DNA of 64,000 nt. It comes from Lytechinus pictus (lineage: Eukaryota). The first letter of the stretch is position 1. Each line of letters opens with the position of its first letter. The position numbers and the translations under genes are program-made. Under the pieces are notes generated by a model. It was not told the origin of the DNA, made no database searches, and saw only the letters and a list, made by a program, of their open reading frames with translations. Shown piece after piece: positions 1-64,000 of this stretch. The stretch lies in NCBI RefSeq assembly GCF_037042905.1, contig NC_087248.1, positions 11,284,001 to 11,348,000 of the forward strand. The letters run 5' to 3'.

Positions 1-20
1 TATTGAATCGCGTGATGCAG
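1..20 (+). CDS. CEP97: CEP97 exon 1 (3' end only; ...IESRDA|)
   Basis: GCAG|GTGAGA donor at 21; phase 1 fits exon 2 (G|AA = Glu). Confidence 0.65.
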
Positions 21-3000
21 GTGAGACGGCCAGAGGCATTCCACTTGTTTGTTTGTTTATTTTACTAGAGGATAGTGTTTTGACTTGTAATATATTTTCC
101 TTTCTGGTAAAAACTGTCTGTTGGACAAAATTCACATCATATTTGTAAGTCATATCTTAGGACCTCCTCTGTGGATAAATCTTGTAATTGATACATTTAG
201 CAAACCATATACTACTGAATTAAAAGGATTGATTCTACAACTGAATATACATGTACCTCTTAATATTACAGGGCAGTGACAAGTCCAACTCATTAATGTT
301 TTTCCATTCTATTTGAAATAAATTGGAACAACCTCAGGATGACAGTTTCAAATAACCATTCTGACTGTATATTATCTTCTAATTTCTTAACAGAAAACAT
401 GGTGATTGTGGACCTTGCCGGAAGGGGGCTGAAGAAGCTTGAGTCCCTGCCCACATCAGAGACCCACGCAACATGCACAACCCTAATACTGGATCATAAT
501 GGACTATCACGCATTGACAATCTCCAGGATTTCAAGAACCTTCAACAGGTATGGACATTACATTGATGTACATTAACTTGTCAGGTCAGAGCCAGGAAAA
601 TTAGGTTTAGATTGTTGTTCTGGGAAACTTTTCATGAAAGGACTTGTAAGACATCTTATCAGACAAATCTTGTTTAATCCAATAGTTACCATAGTAAATG
701 TTCTTCTCAAGATTAAGAAAAGTTGTCAGATCCGACAATTTGTCAGACAAAGATATTGATGAAACACTCCAGTAGGATTTTCTGTATGCCTTTCTGTATT
801 TTGATACCATGTTTCGATGGAGCTTGGTAAAAAAATTTCTCAACCAAAATTTTGTTGTATTCAGTGAAATTGAATATATTGCAGATAATACACCCACTTG
901 TTCTAAATTGCTGGCTGCAAGTCTTCAAAGAAAGGGAATCCTGCATGATGTTGAATGTTTCTTTGGTATCACAACTGCCGATGGGTTTACACCCTGTTCG
1001 ACAACTTTCTTTTTGGTCTCATCTCACATGGACTAATCCTACCTCGTTTCCAACCAGTTTGTCAACCTTTCATTTGGTCTAATATTCATTTAGTATCATA
1101 CTGTTTTGTTTATTTTACAATTTGATAGGTTATACCCATTTGATTAAATATCCACTTTGCCTAACACCACTTAGTCTTTACATATGGTTAGTTGAATTGT
1201 AAATGACCCAAATTTTGATTTGACAAGATTCAAAATGACTATTAAAGTAAAAATGAAGTGGAAATGAGACATTTTGGACATAAGACTTAAATTGATAATG
1301 TGAAAGTGGGTATTAGACCCAACTAACAGCTATTACACAAAAATGATAGTAGACCAAAAAGGTTTAGCCCATGTGGTATTAGACTATCTACAGTATGAAG
1401 TAAAATAACAATTTGTAGACCAAGTACATTCTTATCTTGTTGCTTGTCTTCCTGGGCAGCTGTCAATTGGACACAATCGTTTGGTGCGGATGAACGGAAT
1501 CTCGAGACTGCCAAGCATCAGAGTCCTCAACTTGCCGAACAACAGTATCCAGACTATAGAAGGTCTGAGGGACCTTCCAGAACTTGAGTGGCTAAATCTG
1601 TCGGGAAACAGTATCAAGGTACAGTAATGGTGGTAAAACTTCTTTCCTTTCATCTTGGATACGACCAAGAAATATATTAGATCTTTTAATGATTCAATTA
1701 AAATTTGGTTTAATTGCTATTTCTCCTCTAGCTATTGGCACATCAATGGACTTATAACAGCTGAATCTTAAACCTTGACACCAACCCCTATCCACGTTGC
1801 AATGGCCCCAAACCCGATCAGCCTCATACACAGTACTTCACTAAACATCTTTAGGGAAATTAAGACAGTAGAAACAGTTTGCAAGGGCAACTCTAAGATC
1901 ACCAATATCGTTGTACTTGGCAAATAATTTTACTACCAGTCTTTAAAACTCTGAACTCTGAAATTTTGGGTTACCAATATTCTTGACAAAATCATCCCAC
2001 TTTGTATTTAACATAGTGCAGGGGGCTGTTTCATAAAGCTGTTCATAAGTTAAGAATGACTGGTGAAATTTTCTTACGCGTTAAGCCATCACCAATGAAC
2101 ATTTTAGTGTACACCATTTACCACACGAAAGGATCACCAGTCGTTCTCAAAGTTGCTCTTAACTTACGAACAGCTTTATGAAACACTCAGCAGGAATCCT
2201 GCAAGAAGCTTTTCATTACAAATCATCACAGTCACTGTACACAAAACAATGGGGGCTGCATAAAAGCTGCAATGTAAAGACACATTGCAGCCTTATAGCG
2301 TGATTCCTGCTATTAGAAGACGCGGCACAGACTTACATGTATGAAAAGTTGCCTTAAAATGTGGGTTTATTTGAGACATCACGATCTATTAAAGCTATAG
2401 GTCTGTCGTTTGCAGGTTTGCCAGAGATTGAATGGAGTTTACAATACACATGTATGGCTACAGCATGTAGATGGTCAGAGGACTGAGAGGCCTCCCAGAA
2501 TGTTAGTGATGTAATCTGTCTGGGTATAATACATACAGGAAGCTGTTTGTAATTGGGTCTTTGTTGGTGACAAAGCATGCAGGTCCAGGAGTCTGGATGC
2601 CAAGCCTGTGATGACTTTGAATAAAGTCAGTTAGAAATGCATTGATGTTAGCCAGGAAAAAGGTCCTTGTCCGTGGCAGAAAGGACCTTTGATAGTACTT
2701 TTCATATATTTATGACATTTCATGAGGCAAATTCGTTAAATTTTTGCTTTGAAAGGAAGGAAAAAACCCAGAAAAATATGATATCTGTTATTCAGACATA
2801 CTCCAAAGAAATGGGACTTTGAGATACTGTGAAGGCCTACACTTGGAATCCTGATGAAGGAAGTTCCACTGGGCTAGTCCTCCATAAGGGAAGATTGCTT
2901 ATCCCACGAATTCTTTGAAAGTTGAACATGCTAAAAGCCAGCAGCAAAGAATTGTCTTCATCATCTTTTTATTGTACTTAATATTTTCAATTTCAAAATT

Positions 3001-6000
3001 TTAAGGGCTACTACAGAACTTGGTCTGCATGAAGTTTTACACACGGTTTAAAGATATATGGCCATGTCCATCTTGCATCCACACCAGGGAAAGGACAGAG
3101 TTCATAACTGGACGATGACATGCAGAAATAATTCAGCAATGGTTGCATGGCAGTTCCATGCACAGTAGTCATGCAAACTCTCCTTTGTCTCTTGTAATCC
3201 ATTTGAATAACACTTGGCAAGCAAAATTACAGCGATAGCAATGTGGTTTGTGCGGAATGACGACATGAAGAGCGCATGAATAGATGACGAGTTGTGCTTG
3301 ATCCCCCTTATCAGCTAGACTCAGCCCTGCTAGGAGCTGAGTGATGGCTCCTTCCTGCCTCCATCTGTTTTTTTCTCTCTCTCCTTTCTCTCCCTCTCTC
3401 CCTTTTTTCTCACTCTCTCTCCTTTCTCAATATCCCTCCTGTACTACCAATTTCTCAGCCTCTGCTTCTCTTTTGCTCCATATCTCTTTTTCTCTCTCTC
3501 TCTCCCTTTATCTTTCCTTTTTTTTCTCTTTTCCCTTTCTCCTTCCATTTCTTCCTCTCCCATTTCTCCTGTCCATTTTACATGCACACTGTTTTGTTAT
3601 CTCTCTCTCAGTTTGCCTCCACTTATATCCCTATTTCTATGTATCTTTCAGTCTTTCATTCTCTCTTGCTCCATTTTCTCTGTCTCTTCCTCCTCTCCAT
3701 CTTTCCCTTGTCTGTATGTAATATAGGCCTGCATTATTATACTCAAAGGTTTATGTTGTTAGTAGTGTATGAACATACACTACATTGTAGAGCCAAGTTA
3801 GAGAGATATATGACCTTGTGGGTGTTTCATAAAGCTGTTTGTAACTTGTAAGATACGAATGACTTTACGCACAACTGGTGATCCTTTCTTATGCCATGTT
3901 CCAGTTGTGCGTAAAGTTGTGTCAGTACCTTATTATGTTGTAGCTGATTAAAGTGGGAAAATGTCAATTATGAAAAGAGAATGGAAAGAACTTTTGGGTA
4001 CATGCAGGCCCGTATTCTAAACTCAGGTTTAACCTAGACTGTGGTCCAACTCTGTGCTGAAATTATGGGAATCCAAACATGTCAAAATTTGTTCACATGG
4101 TAATTATGTTTCAATATGTTGCTGTGCTTTAATTCGTTAATGGTGAAGACAATTACTTCATTTATCCTTCCCAGATGGTTTATTGATTTGAGAGTCAAAT
4201 GAGCTTGTACTATTCGCGATATTTACCGGTACATGTATGTAACAATTTGCTATCTATAGTTAAACGTCAACTTCAGACCAGAGTTTATATTAAACCCCAC
4301 TTCAGAATACGGGCCACAGTATTCTGTTATCAGATACATGGATATTGAAATTTTTCAGGACAAGCCAGTCATGACAAGGCAAGCCCTGACTATGAAACAT
4401 ATTTATAACTTCTTAATATTACAAATACATGTAGAGTGACCTGATACTTCGTCATACAGCAGTTGAATACATATACATGTAGCATTAAATGTACATTAGC
4501 AGTGAGCCAAACCCTGCTACTCTATTTTTGTTGATTTAAGGATACATTTACACATAGTTTGTCTATATCTGTCTGCTGGCTAATTGAAATATGATCTGGG
4601 AGTACTGCTATTCTCAGAAACCTTCATCCATATTCAGTCAGGTGCCTACTACGCACTGTATTTTTGTGGTGATTGTTACACTTTAATAAGAATTTTTAGG
4701 AAGCCCCTTGAAGGAAGGAAGGGGGAAATTGGCGAGGTCAGAAGCAGAGCTCAACAACCCTAGGCTAAAACCCTATCTGACAGTATGACCTGCAAGTGTG
4801 CAATTTGCTGTATAAATTAATTTGTCTCCGAGGTATATAGTGATGTTGGCAAGAGGAAGGATACACTTTTATATAGCGAAAAGGGGTGAAAAGTTAAGAT
4901 TTATTTTGGTCTATCCTACATACCTGTATTGAAGGCAGTATTTTTGCTTTGGGTATTAATCAATTTATTACTAGAATTAGATTAGCAATTTTGGTCATAT
5001 CAGAAAAAATTTCAACGATTATATGTAGTTCTAGATAAAAATTAAATCTTTTTGGAAAAGAAATCCTGTGTAGTAATCACAAAAAAAAAAAATACCAGTA
5101 TTAACAATAAAAAATGAATGCAAAGCAATTTACAATGTGATACCAGGAAAATTCTCTGAGTGAAAGGAATCTTATGGTAACTATGGAAATAATACTCCTT
5201 CAGATCAACTTGGTTATATAAAAAGGACAAATTAATTCAGCAAAACAAATAATATCTTTCAGAATCGGATGCCAAATGACAGCCATCGCATTAAAAGTTT
5301 AATATTTGTGATACAGTGATTTATATATCAAATGCAAATGAGTGAGCTGATCAGTGATGTTTGCAAGTTTTAAATTCATGTAAGAAAGTGTGGACTTAGA
5401 GTGTGATATTGTTATACAATATAAGCAAAATGTAAACTTCCAATTGCTGACTTTTCATTATTTTTTTCCTGATTTGGGGGAAGGATTAATGCTTGTACCA
5501 AATGATACAATGCAGTGTACAATTCGTTGTTTTATTATGGGTTTTATTGATTCAGTGACTAAGTTGGTGTAGAAAGGAAATCGGAGAGCAATGAGAAGGA
5601 TGTAGGGATAAAACATACCAAATGAAGTTCATTATCTCTTCATTCAGAAGCCCAGATAAACAAATTGATATTAGTGTACTGTACGTACATATGTACAAAC
5701 CTGTAGCAATTTACATACTTATCTCCAGTACATCTTGTGCACATGGCACAAACTTTTTGTTGTTGCATTTTTTATGACTGATTTATTTAATTGTACACAG
5801 CACAAACTTGGTAATGGAATAGTATCTGCAGTTACAACTCCATGGGCCTATTTCATCAAACTTTTTATAATAAAAAAATTGCAATTTACAGTTTAAAGCT
5901 ACTAAAACTGTTCAAGTTGATTGGCTGATTGTAAACTTGTTTTAGAAATTTTTTATAATCTGTTATTGTAACAAGTCTTTATGAAATTGTACCCAGGCTA

Positions 6001-9000
6001 ATTGTTGCAATTTGTGACATCGTCTACTGCCAATTTTCTATGACCACAGAGCAAACTGTGGTACGAGCTTGAATGAAACAGAAATTAGCTAAGCCAGCTG
6101 GAGCTCTGTAGAATTGAGCTGAAAATCTAGTATGGCATGTGACCTGGAACACTGCAATACTCAATTTGCACCTTTGTAGTGCCACCTGATTTGGGGAGGG
6201 GGGGGGGGGGGTATGTCTGCATTAAGAATAAAGGTTGAGCACTGAACTTTAGTATTGAAATAAGCTCAATGATTACATGAACATGTGCAAATGATCTCTA
6301 ACTACTCTCACTTTGTGTAATGTAATGCAAAGTTAAGTGAAACGGCCATTATTTTCAGAGATTCTTAGAACTTATTGCCTGGTGTTGGGTTATATCACTG
6401 CACTTATGTAGCATTGGCAAAGCTTGTGAAGTTTCAACAAAGAGCTGATCACATCAACCTGAAAGCTTTGATTGAAGGTTCTGTACAGTGTTTGAAGATC
6501 AAATAGGGCTATTCCACGGTTACTCACGTTACATTTGGAGACACCTTGACTCATACTTGGAGCTGTAACTCCATTATTATTGATAGGAACTAAACATCTC
6601 TTTATCACAACATAGTACGCAGTCTGACTATCCTTTGTATAAAAACAAAACTTGGGAAATTTCATTATGCTCCTGGCAAATCTTTGAAATGTGTCGGTTA
6701 CTCATGTTACATGATTTGGACATGCATAAAATGAAAAGTGGACATAAGTGAAGTGTCCTCATGCAAGGCTTTTATGAAAGTTGATTATATCCATTTCAAA
6801 GAAGTATATCAGGGAGACAAATTTGTATATAATTCAAAAAATAAAGAACACATGGTTTTTACTAGGGGTGCAGATAAAGTGGTTACTCACGTTACGGTTC
6901 AGATGGGCTATATGTACAAAGACACATTGAGCTCATGTCCACCAACCTATGGAATTGCCCAATACAGGTATAAGCTCTAGGGATATGCATCCATACTCAT
7001 TCATACATTGTTGTAGGTGTTTTGAGATAAAGAGCATCATAGGCACAGTAGCAATAAACTGCCACAGATATCCAAAGCTAACCACTTTCAACTGTTTGCT
7101 GACTGGATAATGAAGACGGCTCACAATTTGCACTTTTTTATTCACAAACTGTCAATTACTATACAAGATACCTATATTTGGGGCACCTGCCCAACTAACA
7201 CATGAATAGCCCCTTTTATTTACATAATTCTTCTCTGACGTTTGACCCGTAGAGTATTGACCATCTCAGCAGTAACCTGAAGCTACGTCACCTTGACCTG
7301 TCGGACAACAGCGTCTCCTCGATCATGGACATCTCAATGCTCAGCAACCTCAAGGTGGGTATTGAACCTCTAACCTTACAGTATGGAACTTGCAAAGGCT
7401 ATGTACATGGTCATATGTTGGCTCTGTTACAGCATAGACCAAATTACTTTTATCATTTTCCGGGTGGGGGGGGGGGGATGTTCACTGTTGTAGACATTTC
7501 TTCTTGGGTGAAGAAAGATATCAATATACATGTAGAAAGGCAACTTGGCCTTGTGGCATGCTCATGTTATCCAAGCTACATGAGGATGTTACAAAGAGAT
7601 TGTGACGTCAAATGTTGGACCCTAACGTAAAAGATTATATGCTTGATTCTCATCTTGAAACTCAATCGCACACACCCACAGACACACCGAGGGATTCTCT
7701 TCCTTTTGTGTGTTGTGAGAGCAGAGGACTGTATTAAATCATTTAATGGGTTCTATCTTGTAAAGTTTATAAAAAAATTCAGTTGATGCAAATTAATCAC
7801 AACTCTAGAAATCCCGTCATGCCATAATTTGTCCCCCAGAACCCATACACGTATGCATTCCCAGATGTAAAGGAAAATCCTATTTTATAGTTCACAGTAC
7901 TTGTAAATGGCTACTCTCTGTCAGTATTAATGCTGAAGAATAGATTTAATTGTGAAGTTGATCATAACATATGGCCTGCGGTGGCTTGCCATTTATAATA
8001 GCATTGTAAAATGATCGATGCACTTATCTGTTGATATTGTATTCTAATGAATCGTTTCCTTTATCTTATTTTGTTTACAGACATTGCTTCTCCATGGTAA
8101 CATCCTGACGACGCTACGCAGTATACCCAGCTGCATACCGCACTCACTTGAGATTCTCTCACTCGCAGAGAATGAAATATCAGATCTCACAGAGGTAGGG
8201 TTACTGTAGAATAAAACGTGAGATTAAGCGTTTTTGCTATTACAGTGCTTGAATTCAGGCCCCCATCTTACAAAGAGTTACAATTGATCCAATCAGTCGT
8301 AATTCTATGGAAATCCATTTGTAAACAAAGAGAAGCACAGTGAACTTTCAAGAAAACAATGAATTTTGAATATACATCATAGAAAATATTTTGAAAAAAA
8401 CCCATGCATAATAGATGTTGACATTGCTGGCCGTCCATAGTTGCGATTGATCGGATCAATCAAAACTCTTTGTAAGATGGGGCCCTGAAGTCAGTTCAAA
8501 TTAGGCCAGAGACTATCTCTGTCCTGAAATTATGGGAAGTGAAAAATATTTAAATTCTGTTCATATTTTATTTTTTTTGTTATGTTTCCTTTATTGTTTC
8601 CCCATGCTCTTATGGTGAGGAAAACTATTTTAGACATTATCCCCAGACAGTCAGGAATGAATGAGCATCATAAATGTATATGCTGACCAATGGAACATCT
8701 ACTCACAATCAGCTATCCCTTTTAGCCACTTTAGACCCGAGTTTAACTTAAACCAGAGTTAAATAAGCACCCTTATGTTTTAATAACCTTCCTTTAGATT
8801 TACATGAATGTATTAACTTTTATAGGATTGTGAGACACACAACATGCAATTCCAAACCACATTAGTGATTAAGATATTAGACCCCCATGCAAACATAAAT
8901 CTATATTACTTTATATACACAATGCATCAAAATTTATCTGTGTGAGATACTATCTACACTTTTTATGTGAGTGTAGAACAAATTTTGTGACATTTATGCA

Positions 9001-12000
9001 AAGCAGCATACATTATCTTTTGAACTTGTATTTGTAAACATTCATATGCATGTTAGAAACAGTGCAATATGTCTATTGCTGCTAATCCATGTTTGATGAC
9101 TGACTGACTGCTGCTACATTAAGTATGCCCATATCAGTTTGTAAAGATCATACACATGTACTTGTTAGTGGCAGGCAGATTGTTTGCCCTAGAAACTAGC
9201 AAGATCAATAAGCCCATTCTGGGCCCGGTGACTCAAAGCTTAGAACTTTATCATAGGGCTGTTATTTATGATTGATTGCATTAATTATTATGTGCAATCA
9301 GTTGTCCAAATCAACTATGCCATCAATTGCTAAGTTTTGTGTTACAGAGCCCTGAAGCTCGTTTTAGTGATGGCCTTGATTATAATTCCGGATATCATCA
9401 TGCATGTTTCAGTTGTATGTATTAATCATTCACACATCTATGATATTTGAGCTCAAAGGTCATCTTTAGAAATAAGTTTACTCATTATTTTGCTTTTAAA
9501 TCTACTCGAACCTTTTATTTATATTTTTTTCAATCAGCTCTTTATTGATCAATCATAAAAATCATATACACAATGGTAATAAACAAAACCCAAGCTATCG
9601 GTTCATACCGAACACAATACAGGGTGACAATTACATATTATACAACATAGATGTGAACATAATGACATAAACATGAATATGCAAAAATAAACAAACATAA
9701 GGATAATCATGCAAATATCAATGACACGAATGAAGTGCGTACTTGGAAAAGAAAATTATTTGGAGTCTGTATATTCAATGTGCATCATAATCTTTGAGAA
9801 GTGAATTGATAAATCATAAATTAATTGCAATATATGTAATTACAGATGATAGAATGTATGTTTTAGCATTGTACACTGTACTTCATAACTGCACATAATG
9901 CACAATCATCAATAACATGCTAGTGTAGTGTTTTATAACATATCATTCTTTTGTTTTAATTTAGGTATCTTCCACAGCATAGATTTACTGATACCCAACT
10001 ATAATTTTTGGCTAATGTCTGCCCCCACCCCCCAAGAAAAATAATGTTCAGCTTGATAAAAGTTTTTCCTGAAAGAAACCCACCAAACAACCAGGCACAA
10101 AATGAAACTACATTAATTCACCGAGTATGATATGGCCTATTGGGCACGTATAATTTGAACCTTTATTGAATAACATTACAAATCAGACCTTCCATTTTTA
10201 ATCCTCCCTTCCATACATTTCTCACCTGAATGACGTGGCGACCTTCATGTTATTTAGTTGAGATTATCATGATATCCTTTCTTTGCCAAGATATTGTTCA
10301 AGTATAATCCATACAGTGATTGTGACTCATCATCATAATCTCTTGGAATTATTTGGACTTAATGATTGTGTTTATTTCCTTGATTTTGTCTTCATGTACA
10401 TGTCACGTAAATTTAATCTATTATTATTCACACTTTTTCATTGTAATTCAGTTCAGTTCATTAATTTTCCATTAAAAACTTGAGTTATAACCCCAAGAAA
10501 AGTGTAACTTGCGAAGATGAGGCCCTGTTCAAAGATAAACAAACAAGCTTGCATCACTTGTTCAGTTATTTCAAATTAAAGGTTCAGAAGAAAAGTATGG
10601 GAATTCATTCTGAGAAGTGTAGAGAGAAAAAACAGCAAATTCAAAACATAGCAGACAAGCAAACTACTCAGTTTGAGTTTATTTATACATACAAATCATA
10701 TTATTGACTTTTACAGCATGAAAAATCAGCGAAAAATATTGATCAAAACAATTATAGAAAGAAAAATGAACATGCATGTATTTATGAATGAAAGGGTCAC
10801 TGTTATCATGATCATCACTTGATGACAATGGCAGTTTCGCCATTTAAGAATCAAGTAATTATTTCTTGTATGTTTATGTATTCAAAGAAATGGACACTTG
10901 GTAATAAAGAACCCTGAACATTATTGTGTCCCTTCTGCATATGTACGGTGTAAATATACTACTTTAGACTAGGCCTCTTTTAGACACACTACTAATTGAA
11001 AGAGTCTGTTTGATATCTAGATCCCCTCATTCATAATTACATGATTTGGCATATTGTATACTAGTCATCATATGGATTTCTGTACTTATTGACCTTAATG
11101 TCACCTTCATGGCCTATCAGTAATCAGTATGAAGATCAGAAACATACAGTATATAATTTGTTTTTCCTGACACGCTCTGCACATGTAGTAATAAGAACCT
11201 GATGTGAATATACATGTTTATGTGTGCTTATTTTTCACAGCTTTCAATGAACAATATAGTGTGTACATGTATGGTATGTTTATGAAGGCATTTAGCAGGC
11301 CTGCTTTTATTTCTCTTGGATTGAATCAATCTATTGTCACCCATGGCCCATGGCCATAGATTTTCCATTGATTGGCAATACCAGTAGTGCTTATCTCATT
11401 TGCCTTGGAGATGCCCTTTAATAAAATGCCCCCCCCCCCAAAAAAAAAAAAAAAGTGTGTATTTAAACAGAAATCTGCCCTATAAAAAGTTGCTCCACCA
11501 TAAACACATCAACAGGCCTTATATTTAGTTGACATACATGTACAGTACACTGGGGGTCTAGTTTATATTTGATGATCTTTGTAATGAAGATGGTGGCAAG
11601 TAACAGTTACAGCACGCCACAAAACTGTCCAACAGCCCTTCTTCAATCCTAGGAATGTACCTTAATCTTGAAATTTATTTGTCTGTCCATTTTGATCTCA
11701 TCCTTAGGTGTCATATCTCTCCTGTCTAAACAGTCTACAGCAGCTGTCTGTCATGAACAACCCCTGCGTTCTCATGGCCACACCCTGCTCATCCAATGCG
11801 TATCCTTTTCACATTCAGTCCTATGACTGCTAAAAGTTAAAGGTAGAAATGATGATGATAATTATAAACTTGCTATATGTCATCGTTATCATTATCTTCC
11901 TCATCATCATCGCCATCGTAACCATCATCGCCATCGTCGTCACCATCGTCATTGTCATCATCATTGCCATCGTCATCACCATCATCACCATCATCATCAC

Positions 12001-15000
12001 CTTCATCATCATCATCATCAATTCATCATCAATTCATTATCATCATCATCATTTCATTATCATCATCATCAATTCATGATCATCATCAATTTATGATCAT
12101 GATCATCATCATCATCATCATCATTGCCATCCTCATCGTCCTCGTCATCATCATCAACTCATCATCATCATCTGCATCTGTTTGGCAGTGTAGGATGTCC
12201 TGTGAGTCTCCCAGTCATAGACACTTGGTACACTAAGAGTCTACTCAAGAGGGGACGTGGATATCAGATGAATACAATATGCTTGTTTGACCGAAAATAT
12301 TCTAAACCGTGATTAGATTCAAATACATAGTAGTAAGCATGATCATAAACTTGGCTTATACAGAGCACCGAAGTGTGATGTCATTAAAAAACAACAGATT
12401 TTGCTTTTTATTTTTTCAGAGTTCCAGTTTTTTTTATATCGTGGAGGAGCATGATGAAGAACATCCAAAGCCTACATGTACATGTTTTAAATGTGATAGG
12501 AAATGCTTCGAACCAGGCCAATGGTACATTTATTTCAGTGGGGCAAATTATATGGTCATATCTTGGGCCCTGTTAAGCTGATTCCTACCGAATTTGGGCT
12601 GTGGATATATTTCATCATGCTCTACTGAGATATAAAATAAAACAAGATGATATCCAACTTTAGAGGGAAAAAATATGGCATCGTCACTATGCTACTATAG
12701 TCTGAATAGTAATTGAATAATGAAATAAGTATCACCTTCACTATGGTAAAATCCTCAGTTGCCCATATCTGTTCTTTTATAATCATTCCCATATAGCATG
12801 TCCCAATAATAGGTATTAAAAATAAGACTTCAAATCAAACCTACATTTAAAATATGGCTATTTGTATACATACTAGTTTTTCAGTCTGTACAGTCCCCGG
12901 GGGGGGGCACTCGACCAAAAAAGTAGTAGGCCTGTGCCGCGGGCGAGACAAAAAACGGGGGCCTTGGAGCGGGCTAACTGTAAAAAGGAGGGTCCTCGGA
13001 ACGGACTTCGGAACTACAAATGTTTGTGAAAACGGGGGTCCTTGGAACGGGTCGCCTTCGCGTGAGTGCGTATTCATCCCCTATGGAACGGGCATACGTG
13101 CACCCGGCGGCACGGGCGCCGGGTGCGCTAGCGCAGAGGCGATGGTCGGACAGCGCTTTGCGGCCGCTTTTCACCAAAATTGTGGCTCACCGTAGCAGAT
13201 CAATACGGCCGGAACGGCGTAACGGAAAAATATGCGAAGCTTTGGAGCGGATTTCTTTCTTCTTTTTCCTCGATAAGAAGAAAATGCTATGCTTTGGAGC
13301 GACTTTCTTTGTTCTTTGTCTCAATAAGACAAAAATGCTATGCCTTGGAATGGAAATTTGAGTGTAAAAATGGGGGTCCCCTCCGCGGCACATACCCACT
13401 ATGCATTATATACAGAGTGCCCCTCCCCCCCCCCCGGGGTACAGTCTATAAATTTGCTCGAGGCTTTTTCTTTAAGAATATTGTTTTCTTCCTCCATAAG
13501 GACCAAGTTCATACAGGCTTTCCACTACATGGTAACATAAAAAATATAAACCTACCCTAGGAAAGTTGGTTGTGATAACTTTAATGCAATAACCTTTACT
13601 TTTTATGGTCTAACTTCTTCATGAGACTGGCAATAGGTTTTTATAATTGTTTAATTTTCCTTTGATTAGGTAAAAAACTTATGTTGTGAATAAGTGAATG
13701 AGTGGGTTTCATGCCAACATAAGATGCAAATTAGTCCCTCCTCCTTCAATTCATCTTGCATCTTCCATGACTATCCCTCCCTCGGCCCAGCTTATTCCCC
13801 AAAGATGATGGTTGCCTAGCAACCAATCTTGAAACAGGAAAGTCATCCCCCACCCCCATCCCCGAGTTAATTAGAGGGGAGTTCCGTCCCGCTTGTAAAC
13901 TCCTATCCCACGCAGTGAAATGCAACCTCAATTCAATCAAGGTGTATTGAGGCCTGGATTGGAGTAGAGTTATGCTGACATCCTATGAACATAATGAAAT
14001 TCAATGCATCAAAAAATATATCAACCAAAAATTTTTACATAAAAAAAAAAAAGGTGTAAAGTGCAAGTTCACTGGAAATATCATCCTTCATTCCCTCTCA
14101 AAATAGGTTTATATTCAATTTAGCTAATTGGAATAAAATACCTTGCCCAAGGGTATACCTGTTGTGATTGGGATAGTCTTTCGGAGGAGACTCTAAGCCG
14201 TCAGTCCCGTGTAAAGGAGAGTCACACCATTTGCACGCTAAAAAACCTACTCCTCTTTTCGTAAAGAGTAGGGAAGTTATCCCGGGGAAGTAGTTAACGT
14301 ATTAATTTATTACTGACAATTACTAATTTATAATCCTGTTTCTTTGTAAAGTTGCATTAGGGTAATTTGTACTGTATTAAAGTAACCTTTCCAGATTAAC
14401 TGTCCGACACTTATATGACACGCATGTGTTGATAGTGTCGTTAATTTTTTATCAATCAATCAATCAATTTAGCTAATGCCAGGAGTTCAGTCTTACATGT
14501 ATCATGTTATTATGATACAGCTAGCTCATAATCTAAATGGTAGGCAGGCAGGCAGGGGGTGCAACTATTGTCTTTGGTTTTACGAGTCTGATGCTGTTAC
14601 ACACAAAATGTATTAAAGTGATTCAGCGAGACTTCAGACAGTGGAGCAGCCATCGCCTATACACTCCTGTCTTGCTTTAGTCATTGTTTTCCTTTTATCT
14701 ATGAATGTCTGATGGCAGTTTCTGTATGAAAAAAACCTGCATCATACAGTAGTCAATAAGATGAAAACAACGGCTGATGTAAGACAAGAGTGTATAAATG
14801 TACATATAGGCAGTTGTTGTACCCATTGTAGTCGTGATGTATCAGACTCATTGCTTAAGTTTAGTGTAAAAGCAAACATACACCTGTAAATGCAGCTTCC
14901 GCCTAGACTATAGGCTATGATACAGCTTGCATGGATTTCCTTTGGGTGAAGAGATTGGTCAAATATATCTGGATTTTTGTGAATAGGGTAGATGAATCAG

Positions 15001-18000
15001 AGAGAATTGATCCACTGGACATATTGATAATTCAGTTTCTATATATGCATTTCATAGTAATAATGGAACAGTGCATTGTCATACATATATGCTCCTCATC
15101 CATTTTCAAGCCTGTAATGATTCATTCCATTCCTGCCTGACTTCATTTCAATTGGTCACGTAACAGAACTAGGGATGGCCCCAGGAAAATATGATGAAAC
15201 ATTATTTTCTCTGGAAAAGGGCTACGTCATCGAATGCCATCTCTTCAACGTTTTGTTGCTTTACAAAGAAATGGAGAAGCAGTCGAAGTGATTGATAAAA
15301 AGATGACGGCAGCATGCTACATGTACATCTCATGGGATAAAACTGTGAGGCTAGAATGATAGAACTTCTTGGCTGCTAACCAGAAGATACTTTTTGTATT
15401 CTGTTTATACTGTGCATGTAGGGATGTTCATCAGGGGCCCGTCTTACAAAGAGTCGCGATTGATCCGATCAATCACAACTATGGACGGCCAGCAACGTCA
15501 ACATCCATTATGCATGTTCGTTCAAAATATTTTCTAACTATGATGTATGTTCATGCATTCATTGTTTATTTGAAAATTCACTGTGCTTCTCTTTGTTTAC
15601 AAAGGACATTGTGCAAATTTCCAGTAGAAAAAAATGACACTGGTGGATTTCCATAGAGTTACAATTGATTGGATCAATCATAACTCTTTGTAGACGGGGC
15701 CCTGGAGTAAAACAAATGCTGCAGAGTGGGGATGAATTTCATCCTGGAAATGCCTAAGAAAAGAGTCCCTGAAATGCTGTGTCTGAACAGGCCTTTGAGA
15801 TATGAATACATTTTGAATAGGCTTTGAATACTCTGCCTTGCACAGACGACCTTATTTTCATCTCATTGCAGCATTGTCTTATCTCAAACTTTGACATGTA
15901 AACGGAAGACAATGTGTAAAACTTGATTTTGCAAGGGCGCAGTCTTGAGCCAACACTGCATGACGTAAATGAGGTTTGGCATTGATCGCCACACTGTCTT
16001 TCTATTTTTAGCAGGGCTGTAGGGAGGAAGGTATTCTGTGGAAAATCTCAGTGAAACTTTTCAGTTTTTACATGTGTTTTTGATAATTTTTTCTTCTGTA
16101 TTGATACTTAATGTCTTATCATAGGTACTGGTATGCAACTTGATACCCAAGTTTAAACATAATTAGCTTTAGAAGATGTACATGTAGCTGATTATGTAAA
16201 AAACAATCCACACTTTCATTTTTTTTTTTGCCATAGAGAGGTGCTACATATAAAAAAAAAATTAGTTTTATAGTGTAATACACTGTTATTGTGGAGATTC
16301 GAGTTTAATGAAATTGTTGCGATTATAGTGAGATTGGTTGCTAAGGTTTAACAAATCAAGGGAATATGAAAACTTTTAACACTTACTGTTTTCAGGAATT
16401 GCTATTTGAATCAAATAATCATTTGAATCTGTACCAGATAAAAGAAAAGAAGAAATACTGCAAAAAAAGGATTTTAAAAGTTAAGAAAGGGAACAAGAGA
16501 GTGGAGGTGCATGTCAGAAATTGATGTCATGTGAGTGGAAGGGGGGTATTGCATATATATGATTATTAAAAGCCAAAAGAAATTAGTTCAACGTGTGAAG
16601 TCTTACTGATTCAAGAGATAGATGAAACAAGATTGCCTTTGCTGCCTTCCCTTAAGAATCATTTAAAGAAAGTTACCATAGCAACACATGGAGGTAAATC
16701 CTGATGCAGATCATATGTTTGAAACCAGGCGATGAGGGTACAGAGAGGAAAAGTCATGAAAACATTTAGACAAGAGATTTTGTTGCTATGGATATGATGC
16801 ATATTTACACCTGATACTTACGAGAGCTGATCAGCGGAAAAAGCAAACCCACACAGGAGAGTTTATTAGGTATCTATGACAGCCCCAAAGGCACTGTTAG
16901 GCTGAAGAGGTCTTCATTTTTGGAACAGTTGTGATGTTTGCAGAGATATCACAATGAGGGGGGTTTGATTCATACAGAAAAAAAAAAAAAAAAAAAAAAC
17001 AGGTTGCACACGTACAAGTTTGGTGGATTTCCAACATGGCCTCTCTCTTGATGATCTTTTGTACTTTTGTTTTTTATCATTCCCTGTCCATATTACTTTT
17101 TGTATAAATGGGTTCTTTCTTGGTATACACATTAGTGATAATTTCAACTTTAATAATCTGCATTTTATAATTATAAATTATTAATCTGCAATTTATAATT
17201 ATTCTTGGGATAGGGAACTACAAACAAGTGATTGATTAAAGTTTGTTACAACTATTGATGTTAAAGACGATGCATACATGTACATCTCTATCTACAACTC
17301 TATTTTATTTTAGTTTTATCCTGCCCTATATTTTTTCTATTCCCCTCTCTTTCTCTCATTTCTGTTTCTATCTCACTCTTTCCTTAATTTCTCTTCATTC
17401 TCTGTAATGACAACTTTCATCTCTGCCCAACAGAATGTTGCTGCATTTTGATTTGCTTTTATCTCCCCCTCCCCTCTAACTGCTCTCTATCTCTCTATCT
17501 TTCTGCGTCTGTTTTTATCGTGGTCTATCTCTCTCACCAGTCTAGATGTCTGTGCTCACGAGCGAGACCAGAAATCCCAATTACAGACACACCAGCGCAG
17601 ATTAAATCCTAACCCAGAAAGGCACAACCATCTAAATGGATTTAGTTAATAAAGGGAGTAGTTATTTTTGGTTCATTACAAATGCAGCTTGACAGATACC
17701 ATCAGTGCCTCCAGTGGTTGAAATAATTTGATTTCTGTTTCAGAAAGTAGACAAAGAGTATAATTCAGTTCAAGACACTTTACATGCAATGACCCATTAC
17801 ATGTTCATGTATGTATGTAGGAGTTGTTTTTAATTCCTTTATCATTCTTGTTCAAATAAATGGTATATGTTGCCAGGGTGAATGCCATATTGTGTTCATT
17901 TTTAAGACTTTGCCCCATTAAGAATGGGTTAATATGGCATGTGGACAGGTCAGGAGATGTTCTTATTTTTTTCCTTCGACCTTATTACTCTCTGCAGAGT

Positions 18001-21000
18001 AAGAACGTTGATGCAATGTCAAATTTAAGACTTGACAATGAATGCACCAATTCAGGTATGAAACGAGTATTATCTTTTGAAATTATTTGTAGTTTCCAAA
18101 GAATTCCTTAACTCCAACTTCAGATCGCCTTTCAACAGCGGGTTCGACTACAGGCCTTACATCGTCAATTGGTCTCCAACACTACACATCCTAGATGGTT
18201 ATGCAATCACACACAAAGAAAAGTAAGTACTAGAATATTTTTTTGTCAAGAATGTTCCAAGGAAGGTATACCAGCTTTCATGATGGCAATGGTATGCTAT
18301 TCTTTGAGAAGGTATGAACTAGATACCCTCCAATGGCAAAATTGTTGTAGTAGAAATATAGATTACAGTCATATCTTGGAGTAGCATGATGAAAAACATC
18401 CACAGTCCGAATTTGGTAGGCATCAGATTAACGGGGATCTGAGATACATGTATGACCAGATGAATACCTAATTAGCCTCATTTAAGTCTGTTGGCCTGGT
18501 TCTATTGTTTGGGACCAGGCCAAAAATGAATAGGCCTACATAATTGACATGATTACTTTGGTACCAGTACTCTATATGTCAGGGAAGCTACTCACCATTA
18601 TGTCTTCATCATTCTGCAGACAAGCTCTTGTCAGTGACACAGAGCCTGCTTTATTTGATTTGGGTAATGACCTTGTTCTTTGACTTACGTTATTGACCAC
18701 GGGGCAGTTGCTTGAAAAACGTGATTGTGTCATGGAACCAAAGTAAGTAGTGTTGGTGACGTCGCTGCTGTCGTTGTTCCTATGCAATCTTTTGTCATTG
18801 ACTGGGAGGCTCCTATACACTGTAGGTGTGTTTAACCACCTAATGGTCTTCGGACTCGAGGAGTATTGTTGCAAGGATATTGAACATAATGCCATTTTTT
18901 GTAAGAGGAATTTTTCATGGAACGTTTTTAGTGATGTCACTAGTGAAAAGGGAGTTTTAGATTGTGTGGATGAGAGCTGTATTCCAGTCCAATGATTCCA
19001 AGTTGAAACATAGTCCAGTGGCTACATGGACAACAAGTGACAAGTTCTTAGATCGCACTTAGGCTATGGAAAGTTGGCCTATGATGATGTTGCCTATTGA
19101 AAACTGGTGCATGATCTATATGTAGGACAATGTTTAACTATTTGCACGCTGAATTAATTTTTTGGGGAAAATAATGACAATTGTTTCCATGTCTTTTTCT
19201 TTAATTCAAGATATCCATTTTGCACCATTAATACTTATTATTATTGTATAGATGTCATCCAAGAACTACCGTATTGCCTTTTATTAGCTTATCTAATTTG
19301 AAGGTAGGGAAGAAAACCAATTACTACGATTGTTGAATTTAATTGTATGAATGTGCAAAATTGCAACATCAGCGCGCAATATAATTTTTGTTGCAATGTT
19401 CCAGATTTTAATTGTGGAAGATGAGAGGATGTGACGAATGCGCATTGTCCTAAGAGGAAGTCAACAGGTTTAGTCCACTACATGTACATGTATGTTTAAG
19501 TATTCATAAAACCTTTAAAAATCTAGTGCTCCCATGTGTACTGTGGCCCATGTAGTAGGTGACGGCTAGACTTGTGAGTATGGGCACTGATCTAAAGCTT
19601 CCAGTCTTTTTATTGGTCAATGACTTGGTGGCTTCTGTGCATTAATTTATGTGTAACCACATTCCAAGTAGTCATATGTCATTCTAGGTTATGGGTTTTC
19701 AAGATATTAGCCACAGTTCATGTGTATCAGAAGACACAGAAGACCATGTTTCATGCTTCTCAAGGCCTTATTACCACGGTGACTGTTCCTGCTAACAATG
19801 ACTGCTAGACAAATGTACATTGGTGTGTGTAACCACCTGTCAGAATGGTCATTGGTCATTTGTTCTTAGATCTTTGTATGTAAATGAGAAAACTACACAG
19901 CTAGCAGTTGTCACCAACAGGTGTCATGGAGTATGTGTCATAGAACGTACTGACCATTGCCTATTAGTCACTGTTTCTTCAGACAGACCTGTAACAATGT
20001 TTGCACTGACTGCTGATCGTTGTACACAGCACTGAAATGACTTTCTATTAATAGGAAACTGACAATAGACAGTTCTACCCATTATGATTGATATTGGGTG
20101 CAATGAAATTGATTATCATTGGTAAAAATTGGTGTCATTGGTACCTTGATAAGTTTGCTTTGGCTGTACTATTTAAAGTTATTGACCCTTGATTTGGCAT
20201 TTATTAACATATCAGTTTGCCATGTGGTAGAGAGAAGTAGTTTTATGTTTAAGGAGCATTGCAGTATGCTAATGTGCTTTCCTCTCAATGCAATTAGAAG
20301 TTACTTGATCCTGGTGGATGTCTCAAAAAGCTGTTTGTAAGTTATATGCGACTATACAAACGACTGGTGACCCTTTCTTAGAAACTTAATCAACATCTGG
20401 GTCCTGTAAGACAAAGGTTAGCGATTAAACGTACACTCAATTTTTACGATTGATTGCACACTGTAGTCAATGGAATCAATCGTAGAACGGGCTCCAGATG
20501 TCTATCATTTACCACAAGAAAGGGCACCAGTCTTTCTTAAAGTCAATTTAACTTATGAACCGCGTTATGAAACATCCACCAGCATCAGCATGTGACAGTT
20601 CAATTGAGTCTCTGCATATACCAATCAACTCTGAACAGAATCCTTGATGTTTGACAGAATTTCGATTTTGCCAGGCCTATCCCAGTAGACCTGTTCCAGT
20701 CTGTCAATCACTGCCGGTCTCAATCTCTCTCCGTAGACTGTTGTTGTTTGCGGTCAAATGCAGGAAACAATTGATGCGATCGTTCTGAGCTGTGGGACCC
20801 CAATTTACTGGGTGATTCATTGGGAATTGACAGTGTGACAACAGCAGGGAGAGAGAGAGAGAGAAAGAGAGAGAGAGATACATAAAATATACATGCTAGA
20901 CACTGGGAGACAGAGTGACTGTTAGAGGTAGAAGAGAGTGAGAGAGAAATATAGGGCTACCATAATATTAAAAGATCATGGCAGAGAAGATAATGGTAAA

Positions 21001-24000
21001 TGAAAAGTTAGAGAATTTCTGAAAGATAAAGAGAGAGGCAGATACATATAGAGAGTGGTGGGGGGGGGGGGGGAGTTATTCCGCGAGAGAGATGTGGACA
21101 AAGGAAATACAAAAGGAAAATATCCACGTACATGTGAAGAGAGAGAGAAAGAGAGAGAGAGCACAAACATGCAGACTTATACAAACAGACATACATGTAA
21201 ATGCAGTATAGAAGTACATGTATAGATAGAAAAGAGATAGCTCTATCTAGCAACAGAGACTTTTAATGACGGTGGATCTACATGTACATGTATTTTACTT
21301 TGCGAAGAAATGCTGGTGGCTGTCATGGCCATTGAGCGTGGGCAAGTAGGCTCAGGGAGACTTACCCACAGAGGATTAGGTATGTGGGACCAAGCCCATC
21401 CTCCGCCCTAAAAGTGTATGAAGGGATTAAGGGTATGCATGATTCAATCAAGCTCTATATATCACATCATGCTACTCTTTTCAAGGACACACAAGGCTTT
21501 AATCTACTCTCTGTTGCTCAAATATTACAGTGATAGTTCCAGTGTTGTAGCTTTTCAGGATATATATACACATACACGTTGGAAAGAATGTCAACCATGA
21601 AGATAACAGTACATGTACATCTGCATTACAATGTTAATATACTAGTACTCCTTAAATTCTAGCTGGTACATGTACCTTTTCCATATTCAACACAAATATC
21701 CTCAAATATACAAACTTGCCTCTGCTTCCGGTAATCATTATCTCCAAGAATTTATAGGAACTGAAGGTAGCACATACACTATAAACAAGAGCCCTGATTG
21801 TTTCAAAGTCGTCAGCTCAAGCATTTTACATCCTGTGTAGTTCAAAAGATAACACACTGAAACATTACCATATCCTTCTAGAAGATCAACACCTACCCTA
21901 GGTGATAGACCATATCTGCATTTCAATTCATTGTGCTTTAAATGCTGATGCAACATGCGTAGGGCCAACTTGCAAAATGCGCACTGCTGCTGTTGCTTTT
22001 TGCTTTCAATTTTTCCTCACTTTCATAAACTAACATAGCATAAATCGATAATTGATCATATTTTTGCTAACTTCCAAGGCATTGTAATAATAATAATAGG
22101 CATTTGTATAGCGCCATCTATCTAGATATAATATATTCCGAGGCGCGTTGTTATTATTATTATTACCCCGGCTTTAGCACGAGCTGCCTTTCAGCGCTGT
22201 TGCATCGTGCATTGTACAACACAAATAGCGAGTATTCTCATTCCTTCAATGGTACAATATTCATTTCTCATTCGGTGAAAGATAGAAACACTATGTTCAA
22301 TTCGGCTACGCCTTGTGGAATAAATCATGTTTCTGTCACCTCATGTGAAATCTCGTACCATCATACTCATGTCTATTTGCTATACTTTTCACACTGACAC
22401 TGTAGTTTCACACCACTGTGCACCATTGACCTCTCCATTCTACTATTCAAACAGGTATGAACACACGTATCTCTTCGAGTCTCACGTTCTTGCAGCTTGT
22501 GCTATAATTAAGGTGATTTGCCTGTCACCGGCATTGCAAATTACCCCTTCCCTTTCCTCTTAACTCTGTCACGCACTAAGGCATCAGCTGCCATTGGAGC
22601 TCCATTTTCTGTAGAGGTGCAGTTCTTTTCTGCTCATTTCAAGTATTGGGAGCAAGGACAATATTGAAATTCAGACATCCTTTTCAGACTAATGTACATT
22701 ACCTGATGTTTGTACAAATGTGATGATGTATTTGGGAATCTGTATTTGTTTACATGTAAATTTATAAATTTGGTACATGTTGTGGTTGAAGTTGCAGACT
22801 CTCTATTTATGCAATTACATTTTACCATGATGCGCCTTTAATATTTGTTTCTGACATAGTTTACTGTTATCTTCTATATCACGCAGCTTGAAGGCTGAGT
22901 GGCTGTACAGTCAAGGCAAAGGAAGATGGTACCACCCAGGACAACACCTACAACTTGTGCAATACCTCGGCAACACATGCCCTCTCACAGTGGTGTCTGA
23001 GGTATTAAGAAAGATTCATGAATTTCCTGGATGGTAGCGATGAAGGTGTTGGTACTAGTAGATGTTTTGTGACTGTGGAGATGGTCAAAGTGATGATGGG
23101 GATGGTTCATGCTGGAGATTGCAGAAATGTCTATGATTATCGTGAAGGTTGAGAATGTGAGATAGAGTGATGATGTTGGTGTTGGCAATAGAGACTTGTC
23201 AATCGGTGGTCAAACTAGTGGTGGTTATTGCATGCAGTAGTAAAGATATTGGGAGTGATGATTACTGTGGAGATGGTAGAAGTGATGATGGAGATGGTTC
23301 ATGCTGGAGGTTGCAGCAATGGTTATGTTAGTGGTGGTGATGATGGCGATAATTATTGTGAAGAATGAGATTGCTTGAGTGATGATGATGATGGTGGTGA
23401 TTGCAATAGAGTTGGTGGTCAAAGAAGTGGTGGTTATTGCAATAGTAAAGATATTTGGGAGGGATGATTACTGTGAAGATGGTAGAAGTGATGATGGAGA
23501 TCGTTCATGCTGGAGGTGGCAGCAATGGTAATGGTGTTGTTGGTGGTGATGATGGCGATAATTATTGTGAAGGTTGAGAATGAGATAGCTGGAGTGATTG
23601 ATGATGATGGTGGTGTTGGCAATAGAGAGGGATCAGTTGGTGGACAAAGTTGGTGGCTATTGCAATAGTAAAGATATTGGGAGGGATGATTACTGTGGAG
23701 ATTGTAATAGTAATGATTCAGATGGCTCATGCTGGAGGTGGCAGCAATTGTTATGATGATGGTTTTGGTGGTGGCGATAATTATTGTGAAGGTTGAGAAT
23801 GAGATAGCTGGAGTGAATGATGATGATGGTGGTGATTGCAATAGAGAGGGATCAGTTGGTGGGTCAAAGTAGTGGTGGTTATTACAATAGTAAAGATATT
23901 GGGAGTGATTGTTATGATGATGGTCCTCAGTGTTTGATGTATGGGTATGCTGAAGGTTGTGATACAAGTGGGACAGTGGGAAAGATTGTAGTGTTTGTTA

Positions 24001-27000
24001 AAAGGATGTTAGTGATAATGATGATTTGATTTCGTATTAAGGAATATCTGCAAGTATAGGCCTATCTTTTACATTTGATGTTTGGTCTTGTTCACTGTCA
24101 CTTCTCTGAACTGAATCTGACAAAACATATTAATATTCTTTTCCTTAAGCAATCTTCGGATCTAGTTCACATAACCATTTCATAATGTGGGTGTCCAGAT
24201 CCCTTTCTGTTGTGAACTGTGAATGGTTCTGATCCAGGAAGCGATCTTTCCTCTAAAAGTATCACAGTGTATTTTGCATGAAATCTGTATCTGTATCTGT
24301 ATTGAAGGGTGAGACGAATGTCTCCAGTTTTTGCGGTCATATATTGCATTTAATGGTTGTTTTATTGTTTGTATTGATCAGACACAGGCAAAAGAAGATG
24401 AGAGGTTGATGAGGATCCTCCAACAACAGAAGAAGTACCAACAACAGCAACACCCCTTCCCAGTAGCGATAGGTGGTCCCGACTCCGCCCAGGCACAGCT
24501 TCCATCCCCATCCCCTTCAAACCCACCCCAAGCCCAGGCCCAGGGTGGGGCACATGCGCCATCCACCCCATCATCTCTCCCGTCAACACCGGTAGGCAAC
24601 GCCCCTGCTGGGTCCGCCATGCGCCCCACCCGGCTCTCGCCTACCAAACTGACCCCCTCAATGCCCGGTCAGAAGGGTGGTAATGGGGGTCAGAAGTCTC
24701 CTACCAAGAGGATGCCTTCGCCCCTGAGGAGCCCCTCTCCCTCCAAGGTGAGTTTCTGTGGATTTGTTCATGATTTTGGTCACATATAAGCCACACTTTG
24801 AAGGAAGATACTTCTTGTTTTCATTAGCTTTTTGATTGAAAGGAGAGATTTCTGTGTAGTATTCTCATCTCATCTCAGATTTTTTTTTTAGCACTGGAAG
24901 AAAATTTAGAACTGAAGAATAATTATCATTTACTCTGTTAATAGAAGATAGCATGCAATAAGTTGTTCTTGAAAGACTGTTTTGTGTTTAAAGAAGCACA
25001 TCCACAATTTCAATAAAAGTTCATGAAATACCTTGAGAGTAACTAATTGCAAACTGTGGAGCTCTTTGGTACTGAGTATTGGGATAACTTCCTATAGCTG
25101 TTCTTAAGTTGCGCACAACTTCACACACAGATGAATTCACAACTGATAGAGTGTTATATTGTGCTCAATGAGATACCCCAAGTTTTTCATGTGTTCATAT
25201 AATCAGAGTGCATTTCCCATAAACTGACATACGTGACAGTATGTAAACTTTGTAAAATATAATGTGTTCAATTTCAGATGCTTTTAATCAAAGATAATTT
25301 GTATTTTTTTAAAGATTTTAGCTGATGGAAATCTAAAATGAAAATCTGATTTTAGCAAACAAGGAGAGGGTCACTCTTTGTACTTAAAGGTCAAGTCCAC
25401 CCCAGAAAAATGTTGATTTGAATAAATAGAGAAAAATCAAACTAGCAAAACGCTGAAAAATTCATTAAAATCAGATGTAAAATAAGAAAGTTATGGTATT
25501 TTACAGTTTCGCTAATTTTTCACAAAACAGTGATATGTACAACTCAGTGACATGCAAATGAGACAGTCGATGATGTCCCTCACTCACTATTTCTTTTGTT
25601 ATTTATTCTTTGAATTATACAATATTTCATTTTTTACAGATTTGGCAATAAGGACCAACTTGTCTGAGCCATATAGTATTAAACAATGCTAATTCCACAT
25701 GTTCAGGGAGGAATTAATCATTGTTTCACTTGACAATGAGGAGAAAATGAGAATATTCCATATTTCATATAATAAAACACATAAGAAATAGTGAGTGGAT
25801 GACGTCATAAGTCTCCTCATTTGCATAGCGACCAGGATGTGCATATAACTGTTTTGTGTAATTAAGCGAAACTTTAAAATGTCATAACTTTCTTGTTTTA
25901 TATCCGATTTTGATGAAATTTTCAGTGGTATGCTTGTTGGATTTTTCTCTTTTTATTCAAATCAACTATTTGTTGGGGTGGACTTGTCCTTTAAAATCAA
26001 GTACAGACAATTTTATGAAACATCCGCCAGGTTTTCAGTAACAACTCACCATTCAATTGTCCAGTAGATAATCAATACATATGCTAAAGTAAGCGTGGGT
26101 GTGTTTTATTGATCTTTTAGGTGCTGAGCCCCGGTAGTGCATGGCCTTCCGACAGGAATGAGAACTCACAGCTTCATCGTAACTTCAAACCGGTGGGAGA
26201 GAACTCTCCTCCATCTGGGGCTGCTGATGTCTTCCTACAAGATATTGAAGGTATGCCACTTTTCTGCCCCATTCTAGGCTCTAACAGAGTAGAAAATATA
26301 CAAGGGCGACAGGCGATTTCACCCATTTCACAGCCCAAATCGTCCCTAAAATTTCCCAAGTGAAATGCTTTCGGGTGACTATCGTTTCTTGAGTTGCCCT
26401 AGATCTGCCACAATCAGTCTTCAAGAATATCAAGAACATTTAAAAAATCAATATTGTACATACACCAGAAAGGTGATGCTTCATTTGACACAGAATCGAT
26501 CATTATTTGAAAAAAACATATCCCTTCAAATGAAAGAAATAGCCCCTGAAAAAAAAAATTCTCTACCTTTGGATTTATTCTATCTAAACTCCTCAAAAAA
26601 AGTTTGGAAATCTGACTTTGATCGATAATCCTTCCTCGGTTTTAGTAAATATCAATGTGTAATCAATAGCAATGAATAAAGTATTTGATTCTCTTTAAAA
26701 TGATACCCTACATGATATGATTATGGTTCACTTGGAGGTGCAGTGCCTTGAAATGTGGGGCAAGGTCAAAATTCAAAAGTTGCAAAATTACACTGTTTGT
26801 TTTTCCGTAGTGATGAGTGAGTTTCTCAGCGTTTTTTTTTTTACTTTGATCGATAATTCCTCATCGGTTTTAGTAGATATCTATGTGTAATTATTATCAA
26901 TGAATAGATCATTTAATTTTCTTTAAAATGATACCCTACATGATATGATTATCGTTCACATGGAGGTGCAGTGCCTTGAAATGTCAAAATTCAAAAGTTG

Positions 27001-30000
27001 CAAAATGACACAATATTGAAAGTCACTGTTCTTTTTTCAGTGGTGATGAGTGAGTTTCTCAGCAGTTTCTTTTAATTGTTTTCATGCAGCTAAACATCAA
27101 CATTAACATGGAATCAAACACACCTCTGCACAAGCAAAAACATAACAAACAAACATGCATGGGTATTTCAAACCACGACTCAAACCATGTTATCTCACAG
27201 TCGCATCACTACAGAAGCTGGGGCTTGATTTGAATGGATTTTCATCTCTATTGACACAGACAAAAGAATCATGTTCTGTATTGACCCATCATGACTATTT
27301 CTGCTCGTTTTGCAGCTTTTCAATTCAGACCTCATCCATCACTTTTGAATCCTGCTCTTTTCCTGATGGCATGATCATAACAAGCATGGTATCATTTTAA
27401 AGAGAATTAAATGATCTTTTGAATAATGTAAAATATGCATTGTGTAAAATTGAGAGTTGGGAGAAATTAATAGCCAAACACAGATTTCCAAACTTTTTTT
27501 GAGGGGTTTATTAAATTTGCAGAGGGACTTTTTTTTTTCTTTTGTTATTAATGAATTCATGTAGTTGCCTCATATCGTGATGCTTGTATAAAGTAATGAA
27601 AGTTGTTCTTCAGTCAGTCAGAGTTGAAATGAAGAGAGGATTATATTATAAACTTAATATGAAGTGTAAACACCCATCATTAGATGTTGTACCCATTGAA
27701 GCATGCAGTTGTATTTTATAATTAGTTGAGGTTATATTTGTTGTCGTTTTGTCATTTGAATTTGTATCCTGTATGAGAAGAATGAAGCTTCAAATTCTTT
27801 TATTTGAGTTACAGGAACTGAGTTTAACTTGTTTAGTGTATGTAAAATTTGACTAGAGTCAAAATGCTCATGCAAAGTATACTGAACAATTTTAAATTCA
27901 ATTGGATGTGCTGTATGTACTGCTATCAATTTGCATTCTCGCTACTTTAATGTAACTCTTTGAATGAATTACCAGTTTCTACATATTACTCTCTCACATG
28001 AATTATCTTGATTGTGTTCTGTGTAGATGGTGAAGTTGATCAGCTGGGACCCCTTGCCTCCGAGGCATCCTTCCTCCCACACCATCCAATGCCCAGAGAA
28101 GCCCAACAGGTCAGACCCAACACAGCCTCAGCCCAACAGGCACAGCACCCACATATTACCAAGCATAGCAAGGCCAAAGCTAACGTGTCGGAAGAATACA
28201 CGGATGTACCCCCGACGAGGCAGCCTCATGGTATCACAGACACAGCATCCTTTGCATCCCATGTTAGAACCCAGTTGGAGAAGACCCAGAGCGGGGGCGA
28301 CGCGTCCTCCCCCGTATCCAAGTTCCAGGCATACGAGGATCGCCCTGTTAAACCTCTGGCAACAAACATGCTCAAGATGCAGCTGGAAGGGAACGGGTCC
28401 GGCCACGGGAGGGTTACGAAGAAGGCAAGCACACCAACTCCTCGGCAGTCATCGAGCCTCCCCTCTACCCCGACCCCGAGACACTCATCCTCCAGTCTCC
28501 CCAGTACCCCCACGCCTCGCAGCCCACATGACTTCCACCACTCGTCCAAGGCAGGAAGGGAGAAGGGCAGGGGACATCTCGGGAAGCGAGCGGGAGGAGG
28601 AAGCAGTGGGGATCTCAGGGGAGCATCCTCAGGATCAAAGAGCGATGGCAAACATGGCAAAGACACAAGCAGCTCCAGGAAGCAGGGGAAAGGTCAGAGT
28701 GGTAGACATTGGGAGGTCAACGGCAACCCAGACTTTGAGAGGTATGTATTCAAGACCTTGATAAGATCAGTCTGGAGTATAAACTTACCTGTAGAAATTG
28801 CCTTAGGGCAAGGTCAACACTCAGTTTGTAACAAGACAAAGATTTGGGGCAACATTTCCATGAGCAGTCATTGTTATTAAATTTTGCTTTAAATAATGTG
28901 GAATGCTATGATTTATTCATTTTAAGAATGTACGTGTATTTATTTATTTGGTTAATCAAATCATGCAATAAAATTGAGGAAAAAAATGCAATCAGGTTAG
29001 AATAGTGTAAGAAACAATACTTTTCTCTTGCATTTCTGTGAAGAAAAAGTTGAATATGCAGATTCTTGTCTACATGCATGAGTGTTAAAATACCTAAGAA
29101 TACTTGAATTCATGATGATAATCTTGAAAAAAAAAAGAAAAACCAATGGGAGATATTGTTTTCAGAAGAAATGACTTGTTTCTGTTCTAATTTGCTTTTC
29201 TTCAAGTTATTAATTAGACTTGTATATTAGTTAGACTTTCAGATCTGCCATGTCGGATTTGCAGAAAGCATATATACAACATCCTCTTTGAGTGAAAGAA
29301 TAAATCTGTGTTCAGGGTGTTATCCTTGTCAATTCAAGTGTGTATACTGTATAAGTACAATCCAAACACACATTATATCAGCGAGCAGGGACTCGTTTCC
29401 TTGTCCGTGTACCCTATACTTTGGCAGAAAAATTTCAATGATAAACTAAGATGAGAATGTGATATTTTGGGGGTCTGGAAAAGGAAGATAGCTGCCACCT
29501 CGCCTTTGGCCATACTGGAAGCTTGTGTATATCCTGATTATGGTACAGAGAGGATGCCCCTGAAAGCCATGTTGTTGTTGGCCGGCGGGATGTTTGCGGT
29601 CTCTAATCGCTCTGTTCCTCTGCTGAGATGCAGGCGATGAGAGAAGAGCACATTGTGATAACATGACGTCTCTTTGCTCTCTTTGAAATAACACTTTTTA
29701 TTTGAGAGGAAGGGAAAGCAGAGAGAGCTAATCATATGATGACTGTGTGTTCTCTTTGAAATAACAGTCTCTTTATGATTGAGAAAGAAGTGGAGAGGAT
29801 AGAGAGATTGTTTGTTGAAATTTCATATCACTGTGCTTTTTTGCATTAAAAAAGATCAGTAAATCAGAAATCAAATGAAATTAGAGTTCATGAGTAAGTA
29901 GAATAAAAACCTGAATCATTATAAAAGGATGACGGCTTGCATTCAATTTTAGAAGAACCATCTCTGAAGGTGCTTCCAAAATCTGATGGAATAGCAAGAG

Positions 30001-33000
30001 TATCTTATTCCACCAAAATGTAATGACTATTCCAAGATCTCTTTGCTCCCAACAAATATCTGAATTTTGGTGTGTCAAGATTTGAATCCTCTGTAATATT
30101 ATCAAACGACATGTTTGAGCATACATACATGTACAGAGGGTTTAAAATTGATTCAACTTCCAAAGCCACGAAGGCCACTGATGTGGAAGCTCTGTTGACT
30201 GGCCTTGGAAATTTGTTGTCTCATTTCTGTTTTCCCCATTTCTGCTCTAATGTACATGGAGAAATATGCCCTATGGCTCAGTGGCTTTGCCCCTAAATTA
30301 TTGAAATAGTAGGCCTGCGTAATATACATTCTCATTTTCCTAATCATCGTAATGGCCATTGTCGTCATAGTCATCATCAACATCATTATCTGTAATTTAT
30401 AATTATTATAATTATCATCATTTACATTATCATCATTATGATCATTGATATCACCATCACAATGATCATTATCATCGTCAACAATATCAATAATATTAAT
30501 ATTATTTGATTCTTTATTTATTAATTTTTTAAATATCATTAATTTCTCTAGCAGACCTGAAGCGGAACAAATGACCGCTCAGGAGGCATGGGCAGGTGGG
30601 GGTAAAGAGGAGAGCAAGGATGGGGCCGCCAGCACCATACAGGCCAGCTGGAGGGGGCACCACGGCCGCAAAGGGGACGAGAAGGCTGGCCGCGCCCAGA
30701 AACAGATGCAAGAACAGAGGGTGGAAGAACATATCAAGTACCTCAACATGGAGCTCGATAGGTATGTCACTTGGATCTTAAAGTGTTTTAATAAGCTAAT
30801 TAGCCCTATTGATTTAGGATGATAGTGATAATAATAATGATAATAATAAGTGATTTCTAGGTTTGATAACCGTGCCAACCTTATATCGATTCCAACTCAC
30901 TATTTCACTTTGAGTGCTTTTAAGCTAGAATCAACATAAGCATCTACATATTCAATCCCACCAATATACATACTTGTAAGTCCATCACCAGACCAAATGT
31001 GATGTACCATGTTAAGATTACCCTTTGAATTTTGTTGATGTGTGCAGGACACGTCAGATGTACGAACAAGAGAAACATCTAAGAGAACTGCAAATGGAGG
31101 CCCTGAAACTACTTTGGAATCAGGTAAATCACTTTAGAAAGTGTAAAGAGAAAGGGTGGGGGGCTGTTGTTCGTTGGATAAATAGAGAGAGAGAGAGAGA
31201 GAGTGGAGGAGGGGAGTTTGGAGGGATTGCTTGCTAATTTGGGAGGGTGACAGTATGAGAGTTAGAGGAGGAGAAGCAGGAAGATAGAGTATGAGGAAGA
31301 GAGAGAGAGAGATAGAAGGTAGATAGACAGGAGAGAAATGTAGGAGAAATAAAGAAAAGAAGGTGGAGAGATGGAGAGAGTGATGAAGAGTTGACTCCTA
31401 TTCCCAAACTGGGTAGGAAGAAATGGATAGAGATAGTGAGATAGAGGAAAAATACATGTAAATTGAGAAATAGAGAAAAGGAGATTGGGAGAGTAACAGA
31501 GAGTTTAGTGCTAACCCAAAACTGCTGACTCTTGTCCAGGAAATGCCTTCACTCTCAGGGGGGAAATGGCCACAAACATTTTTACTGCTCCTCCAAACTG
31601 CGGTCCATCTATAAATAATCGATCCCTAATTATAATTTCTGGCAGATATAATCTTGTTAGGCACTCATGACCTTTAAATAACTCCCCAAGGACCCACCTA
31701 GACCTAGATTTAGTACCCCTTTTCCTATAGAGTGATATCAAATTAGCATACCTGGCAGTGATCTCTTGATAAATATGGTGCACATGGAGTTTATTATCTC
31801 CTATTTACATCGCCATTTACACTTGTACTACCAGGGGCCCGTAACACAAAGCTTAGCAATGATCTTAGAACTTTGTTCAACGATTGATTCCATAGACTAC
31901 AATATACAATCAATCGTGAAAATCAAGCGTACGATTAATCACTAACCTTTGTGTTTCGGGATTCTGGCGGACCCTGTAACATAAAGCTTAGTGACTGAAC
32001 ATCGGGCTCATTTTTGCGATCGATCATGCTCAATAGTCAATTATGCAATCACCCCTATGATCAATTGGTAAGCAATATGTGACAGGGCCCTGCTTATTGA
32101 TACACTCTTACGTGCTGCTGTCCTGATTCTTTGACTCTTAAAATATTAGATATAAAAGATATTTGCCATGCATGCAATGGTATTGCCTTGGACACAAATA
32201 TCGTTGAGAATGAAGTAATACATAATAAAAGAATTCAATAACTTATTTTGTGGTGTTTGATTTCATCATTCTCAAATTCGGCATGGAGATTCATGTTTAG
32301 TGTCATACAGGTTCTTATTGACTGTTTCAATCTCATCTGTTTTAAAATCTTTTGTTTTGAAGACAACAAATCCTAATGAACCATACATGTATGAACATTT
32401 TTATGATTTCAATTTTAAAAAAATGCTGCTTTTATGTTTACTTTTATCATATCCTGTCAATTCAACTTTTATTCTCTCCCTAATTCTCATTGTTTTTATG
32501 AATACAATTACAAAAATGTACTGATATTGTAGAGTTTGATTATTCCATCATATTGTCTCAATGGTTCCAATTTTTATATTTTCTCTTTAAGATAATTCTG
32601 AAATTCAGAATGCTCATACATGTGTAATGGTGTACCTATTGTCATACACATTTGCTTCTCAATTTTGCTTTTCAATTTGCAAATTATTTGTTCACGTTGA
32701 GTTTGCAAAATGCAAAAGCAGCCAATTGAACTTCTTTGAGACGCACTATTTTGTCGCCTCTGCAGCAATAAAACATTAATTGCATTATTTTATTGGTGAC
32801 CTTGCAGTATGTGCTGCACTCAACCCAGGTGAGGTAAATGGGTACCTGGCAGGAATTAATTCCTTGGAATGCCACCGCGCTGTAAAAGGCTGCCGGGCTA
32901 AAGCCAGGGTAATTATATCCAAGTCCTTTGGAAGCGCATAGAGATGTTATGTCATAATGTGATATGTGCTATACAAGAATGGCGTTATTCTCCCCAGATT

Positions 33001-36000
33001 GTGGTTATGTATAATTGTGAATCAAACTAAAATCAATTTGAAACAGTCACAAGACATATGGGTAGTGTGATTTGTTTCAATTCCACCATACATACCAGGG
33101 GGTTGTTTCACAAAATGTAAATTGGGACTTAAAGTCACAAAGTCACACTTACATGTAGTGCCTACATGTATGTGTACATGATATTTAATACACATTTTCT
33201 TGATTAATATACAGGTAAATTGTAATGTGATTTGTTTCAATTTCGTTATGCATGCCAAGCGGTGTTTCACAAAGAGTTAAGTGCCTATGAATAGATGATA
33301 TTTAACTCACAATTTCTTGATTAACATGCAGTAGTGCGCCTCCTCTGAGCATGATTCGACCAATGCGGTGATGCATTTCATACTGTACCCAACTGGGAAT
33401 TTAAGTGAAATTTTTGTGAAACACCCCCCTGCTATGCTCATTCACTCCTGATCTAAATTCAATTGTGTAGGTGAAAACCCTGCAGGAGTGGAAGCAAGAC
33501 GTGGATGGCAGGGACGTACCCCCCTCCGGTGGACCCCTCCCAGTGCCCCCTACCACTCCCTCCATCATCCCCTCACCCTCCCACGGTGATACCAGTGGTA
33601 CAGGATCCCAGTTCAAGGATGCCCAGGATCTCTTTGACACGCCTGCCTCGACCGTCAGGGAAGTCCAACTGGAGAAGACCTGCAGCAGTTTACAGAAGCA
33701 GGTATTATTCAAGGAAACCAAAACCCAAGAAGAGAACCAACTTTATTGGAAAGAGTAAAATGAGGGGAACCATTTGAAACAAGTTTCGTCAAAATCGGTT
33801 ATGAAATAAGCAAGTTATGGAAGTTTAAAAAGTCTTGTTGTACTTTCTATGGGGATCCTCAAATTAGCCACCATACTTCAGAATTGCAGATTTTGTGGAC
33901 AACTCTCTGTTTGTTTTGTACACAAATTTTCAGAATTTACCCCATTTTCTTTCAAATTGCATCTTGCCTCCTTCTGAGCATAACATGTGTCATGAGAAAA
34001 TACAATTCACACCACATATGTCAAGGTCAGGAGGAGATAATGTGAAATATGTAAAATAAAGGGGAAAATCTGAAAAATTTTGTTCAAAATAAATGGAGAG
34101 TTGTCCACAAAATCAGCCATTTTGAAGCATGGTGGCTAATTTGAGGATCCCCATAGAAAGTACAAGACTTTTCAAACTTCCATAACTCGCTTGTTCTATA
34201 ACCAATTTTGATGAAACAAGTTTTAGATTGTTCCTCTCATTTTATTCTTTCTGATAAGATGGATTCTCTCCTTGTATTTTGGTTTCCTTTGATGAGAAGG
34301 CAAGGGCAGTGACCTTAAATCTTGAAGAGGAATCTTGTTCAGTTCAATACTACAAAAGATGTTCTGGCATGACACTTTCATTTGTGATAAATGAACCAGG
34401 GGATGTTTCATGAAGCTAGCTGTTCGTAAGTTTGGAGCGACTTTACAAACGACTGGTGAACCACCTTTCCTCTGCGCTAAACCATCGCCAAGTGAACATT
34501 TTGGTGTATACCATTTACCACAAGAAAGGATCACCAGTCGTTCTTAAAGTCGCTCTTAACTTACAGCCAGCTTTATGAAACACCAATCCGATCAAGGAAT
34601 ATTGTAGGATCATTCTTAGGAATATGTCATGAGAAATAGTGATTTTCACGGATTATTTTGCTCTGAGCCAATCAGATGCAAGGATTTTAGTAGCTTATAA
34701 CAAATAGTCAGTGAGAATCTACTAGTGTTTGTTTCACGAAATGCTCCATATCCGATCAATGTTTTAGCATTTCCCAAATTTTCAGGGAATGGAGGAAAAG
34801 TTGGAATTAATTGAATTAACTGATAATTCTTCTTTGAGCATTACAAAAGTGCAGACTAACTGGTAGTCATATTCTCTAAATCACTTTTATCTTTTGTTTT
34901 TTTTACTTCATTTATGAACCATGGATTCGATGAACTGTATACTGAGAGTATTGCCTCTTTATCTGATATTTGAGAAAAAAAAAATTGTCGCAATTTCTGT
35001 CAATATGTTATTCATGTGGTGTGCAAATTGAACTAATCTTAGCAATTCTATGTTCTTGAGACAGGTTGGTCGCCTGCAGGAGTCGATTAACAGCATCACA
35101 ACCTTCATCACCTCCGGATATGTGACCAACCCTTCAACTCCATCTGCACCCTTCCCTGCCACCCCTCTTCCTGCTAAAGACCAATCGCTCACCCAGCCAC
35201 CATCACAGGCTGCATCCAAAGACAAACCCTCGTTGGTAGCATCAAAGTCAAGTCCATCTCAGATCACCTCCAAGCCATTCTCGGATGGGAAGAAGAGCCC
35301 ACAGGGAAATATCAATACCAACAACGCAGTACCAGCTACTGCTGGTAGCGTTGGAGCGACTCAAGGGGTCACCCTGCCTGCACCATGGGAGGGAGCGATG
35401 ATCAACCAGGCGCTGAACAACCTTCCAGAAGGTCTGCATCCATTAGATGTGCAACAGCTTCTAATCAGTGCAGCAAAGTGGATGTCGGAGCAGGCAGGTA
35501 TTGCAGGTAACGGAGGAGGAGCAGGAGCAGGTGGAGGAAGCAGTAATGCAGATGCCACCAGCCAGGCTACTCAAGCCGCCCCTTCAGTCATCCAGGCTGG
35601 ACATTTCCTACCAGATGAGAAGGACCAGGAAGACGCTGAACCAAAAGTAATCATCATGTTGTTGTATTTATTCAATCCCTTGAAAACATGTTGAAAATGT
35701 CTTAGATCTATTTACTTTATGTATATATCCCAAACTTTTGATTTTGATATGAACTTAAGGGATTCTCTTTGCGTTTGAATACAATAACTCATGAACCGTT
35801 CCATTTTCTACAACCCACCTACATTTTATCCATACATGAATTACCATGAAAGTGGCAGTTCATTTCTGAATATTGTTCTTTCAATAGCAATGCTCACTTC
35901 TGCTACTGGACCTCCTCCTTTTTAGTTAAGAGTTACAGAAAATGATGGGTGATAGTTCCTTGTGTAACCTTTTCCCTTTCTTCCCTACAGCCAACAGCCC

Positions 36001-39000
36001 CCACGGAGCTAGTTGCCACAGCTCGCTCAGACACAAGCATTGCCCTGAAGTGGAAGCCGTCATCCATGCCTGGTGAGGAGGGTGGGGCAAGGCAGCTCAT
36101 CAGTCCCATCAAGGGTTACAAGCTCTTCATTCAGCTGGGAGAGAATCACAGAGAAGTGATGGATGTGCCCTATCCACAGGCCATCCTGGGGGGACTTACT
36201 CCAGGATGTTACAGGTCAGGAACATGTCATGGTCTATCCTCCTTTTTGCACATGTTGCTATCATGGTGTTCATTTATATTATGTTTGGTTAATTATATTT
36301 GTTTTTGAGGTACAGTATTTGTTCATTATATATAGTTGGAATCTGTCATGAAGGCCAAAAGTCTCTGCAGTTCTGTCCCATTTTTGAACTGCTGTATTGA
36401 TTTGTTTAGACAACAATGTATCTTTTGGAATCATTCTCTGTTTTTTTTTTCAGTTGAATGGTTTAAAAAGAATTGTATGTATAAATTTGAACCTAAATAT
36501 TAAACCAACCCTTTCAATAAGTCATATTCATGGACTGTACATTTTGATTTATTTCAGTAAATTATCACAAAATAATGTTTTCTGTTACATTTGCCGGGGG
36601 TCTCATCTTCATGAAATATAGGGAATGTTATTTTGAATGTTATATATCCATTGAATTATTTTTTAAACAATTCTTTGTGATTATAGGTTCAGAACTGTTG
36701 TGAGCTTGTTGATTATTATAAACTTTTAAATATATTTTCATATCCTTAATTCTTTATTTTATATTTAGTACTGCATCTATTTTATTTGAAAGATAAAACG
36801 TTAAGGTTGTATTGCTTCAATCTCTTAATTGACACAGACTTGCAAATGACTTTTGTTTGGTACTTTTTTATATTTTTAGATTTTCTGTTCGGGGAGTTGG
36901 ACCAAACACTGAGTCTGATGATTCAAATACAGCCGAGGTGACATTGCCTCAATCTCCACGGGCCAAGAAGGCATCCCCTGCAGAAACTCAGAAAACAAGT
37001 CCAGCAAAGCAACGTCCAGTAGCCAGTCCAAGGAGCAGCAAGGAGAACCAGAAGAAATCCAGTTCAAAGACATCCTCAGAAGCTTCCAAGGAATCCCCCA
37101 AGAAGTCTTTGAGTAAGAAATCCAGTGGCTCTTCAAGCAGAGGGGATGCTTTGAAGGACAAGTCCAACATCGGCAGTCAGAATGCAAAGAATGATGCTAA
37201 GTCAGCAAGAGAGTCTACTAAAGCAGGGAATGGAAAGCAAGTTATGCAGCCTGCTTCTGTCAAATCAAAAAGAGAAACAGACATCGATGCTGAGCCCTCT
37301 GTTGTGGACCTTGAGGACGGTTTGAAAGTGGCCATTGCCAAGTCTGTTGGAGTTGAGATGAGTCAACATATAATTGACACTGCTATCCAGATGGCCATCA
37401 TTGCTCTTATTGATGTTGGTCCTGATGTGGAAGGAGCCAATGCCATTGAGGAAGACAAGAAAAATGGAGGTGGTGGAGCAATTGAAGTTGTCCCTGTCCA
37501 AAAACTTGAAGCGTCGTCCCAAAAGGAAGGTCCACTGGTGGTTAACCAAAGTAGCGTAGTAGACGGACATATTGGTGAGAAAGCAAATGATGTGCAGGTT
37601 TTGTCTAAGATAGTGAAAGAGGGGTCGGGTGAGTGTCAAAAGGGTAATGGTTGTAGAGCCGGTTTAGGGACTGAAAATGTAAATGAAGCAAGCAAGTGTA
37701 ATGGTGTTCAGGGTTTAGATGATACCTCAGGTGTAAACCTTTTGTGTAATGGGGACTCACAGGGTAGTGGCAACAATCAATCTTTACATTGCAATAAGAA
37801 CAATACACACACTGATTCTCCTTCCAACTCAGAATCACAAGTGAAAGAAAGCGTTCCTCAGCCTGAATCAGCAGGGAATGGGTCAGAGCCAAATCAGAGT
37901 TTAGGGAGCGTTGCTGAATCTTCTAAACGAGTTGAACAGCTCTCCATGAAAGCGACAGAAGAAACAGTGTTTAATTTTGACTTCCAAGGTGGGATCCCCT
38001 ACCCTCAATCCCCAACAGGAATAGCAGAGATTGCCACCTCAGAAAAGTTGTTAGTTGTGTCTGAACAGAAGGATGCTCCTGTCAAAAGTCCAAAGCCCAA
38101 ACCCAGCCCTCGTTTGTCAAAACTGGCAGCCAATTTCACTTCAAAATCAGCCAGCAGTAATAGTGCAAATACAATGACTGAGATAAGCGAAATGGATGAA
38201 TCACACAGGGTGAGTGTAGGTCATGATCCTTTTTCAGTGGACTTTGAAGAGTCCTTGCCTGTGAGTGATTGTGATGACAGTGATGATAGGACAGTCAATT
38301 TGAGGTTGGGTGAGGGCAAAGCTAAGAGAGTGGTGAGTTCATCAAGCCTTGAAGACAGCAGAATGTCCTCAGATGAAGCATCTCCTAGCGACCACAGTGC
38401 TTCCTCCAACAAATCTTCCAAGCAGACTGTCTCATTCTCTCTGGCTCCAAAGCCCAACAAGCCCAAACCCAAAGAGGCTCCTGTATGCGCCAAACACAGC
38501 GAGGAAGCCAAGACAAACAACCGCTCCAAAGCAGGAGATGGCACGGAACAGAACAAATCTGATGATAGGCCAAGCAGAGCCACACGACCTACCAACATCA
38601 AGACAATCCTCAGCCCTATAAACTCCCCAATGATGCAGCACAAGTCTAGGAGTAATGGCGGGTCAGGGATTCCGATGGTCCGAGTACCCTCTCCAACCAA
38701 AGGTTTCTTGAGGCTTGGTGGCGGTGTCCACCGTACAACTAGTACCCCGTCCTTGGAGATCTTGAAGAGTCCTGGGGGTAACGGATCAAACGGAAATGGC
38801 AATGGCCAGGTAATGCCATAAATGCATGATGAAGTATCACGATTTGGAATCATAAACCCAGTGCATTTGTATGAATGTGCATGTAGTACTACATTTAGCT
38901 ATGAACTCGTCTTAAGTTTGCACATTGATCTCTGCACAGCCAGTATTATACATGTAGACTATTCCATGGATATGCTACATATGTACATATGTGGCTGTTG

Positions 39001-42000
39001 GATTTTCCCTTTTCGTGATACAGAATTCAACCTTGGCATGAAAATAGATCAAACTAGCTTGATTAAAAAAAATGAGTGATAAATCGCTGTAAACGAAGTC
39101 CCCATCTATGTGACAAAACAGCTATAAAAGGAGAGAAATCGACTACAAAGCAGCTTCAAAATTATAAGTTGCTCACGATTTCTAGGAATTCTTACTGAAA
39201 AGAAATAATTTTGTTTTTAATTTTGAATTAAAGAATGTACTGCGCTGCTACAGCAAAGCTATAAACCAGATGACATGTACGTTCAGTAACATGCAAATTG
39301 ACGAAATATTCTCAACTGGATCCAAATCAATGTAAAAAAATGATGAACAGTAGGATAGGATGGTCTGTAATGCCCCTTACCAATTGAAAAGGGAGTATTA
39401 TTCATTTCTAATCCTCATTCTAAAACACAATGGGAAATGCAAGAATGTTGCTGTGAGAGATGTACAGTCCTTTTGAATCCAGCTATAAAGACCTTTTGGG
39501 CAGTATTCATAAAAGAGCTTCCAATTCGGTGGATTCACAATACGGTGCACCATCTTTCGGTTGCAGCGGACAGGAAGAAATCTGCAATGCCTTGTGAGAA
39601 AAGGTCGACATGTTGCGGGTGCTAGTTCATGGATGCAATTATGCTGTTTACCAGGGTCCAGGGGGTGGGAGAGAAATTTGCTGCATATTTCTCTTCGAAA
39701 TTTAGATCGTTTTGGGTGATTTTTTTCTGCGCTTTTTCCATATTGCTTTCAGTTTTGAAGCATCACAGTCACATACAGTACACTAGCACTGCCTGCACCT
39801 GCGCACGATGTCAACCCCAAAGTTAGAAATTTGCCTGTCTGCGGTAACTGAAAGATGGTATACCATATTGTGAATCCACTGAATTGTACCATGGTACAAA
39901 ACCATGGATTATGCAAATTTGAGTTATCCCTTTTCATTTAAGCATGAATTTAGCTCCCAAAAGCACGCAATTATACTTGGACTATTCTGAGTGTACATGA
40001 TAAGCGTAATTAGTTTGAAAGTTTGAAAGTGGGGATTTTTTTACCTGATTGCTAAGAAAGCATGAATGCTTGTAAGCAAGCAACCAGAGGACCGACGGCT
40101 TAAGGTCCTCTCCGAAGGACCTGGTAATGAGGATTAATGCCTTACCAAAGGGCACTAGCGCACCAAGTGTGAATCGAACCCGGATCACCGGAATACGAAT
40201 CCCCCGCTCTACCGACTGAGCTATCGCGCCTCCGCATTATGTACACCAAAATCTGCATAGTCCATGGTGTTGTACCATGGTACAATTGAAACCTCTTTTG
40301 AGAACACAGGCCTGAGGCCCGTATTCTGAAGTCAGCTTTAACTTAGACCATGGTCTAATTCTGTGCTAAAATTATGGGGAGCCAAAAACTCAACATTTCT
40401 GCTTACATTGTATATTTCTTATATTTACTATTTTGCTTCCCTTTGTTTTTATAATGAAGAAGGTATTTCAGTCATTCTGAGACTGTTATAATTGATATGT
40501 GTGTCATAATAGTTAATACATTTAACATGTACCATTAAATAGAGATTGGTGGCCCAATGGCTCTCCATAGTTAAACCATAACTTTAAACCAGGGTTTAAT
40601 TTAAACCATAGTTCAGAATACGGGCCTATACTGTATGTCCTTTTCAGGTGGCATTCCCACATTTCCTTGTTTGGTTTATGATGAATTTTAAGGGATGGCA
40701 GTAAAAAGATGCATGGAGAATTCTTGTGTGAAAGTTGTAGCTCTTACTTTTGGTAGGCTGCATGAATAGTCTAGGATTGAATGAAAACATCTTTTGCATG
40801 AGTCTAATTTGAATGCTATATTGTTGAGCATGACTCAATGCAATTAATCATGGTAATCATCCCTACAGTCAGTCACTAGCTCTATGTTACAGGGCCCTGG
40901 TGAGTGTTTCATAAAGCTGTTCGTAAGATACGAATCACTTTACGCATGACTGGTAACCCTTTCTCATGCCAAGTGATATCCCTATGTAATTGAGTTAGGA
41001 CCTAAGATCATGTTCCAGTCGATCGTAAAGTTGTGCTTAACTTTACGAACAGCTTTATGAAACACCCACCTGGAGGCCGTTTCATAAAGCTGTTCGTAAG
41101 TTAAGAGCGACTTTAAGAACGGCTGGTGATCCTTTCTTACGCGCTAAACCATCGCCTATGGTGTATACCATTTACCACAAGAAAGGATCACCAGTCGTTC
41201 TTAAAGTCGTTCTTATCTTACGAACAGCTTTATGAAACGGCCCCCAGGTCTTTTTTGCAATAGATGTACAGAAGATGCATAGTTTACCAGCACACCGCTT
41301 ACTGAGTCAAGTCATATACATGTAGTTAATTATCCCTATCCAATTTAAATTGATGTCTATTATAGCCAATGACATTGATTGAATTTTGATATCAATTTTA
41401 CTTTCATTATCAATTTTTGTTTCATTTTCCATTTCTATTTCACTTCTAATTTACATTTATATCCAATTATTCAAATTAAAATCAAAATCATATTCAAAGT
41501 CAAGTCAAAGTCCAAATCCAAATCTTTACCAAATGCAAATTATCAAGATTTAAATTTGAATAGGCCTCCATAGTCAAGTTTAATTCCATTTCATTTCATT
41601 CAATTCTGATTTATTCAAAGATTACACAATACTCTAGTATTTTTCCTTCCTAAGTCACTTCATATTTTATTGATATAGTGAGTTGTACATGAATTTTTAA
41701 CTTATTTTTTACCCATGTTATCTGAGGGCCCTGTGTTGCATTAAATTACATCATGTATTAATTTTTGGTCCTTCATACAGTTACAATAAACAAATATATC
41801 AGGCTTTGAGAAAGTATAGTGGAATTATTTATTCGAGGTTGGTCTGGCAATTACTATTTTTCCCGAGGGGCGAAGCCCCGAGGGAAATATAGTAGTTTTG
41901 CCAGTCCAACCGAGGATTAATAATTCCCACTATGCTGGACTTGCCCGGGAGAGAGAGCGCGCTGGCCGGTACGCCCGAGAGTTTAGCTCATAGGTTTAGC

Positions 42001-45000
42001 TAGATATCCAGTTTTGTGAAATAATGACGTCAGACCTCGATATATCCAAAAATATATCGAGGTCTGACGTCACGCAACATCATAGTTGAAATATATTCGG
42101 TCACATGATGCTACTTGAACCAATCACTATACAGGATTTACTCAATGTAGGATATAATATTATTTGTAAATTCGAAACAACATATCTGGGTAAAACAGTA
42201 CTTAAGTGTCCTGGCAAGAGTTTCTCATGTCACAAATTGATTAAAAAACCTGTAAGGGGGGGGGGAGGATAAATCAGCCCCAGTCTCTTCAGGATTGGTT
42301 TTATTTCTTCATGCAGTTCTTGTCTCTAGAATTTAACAGTGATTGGTTTGTATGTTACCAATGCAATGGGCCATGTTGCAGAATTGCACCTGTTCCCGAC
42401 AGTATGATCAAAATGATTCCAATGTTGTAATCTACAAGATGATTGTATCCTTCGAACAGACCTCTATGAATGCCTGCAGCAGAGGATATCTATATATGGG
42501 CAACTTAAAGGGACAGCAAACTGATCAACACTGTGTGGTTTCTCATTGGTGGCATGTTATTAAAGGACAAGTCCACCCCAACAAAAAGTTGATTTGAATA
42601 AATAGAGAAAAATCTAAGAAGCATAACACTGAAAATGTCATCAGAATTGGATGCAAATTGCAAAATAAGAAATTTATGACATTTTAAGTTTCGCTTAATT
42701 TCACAAAACAGTTATATGCACTTACTGGTTGGTATGCAAATAAGGGAATTGATGACATCACCCACTCACTATTTTGTATTTTATTATATGTAATATGAAA
42801 TATTATAATTTTCTTATTGTATGTCAAACTACATGTACCATTACTAGTACTTTAACATTTTATGGTTCAGTCAAGTTGGTCCTAATTGTAAAATCTGTAA
42901 TAATTAGAATATTGTATAATTCAAACAGTAAAATCAAAAGAAATAGTGAGTGAGAGATATCATGGACTCTCATTTGCATGTCACCAGGTTGTGCATATAA
43001 CAGTTTTGTGAAAAATAAGCAAAACTTTAAAATGTCGTAACTTTCTTATTTTACATCCACTTTTGATGAAATTTTCAGTTTTATGCTTTTTTAATTTTAT
43101 TAAAATCAATTTTTTCTAAAGGTGGACTTGACCTTTAATGGCTAGTCTTGGAATATACCTTTTGAGATAACCATTTATAATACAGAGAATAAATTAGCAT
43201 TATTTGTATAGAGAAACCAAAATGTTCATGAGAAGAACATGTTTCAATACTACTTGGTAATATAATTACTGTGATATGAATGGATTAAGTAGTGAATTAG
43301 CATGTTATTATTCAAGTGGGCCTATTCTACAAGACTACACTGCTGAGAACATTGCATTATGGGGTAGGAACCTGGCTAGATTTAAGAAGTTGAGGACTTT
43401 AGCTGGTGCTGTTAGTGCTGCTGGTACTCCCTTCAACATTTACTTCCTGTGCTCCGGAAATAAAAGCCTTGCAGCTCTCTATCATAATGATGCCCTCAAA
43501 GATGGTGGAGTTGTTTTCCGTGGGGTCCACTGATAGATCCACTGCGAGGGCCTTGTGGCCGCGGGTTGTACTGTAGCAGCCCACGTCCTCATGGACCAGG
43601 GAATATGGGTATTTACAGGTTTCCGTCAGGAACCACTGGTTCAGTCCGATCTCGCTGAACTGTTCAAAGCAAAAATTATTGGAAGACCATAAAAATGACT
43701 GTAATGATGATGATCCATCTCGTTTTGTCACATTGGAATGGTTTTTTTAGCACTGTAGAGATGTATTATTATCCGGTCATTGGGTTCTGAAGTAATAACT
43801 ACATGTGATTGATACAGAGTTTTTGCACTGAAATGCATGAAGATTCCTAGAACCGTGTTTCGTTCTTAAATCAACAATTCATAGGGTTTTTTTGGGGGGT
43901 AAATGATCTTATGGTATCAACAATAAAAATTTTGAAAATCATAGGGGTCCTTTTTGTAATTGCTCAAGGGTTATTTGTTGTCATGTTGACATTTTGGGGG
44001 TAAAATTAGATGGGCCACCTTTTTTTATTTGGGGGGGGGGGGCTACTTTTCACTGACTACTGCCTAAATTTGAAACATTAGATATTATAAGCTTTAACAT
44101 TGTACTGTAGGGAATGGGGATTTTTTGGCTCTTTTTATATCTTTCTCTGGCTTTTTTGAGAATTTCAGGGCGATATCACCCAAAGCCTTGTGTAAAGTTA
44201 TTCTGTAAAGAATCCTTCCTTACACCCCTATGTATGTTTTTAGCTTATGATTTTGCTATTACCTGAGGAAGTTGTACCAGCTTATTGTCCGATGTCAATG
44301 CAATGTCAATGGCCTTTGCGTCTATTATACTTTCACACAGAGGAGCAGATGTAGGGCCCCTCTTGACTCGAGCTGCACCATTTGACCGGGTCCTGCCCCG
44401 TAGGGATCTTTTCCTGAATAAAAGAGAGTTGGTGATAGTTGATAATAGTGGTGATGATGATAATTTCTGCCCGAGTTGAGTGCCGAATATCTTGTGACCA
44501 CAAATATCAGAGAGAGGTACATGTTCTTAGGTGCTACATATAGGTCAGCTACATGGGGATTTATCATTTAGAAGAAGAAAGGGTTACCAGTCAAGCATAT
44601 TGATAAAGTCATTTGAAACTTACAAACAGCTTTATGAAAAGGCCACCTTGGGGTGTTTCACAAAAAGTTACATACTGTAAGTAGGACTAACACGATTATT
44701 CAACTCAAGAATAGACCAATTTATGCAGACTTTCAAAATGGTATATTACTGCAATACCCTGATTTAATCTTTACTTTCCTGCACATGGTGTATCCATTTT
44801 TCTCTGAATATTCCAGGCAGAGTTTTCCATGGTGGAATAATCAAGTATGCTTCATTTAGATTGGTTTTCAGTGTTTGTGTGTTTTGATTCTGACATTGTA
44901 TGAATTCTTTCTGAAATGATATGCATACTCTTCAGAAAATGTTTGCAGTTTTATTGCACACCTCCCACCAATTAAAGTTCTGAGAGAGTATCTCTTTGAA

Positions 45001-48000
45001 TTCAAGGGTGACCTGTGACCTGTCCATCGGGAATGCTGCAGAAAATGCGATGCACTCATGGGTGCAAAGAATAGTTTGAGCAAAGAACAAAGGTCCTGTT
45101 TCTTAAAGACTTGATATACTAACAAATGCATGATTTCTATAACAAATTTACTATCAGCCAATCAGATTGAACAATTTCAGTAGCTTTCAACTGTTATTGC
45201 TCATTTGTAGTTTTATGAAACGGGGCCCAAATGTTGTCTTCTTGAACCGTTTATCTTGGTGAAGATTAACCTTAGAATGCACATATATGCTAAACCAACC
45301 CAACCTTATTGAATTTTTCACGCTGATATCACTTAGCAGCTTCACATCTCGAGACTGGTCTTTGAGTGTCCTATGGGAATCCCTAATGGTGTTAGCATTA
45401 GCATCTCGTCTCTTTCTCCGCCGCCTTGAGTCGCTTCCACTGCTACCGGAAGAGCCATAATTTCTCCATTCATAGCTGCGACTGCCACTGCTACTGCTAC
45501 TGCTACCTCCGTAATATCTCAAGATACTGTCATGGGTCTTTTCCTGTTGTTCACCAGAAGTACCTGGTGAAGATGAATCATCGAAAGAATCGCAGAGCTT
45601 TAAACAAGATTTAGCAGAGACTTTGTAGTTACAGAATTCAGGTTTAAGAACATTTATATCTCATATATTTGTGGAAATCATCCTTGTTTTAATGAGCGTT
45701 TGATATTTTGCAAGAGTTGTTTTATAAATAAAGAGGGATTTCACAGGATGTAGTCCAAAAATTGTGGAATAACTTACAAGCACGCTTACATTCTGCTTCA
45801 TCAAGAGAATCTTTGAAGACAAAACTAAAGAATTATTAATAAAAAAATCTAAAGCAAAAATGTGATATATTAAAGAAAACATAACCATGTCACTTTGAGA
45901 TTTAGAAAGCAACCCCCCCCCCAAAAAAAAAGTGCCTTCATGTATGCCTGTGCATTCCTTCATTTTTACACACTATTTTTTTGTCATGAGGAAACCTTAG
46001 TATTGTCCTTTGCATAAAATGCCTTCATTCTAACATTTTTCAATATCATGGTTTTAATGATCATCTTTAAGAAATTTTGTGTTACTGCATGTCATGAGAA
46101 TTCCGTCAATGAAAATTTATACAGACTTCTGGTACCACACTATCGCACCTGCTCACCTGCATCATCATCAGTTCTTCCCGGATTATTATCCAGGAATTCG
46201 TCCAGTTTCTCTTGATCCACTGGGTCTAAAAGTGACTCTGTCGGGACGTTGACCCGTGTTGCTGTTTCCTCGAGCTCAGTTGCCTCTTGGCTGGTGGAGA
46301 AGAACCCCCCGTACTGGGCCAGTATGGAGTCCCTCTGGTCGTTATTGAATTGGATAACGCAGGCTCCTTCTAGTTCTTCATCACCATGCAGTAGCTCCGG
46401 GTTCTCCTCCAGCATCTTGATAATCTGTATGGGATTGGCATAGAGTTAGGGTTGCCAGGATGATATTTGCGTACTATGACATAAAAGTATTCTTTACAAA
46501 TTTCTATATATCCACAACTTTATATTTTTACAGCCAGTTGTCTGAAGGCTTGGATGCAAAAAAGTTCTGAATGTCAACATTTCATTTTATTACTTACAAT
46601 GTAGGATTAAGTCAGTGCAATATTCTACATTGAGTAGAATATGAAATTAAGATATGAAACCTGAGATTAGTAATGTTTTATGTACATGTACACATTAGTA
46701 CACATTAGCAGTCTTTATTCATTTATGATGCTTAAACTTCAAAGGAAAAAATTAAATGAAAATTCAAATTTCGGCAAAAATCAAATGACGAAATCTGATC
46801 AAATATTAAAAGGTTTCAAGTAACATTATCCTTTGAATAGACCAGCTCAGAGTTATCTTGTTGGCAAGTTTTCTCACATAAAAAGGCAAATTTCGAAGAA
46901 AGATATTATGTAAGGTAAGCATGTCTGACATAGCAGGATTCAGAATTTGCCTAAATCAGGTGACTAGAATCGCATTTCAATAAACTCTTAGGGGTTTAAG
47001 TTATTTGTTGCATTTCTACTGAGGATGCATGTTGTGATTGCATTGTAAAATACCAGCCACTAATGGACACGTTTATGCTTTACAGTGGATCTAATGAAAA
47101 GCACAATATAAAAGCATAGGTGAATAACCAAGACCTCATAGATAACGCTAATGTCGTTGAATATTAAACCACCATGCCCTTTGAGTTCCAATAACCCTTT
47201 TCTGATCATGCACAGAATGGAACCATGAACTGGGTCCTGTAACACAAAGGTTAACGATCGATCACATGCTTCATTTTCACGATCGATTATACATTGTGGT
47301 CAATGCAATCAAGTACACAGATTTTCTTCTATGACGATTGCTAAGCTTTGTGTTACGGGCCCCCACTTGTTTAAACCTCACCTCTTCGCTGTTGAGAATG
47401 GTCTCAATCTGTTCGTCCGTCAACGTAAGCCTCGGGTGAGTGTCGTCTTTCGGGCAGAAGATTTCGCAGAACTTATCTTGAAAGAAATTGCCCCGTGCAA
47501 AGTTTGTCCGCTGCCCTGTGACCCCCGGCAGCCCCCCACCATGGCAGATTGAGAGGATGAGGACAAGGACAAATCCCAAATCCTTGTACTCCATCATGGC
47601 CTCAACCCGACCAATACTTTTCCTATCTCTCTCCTCTCCTCTTATGCGAATAATTACCTTTCTATTCAAGTTCCAAGAAGCCGGCAAATTATCTCTGATA
47701 TCCCTACAACCACATCACTGTGCTATGAGTATACAAATGTATAATTCCAGTCAAGCCTTTGCTTTGAATATAGCTCCGTCTTTATAACGAAACAACAAAT
47801 GAAGCCACAGATTTGGCAAGGTGAAACAATCATAAATATTATGCCCCTTGACCAAGCATAGATTATTTCCAGTATACAGCATATTTATGAGGACTTGTAG
47901 GATTCCTATTGATTATTTTTCTGAAGGGGATGCTGCAGAGATTGATTTTTGCCACATTGTGTTGCAAGGTGTCGGCTCTGTGTCCTTGAGCCTTATAGTC

Positions 48001-51000
48001 ATACAGCAAATACTGTGATAATCCTAACATCTTTCTCTCTATTTACCGCACTTCCCCAAGCTGTGAACTTCCGGGGAGAGCGGTCGTGCAGTAGCATCAG
48101 ACTTTACGCATAAAGATATAAATATACAGTCATACTTTCATCAGCCTTCCATCAGGTTTTAAAGGCCGCATTTATCTATTCCCCTTCAATGCAGTTCTTC
48201 TTGTGGTGTTTACCAAAGGAATGCAAGTACAAGCTGTAGAACCTGGGTATGAAGACCACTTTTCTCGTGATCCTCTGACTGGCCTTTGTACACAGTTATG
48301 CCCTTTTTGTGTGTTGTCGGATGGAACAGATGTAAAGGGCAAGGTTGCCTAGAATACTGATTGGGGAATTTCAGAGTTGTTGGGAAAAATGACCATATGA
48401 TGAACTATTAATATTTATAATCAATTGTACATTTTTTGGGGGGTACGTGATTTGCCAGAGACTTTAATCTTAGTTTGATATTAATTTTTCATGTCCTCCA
48501 ACATTTTCAAGGCCTTGGATTGAGATTTAAATGTGAATGAAAAAGATGGCTTAATTATATCAAGATGCGTGATAACTGAATAAATAGTAAGATAATAGAT
48601 TGATGCAATATTTAGTCACTGTTAGATCATAATAAAGTTTTTTTTTATGAAACTGCTCGACCAGATTTATATCTTACTAGTGGTTCCATGACATTTGCTC
48701 CAGCGACAATTGCTCCTCTATAAATTCCACACACTTATTGAATAACTATAAACTTCAACACTGAATTTATCACTATACCACACCCAAACCCTAAACCTAA
48801 CATAAAACCCTATTGCAAAGAAATAAAGCCCGTAGCCATTGTTTCATGAACAAATGTCTCCCATATTAGTAGTCTTCTTGAATCTACATCTAATATGAGT
48901 ATGTAACCTGAAAGTAAAGGGTCGCATTTTTGTAGTGCCGAGTTAAAACAACAGATTTGTAGAGCCATTGTTTTCCAGTTGAATCGTACGCGACTAGTGG
49001 AGACTAGTACCCAAGTGGAAATTTGTGGTGAGCTAAATTACGTCAGATTAGCGCCGTGACGTGTGAAAAATAAAATCAATATGACCAGTACCATTTCCAG
49101 TGAAAACAATACAGTGCCTGCAGGGGTGGTGCCATTAGCGTACACAGGATTTTTGAAAGGGGGGGTAGAGTTGAATGAAAATTTGACAAGCAAATGTAAA
49201 AAAAAGGTTTTTACCCCCAAAAAAATTAGAAAAATTACGTCATCTCGTAACCAAAAAAAATTGACAAGCAAAAAAAAAAGGTTTAAACTAGTTTTCAGAT
49301 CTGATAACTTTCATTGATTTTGATTGGCTGAGAAGCATTGTTACTATGGTAACTCGCATAAAACAGGACTTGTCGGATCTGACAAATCCTTTCATTTAAC
49401 GCTCTCCAGGAGTAGTCTTTGAATCCTGAAACCTCTCTGATTAAAGAGTCGGAACTAATTCACAGTACAGATGCCTCCATGCATTTCTTGTCTTAAAGGG
49501 ATGGTCCAGGCTGGAGATATTTATATCTCATTAAATAGAGTAAAATCCACAAAGCAAAATGCTGAAAATTTGATCGAAATTGGACGACAAATAACAAAGT
49601 TATTGAATTCCAAAGATTTGCATTATTCCAGTGAAACAGTTCTAGGCATGTCCTTAGGAATATTTATTAGGTGGGCTGATGATGTCCCATCCCCACTTGT
49701 TTTTTTCTTTTTTATTATATGAAATTAGGTTTATTCAAAATTTTTCTATCAAGAACTAAAACTATTCTAATTGACAACTGATTATGTGCATTAGTCATTT
49801 ATTGCTGCAACTTATTTCATCATAATAGAGACACATCATATACACATGTATGAAAAAATGAAACATTTATGATTTTATGTAATAACAGAAGAAAAAGGAA
49901 AGTGGGGATGTGACATCATCAACCTACCTAATGAATATTCATGATGATGTGCAGATAACTGTTTTCACAAAATATTGATAAACTTTAAAATTCAATAACT
50001 TCGTTATTTTTTATCCAATTTTGATGAAATTTTCAGCATTTTGCTCTGTGAATTTTACTCTATTTATTTAGATATACATGTAAATATCTTCCGCCTAGAC
50101 CATCCCTTTAATGAATAAGTTACTCCCTTCTTGTTTTAACTGTTTTATGAAACTGGCCCCAGGTTTTGATCAATTTAAATTGGCTATAAAATTTGAAACC
50201 AGTGTGGGATCCACTTGAGTCTGACCCCTCTGGTAGAAGTTTACAGCTGCTTATTCATTTAGTGTATGCATGCACTACGAAGCTACCTATCCCAGATTTG
50301 TACTTGGCATTGAAACACAACATATGTGTGTACAATGCAAATTACAATCAGAGTCATTTCCTTTCCTCCAGATTACCTTGATTTTGTTCTCATTTCTCAC
50401 ACTTGAAATACTCATATTAAACAAAAGACCGGTAATAACTTGGTTGCATGCTTGTTATGAATACATGCATTTTGTTATAAAACCCATGGCAGTTTTTGCA
50501 TGTACAGTGGTGCTGAAAAGTTAGTGAACCCCACCAGAAAATAAATAATTCAAAGGTGTTTAAGTTCTGCCATGTTTTAGATATTTAATTGTGAAGTCAG
50601 GTGATAAAATATTACATTCAATAGAGTTTCTCTGGGCCCACCGAACATTGTTGCATTGTTGTCTATATTCAACACTCGGCATGAAGGAGTGCATTTTGTG
50701 GTGGAGTTCACTAACTTTTGAGCATAGAAGTATGAAACAATATTTTCAGTCATGCCTGCATTGACATTACAGTGCAAAAATATGTATCATATTCGTAACT
50801 CTGATATTCTTAGGTGTTTTTTTTTTAAATCTATTATGCAGGAATTTTGTAATTTCTGTGCTTTTATTGAATTTAAAATCAACTTGCAGTGAGGGTGAGC
50901 TTCCCCTTGGAGAACAAAGATGACTGATGTGACATTAAGATTATAAATATGTATTTCACAAAAGTATGTGTATCTCTAGCGAATGTCATTTTGTGCTGCC

Positions 51001-53109
51001 CAAACTGAAGTAAGAAAAGCCCTACCTATTGTTGTTTTTTAAAGGGATGACTTTGATAGAAGTCTGACTTAAAAAAAAAATCAGATAGTATACCAAATTT
51101 TGTGCGTTTGGTGAGAAACGATGTGAAGAGTTTGCTGAACTTTTGCTCTCAGGCTAATGTACCTCTAATGATCTTTCTTTCAGAATAAGACAAAGCCTGA
51201 ATCCCCATCCACTGACAGCCAGCCTCAACAGCCTCTCTTTGCCAGGTCTCGCTCCAAGAGCGGTGGAACCACCCTATCTAGCCCCAGCGGAGGGGGGCAG
51301 AGTGCCTGTAAGGGGCGCATCAAGGCCGGGAAGAAGGGCAGCAAGGTACCCCAGATCAAGCGAAGTGGCTCCGAGCCTAATCTTTACCTTCAGAAGCAGC
51401 TGGAAGCGGAGGATGAGCTGGAGATGCAATCGGAAGCAGGTGGGGTTTTTCAGAAGTATTATAGGGTCCCCAGTTTTCAAAAATGCAAATCCTATATTCG
51501 GGGGTATTCTAAACAACAAATCCTGTGTTTCTCTGATGACTTAACAAATAATATAGAAAAGAAGTTGTAAACAGTAAAAATCTTGGAAACATGTATAAGT
51601 TGCCATTATGTACACCCTGCATAATATACAAGGAAAGCTCGACAGATAAGTGCTGAACACTGCAAACAGGTTTGTTCAGCAGATATTTCACTGATGCACA
51701 TCTTTTTTTATTGGATTTTGCTTTTTTAATAATATTCATGAATTTCAAATTGTTTTGGCACTAAAAATTGTGTTTGTTTTCCAGGAAATTCTTTTCCTTC
51801 TGTGTACCTCCCTAATTCCATGAAATTTTTTCTTTTCCTATTTCTTGGAAAATTGAGATTTTATATCAGGGTTGGTCCTTACTTTGTTGCCTGCCTGATT
51901 GTTGCCTACCTGGCAAAAAGGCGTTAGTGCAAGCATGATAAATACATGTATGATGCAACTGGAAGAAAGACCTTAGCACTTGCATGCTCTACAAGATAAT
52001 TGGAGGTTACACCTAAGTTGATGTCTTGCTAACTGCAATGTAGTCATCTTGCTTGCATTAAAATCTGTATGAAAGTTTGGTACATCGAACAATTATCAAT
52101 TTTCAAAAGGGGGAGGCAAATAATGTATGATTAATACTTTCCCCACCTTACTTTTGATGATAAAGATTGGCCGATTCCCCAAGTTTAATTTGTTGTTCAA
52201 TCCTGTCACCAAAAATGAAAAAAAAATACATCAATAGACGAAGGGGCAGTTTTTATTTTGATATTGGGTGATGAGAAAAAGTACCCCTGTTTTTGGAAGA
52301 TGACCTCATGTCTTGTATAAAAGTTATGAAAGGAAGGCTTTTTAGTGTTACATGTAGTTGTTCTTGAAGACAATTTTAATGTATGCACTAAAAAAGAAAT
52401 TAATTTCTTGGTTCTGTTTTCTCCCCTAGATGGCGGTTCTCCAATCAAACAACGGAGAGGTTCTGCTGGATCACAGGCTAGCAGTAACAAGCAATCCCGT
52501 TTGATGTCTCCTGGCTCCAACAGGATCTCCCCTCCTGGAGGTGGATCCTCTAAGCTCCCAATTAAACACAGCACCTCCACCCAAAACCTCAGTATGAACG
52601 GCTCCTCCAGGAGTTCCTCATCCTCCTCCAGCTCTTCATCTTCTTCTTCTTCCGTCGCTTCCGCTGCAGCCAAACGAGCCACCAGCCCCGGCCCAAGCAA
52701 GCGTGGCACTAGCCCAGGCAGGACCAACAAGCGAGGCACCAGTCCAGGCCCCACAAAACGTGGCACCAGTCCCGGTCCCACTAAACCTCAGCGAGGCACC
52801 AGTCCTGGCCCTTCTTCCAAAAATCGAGCCATCAGCCCGGGTAGGACACCGCGGACCAAACAGGTGATGTCTCCAACTGCAGGGATAAAGATGCCTTCAA
52901 GCAGTGTGAGCAATGCTAATAATAGCAACAGTGACGAATGCACTGGGAAACTGAGCAAGATGGCCAAGATGTATCGCAATCTGCACAAGAAGGAACTGAA
53001 AAATAATGAAGACAATGCCAATAATAACAACAACTGTAATGACTTCGTGAGCGGAACTTCAAGCAACAGTACCCTACACAGTGGTGATGCTACTGATATG
53101 CCATTGTAA
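1..53109 (+). CDS. CEP97: Centrosomal protein CEP97 orthologue (LRR + LRRCT + IQ + coiled coil, plus FN3 and long disordered tail); 19 coding exons, 5' end just outside the window
   Basis: Exons join(<1..20,394..548,1460..1618,7253..7354,8081..8194,11708..11799,18124..18222,22887..23001,24382..24747,26121..26250,28027..28741,30555..30761,31048..31123,33471..33701,35065..35646,35991..36214,36880..38809,51184..51439,52430..53109). All introns are GT-AG with matching phases and give one open frame of ~2,083 aa. Diagnostic CEP97 peptides: [74 protein letters not shown]. Confidence 0.93.
394..548 (+). CDS. CEP97: CEP97 exon 2 (LRR start: [11 protein letters not shown]...[23 protein letters not shown])
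   Basis: ttaacag acceptor, CAG|gtatgg donor; LRR pattern. Confidence 0.93.
622..770. mobile_element. MITE family F (TTTCATGAAA...TGATGAAAC ends; internal GTTACCATAGTAA)
   Basis: Related copies at ~49290-49408, 53534-53670 and 61917-62073. Confidence 0.6.
1460..1618 (+). CDS. CEP97: CEP97 exon 3 ([53 protein letters not shown])
   Basis: gggcag acceptor, AAG|gtacag donor; 159 nt, phase 0/0; SDS22-like LRRs. Confidence 0.95.
2021..2188. mobile_element. MITE family A (TIR GTTTCATAAAGCTGTTCGTAAG)
   Basis: Inverted termini; copies at 34399-34584, 40899-41070, 41072-41245, 54034-54209 and ~20325-20580. Confidence 0.8.
3350..3715. repeat. CT-rich low-complexity tract
   Basis: Polypyrimidine (CT)n-like run. 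Confidence 0.85.
4007..4315. mobile_element. MITE family D (TIR GGCCCGTATTCTGAAG)
   Basis: Copies at 40316-40626 and 53712-54023 share the same TIRs. Confidence 0.8.
6506..6960. mobile_element. Non-autonomous DNA transposon, TIR GGGCWATTCCA, 4-bp TSD AATA (Sola-like, tentative)
   Basis: AATA|GGGCTATTCCA ... TGGAATTGCCC|AATA; three internal GGTTACTCAYGTTAC motifs. Confidence 0.65.
7253..7354 (+). CDS. CEP97: CEP97 exon 4 ([34 protein letters not shown])
   Basis: ccgtag acceptor, AAG|gtgggt donor; 102 nt LRR. Confidence 0.95.
8081..8194 (+). CDS. CEP97: CEP97 exon 5 ([38 protein letters not shown])
   Basis: tttacag acceptor, GAG|gtaggg donor; 114 nt LRR. Confidence 0.95.
8258..8485. mobile_element. 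MITE family C (TIR GGGCCCCRTCTTACAAAGAG)
   Basis: Copies at 15434-15702, 54432-54694 and 54695-54915. Confidence 0.8.
9221..9352. mobile_element. MITE family B (TIR GGGCCCYGTAACACAAAG, ~130 bp)
   Basis: Copies at 31834-31964, 31969-32090, 47232-47364 and ~20399-20495. Confidence 0.75.
11708..11799 (+). CDS. CEP97: CEP97 exon 6 ([30 protein letters not shown]), ends at a U12 donor
   Basis: ccttag acceptor; GC|GTATCCTTTT minor-class donor; phase 2. Confidence 0.92.
11878..12172. repeat. (CAT)n trinucleotide microsatellite
   Basis: Degenerate ATC/CAT repeats. Confidence 0.9.
12896..13438. mobile_element. GC-rich non-autonomous DNA transposon with 8-bp TSD GTACAGTC
   Basis: GTACAGTC|CCCGGGGGGGGGCACTC ... 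GAGTGCCCCTCCCCCCCCCCGGG|GTACAGTC; CpG-rich, so probably a young insertion. Confidence 0.85.
13811..13827 (+). promoter_or_regulatory. RFX X-box (GTTGCCTAGCAAC) overlapping a CCAAT box
   Basis: Near-perfect X-box consensus GTNRCC(N0-3)RGYAAC followed by CCAAT. Confidence 0.4.
14140..14290 (+). mobile_element. SINE central-domain fragment (Meta-domain-like)
   Basis: CTTTCGGAGGAGACTCTAAGCCGTCAGTCCC...GCACGCTAAAAAACC...GTAAAGAGTAGGG; similar to the core of the SINE at 40085-40233. Confidence 0.55.
15434..15702. mobile_element. MITE family C copy
   Basis: GGGGCCCGTCTTACAAAGAG...CTCTTTGTAGACGGGGCCC. Confidence 0.8.
16672..16685 (+). promoter_or_regulatory. RFX X-box (GTTACCATAGCAAC)
   Basis: Full X-box consensus; a second weaker site GTTGCTATGGATAT at 16782. 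Confidence 0.4.
18124..18222 (+). CDS. CEP97: CEP97 exon 7 ([32 protein letters not shown]; LRRCT)
   Basis: U12 acceptor, AA|gtaagt donor; alternative in-frame AG ends at 18138. Confidence 0.92.
20848..21250. repeat. GA-rich microsatellite region
   Basis: (GA)n runs and poly-G. Confidence 0.8.
22085..22200 (-). mobile_element. SINE/LINE 3' tail (L2-type ...GGCGCTATACAAATGCC(TAT)n)
   Basis: Reverse complement GCGCTGAAAGGCAGCTCGTGCTAAAGCCGGGGTAAT matches the element at ~32875-32910. Confidence 0.6.
22887..23001 (+). CDS. CEP97: CEP97 exon 8 ([38 protein letters not shown])
   Basis: acgcag acceptor, GAG|gtatta donor; highly conserved CEP97 peptide. Confidence 0.95.
23040..23920. repeat. Tandem satellite, ~205-223 bp unit, about 4 copies
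   Basis: TAAAGATATT anchor at 23241, 23446, 23669 and 23891. Confidence 0.85.
24382..24747 (+). CDS. CEP97: CEP97 exon 9 ([18 protein letters not shown]... Pro/Ser-rich)
   Basis: gatcag acceptor, AAG|gtgagt donor; phase 0/0. Confidence 0.9.
25388..25990. mobile_element. MITE family E, TTAA TSD with AGG...CCT termini (Kolobok-like)
   Basis: TTAA|AGGTCAAGTCCACCCC...GGGGTGGACTTGTCCT|TTAA; copies at 42564-43134 and 55913-56490. Confidence 0.85.
26121..26250 (+). CDS. CEP97: CEP97 exon 10 (VLSPGSAW...VFLQDIE)
   Basis: cttttag acceptor, G|gtatgc donor; LQDIE resembles the LEDIQ motif recalled from vertebrate CEP97. Confidence 0.88.
26615..27064. repeat. Tandem duplication (~228 bp x2)
   Basis: ACTTTGATCGATAAT...AAAATGATACCCTACATGATATGATTAT...GATGAGTGAGTTTCTCAGC occurs twice. 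Confidence 0.85.
28027..28741 (+). CDS. CEP97: CEP97 exon 11 ([17 protein letters not shown]... low complexity)
   Basis: gtgtag acceptor, AG|gtatgt donor; LASEASFLP resembles CEP97 LSSESTFMP. Confidence 0.88.
30555..30761 (+). CDS. CEP97: CEP97 exon 12 (IQ motif [16 protein letters not shown], then coiled coil)
   Basis: tagcag NAGNAG acceptor, AG|gtatgt donor; calmodulin-binding IQ consensus. Confidence 0.92.
31048..31123 (+). CDS. CEP97: CEP97 exon 13 ([25 protein letters not shown])
   Basis: gtgcag acceptor, CAG|gtaaat donor; 76 nt; LWNQ motif. Confidence 0.93.
31180..31505. repeat. GA-rich low-complexity tract
   Basis: (GA)n purine-rich run. Confidence 0.8.
31834..32090. mobile_element. 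Two adjacent family-B MITEs
   Basis: Two ~125-bp palindromic units with CCYGTAACAYAAAG termini. Confidence 0.7.
32795..32990 (+). mobile_element. SINE 3' half (conserved core ...CAACCCAGGTGAGGTAAATGGGTACC + L2-type tail)
   Basis: Core motif followed by AAGCGCATAGAG...GTGCTATACAAGAA tail. Confidence 0.6.
33471..33701 (+). CDS. CEP97: CEP97 exon 14 (VKTLQEWKQ...[11 protein letters not shown])
   Basis: gtgtag acceptor, CAG|gtatta donor; phase 0/0. Confidence 0.9.
33712..34288. mobile_element. Fold-back MITE with ~230-bp inverted arms, AGG...CCT termini and degenerate TTAA TSD
   Basis: Arms include CTTTCTATGGGGATCCTCAAATTAGCCACCAT / ATGGTGGCTAATTTGAGGATCCCCATAGAAAG. Confidence 0.85.
34399..34584. 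mobile_element. MITE family A copy
   Basis: Same TIR and internal AAGGATCACCAGTCGTT. Confidence 0.8.
35065..35646 (+). CDS. CEP97: CEP97 exon 15 ([11 protein letters not shown]...EDAEPK)
   Basis: agacag acceptor, AAA|gtaatc donor; phase 0/0. Confidence 0.85.
35991..36214 (+). CDS. CEP97: CEP97 exon 16 (fibronectin type III domain, first part)
   Basis: ccctacag acceptor, AG|gtcagg donor; [23 protein letters not shown]...IKGYKLFI...[11 protein letters not shown] fits the FN3 consensus. Confidence 0.87.
36880..38809 (+). CDS. CEP97: CEP97 exon 17 (end of FN3, [15 protein letters not shown]; 1.9-kb disordered S/K/E-rich segment)
   Basis: tttttag acceptor, CAG|gtaatg donor; lies within the 654-aa ORF 36857..38821; in-frame stop at 38821 if unspliced. 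Confidence 0.87.
40085..40233 (-). mobile_element. tRNA-derived SINE (tRNA-Thr-like head with A/B boxes + Meta-like core)
   Basis: Minus strand GGCGCGATAGCTCAGTCGGTAGAGCG...CCGGGTTCGATTC, then TCCTTCGGAGAGGACCTTAAGCCGTCGGTCC; acceptor and T stems do not pair. Confidence 0.8.
40316..40626. mobile_element. MITE family D copy
   Basis: GGCCCGTATTCTGAAG...TTCAGAATACGGGCC. Confidence 0.8.
40899..41245. mobile_element. Two tandem family-A MITEs (preceded by a family-B remnant)
   Basis: Two complete TIR pairs joined at CCACCTGGAGG. Confidence 0.8.
41813..42160. repeat. Palindromic element: ~124-bp hairpin with GCGAAGC loop, plus a second TGACGTCA-flanked hairpin
   Basis: TTTCCCGAGGGGCGAAGCCCCGAGGGAAA core; TGACGTCAGACCTCGATATAT...ATATATCGAGGTCTGACGTCA. 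Confidence 0.75.
42564..43134. mobile_element. MITE family E copy (TTAA TSD)
   Basis: TTAA|AGGACAAGTCCACCCC...GGTGGACTTGACCT|TTAA. Confidence 0.85.
43399..43659 (-). CDS. Nested gene exon 5 ([15 protein letters not shown]...[15 protein letters not shown]...IESCKAF...*)
   Basis: tttgaacag acceptor; TAA stop at 43399-43401. Confidence 0.87.
   Translation of the reverse strand, partial: FSEIGLNQWFLTETCKYPYSLVHEDVGCYSTTRGHKALAVDLSVDPTENNSTIFEGIIMIESCKAFISGAQEVNVEGSTSSTNSTS
43399..47597 (-). CDS. Nested antisense gene: secreted neurotrophin/Spaetzle-like cystine-knot precursor (384 aa) with only 4 knot cysteines
   Basis: complement(join(43399..43659,44263..44413,45305..45563,46157..46424,47382..47597)) = 1155 nt; all GT-AG, phases 0,1,2,0. 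Signal peptide [21 protein letters not shown]; furin sites RRRRKRR, IRKR, RVKR. Predicted mature domain [12 protein letters not shown]...[11 protein letters not shown]...QWFLTETC...[15 protein letters not shown]...[10 protein letters not shown] aligns by eye to NGF VCDS..ATDIKGKEV..QYFFETKC..CTTTHTFVKALTMD..IRIDTACVC. Confidence 0.85.
44263..44413 (-). CDS. Nested gene exon 4 (RKR...RVKR|[32 protein letters not shown])
   Basis: ctcttttattcag acceptor, CAG|gtaata donor. Confidence 0.85.
45305..45563 (-). CDS. Nested gene exon 3 (G/S-rich linker, RRRRKRR furin site)
   Basis: cttcaccag acceptor, AG|gttggg donor. Confidence 0.83.
46157..46424 (-). CDS. Nested gene exon 2 (acidic pro-region [12 protein letters not shown]...DDDA)
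   Basis: atacag acceptor, G|gtgagc donor. Confidence 0.85.
47232..47364. mobile_element. MITE family B copy in intron 1 of the nested gene
   Basis: GGGTCCTGTAACACAAAG...CTTTGTGTTACGGGCCCC. Confidence 0.75.
47382..47597 (-). CDS. Nested gene exon 1 (signal peptide + [13 protein letters not shown] pro-motif)
   Basis: GCCATGATGG start context; GAG|gtgagg donor. Confidence 0.83.
49497..50107. mobile_element. TTAA-flanked MITE related to family E (AGGGATGGTC...GACCATCCCT)
   Basis: TTAA on both sides, long imperfect inverted arms. Confidence 0.8.
51184..51439 (+). CDS. CEP97: CEP97 exon 18 ([10 protein letters not shown]...[28 protein letters not shown])
   Basis: ctttctttcag acceptor, G|gtgggg donor; phase 0 in and phase 1 out fit the neighbouring exons; GC-rich coding-like island. 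Confidence 0.78.
52430..53109 (+). CDS. CEP97: CEP97 terminal exon 19 (S-rich, KRGTSPGP repeats, ends ...DATDMPL*)
   Basis: ctcccctag acceptor; open to TAA 53107-53109; phase 1 fits exon 18. Confidence 0.8.
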
Positions 53110-53533
53110 TGTTGAGGACAACTTCATTATTCACCAACCGGGAGCATAATTTTGTGCCTACATGTACTTTGATGCATTGAGCTTTAGCTATCAAGTTTAA
53201 AAGTCTGTTTGTACTCGCATGTATATGGTGAAAACATTATGTCTATTCCTGGTGCAATGTTGGGGGATTTTTTTACACCTGAATGAGGCTTCAGTTAGTG
53301 TTTTATGAATCGTACGTAATTCCCAAAATTGTACAATTTATGCCACAAGTGCCGTTGACATGATAAGGAGACCAGTCATGCCTTTAGCATGATACACACT
53401 ATGCAAAGTTTGTTTATATCAAAAGTTTAATTATGCATGTACTCAGTGTTTAGGGATTTACAGTGCTTGCATGAGGTGAAGGCTGATGGTGTGTGTAGTC
53501 TTTCAATATGTGCACTTCCCGTTCTGGTTCTGG

Positions 53534-54915
53534 GCCTGTTTCATGAAGACTCATAGTAAATTTGCATGCAATTGTTGCTAACTACCATGGAAAACTTGGT
53601 TTTGATTGGCTGCTGAACCCTGTTACCATGGTAGTTACAACGATAGCAAGTCTTTGTAAAATTGGACCCTGGGATAGTACCAATGAGATTCATGGATAGG
53701 ATAAACTCATAGGCCCGTATTCTGAAGTCGGGTTTAACTTAAACTCAGGTTTAAAGTTGTGGTTTAAGTATGGACAGCCAATTGTTACATAAATCACTAA
53801 TGGTAGAGATATCATATTTCAGCTCATTTGGCTCTCAAATCATTCATAATTGTCTAGGAAGTATATATAGATTATTGTATTCACCATCGATGAATCAGGA
53901 AAAAGCACAGTAAACATAAGAAACGTACAACTTAATAAAAAAAAATGATACTTTTGGCTTCCCATACTTAAACCACAACTTTAAACCTGAGTCTAAGTTA
54001 AACCTGACTTCAGAATACGGGCCATTCTTTCTGGTGGGCGTTTCATAAAGCTGTTCGTAAAGTTACGTACACCTTTACACACAACTGGTACATAATCTTC
54101 GGTCCTAACTCAATTATATAGGGATATATCTTTTGGCATGAGAAAGGGTTACCAGTGGTGCGTAAAGTCATTTGTATCTTATGAACAGCTTTATGAAACA
54201 CCCACCTGGTATGCTGCGTAGTTTATCATTCTTCAGTAGTGTATACAGCTTGGGAAGTAATTATTAGACCATACCATATGGGAGCTTGGTAGGGAAATGG
54301 TGTAATAACTTTTTTCAAAAACTGTTTAATGTACAGTTATCTTTTTCAGTCAAATGATTGGCTAAGTGAAAGCAATTCTTCAGACCAGAAAATGCAAAGC
54401 ATGCATTATTTTCTTAGTTTCACATATATGAGGGTCCTGTCTTACAAGGATTTGTGGTTGATCAAATCAAAGTCAACTATATGGAAATCCATGAATGTCG
54501 TAGCTTTCCCTTCAAACAATTTGCACAATGTTCTTTTGTAAACAAAGAGGAGCATGCTAAATCGTCAAGTAAACAATTAATGTATGAATATTCATCATAT
54601 CTAGAAAATATTTTGAACAAACATGCATTTATATGTTGATGTTGCTGACTTGTGGTTGATCAGATCAATCATAACTATTTGTAAGATGGGGCCCTGAGTT
54701 GCGATTGATCCAATCAATCACAACGATGGAAAGCGAGCAACATCAACATTTAAATACATTATTGTTGAAAATATTTCTAGATATGGTGTATATTCATACA
54801 TTCATTGTTTTCTTGAATATTAACTGTGCTTCTCTTTGTTTCAAATGAACATTGTGCAAATTTCCCGTAGAATAAATTATGTCATTGATGGATTTCCATA
54901 TAGTTGAGGTTGATT
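53534..54915. mobile_element. Cluster of MITEs (families F, D, A, C, C) downstream of the CEP97 stop
   Basis: TIR pairs at 53712-54023, 54034-54209 and 54432-54694, plus an inverted C copy to ~54915. Confidence 0.75.
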
Positions 54916-55912
54916 CTCAAGTTGGCTAAAAACATTTACAAATTCTTGGAATCATTCATTTTCACGTCCACTTTAAGTTATGGATTTAGAATATTACAGG
55001 AAGCATTTAGTTTGTTTCCTTGTGTACAGTATTCCCTGTTTTGATCTTGTTGTCATTCATTAAAAAATTGAATTTCTCCTCCTGGTTACGTGCTGCAAAA
55101 ATTGAAAAAAAAAATGCATGTTATTGTAATTTGTACCTGTAAAAGAATGAAAATGAACAACAACAGCATTAAACAAATACTTCAAATGTGTTTTAAAACC
55201 AGTGTGTGTCTTCGGTGATAACTACAGTGCAATATTAATTATGTTTCATCAGCATCTTGATAATACTTATCTTGTATACTTTTCATTTTGAAAATAATAT
55301 GTAAATAATTGGGAAATGATTTGAACGTTCATTTGGGAACACCAATGTTAAAAGATATGAATTGTTTTTACTACCATGCAAATGATCACCTAAATGGGCT
55401 TTCAAATTTGATGGATGGTGCCTCAGAAAATATCAAAATTATATTCCTTTTTTGTTGTTGTCCTGTTGTCACTAACGTCTTTGTCAAATCTTGTGTTTTA
55501 ATTGATTTGTTGAATTATTTGTAAATTTATAGTATGTGGCAATAAATTATAGATTAGATAATTTACCATATTTTGTAAATATGTTTGTACATTTATGATT
55601 GAGATTTTATTACATTTGCATAGAAATGCTTGCCTTTATATATTCAAAGTCACATATTATTATTTGTGTTATATTGGGAGGACCACAATAATAAGTTTGG
55701 ATGAAACAAAAAATAATAAAGCTAAGAATCAGAAAAACAGATCAGGAACATGTTTTAGAATAAAAACTAAGAGAGCTACATGAATAAGAGGACATTATCA
55801 TACAGGTCAGTAGTGAATTTGCTTGCCCTCTAAATGGAAAAAGGTTGCAAGTTGCAACCAATTTTATAATAATATTATTTTACATTTCACCTTGGTCCTG
55901 TAATATAATTAT

Positions 55913-56490
55913 AGGACAAGTCCACCCCAACAGTTTTGTTGTTTTGAATAAAAAGAGAAAAATCTAACAAGCACAACACTGAAAATTTCATCAAAATCGG
56001 ATGTAAAATAAGAAAGTTATGACATCTTAAAATTTTGCTTAATTTTCATAAAACAGTTATATGCACATCCTGGTCAGTATGCAAATGAGGGGACTGATGG
56101 CATCACTATTTCTTTTGTATTTTGTTATGTGAAATAAGAAATATTATAATTTTGTCCTCATTGTCTTGTGAAACAAAGTTTTATTTTTCCCTTTACATGT
56201 GGAATTATTATTTTTACGGTTCAGGCAAGTTGTTCCTTATTGTCAAATCTGTAAAATTTGAAATATTGTATAATTCAAATAATGAAATACAAAGAAATAG
56301 TGAGGGACATCATCGATCCTCTTTTACATATCACTGAGTTGTGCAAATAGCTGTTTTGTGAAAAATAAGCGAAACTGTAAAATATAACTTTCTTATTTTA
56401 AATTTGATTTGAATAAAATTTTCAGCATTCTGCTTGTCTGATTTTTCTCTATTTATTTAAATCAAGATTTTTCTGGGATGGACTTGACCT
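55913..56490. mobile_element. MITE family E copy
   Basis: AGGACAAGTCCACCCC...GGATGGACTTGACCT. Confidence 0.8.
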
Positions 56491-58159
56491 TATCATGGGG
56501 CTGATTTCATTGATCATTGTGTATCACCAAACTTAAAGGTTGGCCCCACAATCAATCGCTAAGCCATATCTTACGGGGGCCTAGTGTACTTGTCTTCTAC
56601 GATGAATGAATTTCATGGATACATGTAGACAAAACAGTTGAATTAGAGGAAATAATCTAAATTTTATCTTTCTGAGCTCTGTTTAAAAATGTTTTTTTCC
56701 TACTCTTCTTGTTAATTTCTCTCTGTACTCATGAGAAATGCTATACCTTTCCTATTTTGAGCGAAATCAACCCTATTTTTATTACTTTATTGCAAATGTA
56801 CAGCAGAGTGAGGGGTTTGATTTCGGTGTCAGATCTCAAGACTAATATTTGCCAGAAAAAACTGCCCCAAATAATTAAAATCTATGCCATTCGATCCATG
56901 AATTTGCAAAATTCGAAACTTGTACTTTTGTCCCCCTTTTCTTAGTGTTCACTGGTTTATAAACTTTATATTTCTGCTTTGATTAAGAGTTTAACTGTTG
57001 ATATCAAGGTGAACATTTCTTGAAGGTCACCCAGAAGAACAACAGTAAAAAAAATCCAATGGATGTCTTAGTTTACCATTGGATGATTTTTGATGTCATG
57101 TAAAGAGTACATGCCACAAAGAAAGAATGAAGGAGTTAACTACCTATGAACCCTGCTTCATGATTTTTTTATTCTCTTTGATTTAAACTGGCATACTTTA
57201 TGTAAATTTTACTGCCAGATGAACAAAATTAAAAGAACTGGTAAACAATGTACAGCCTAGAATACTCTGAAATATGAACATTTTCCCATTGCCGTTTCTA
57301 ATCTCTAAATCGGTCAGGTGTACATAAACTGTCTGGACACACAAATCTCAGTATTCATTCTTCATGCCTTTTCTTCTGGATGACTCTGTGTCTTACTCGC
57401 AAGCCTCAGTATCCCTCTCCCCTGCCAGACCTATTATTTTGTACATATGAATGAATTGGTTTGTAATATACTGCAGTATGATTTAGAGAAATGAAATAGA
57501 ACATTCCTTACCTAGTTTAAATTATTTTTTGAGAGCTCCAATATTTTCTGTTGTGTACATGTAGATAATTTGTATTCTTTAAAATATGAGAAAGAGGTTT
57601 ATTGTTGAACAATTAAAGCCAATTTAATGAAATGTTACGAGTGTTTGTATTTTTATACATTGACTTTAGTCATTGACACTTGCGATTGCAAGATTTTGCG
57701 AGTTCCTGGCGTTTAATAAAGCTGTTCCTTAAATTAAGAATACAGTTAGGAGTAACATTATGAATGACTAGAACAAAAAAATTGCATTAGCAGATGTTGA
57801 ATGGACAAAATGCTTACAGTTCAAAGACACATTCAGTGTATAGCTTTGTCACGATTTGATTCAAAATACTTGAAATTAGCCATGCATTATTGGAAAAAGT
57901 ATCAAAATTCTTTTATATCTTGGTATTTTTTTCCAATTCTTTTTCATAAACTTTACACATAACTTTTCTAACAGCTATACAACTCCCTAACTATTGTTTG
58001 TTTCTCCTCTTTATATTGGTTTAATGAGCAGAAGTCCTGATTTATTTATATATTAGGTATTTCAATAGGTTCATTTAATTCGCAATTCTTGACCCCCTCT
58101 ATGATCAGAACACCTACCATGCACCATAGTTCATACGTTGATTATAATGACTTCATTGG

Positions 58160-58860
58160 TCTATTGATTGATTGATGGTTGATTGGTGTGAATATTGATT
58201 GATCTATTTGGTTGGTTGATTGATTTTCTATTTGGTTGATTGGATGGTTTCTTCTCCTTATAGGTTGCGTAAGTGATTATGTGATTAGTTGATTGATTGG
58301 TTGATTGATTTGCTGATTGATTGATCAAGCGGTTTATTGATTGGTTGGTTGATTAGTTGAGGTTCGATTGGTTGATTAGTTGATTGATTGGTTTGTTTAT
58401 TGATTAGCTGATTGATTGGATAGTTTATTGATGGATCGGTTGATTGGTTGGTTGATTGATGGATTGATTAATTGGTTGGTTAGTTGGTTGAATGATTGGT
58501 TGGTTGATTGATTGATTGGTTGATTGATTGGTTGGTTGATCGGTTGGTTGATTGATTGGATAGTTGATTGATTGATTGGTTGGTTAATTGATTGATTGGT
58601 TGGTTGGTTTATTGATTAGCTGATTGATTGGATAGTTGATTGATTGGTTGGTTGGGGATTGATTAGTTGATTGATTGGTTGATAGATTGATTGATCGGTT
58701 AGTTGGTTTATTGATTAGCTGATTGATTGGATAGTTGATTGATCGATCGGTTGGTTGGTTGGATGATTGATTGGTACGTTGGTTGGTTTATTGATTAGCT
58801 GATTGATTGATTGATTAGTTGGTTGATTGATGGATTGTTTGGTTGATTGAATGAATGATT
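58160..58860. repeat. (GATT/GGTT)n tetranucleotide microsatellite
   Basis: ~700 bp of TGAT/TGGT repeats. Confidence 0.92.
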
Positions 58861-59058
58861 AGCTGCATGGTGCTCTGAAAATGGGATAATCGTCGTTCCG
58901 GGTATAGCTTGACTGTCCACCATTGTGTGAATACCTTATTTCGTTGTGTGAAAATGAAGTTAAAGACTTAACTGCAATCATTTATTACGAATACCCCTCC
59001 CTTCTCATTAACAGGCTCTTTGCTTTTCGATGGAGCAGACGATCGGAAAATTGGATAT

Positions 59059-59286
59059 CATGGCCTTACACAAAAAAAAAATCACGGGGGGGGGGGCAGC
59101 ACGTGTAAACTTAAAAAAAAACCTCAAAAGTCGAGCTTGTCATTGAGGCGCTTTTGCATTTTGTAAAATTGAAGGATTGCATCCATTTGGATAATTTTGT
59201 GAAAATGTTCAGTAAAAAATGTAAGTTTTCCAAATTTCGGGGGGGGGGACGACTGCCCCCTGCCCCCCCCCCTGCATATGGCCATG
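59059..59286. mobile_element. hAT-like non-autonomous element (CATGGCC...GGCCATG; near-TSD TTGGATAT/TTTGATAT)
   Basis: CA..TG termini, 8-bp flanks matching 7/8, internal poly-G/poly-C. Confidence 0.55.
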
Positions 59287-59769
59287 TTTGATATAGGGAT
59301 ATAGATCCATCCTTATATAGGGTATTTTGCTTATAAACCTTTGTTGAGTGGGTTGTAAGTTAATGTATTGATCAAATTTATCAAGTTTGATTGATCAATC
59401 GATATAGGTTACTCGATCAAAACCTCGGGTTTGATTTTCTATATTTTTATTCTTTGCCATAATCATATTACATAATCAGAATGGGCATTACTTTTCACAA
59501 AATTTCGATCAAAAGATGGCGCCCTTGCAATTAGTGCTAAAATAAACACATATGCAATTTCTGGAAACTGAAATGTCAAGTAGGCCTATACTATAGTATA
59601 AACAGAAACAGACAGAAACATTCTGCAGTGTTTGAACAGAAAGATAATGGATTACAAAATTTTATATGTTTTTTATTATTATGAAGTACATGACTTAATT
59701 GAATCTATTATTATACAAATCACGTATTGGTCTGGCTTGCATGGGTAATATGATTTGGTGCACATTTCT

Positions 59770-59900
59770 TCATCCTGTCTTCTTCTTCCTCTCCTCATTA
59801 TTTATCCCCCAACTCCTCCTCTTCTTCTTCTTCTTCCTCTCCTCCTTCTTATTATTTCTCCTCCTACTCCTCCTCTTCTTCTTCTTCCTCTCCTTCATTT
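59770..59900. repeat. (CTT/CCT)n microsatellite
   Basis: Trinucleotide pyrimidine repeats. Confidence 0.85.
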
Positions 59901-61916
59901 GATTTAATACAAAATCTTCAGGCCTACATTTCACACTTTTTCTTTTCCTTTCTTTCTTTTCTCCTTGAAGTTCTTGCTTGGCCATGGAATATGTTGACCG
60001 AGTGACCATGGCCCAAGCCCCATTTGTACGCCACTATAGGTGCGGGGGGGGGGGGGGTTGGTAGTCCTTATGACCGAATGTATTAATGTTAGTATATCTA
60101 CAAGACAAGGTCCTTCGTAAGTATAAGGCAAGCGCGAAGCGCGCGAGCTAATAAAAAAATGACACGCCGGAAAATGAGCCATTTTGAAGTTTCTTATCTG
60201 TTTTAATGGTTATTTCTCTTCAGTATACAGATCATTAAATTATCATTTTATGTTCTCCGCTTTTTTAAAATCATCATTAATCTGAATAAAGAAAATTAAC
60301 AAAAATGAAGTGATATTCAAAAGTGTGGTAAATAACCGGACCACATATCACATGTGCTTGGTTGCGGACTCGGGTGAATTAAAAAAATATATTATATTTC
60401 ACCCTGAAATTTGTTTTTCTCTATCCACCTGTTTGTAATAGGGCCTGTATCTTCCGAAATGAATGGTTTCATAAAACAGCAATAAAAATATGATTTTTTT
60501 GGAAACTATCTCAATAGTCATAATGAGTAAATATGATAAATATCACTACCATCATCATAATAATCATGATTATTATTATTGTTATTATTCTCATCATTAT
60601 TATTATCATTATTATTATATACTTGTCATATGATTCATTTTATTAAAATATTATAATGTTCAACCTGAAATTTTCGGGGGGATATATTATACCACAGGAC
60701 ATCCCCACCTGAAATATTGGGGGGGGGGGGATATGATCCCCATCCCCCGGGATCGGCACCCATGGAGTGATGTTTTTGGTTCTAACCTGACTGTTAAGAA
60801 AGCAAAAATGTTGTAAGCAAGCAACTGGAGGATCGTATAGGCCTATTGCCGCGCGTTTATCATGTTTAGATTTCAATTTTCACCTTTTTTCGTTGGTTTA
60901 TCCTTATTGTATTCCAAAATTGTGGACTTTATAATGGAATAATCCATTATAAAGTCCACAATTTTGGATTATAATTTTTTTGGGGGGGATATTCAATATA
61001 AAAAAAAATTGAGTGACATGGGTGTGTGTGTGGGGGAGGGGAGGGGTCGGGGAACCACCCACTTTTTGAGCAGTGATCATCACTGAAGGAAGAGTATTGA
61101 TAACGAAGAGTGGTTACTCTCAAACTAGCTTGACACGCGACTACGTTGTATGACAACGTGGAAGCGCACACGAAGCGAGAGCAAGATATGGAGACAAGGT
61201 ATTCTCAAAATTCAATTATTTGTTTGGTTTACATACGGGAAGTAAACATGACTCTTGTATTAATGTTCTATTTTTGTATTTGAAATTTTACATTTACTCA
61301 TGTAAATTTCAGGAGAAAGAACTGAGGTTTGAGGTTTTTATCTCAATGGTTAAATCAAAACAAAATGTAGAATATATAAGATAGCTAAAAAAAAGAATAA
61401 GTTGAGTGCTCATTTCAAGAAATAATGGAGCATACAGTTTTAAGGAAATTTATCCTGGTTCAATTATTTTACTTATTTTGTACATGTTATGCAGTAATGA
61501 GGGTCCTCTTTTTAAACGTAGGAAAGTATGAAGAAAGTTAGAATTTATGCAAGCTTTTAACATTGGGAAGACGTGCGTGTGTGTGTGTATGTGTGAGTGG
61601 TATGGTGTGAGGATGAATGTTTGTGGCTGATTATTAAGTTAATTTGAGATAATTTAGCTTGTTAATGTCAATGTGTTTAAATTGTCTTGAACTTATTGTC
61701 AGCCTATATTGTTTGTAATTGTTATTTTATGAAAACCAATAAAAACAGAAAAAAAGATATGGAGACACGTTTGCAACCGAGGAGTATTTTAAAAAGGGGG
61801 CATCTTGATTGCTAATTTGCTCCTGAAAGAATTGTATCTGCTTTGCAAAATAATTTATATTAGAGATAGATTTGATGATAAATAATGCAAATGGTCATGA
61901 CCCGATAAGCGGCCAG

Positions 61917-62073
61917 GGGAGCGTTTCATGAAAGTTCTTGTCGGACGTTTTATATGACAAGTACTGTTTTATCCGAGAGTTAATTACTATGGTAACAGTG
62001 CCTCTCACTCTCTCAGCCAATCACAATCAAGAAAAAAAACTTGTCGGACGAAAATGTTGATGAAACGCTCCCC
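61917..62073. mobile_element. MITE family F copy
   Basis: GGGAGCGTTTCATGAA...TGATGAAACGCTCCC. Confidence 0.7.
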
Positions 62074-62534
62074 AGATTACTATTATTATTGTTACTATTA
62101 TATTTTTTACAGGAGGTTCTGCATTTTATTGAAAATTGGAAATGATTTACATCACATGAACATGACAATTTTATATAAAAGAGAGATAACAGAATTCAGA
62201 CATAAATTTAATATTATAAATATAGCACAAAAATATAGGGATAAAGAAAAAAAAAGAAGGAATAGGCCAACTATCATAAACGAAAGTTATAAATGGAGGG
62301 GCCGCGGAACTGTTTTCAAAATGGGGGGGGGGGGGGCGGGGCTGCATGAATATGCAAAAAATCACAATCATATGGTCATTTTTACGTTTTTGTACACGGT
62401 TTTGGAAAAAAGTGGGGGGCTGAAGCCCCCCAGCCCCCCCCCCCGCTTCCGCGGCCCTAAATTAAAATGAAAAACAAAAAACCCCACTAAAATTACTAGT
62501 ATAAATAATGTTAATATTATCATCATCATCATAT

Positions 62535-63363
62535 GAAGAGTTTAGTTGCAAAAGGGTTTAGGTCCACTTTGGACCATTCCGAGAAAAACCATATTTTTTA
62601 TTCTCACTTCTTGCAATATTCTTATGAGAAACGAAATTGCCATGATGTACTACTCTATCATATGAACATAAAATTGGGTATAAAAGAAATTTACCTGTCT
62701 TCAATTTTTTTTTCTATATATTTTTGAAAAAATTATCATTGTGGACCTAACCCCTTTTGCAAACAAACTGAAAGAAATCCAATATCTTTTGATTAAAAAA
62801 GTGATTTTTCTTTGTCACTTACATTCACATTTTCATTTGAATTTCAAATTTTCTTTGGTATCATCAGAGTGACTAAAACTTTAGAGGTTTAGAGGCAGAA
62901 AACAATAAAATTTATGAAATATGGACCTAACCCCCCTAACCCCTTTTGACAAATGAGTTCCTCAGAAGAGTTAAGTTGCAAAAGGGGTTAGGTCCACTCC
63001 AAAAATCATTTTTTTAATTCTCCCATATTGCAATATTCGCATGCGAAACTGAATTTTCATGATACCCTACCATGAGAACATAAAATTGGGTATAAAAGAA
63101 ATCTACCTGTCTTCATATTTTTTAAGATATTCTTTTCCCAAAAAAAATCTGTGTGGACCTAACCCCTTTTGCAACTAAATTGAAATGGACCTAACCCCTT
63201 TAAAAAAAAGTGATTTTTCTTTGCCATTTTAGTTCACTTTCTAATAGGAATGTCAACTTTTCTTTGGTCTCATCTTATAGAGCTACTAAAAAACTATACA
63301 TTGAGACATAAAAATCAAATTTGATGAAAAATGGACCTAACCCCTTTTGCAAGTGAGCTCTTC
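62535..63363. mobile_element. Head-to-tail dimer of a ~400-430 bp MITE (GAAGAG...CTCTTC termini, ATAT TSD) inserted in a (CAT)n tract
   Basis: ATAT|GAAGAGTTTAGTTGCAAAAGGGTTTAGGTCC...GGACCTAACCCCTTTTGCAAGTGAGCTCTTC|ATAT; second unit starts at 62965; multiple GGACCTAACCCC motifs. Confidence 0.75.
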
Positions 63364-63469
63364 ATATCATCATCATCATCATTATTAATAGTATCATGAA
63401 TATTATTTATTCATTAATATTTTTATGGGGTGGGGGGGGGGGCAATAATTGGACTGCTCTTTTGTCCCA

Positions 63470-63593
63470 AAAATGTGGAACGTGGAACCGTTATACCGTG
63501 CCAGTGGGGTATCTCGAGCTACGGAAGTAACTACGTTTTCTATGTCCTACATAACGAATTTTCTTTGCAGCATAATAATCGAGAAAACGAAAC
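63470..63593 (+). promoter_or_regulatory. Putative SNX3 proximal promoter/5' UTR with ETS (CGGAAGT, 63522) and ZNF143/SBS-like (ACTACGTTTTC) motifs
   Basis: CpG-retaining stretch just upstream of the ATG with housekeeping-type motifs. Confidence 0.45.
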
Positions 63594-63770
63594 ATGGCGG
63601 AAGACGGACCAAAACCTGTCGACATTGACACGAGTCGTTTAGACTCCAAGAGACAAACTCTTGACGATGCTTACGCTGCTCCTGCCAATTTTCTTGAAAT
63701 AGATGTCTGTAATCCTCAAACACATGGTATAGGGAACAAAAGATACACAGATTATGAAGTCAGAATGACG
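63594..63770 (+). CDS. SNX3: Sorting nexin 3/12 (PX-only SNX), coding exon 1; gene continues beyond the window
   Basis: MAEDG...TLDDAYAAPANFLEIDVCNPQTHGIGNKRYTDYEVRMT matches the SNX3/SNX12 N-terminus (LNDAYGPPSNFLEIDV.NPQTVG); aacATGG start; ACG|gtaagt donor. Confidence 0.93.
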
Positions 63771-64000
63771 GTAAGTAGCAGCACTGCGGTGGCCAGTGTT
63801 CCCATTTTCAATTTCATTGCAGTGTCCCGTGAGTTCGAATGTTGTGCTGTGTTGCTTTGAACCCAGTAAAAGAGGCGTGATCCACTGAGTCAAAGTGAAG
63901 TGATGGTTCTGCATGCATTCAATTCAATTCAAGATTTATTAAAACATATGATCGCAGCTTGTTACAGCTGAATTGGCAAATGTTTTACAGAAAAGCATAA

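What the first reader, a model, noticed from the sequence alone, without database searches (positions are those of the whole stretch)
43399..44355. Neurotrophin/Spaetzle-like domain missing exactly the CysIII-CysVI disulfide pair
Seen: after RVKR the spliced product reads [32 protein letters not shown]|[69 protein letters not shown]. Known: NGF-family knots use C15-C80, C58-C108 and C68-C110 (I-IV, II-V, III-VI), with motifs VCDS, ATD.KGKEV, QYFFETKC, CTTTHTFVKALTMD and IRIDTACVC. Here those motifs line up ([44 protein letters not shown]). However, the GCRGID loop carrying CysIII is shortened away and the terminal CxC has become CxA. Inference: both partners of one disulfide were lost together while the ORF stayed intact. 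That points to a functional 'unknotted' neurotrophin-fold ligand rather than decay, possibly an undescribed subfamily whose receptor (Trk, p75 or the expanded echinoderm TLRs) is unknown.
Basis: partly seen in the sequence, partly recalled or inferred. Interest (0 to 1): 0.9.

Follow-up and report, generated by a model that had tools for sequence, protein, structure and literature searches.

The report
Four-cysteine neurotrophin-like gene of sea urchins
This is an intact, conserved sea urchin gene for a secreted, protease-processed protein whose end domain weakly but significantly resembles invertebrate neurotrophins yet has only four of the six knot cysteines, so it may be a natural "unknotted" growth-factor relative, though its fold and function remain untested.

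Summary
The window is Lytechinus pictus. The five-exon minus-strand gene (47597-43399) reproduces NCBI's "uncharacterized protein LOC135153874" exactly. It encodes a signal peptide, a long pro-region, RVKR, then a ~100-residue domain with four Cys ending C-x-A-F.

Positional orthologues in L. variegatus and S. purpuratus keep the same exon phases, the same four Cys and the same Ala codon. The domain is under purifying selection (dN/dS 0.04 within Lytechinus, 0.24-0.36 to Strongylocentrotus). It is therefore neither decay nor an assembly error.

Neurotrophin kinship is only partly supported:
- Pfam NGF and Spaetzle, PDB sequence searches, two AlphaFold runs (pLDDT 42-46) and Foldseek gave nothing.
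- A profile I built from eight published invertebrate neurotrophins scores the domain 10-13.5 bits (single-test P about 6e-5 to 5e-6; 0-3 of 20000 shuffles reach it). The match runs colinearly from CysI through QWF-x4-CysII. The C-terminal half alone is not significant.
- A Spaetzle profile gives P about 0.03.

Which cysteine was lost cannot be decided from sequence. Deleting the CysIII-CysIV loop with either cysteine gives the same sequence. No relatives were found outside these three urchins.

Verdict: probably a very divergent, urchin-restricted, four-cysteine neurotrophin-like ligand. The fold is unproven.

The parts
47382..47597 (-). Exon 1. It holds the start codon, a signal-peptide-like N-terminus ([22 protein letters not shown]) and the best conserved stretch of the pro-region, with Cys44 and Cys48.
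   Evidence: The gene model reproduces P0001 exactly. Sequence read. Identity is 73% to S. purpuratus and 96% to L. variegatus. The signal peptide is judged by eye; no predictor was run.
46157..46424 (-). Exon 2, pro-region, with conserved Cys94. The donor is phase 1.
   Evidence: tblastn to S. purpuratus L001 7352-7663.
45305..45563 (-). Exon 3, pro-region. It has a Ser/Gly low-complexity stretch and a conserved polybasic site RRRRKRR (residues 208-214, window 45426-45406). The donor is phase 2.
   Evidence: The site is present in all three species.
44263..44413 (-). Exon 4. It holds the end of the pro-region with [23 protein letters not shown] is at 44370-44359, the mature domain starts at G267 (44358-44356) and the first Cys (CysI) is at 44337-44335.
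   Evidence: RAARVKR is conserved in S. purpuratus.
43660..44262 (-). A phase-0 intron that splits the mature domain nine residues before QWF (LPQ|FSE). It lies at the same place and phase in S. purpuratus and L. variegatus.
43399..43659 (-). Exon 5. NQWFLTETC carries the second Cys at 43617-43615 (CysII). The third Cys is at 43578-43576, 12 residues later. The last Cys is at 43473-43471 (CysV position). Ala stands in the CysVI position at 43467-43465 (GCT). An S/T-rich tail and the stop codon follow.
   Evidence: Conservation. Match to the neurotrophin profile.

Best explanation
The gene encodes a secreted pro-protein. Shown: the precursor has a hydrophobic N-terminus, a ~245-residue pro-region, two conserved polybasic furin-type sites (RRRRKRR and RVKR) and a ~100-residue C-terminal domain with four conserved Cys. 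It is conserved, correctly spliced and under purifying selection in three camarodont sea urchins.

Inferred: a furin-type convertase cuts after RVKR and releases the C-terminal domain as an extracellular ligand. That domain is a very divergent offshoot of the neurotrophin (NGF-type cystine-knot) family. Relative to urchin neurotrophins it differs by an in-frame loss of the CysIII-CysIV loop together with one of those two cysteines, and by Ala in place of CysVI.

The four remaining Cys most likely form two disulfides: first with third (like I-IV) and second with fourth (like II-V). The ring disulfide of the knot would then be gone. The receptor and the biological role are unknown. The very slow change of the domain within Lytechinus, against its fast change between genera, fits a ligand that shifted together with a partner.
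For: The gene model equals the NCBI protein.

Orthologues are positional. Flanking host-gene exons are 79-88% identical in DNA, and the exon structure and phases are the same.

The four Cys and the GCT Ala codon are conserved in all three species.

dN/dS of the mature core is 0.04 (Lp-Lv, 7 synonymous and 1 non-synonymous change) and 0.24-0.36 to S. purpuratus. The tail is about 1.

The custom neurotrophin HMM scores Sp at 13.5 bits (P 4.6e-6) and Lp and Lv at about 10 bits (P about 6e-5). The alignment starts at CysI and runs through V.V.Q and QWF-x4-CysII. In 20000 shuffles, 0-3 reach these scores, also when the Cys positions are kept fixed.

In the reciprocal search, five of eight neurotrophins reach P <= 1e-3. 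The signal survives leaving out either the ambulacrarian or the non-ambulacrarian sequences.

Accepted remote homologues score in the same range: neurotrophin HMM against Spaetzle gives 9.6-25 bits. The best of 431 real ORF decoys scores 5.2 bits.

Pfam NGF itself sees the published Sp-NT2 at only 13.3 bits, below its cut-off of 27. A Pfam miss is therefore weak counter-evidence.

Spacing fits a loop deletion. There are 12 residues from CysII to the next Cys, against 11-13 to CysIII in the urchin neurotrophins. Ala stands at Cys+9, as it does after CysIV.
Against: Pfam gives no hit to NGF, Spaetzle or IL17 at E <= 10. PDB sequence and profile searches find no neurotrophin.

Both AlphaFold models are unreliable (pLDDT 42.5 and 45.8). 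Foldseek returns only noise.

The C-terminal half alone does not match the neurotrophin profile (P 0.1-0.17). hhalign gives only P about 0.002-0.003, with probability 5-11%.

The neurotrophin hypothesis was chosen after the sequence was seen. Scaled to all 24736 Pfam families, the P values would be E of about 0.1-1.5.

Conserved neurotrophin residues such as the Trp six residues after CysI are absent.

The profile rests on eight sequences that I translated by hand from a published nucleotide alignment. Two of them were checked against Pfam.
Confidence: 0.55

Rival explanations
1. It is a lineage-specific secreted pro-protein or pro-hormone that is unrelated to neurotrophins. The resemblance (a Cys just after a furin site, a QWF...C motif, beta-rich hydrophobic patterns) would be chance or convergence.
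For: Exhaustive protein searches find no relatives outside three urchins. There is no Pfam, PDB or fold match. The similarity is confined to about 50 residues and is not database-wide significant. The N-terminal pro-region is better conserved between genera than the presumed ligand, so the active product might lie elsewhere in the precursor.
Against: The match to the neurotrophin profile is colinear and anchored at CysI and CysII. It is reproducible in both directions and with disjoint subsets of neurotrophins, and shuffles almost never reach it. The precursor architecture and the size of the domain are those of neurotrophins.
Confidence: 0.3
2. It derives from another cystine-knot cytokine family (Spaetzle, Trunk/PTTH, or an IL-17 of the invertebrate type that lacks disulfide 3/6) rather than from neurotrophins proper.
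For: Invertebrate IL-17s that have lost the 2/5 or 3/6 disulfide are described (PMC11087794). Neurotrophin and Spaetzle profiles cross-hit each other, so a weak hit does not fix the subfamily.
Against: The Spaetzle profile gives only about 1 bit (P about 0.03) against 10-13.5 bits for the neurotrophin profile. The QWF-x4-C motif is the neurotrophin form. Pfam IL17 and Spaetzle give no hit. From general knowledge, IL-17s lack a long furin-cleaved pro-region. Trunk/PTTH and IL-17 profiles were not tested here.
Confidence: 0.1
3. It is a decaying neurotrophin pseudogene, or an artefact of assembly or annotation.
For: None beyond the missing cysteines.
Against: The ORF is intact and GT/AG sites are canonical in three independent genome assemblies. 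The Ala codon is the same in all three and lies two changes away from Cys. dN/dS is far below 1 in the core but about 1 in the tail.
Confidence: 0.03

Closest known systems
Sp-NT2 of Strongylocentrotus purpuratus and acorn worm NTa/NTb (Wilson 2009, PMC2772990)
   Same: They are ambulacrarian genes with a multi-exon precursor and a (N)QWF-x4-Cys motif before CysII. The spacing from CysII to the next Cys is similar (13 against 12). They are barely visible to Pfam NGF (Sp-NT2 13.3 bits).
   Different: They keep all six knot Cys, and Sp-NT2 and NTb have an extra Cys next to CysV. This gene has four Cys, lacks the CysIII-CysIV loop and ends C-x-A. Pairwise similarity is weak (5.6-8.5 bits). It is a separate locus in S. 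purpuratus (LOC100890096).
Canonical neurotrophins (NGF, BDNF, NT3; sea urchin Sp-NT), Pfam PF00243
   Same: They share the layout of signal peptide, pro-region, furin site and a ~100-120-residue C-terminal domain. They are colinear from CysI to CysII with Q-[WY]-F-x4-C, and Ala stands nine residues after the Cys that precedes the third strand.
   Different: They have six Cys. Per Wilson 2009, the precursor is encoded in one exon. Pfam scores are strong (Sp-NT 75.5 bits) against none here. The conserved Trp after CysI and the C-[RTL]-G-I...S-x-C segment are absent here.
Spaetzle / Drosophila neurotrophins (Pfam PF16077)
   Same: They belong to the same superfamily of protease-activated cystine-knot ligands and have multi-exon genes.
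   Different: The Spaetzle profile is not significant (P about 0.03). The P-x-C-C-x-C ending and the Y.Q..R.E.C motif are absent.
IL-17 cytokines with incomplete knots (vertebrate type lacking 1/4; invertebrate types T1B and T1C lacking 2/5 or 3/6; PMC11087794)
   Same: They are a precedent that a cystine-knot cytokine can lose one knot disulfide, including 3/6, and stay functional.
   Different: They are a different family. No sequence match was seen in Pfam. From general knowledge, IL-17s have no long furin-cleaved pro-region.

Membership tests
Neurotrophin / NGF family (Pfam PF00243) | Match to the family profile at or above the curated cut-off (27 bits) | tested here: not met
   No hit at E <= 10 for the exon pieces, the spliced 109-residue domain, or P0001, P0002 and P0005. 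For calibration, Sp-NT scores 75.5 bits and Sp-NT2 only 13.3 bits.
Neurotrophin / NGF family (Pfam PF00243) | Six conserved cysteines forming the knot (I-IV, II-V, III-VI) | tested here: not met
   The domain has four Cys in all three species. One of CysIII/CysIV is missing, and Ala replaces CysVI.
Neurotrophin / NGF family (Pfam PF00243) | The conserved segment between CysIII and CysIV (C-[RTL]-G-[IVL]...[YW]-x-S-x-C; the PROSITE NGF signature, recalled from memory) | tested here: not met
   The segment is absent. Only 12 residues separate CysII from the single remaining Cys.
Neurotrophin / NGF family (Pfam PF00243) | Precursor layout: signal peptide, pro-region, furin-type site, C-terminal domain of ~100-120 residues | tested here: met
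   P0001 shows this layout and RVKR is conserved. The signal peptide was judged by eye only.
Neurotrophin / NGF family (Pfam PF00243) | Colinear sequence similarity to family members, including Q-[WY]-F-x4-CysII | tested here: met
   The custom HMM of eight invertebrate neurotrophins scores 10-13.5 bits, with P from 6e-5 to 4.6e-6 for a single test. In 20000 shuffles, 0-3 reach these scores. Reciprocal and leave-out tests agree. The match covers the N-terminal half only.
Neurotrophin / NGF family (Pfam PF00243) | NGF-type elongated beta fold and homodimer | tested here: inconclusive
   AlphaFold2 on three-sequence alignments gave pLDDT 42.5 and 45.8. Foldseek against the PDB had no hit at E <= 0.001.
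Neurotrophin / NGF family (Pfam PF00243) | Binding to Trk or p75NTR | not testable with these tools
   This needs recombinant protein and receptor ectodomains.
Spaetzle (Pfam PF16077) | Profile match and the P-x-C-C-x-C ending with the extra inter-chain Cys | tested here: not met
   There is no Pfam hit. A custom six-sequence Spaetzle HMM gives about 1 bit, P about 0.03. The ending is S-C-[KS]-A-F.
IL-17 (Pfam PF06083), including invertebrate type T1C without disulfide 3/6 | Profile match to the IL-17 domain | tested here: not met
   There is no Pfam hit at E <= 10. No custom IL-17 profile was available.

The most novel reading that the evidence does not exclude
Sea urchins carry a third neurotrophin-family gene, so far undescribed, whose ligand works without the ring disulfide of the cystine knot. 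It would be the first natural 'unknotted' neurotrophin. It is kept under strong constraint within a genus but was remodelled between genera, as if it co-evolved with a receptor that need not be Trk or p75.
Probability: 0.4. Interest if true: 0.75.

Novelty: new variant of a known kind. Interest (0 to 1): 0.55.

Why it matters
Neurotrophins are treated as a textbook case in which all six knot cysteines are invariant from annelids to humans. A conserved, selected family member with only two disulfides would show that the fold, or at least the ligand function, tolerates loss of the ring, as has happened in IL-17s. It would add a third neurotrophin-type ligand to the small echinoderm set (Sp-NT and Sp-NT2, with one Trk and one p75NTR). 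It would also give a natural test case for what the knot contributes to folding, dimerisation and receptor choice. L. pictus is a genetically tractable urchin, so expression and knockout tests are feasible. If the kinship is false, this remains an uncharacterised, urchin-restricted, furin-processed secreted protein with an unusual rate pattern.

Tried and rejected
The following led nowhere:
- Pfam on single exons, on the spliced domain and on the full proteins gave nothing relevant.
- phmmer and a three-sequence profile against PDB sequences gave only a chance viral polymerase hit at E 1.2.
- The exhaustive phmmer search of 1.84 billion representatives with exon 5 found only the gene itself, the S. 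purpuratus orthologue and a 1952-residue repeat protein (P0003). The P0003 score is inflated by 14 repeats, and I dismissed it.
- Three word-index searches (mature region, family alignment, N-terminal pro-region) found only the Lytechinus and Strongylocentrotus proteins. There were no intermediates to bridge to annotated families.
- Two AlphaFold2 runs, on the full and the trimmed domain, both had low confidence. Two Foldseek searches of the PDB returned noise.
- Pairwise hhalign against Sp-NT and Sp-NT2 aligned only the QWF...C stretch (P 0.02-0.08).
- The C-terminal half against the C-terminal half of the neurotrophin profile was not significant.
- The L. variegatus X2 isoform was not on record for a locus look-up, so I used X1.
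- No paper mentions the gene identifiers or a third urchin neurotrophin.

I considered and rejected pseudogene, assembly error and Spaetzle membership.

Full report
**1. What is in the sequence**

The finding lies on the minus strand. Translating 43399-43659 gives [10 protein letters not shown]...STNSTS-stop. Translating 44263-44445 gives ...[29 protein letters not shown]...LVQLPQ. The junction uses a canonical donor (CAG|GTAAT) and acceptor (AACAG|TTC) in phase 0.

It is XP_063954452.1, "uncharacterized protein LOC135153874" of Lytechinus pictus.

A five-exon model with GT/AG at every junction reproduces that protein residue for residue. The exons are 47597-47382, 46424-46157, 45563-45305, 44413-44263 and 43659-43399.

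The precursor has these parts:
- a hydrophobic N-terminus;
- a pro-region of about 245 residues with three conserved Cys (44, 48, 94);
- a polybasic site RRRRKRR at residues 208-214;
- a second site RVKR at residues 263-266;
- a ~100-residue core with Cys at 274, 313, 326 and 361;
- an S/T-rich tail.

The last Cys is followed by Lys-Ala-Phe. The Ala codon is GCT, two base changes from any Cys codon. The window holds no N.

**2. Conservation**

Only three other proteins in the collections are related. Two are isoforms of L. variegatus LOC121414123. The third is the 168-residue partial model XP_011665789.1 of S. purpuratus LOC100890096.

The S. purpuratus locus is the positional orthologue. Flanking exons of a large opposite-strand gene are 79-88% identical in DNA to the window. 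I could rebuild the full five-exon gene there with the same intron positions and phases.

All three species have the same four Cys in the core and the same C-x-A-F ending with a GCT Ala codon.

Nei-Gojobori dN/dS values:

| Region | Comparison | dN/dS |
|---|---|---|
| Core | L. pictus vs L. variegatus | 0.04 (7 synonymous, 1 non-synonymous) |
| Core | Lytechinus vs S. purpuratus | 0.24-0.36 (synonymous sites saturated) |
| Pro-region | all comparisons | about 0.23-0.26 |
| Tail | all comparisons | 0.64-1.12 |

The four-Cys state is therefore ancestral to these two urchin families and is maintained by selection. It is neither decay nor an assembly error.

**3. An unexplained rate pattern**

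The core is the best conserved part within Lytechinus (99 of 100 residues). Between genera it is the least conserved structured part: 45% identity, against 52-73% for the pro-region exons.

The share of recent non-synonymous change is far lower in the core than in the pro-region (1 of 81 against 28 of 176; Fisher P 2e-4). Synonymous changes show no such contrast.

This fits episodic divergence of the ligand, or a function of its own for the N-terminal pro-fragment. More species are needed to tell.

**4. Is it neurotrophin-like? Standard tests**

These tests give nothing:
- Pfam finds no NGF, Spaetzle or IL17 match at E <= 10 for the pieces, the spliced domain or the whole proteins.
- phmmer and a family profile against all PDB sequences find no neurotrophin.
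- AlphaFold2 with the three available sequences gives pLDDT 42.5 and 45.8.
- Foldseek on these models returns only noise.

**5. Is it neurotrophin-like? A targeted test**

I took the Cys-knot regions of eight invertebrate neurotrophins from the nucleotide alignment in Additional file 1 of Wilson 2009 (PMC2772990). They are sea urchin NT and NT2, acorn worm NTa and NTb, and the amphioxus, Lottia, Capitella and Daphnia NTs. I translated them by hand. Two were checked against Pfam NGF: Sp-NT scores 75.5 bits and Sp-NT2 13.3 bits.

Results with an HMM of the eight, run with all filters off:
- **Scores.** The S. purpuratus domain scores 13.5 bits (single-comparison P 4.6e-6). The Lytechinus domains score about 10 bits (P about 6e-5).
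- **Alignment.** It starts at CysI and runs colinearly through a V.V.Q strand and the QWF-x4-Cys motif to the third Cys.
- **Shuffles.** Of 20000 shuffles, 2-3 (L. pictus) and 0 (S. purpuratus) reach these scores. This also holds when the Cys positions are fixed.
- **Reciprocal search.** A profile of the urchin family hits five of the eight neurotrophins at P <= 1e-3. Capitella is best at 7e-7.
- **Leave-out tests.** The signal survives leaving out either the ambulacrarian or the non-ambulacrarian sequences.

Yardsticks:
- The same neurotrophin HMM scores accepted remote homologues (six Spaetzle proteins) at 9.6-25 bits.
- The best of 431 real ORF decoys from the three loci scores 5.2 bits.
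- A Spaetzle HMM scores the urchin domains at about 1 bit (P about 0.03).

Limits:
- The C-terminal half alone is not significant (P 0.1-0.17).
- hhalign gives only P 0.002-0.003.
- The hypothesis was chosen after seeing the sequence. Spread over all Pfam families, the P values would be E of about 0.1-1.5.
- The Pfam miss counts for little, because Pfam also fails to bring the published six-Cys Sp-NT2 above its cut-off.

**6. Which cysteines are missing**

MAFFT and global hhalign instead put it on CysIII and delete CysIV. Both readings are correct in a sense:
- The 12 residues between CysII and this Cys match the CysII-CysIII spacing of the urchin neurotrophins (11 and 13).
- What follows the Cys resembles the strand after CysIV, with Ala at +9 and K-A-L.
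- Removing the CysIII-CysIV loop together with either one of the two cysteines gives the same sequence. Which one "survived" cannot be decided from sequence.

Because the strand that follows is the CysIV strand, pairing with CysI is the more likely outcome. CysVI would then have lost its partner and become Ala. This is an inference. Only disulfide mapping can settle it.

**7. Mechanism**

Shown: a conserved, selected gene for a protein with a signal-peptide-like start, two conserved furin-type sites and a four-Cys C-terminal domain.

Inferred:
- secretion;
- cleavage after RVKR, and perhaps after RRRRKRR;
- release of a two-disulfide, neurotrophin-derived ligand.

Unknown: the fold, the oligomeric state, the receptor and the site of expression.

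Rivals:
- an unrelated urchin-specific pro-protein with a chance resemblance (about 0.3);
- descent from another cystine-knot family (about 0.1);
- a pseudogene or artefact (about 0.03).

**8. Comparison with what is known**

S. purpuratus was known to have Sp-NT (a one-exon precursor, canonical) and Sp-NT2 (multi-exon, six Cys plus one extra). The present gene is a third locus. It is annotated only as "uncharacterized". It is absent from the searchable literature under its identifiers, and no third urchin neurotrophin is described there.

Loss of a knot disulfide has precedent in IL-17s, including invertebrate types without 2/5 or 3/6. To my knowledge there is none in the neurotrophin family.

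I file it as a new variant of a known kind, with moderate confidence in the kinship (0.55) and moderate interest (0.55).

Noticed in passing
window 35053-38831 and 51173-53117 (+), with the intron at 38832-51172: The neurotrophin-like gene lies antisense inside a ~12.3 kb intron of a large plus-strand gene. That gene's exons are 79-88% identical in DNA to S. purpuratus. Its product is 2143 aa with LRR Pfam hits in S. purpuratus and 2109 aa in L. variegatus. One exon (35949-36305) gives a weak fn3 hit. The nesting is conserved in all three urchins.
   Followed up: partly
window 45406-45426 (-), residues 208-214: A second polybasic site, RRRRKRR, is conserved in all three species in the middle of the pro-region. 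The precursor may therefore yield three fragments, not two.
   Followed up: partly
window 47382-47597 and 46157-46424 (-), residues 30-110: The N-terminal pro-region ([31 protein letters not shown], with three conserved Cys) is better conserved between genera (52-73%) than the presumed ligand (45%). It may have a function of its own.
   Followed up: partly
window 43399-43455 (-), residues 367-384; L001 10650-10821: The tail after the last Cys is S/T-rich in Lytechinus and a P/E/T-rich repeat in S. purpuratus. It evolves at dN/dS of about 1 and looks like a mucin-type linker of no fixed sequence.
   Followed up: partly
L002 7375-7922 (L. variegatus): L. variegatus has two annotated isoforms. 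X1 carries 11 extra residues at the exon 2/3 junction.
   Followed up: no
L001 8718-8900 (S. purpuratus) compared with window 45440-45520: The Ser/Gly low-complexity stretch of exon 3 is expanded in S. purpuratus by SGSNSGS-type repeats.
   Followed up: no
window 22001-24000: GC skew is strong here (0.30), and a His/Asn/Thr-rich repetitive ORF lies at 23434-23967. This is probably simple-sequence DNA.
   Followed up: no

Follow-up and report, generated by a model that had tools for sequence, protein, structure and literature searches.

A conserved and expressed sea urchin gene for a predicted secreted four-cysteine pro-protein, probably nested antisense in an intron of a CEP97-type gene

A five-exon gene on the minus strand of a Lytechinus pictus locus is real, expressed and protein-coding, and is already annotated as LOC135153874. 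Taking the full reading together, we consider it likely that this gene encodes a secreted pro-protein from which a ligand-type C-terminal domain would be released at an RVKR site, that it lies antisense to a CEP97-type host gene and most likely within one of its introns, and that it is conserved in Strongylocentrotus purpuratus. The interest of the locus lies in the protein itself, an unusual four-cysteine product that is conserved, expressed, uncharacterized, and predicted to be secreted and furin-type-processed. Its nested position matters little, since genes within introns are common in animals and the L. pictus arrangement has the look of an ordinary gene nested in an intron. All coordinates below refer to the window, that is, the whole stretch of 64,000 nucleotides of contig NC_087248.1 that was analyzed, which contains no N. 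The features of the nested gene are as follows:

43029..47871, minus strand: transcript including both UTRs, to the limit of the RNA contigs (X1 contig)
47382..47597, minus strand: coding exon 1, holding the start codon, the predicted signal peptide (roughly aa 1-22) and, in the pro-region, a conserved motif of 30 residues (splice model, S. purpuratus tblastn)
46157..46424, minus strand: coding exon 2, pro-region with a conserved motif of 17 residues (splice model, S. purpuratus match)
45305..45563, minus strand: coding exon 3, low-complexity part of the pro-region, rich in Ser and Gly and containing the polybasic RRRRKRR (splice model)
44263..44413, minus strand: coding exon 4, with the RKR site, the RVKR site, the start of the C-terminal domain and C274 (splice model, three-species alignment)
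43399..43659, minus strand: coding exon 5, remainder of the C-terminal domain (C313, C326, C361; NNST sequon) and stop (splice model)
43096..43101, minus strand: AATAAA signal, within the 3' UTR (RNA contig ends fall at 43029-43144)

Every intron of this gene is bounded by GT..AG, the intron phases are 0,1,2,0, and the spliced open reading frame comprises 384 codons plus the stop (1155 nt). This structure, which a preliminary description had proposed from the letters of the window, is one on which the open reading frame and the assembled RNA contigs agree. The contig from run X1 (1794 nt) aligned in five blocks (43029-43659, 44263-44412, 45304-45561, 46155-46424 and 47382-47871), the contig from run X2 measured 1542 nt, and contigs of runs X3 and X7 also covered the junctions in pieces. 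All four predicted junctions were crossed exactly by contigs of runs X1 to X3 (in pieces for X3), with placements at 43659/44263, 44412/45304 (cut +1), 45561/46155 (cut +2) and 46424/47382, and the skipped stretches end in CT..AC on the plus strand, which corresponds to GT..AG on the minus strand. The 384-aa product is letter for letter identical to NCBI XP_063954452.1, "uncharacterized protein LOC135153874" of Lytechinus pictus, and the earlier concern that automated annotation could miss the gene was thus unfounded.

A transcribed locus without a functional protein, be it a gene in decay or a non-coding RNA that is spliced and has a reading frame by chance, appears highly improbable. Such a locus would fit with the lack of a recognized Pfam domain and with the ten coding differences observed between the RNA contigs and the window, of which 8 fall in exon 3 and 5 change the amino acid. 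However, the frame runs unbroken through five L. pictus exons, NCBI holds a 386-aa model for the L. variegatus orthologue (93% identity in the C-terminal part), and all five exons are present in the S. purpuratus locus. Furthermore, Ka/Ks values between L. pictus and S. purpuratus range from 0.17 to 0.38, and the four C-terminal cysteines and the RVKR site are kept in all three sea urchin species, in which RSN.AARVKR and PLC are invariant. The S. purpuratus orthologue is 46% identical. Its exon 1 shows 62% identity over the tblastn alignment when a 12-residue insertion is counted, and 73% over 71 aligned codons; the exon-3 counterpart contains an 11-residue segment and ends in NNSIR. Conservation is stronger in the N-terminal pro-region, with Ka/Ks of 0.17 for exon 1 and 0.21 for exon 2, than in the C-terminal domain encoded by exons 4 and 5 (0.38).

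The architecture of the protein points to secretion and processing. A hydrophobic peak is found at residues 7-17, with no later transmembrane-grade segment in the 384 residues, and three polybasic sites follow in the precursor: RRRRKRR (aa 208-214, encoded at 45406-45426 in exon 3), RKR, and RVKR (aa 263-266, encoded at 44359-44370 in exon 4). The precursor thus comprises a pro-region of some 245 aa, which contains conserved motifs and polybasic sites of the proprotein-convertase type, and, after RVKR, a C-terminal domain of roughly 118 aa, which carries the four cysteines. From these features we infer that the product is a secreted, furin-type-processed pro-protein, with cleavage being predicted; the earlier claim of a secreted protein is supported by the N-terminal hydrophobic signal, the lack of a further membrane span and the conservation of the polybasic sites. 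According to the mechanism that we propose, the precursor would enter the secretory pathway by means of its signal peptide. Cleavage at RVKR, with RRRRKRR and RKR as possible additional sites, would release a small, glycosylated, beta-rich domain with two disulfides. The released domain would then serve outside the cell as a ligand of the cystine-knot cytokine or growth-factor type (Spätzle/neurotrophin-like), although without the full knot. The active product could instead sit in the N-terminal pro-region, since this part of the precursor outdoes the C-terminal domain in conservation.

The host gene was characterized from its plus-strand exons, which gave LRR_8 and LRR_4 matches at 339-563, 1409-1624, 7253-7357 and 8051-8206, followed by a weak IQ match (E 0.0024) at 30571-30819. 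The annotated L. pictus host product carries LRR_4/8/9, and a PDB search with the host LRR and IQ exons returned nothing useful. Judging by these domain matches, with leucine-rich repeats at the N-terminus and an IQ motif after them, the host is an LRR+IQ gene of the CEP97/LRRIQ2 type. The parts of it that bear on the nested arrangement are the following:

36879..38809, plus strand: host exon 17, large, encoding a disordered region, with its donor at 38810 (75% identical in the S. purpuratus orthologue, donor at the equivalent position)
38810..51183, plus strand: putative host intron of 12.4 kb around the nested gene (conserved splice positions, S. purpuratus annotation)
51184..51439, plus strand: host exon 18, with no upstream in-frame ATG (92% protein identity to its S. 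purpuratus counterpart)
52430..53109, plus strand: last host coding exon, with a Ser/Pro-rich tail and the stop (coding exon comparison)

The preliminary description had put the gene, in antisense orientation, between exons 17 and 18 of the host, and indeed the coding exon on one side of it ends at 38809 and that on the other side starts at 51184. A synteny check in another echinoderm gave the same picture, with the S. purpuratus gene found at the equivalent place, between the orthologues of these two exons and on the opposite strand. The further claim that the gene lies within a single host intron received a more divided answer. In S. purpuratus, the annotation shows one minus-strand gene, encoding an LRR product of 2143 aa, that spans the orthologue of the nested gene, whereas the L. 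pictus annotation divides the host into an LRR product of 1768 aa, which stops at 38821, and a second gene of 316 aa at 50949-53109. This division, which had been anticipated as a hazard for annotation, falls at exactly the intron that holds the nested gene. Joined across the intron, the L. pictus host would give 1765 + 311 aa, as compared to 2143 aa in S. purpuratus. The donor of exon 17 and the acceptor of exon 18 occupy identical positions in the two species, with phase 0/0, and the 316-aa model depends on a first exon of 15 nt that encodes only five codons (MYFTK). Because the splice positions are conserved, the phase matches and this first exon is a five-codon makeshift, the comparison suggests that the split of the host in the L. 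pictus annotation is an artefact. Nesting within a 12.4-kb host intron of L. pictus is, on this sequence comparison, probable.

It is rather improbable, by contrast, that the two genes are adjacent and not nested. The host would then end after exon 17, at the in-frame stop at 38821 that is reached by reading through the donor and with intronic polyadenylation, while 51184-53109 would belong to a separate gene and the ligand gene would be intergenic. This is how the NCBI annotation of the L. pictus assembly reads, with its 1768-aa product and 316-aa gene, and two ATTAAA signals occur inside the putative host intron, at 39062 and 39227. Moreover, antisense nested genes are reported to trigger cryptic polyadenylation in their hosts (PMC3192792). 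However, the MYFTK exon that the 316-aa model needs lies within 284 bp upstream of exon 18 for which blastn found no match in the S. purpuratus locus, and stops are found just upstream of exon 18, where there is no in-frame ATG. The 92% conservation of the exon 18 protein sequence, the donor and acceptor positions and phase shared with S. purpuratus, and the presence of both parts in the 2143-aa product also argue against adjacency. With nesting as the preferred arrangement, a short host isoform may still exist beside the long one, since antisense nested genes reportedly provoke such polyadenylation. That transcription of the nested gene could couple to, or interfere with, the choice of host isoform, as suggested earlier, is a hypothesis. 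For annotation, the locus indicates that a CEP97-type gene is probably split in L. pictus and that in S. purpuratus the gene model for the nested gene, at 168 aa, is truncated at the 5' end despite the five conserved exons.

Family assignment of the nested-gene product relied on a range of searches. Atlas language-model features placed the L. pictus and S. purpuratus domains nearest to Spaetzle/NGF/IL17 clusters, with 183-186 shared features and a score of 0.89, scores below 0.9 being leads according to the tool's own statement; Spaetzle/NGF clusters were more numerous than IL17 clusters among the nearest. Pfam hmmscan with E values up to 10 found no NGF, Spaetzle or IL17 match for the whole protein, its C-terminal 123 aa or the S. 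purpuratus orthologue, and no domain was found by Pfam on single exons. The PDB held no sequence match for the domain, queried as a single sequence or as a three-species profile, the sole hit (E 0.94) being due to chance. An exhaustive phmmer search among 1.84 billion representatives, with the exon-5 peptide as query, returned only the gene's own protein, the S. purpuratus orthologue and a repetitive protein of 1952 aa with nonsensical Pfam matches, which we judged spurious. Two profile searches of a 5.8-billion-protein set found nothing outside sea urchins, with low-complexity words swamping the candidates in the second. AlphaFold2 models, based on alignments of three sequences, were unusable, the domain having a mean pLDDT of 41 and the full-length precursor one of 31. 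Since the pointers to a family come from language-model features, a Spätzle/NGF/IL-17 affinity is treated here as a lead, and so is the label of signalling ligand, which draws on architecture together with these features.

The nested-gene product may represent a cystine-knot cytokine minus one disulfide. If a Spätzle/neurotrophin affinity were true, it would constitute a third, aberrant ligand type beside the two sea urchin neurotrophins, Sp-NT and Sp-NT2 (PMC2772990), and would be a candidate for an endogenous ligand in an animal whose family of Toll-like receptors is very large. A more speculative extension, to which we give little credence, is that of a small, fast-evolving, sea-urchin-restricted family of "knot-less" four-cysteine Spätzle/neurotrophin-like ligands that could feed the expanded echinoid Toll-like receptors or Trk/p75, with an antisense position that could tie their expression to a truncated host isoform ending after exon 17.

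Compared with known systems, the protein resembles the neurotrophins (NGF family, PF00243) in that it is predicted to be a secreted pro-protein whose C-terminal domain, of about 110-120 aa, immediately follows an RxKR site. The furin-type site that precedes the neurotrophin domain has its counterpart in the invariant RVKR, where cleavage is predicted. The cysteines of NGF are surrounded by the motifs VCDS, KQYFFETKC and TACVC, which LCES, NQWFLTETC and the ESC near the end of the nested-gene protein resemble at the level of a lead. Neurotrophins have six cysteines engaged in a I-IV, II-V, III-VI knot, whereas the nested-gene domain has four, and therefore no cystine knot is possible. The final C-x-C of neurotrophins and IL-17s is replaced by a solitary last cysteine (ESCKAF in L. 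pictus, ESCSAF in S. purpuratus), and neither the nested-gene protein nor its S. purpuratus orthologue matched the PF00243 profile. As in Sp-NT2, the precursor is spread over several exons. Sp-NT and Sp-NT2 were ruled out as the S. purpuratus orthologue, the sequence past the first cysteine being different (alignment of PMC2772990).

With Spätzle (PF16077, the arthropod Toll ligands), whose clusters are the nearest in Atlas for the proteins of both species, the protein shares a multi-exon, protease-activated precursor, activation being predicted here, but it has no PF16077 match and fewer cysteines. Neurotrophins, Spätzle, Trunk and PTTH typically have a long furin-cleaved pro-region ahead of the C-terminal domain, which is not typical of IL-17. 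Unlikely, but deserving of some weight, is the alternative that the protein falls outside the Spätzle/neurotrophin relatives and is either a divergent IL-17-type cytokine or a prohormone with active peptides derived from its N-terminal pro-region. IL17 is indeed among the nearest Atlas clusters, the precursor has three polybasic sites, and Ka/Ks is lower in exons 1 and 2 than in the C-terminal domain. Furthermore, invertebrate IL-17s (T1B/T1C/T2/T3) offer a precedent for a cystine-knot fold on two disulfides only, members with two of the three knot disulfides having been described and type T1C lacking 3/6 (PMC11087794), and sea urchins have 35 IL17 genes (PMC5457136). In contrast, the absence of a Pfam IL17 match (PF06083), the reduction of the terminal C-x-C to one cysteine, the long pro-region with its predicted cleavage, and the predominance of Spaetzle/NGF over IL17 among the nearest Atlas clusters speak against this alternative, and the Spätzle/neurotrophin-like reading is the one that we prefer.

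With respect to genomic arrangement, known intronic opposite-strand nested genes, such as 2mit in Drosophila tim2 (PMC3786989) and the LRRTM genes in alpha-catenin genes (PMC3933685), likewise consist of a complete coding gene antisense in one host intron. The L. pictus locus differs from them in nothing of kind, host continuity being deduced here from the orthologue annotation and the conserved splice sites, and its arrangement is conserved between genera, as in known intronic nested genes.

The five-exon minus-strand gene with a 384-aa product put forward in the preliminary description (hereafter the nested gene, NCBI LOC135153874) was reproduced exactly from the sequence of the window, which is free of N, including its phases (0,1,2,0). 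The spliced exons add up to 1155 nt, i.e., 384 codons plus a stop, and the following features were delineated:

47597-47382, minus strand, coding exon 1, GT..AG borders
46424-46157, minus strand, coding exon 2, GT..AG borders
45563-45305, minus strand, coding exon 3, GT..AG borders, low-complexity
44413-44263, minus strand, coding exon 4, GT..AG borders
43659-43399, minus strand, coding exon 5, GT..AG borders
43101-43096, minus strand, AATAAA sequence motif at the 3′ end of the gene

A search for sequencing runs returned nine, of which X1, X2, X3, and X7 were aligned to window positions 42600-48500. About one-fifth of the sampled words were present in X1-X3, which roughly equals the exonic share of the window. 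Each of the four predicted junctions was crossed at the predicted base by one X1 contig (1794 nt) and one X2 contig (1542 nt), and X3 and X7 contigs covered the junctions piecewise. Assembled contigs carry no direction of their own, and the strand was read from the ORF and the splice dinucleotides, the parts skipped by the RNA contigs being CT..AC on the plus strand and hence GT..AG on the minus strand. The nested gene is confirmed as real, transcribed, and spliced as predicted. Its RNA contigs span 43029-47871, which leaves ~270 nt of 5′ UTR and ~370 nt of 3′ UTR.

Ten differences between the RNA contigs and the window fall in the coding sequence (five synonymous and five nonsynonymous), eight of them within low-complexity exon 3. 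In the 5′ UTR, 5 bases at 47629 are absent from all RNA contigs, with several differences close by; here the sequenced animals carry other alleles than the assembly. The X1-X3 contigs begin at 47835-47871, upstream of a TATAAA at 47786. One X7 contig extends to 48363, and X7 also covers the introns at low depth; either transcription starts further upstream or X7 includes unspliced or genomic material. Very high summed contig depth (hundreds to ~20,000) was seen at 42600-43190, 44570-44766, 44964-45357, and 47131-47524, in introns and the 3′ flank, with many odd joints and loose ends and with one stretch abutting the exon-1 donor. Each stretch is probably a dispersed repeat with transcribed copies at many loci.

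When the exon-5 peptide was searched exhaustively with phmmer, it retrieved a 384-aa protein identical to the spliced product, XP_063954452.1 ("uncharacterized protein LOC135153874 [Lytechinus pictus]", on CM073229.1 of GCA_037042905.1), so in L. pictus there is no ground for the concern that annotation could overlook it. Isoform X2 of L. variegatus LOC121414123 (386 aa) shares 93% identity with the product in its C-terminal part, and Strongylocentrotus purpuratus XP_011665789.1 (LOC100890096, 168 aa) shares 46%. The latter model covers only exons 4-5, starting from an internal Met of exon 4, but all five exons were found in the S. purpuratus locus (L001), exons 1-3 lying upstream with the frame open:

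L001 ~6005-6253, exon 1 counterpart
L001 ~7364-7650, exon 2 counterpart
L001 8558-8995, ORF containing the exon 3 counterpart
L001 9983-10135, exon 4 counterpart
L001 10450-10821, exon 5 counterpart

The signal peptide, an 11-residue motif, the NSIR end of exon 3, and RRRRKRR are kept in this species, and the 168-aa model probably lacks the true 5′ part of the gene.

The host gene was traced on the plus strand:

from 339 onward, plus strand, LRR exons
near 30600, plus strand, IQ motif
near 36000, plus strand, weak fn3 match
36879-38809, plus strand, exon 17 (large)
51184-51439, plus strand, exon 18
52430-53109, plus strand, further exon

The combination of LRR and IQ matches the architecture of CEP97 (LRRIQ2), and on this basis we call the host CEP97-type. 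Exon 18, within a supposedly disordered tail, shows 92% protein identity between Lytechinus and Strongylocentrotus, against only 75% for exon 17, and may encode a conserved short functional module without a Pfam match. Elsewhere in the window, a plus-strand ORF at 63594-63770 begins MAEDGPKPVDIDTSRLDSKRQTLDDAYAAPANFLEIDVCNPQTHG and is a candidate for exon 1 of a PX protein of the sorting nexin 3/12 type.

Whether the gene is nested or merely adjacent depends on host continuity between exons 17 and 18. In the S. purpuratus annotation, a single gene on the minus strand, encoding an LRR product of 2143 aa, spans the orthologue, and the counterparts of exon 17 (L001 16582-14636) and exon 18 (L001 2384-2121) flank the orthologue. 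The L. pictus annotation (window coordinate = 57598 minus the coordinate in annotated locus L002) instead splits the host, as the preliminary description had feared: a 1768-aa LRR product stops at 38821, just beyond the exon-17 donor, by reading GQ, VMP, stop through that donor, and a separate 316-aa gene lies at 50949-53109. The only 316-aa model that could be rebuilt with a plausible frame has a 15-nt first exon, MYFTK (50949-50963), spliced to 51184; stops lie close upstream of exon 18, where an in-frame ATG is absent, and blastn of the examined intron flank, in which the MYFTK exon lies, found no counterpart at the S. purpuratus locus. Furthermore, the exon-17 donor and exon-18 acceptor occupy the same positions in S. 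purpuratus, in phase 0/0, and a joined product would measure 1765+311 = 2076 aa, close to 2143 aa. We thus regard it as quite likely that the split is an annotation artefact and the gene nested, although the host may have a genuine short isoform that stops beyond exon 17.

Nesting is probable, and it is conserved. According to PMC3786989, intronic genes make up ~6% of Drosophila genes, so the arrangement itself is ordinary in kind. According to PMC3192792, an antisense nested gene can make its host retain introns or use cryptic polyadenylation sites, so the suggestion that this gene could couple or interfere with host isoforms is a legitimate idea.

By its architecture, the product is a secreted pro-protein, with a hydrophobic N-terminus, no membrane-grade segment further along, and a pro-region bearing two well-conserved motifs. 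The remaining features are:

aa 208-214, polybasic site RRRRKRR
aa 248-250, polybasic site RKR
aa 263-266, polybasic site RVKR
aa 267-384, C-terminal domain with cysteines 274, 313, 326, and 361 and an NNST sequon

A proprotein convertase would cut the pro-protein. Among L. pictus, L. variegatus, and S. purpuratus, neither RSN.AARVKR nor any of the four cysteines varies. In the comparison of L. pictus with S. purpuratus, exon 1 had a Ka/Ks of 0.17, exon 2 one of 0.21, and exons 4+5 together one of 0.38, with Ks ~1-2 and so partly saturated; the protein is under purifying selection, its C-terminal domain evolving fastest.

The protein had no match in Pfam (E up to 10) or among PDB sequences, with a single sequence or a profile; profile searches returned no relatives beyond those already known, and two AlphaFold2 models (mean pLDDT 41 and 31) were unusable. 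The sole positive pointer to a family comes from Atlas language-model features, whose nearest clusters were Spaetzle, NGF, and IL17 for the L. pictus and S. purpuratus domains alike, with 183-186 of 256 features in common and a score of 0.89, the tool rating scores <0.9 as leads. LCES, NQWFLTETC, and ESC-x-A here appear to resemble the NGF motifs VCDS, KQYFFETKC, and TAC-x-C, and the cysteine spacing suggests that the III-VI pair may be the absent one. In the codons that follow its first cysteine, the S. purpuratus orthologue departs from both Sp-NT and Sp-NT2 (PMC2772990) and so is neither of them. Although real, the gene is already annotated, and the family of the ligand is a lead only. Invertebrate IL-17s offer a precedent for lacking one knot disulfide (PMC11087794); given the blank searches and the Atlas lead, we therefore file the protein, tentatively, as one that works like a Spätzle/neurotrophin-like cystine-knot cytokine rather than as a member of the Spätzle, NGF, or IL-17 families.
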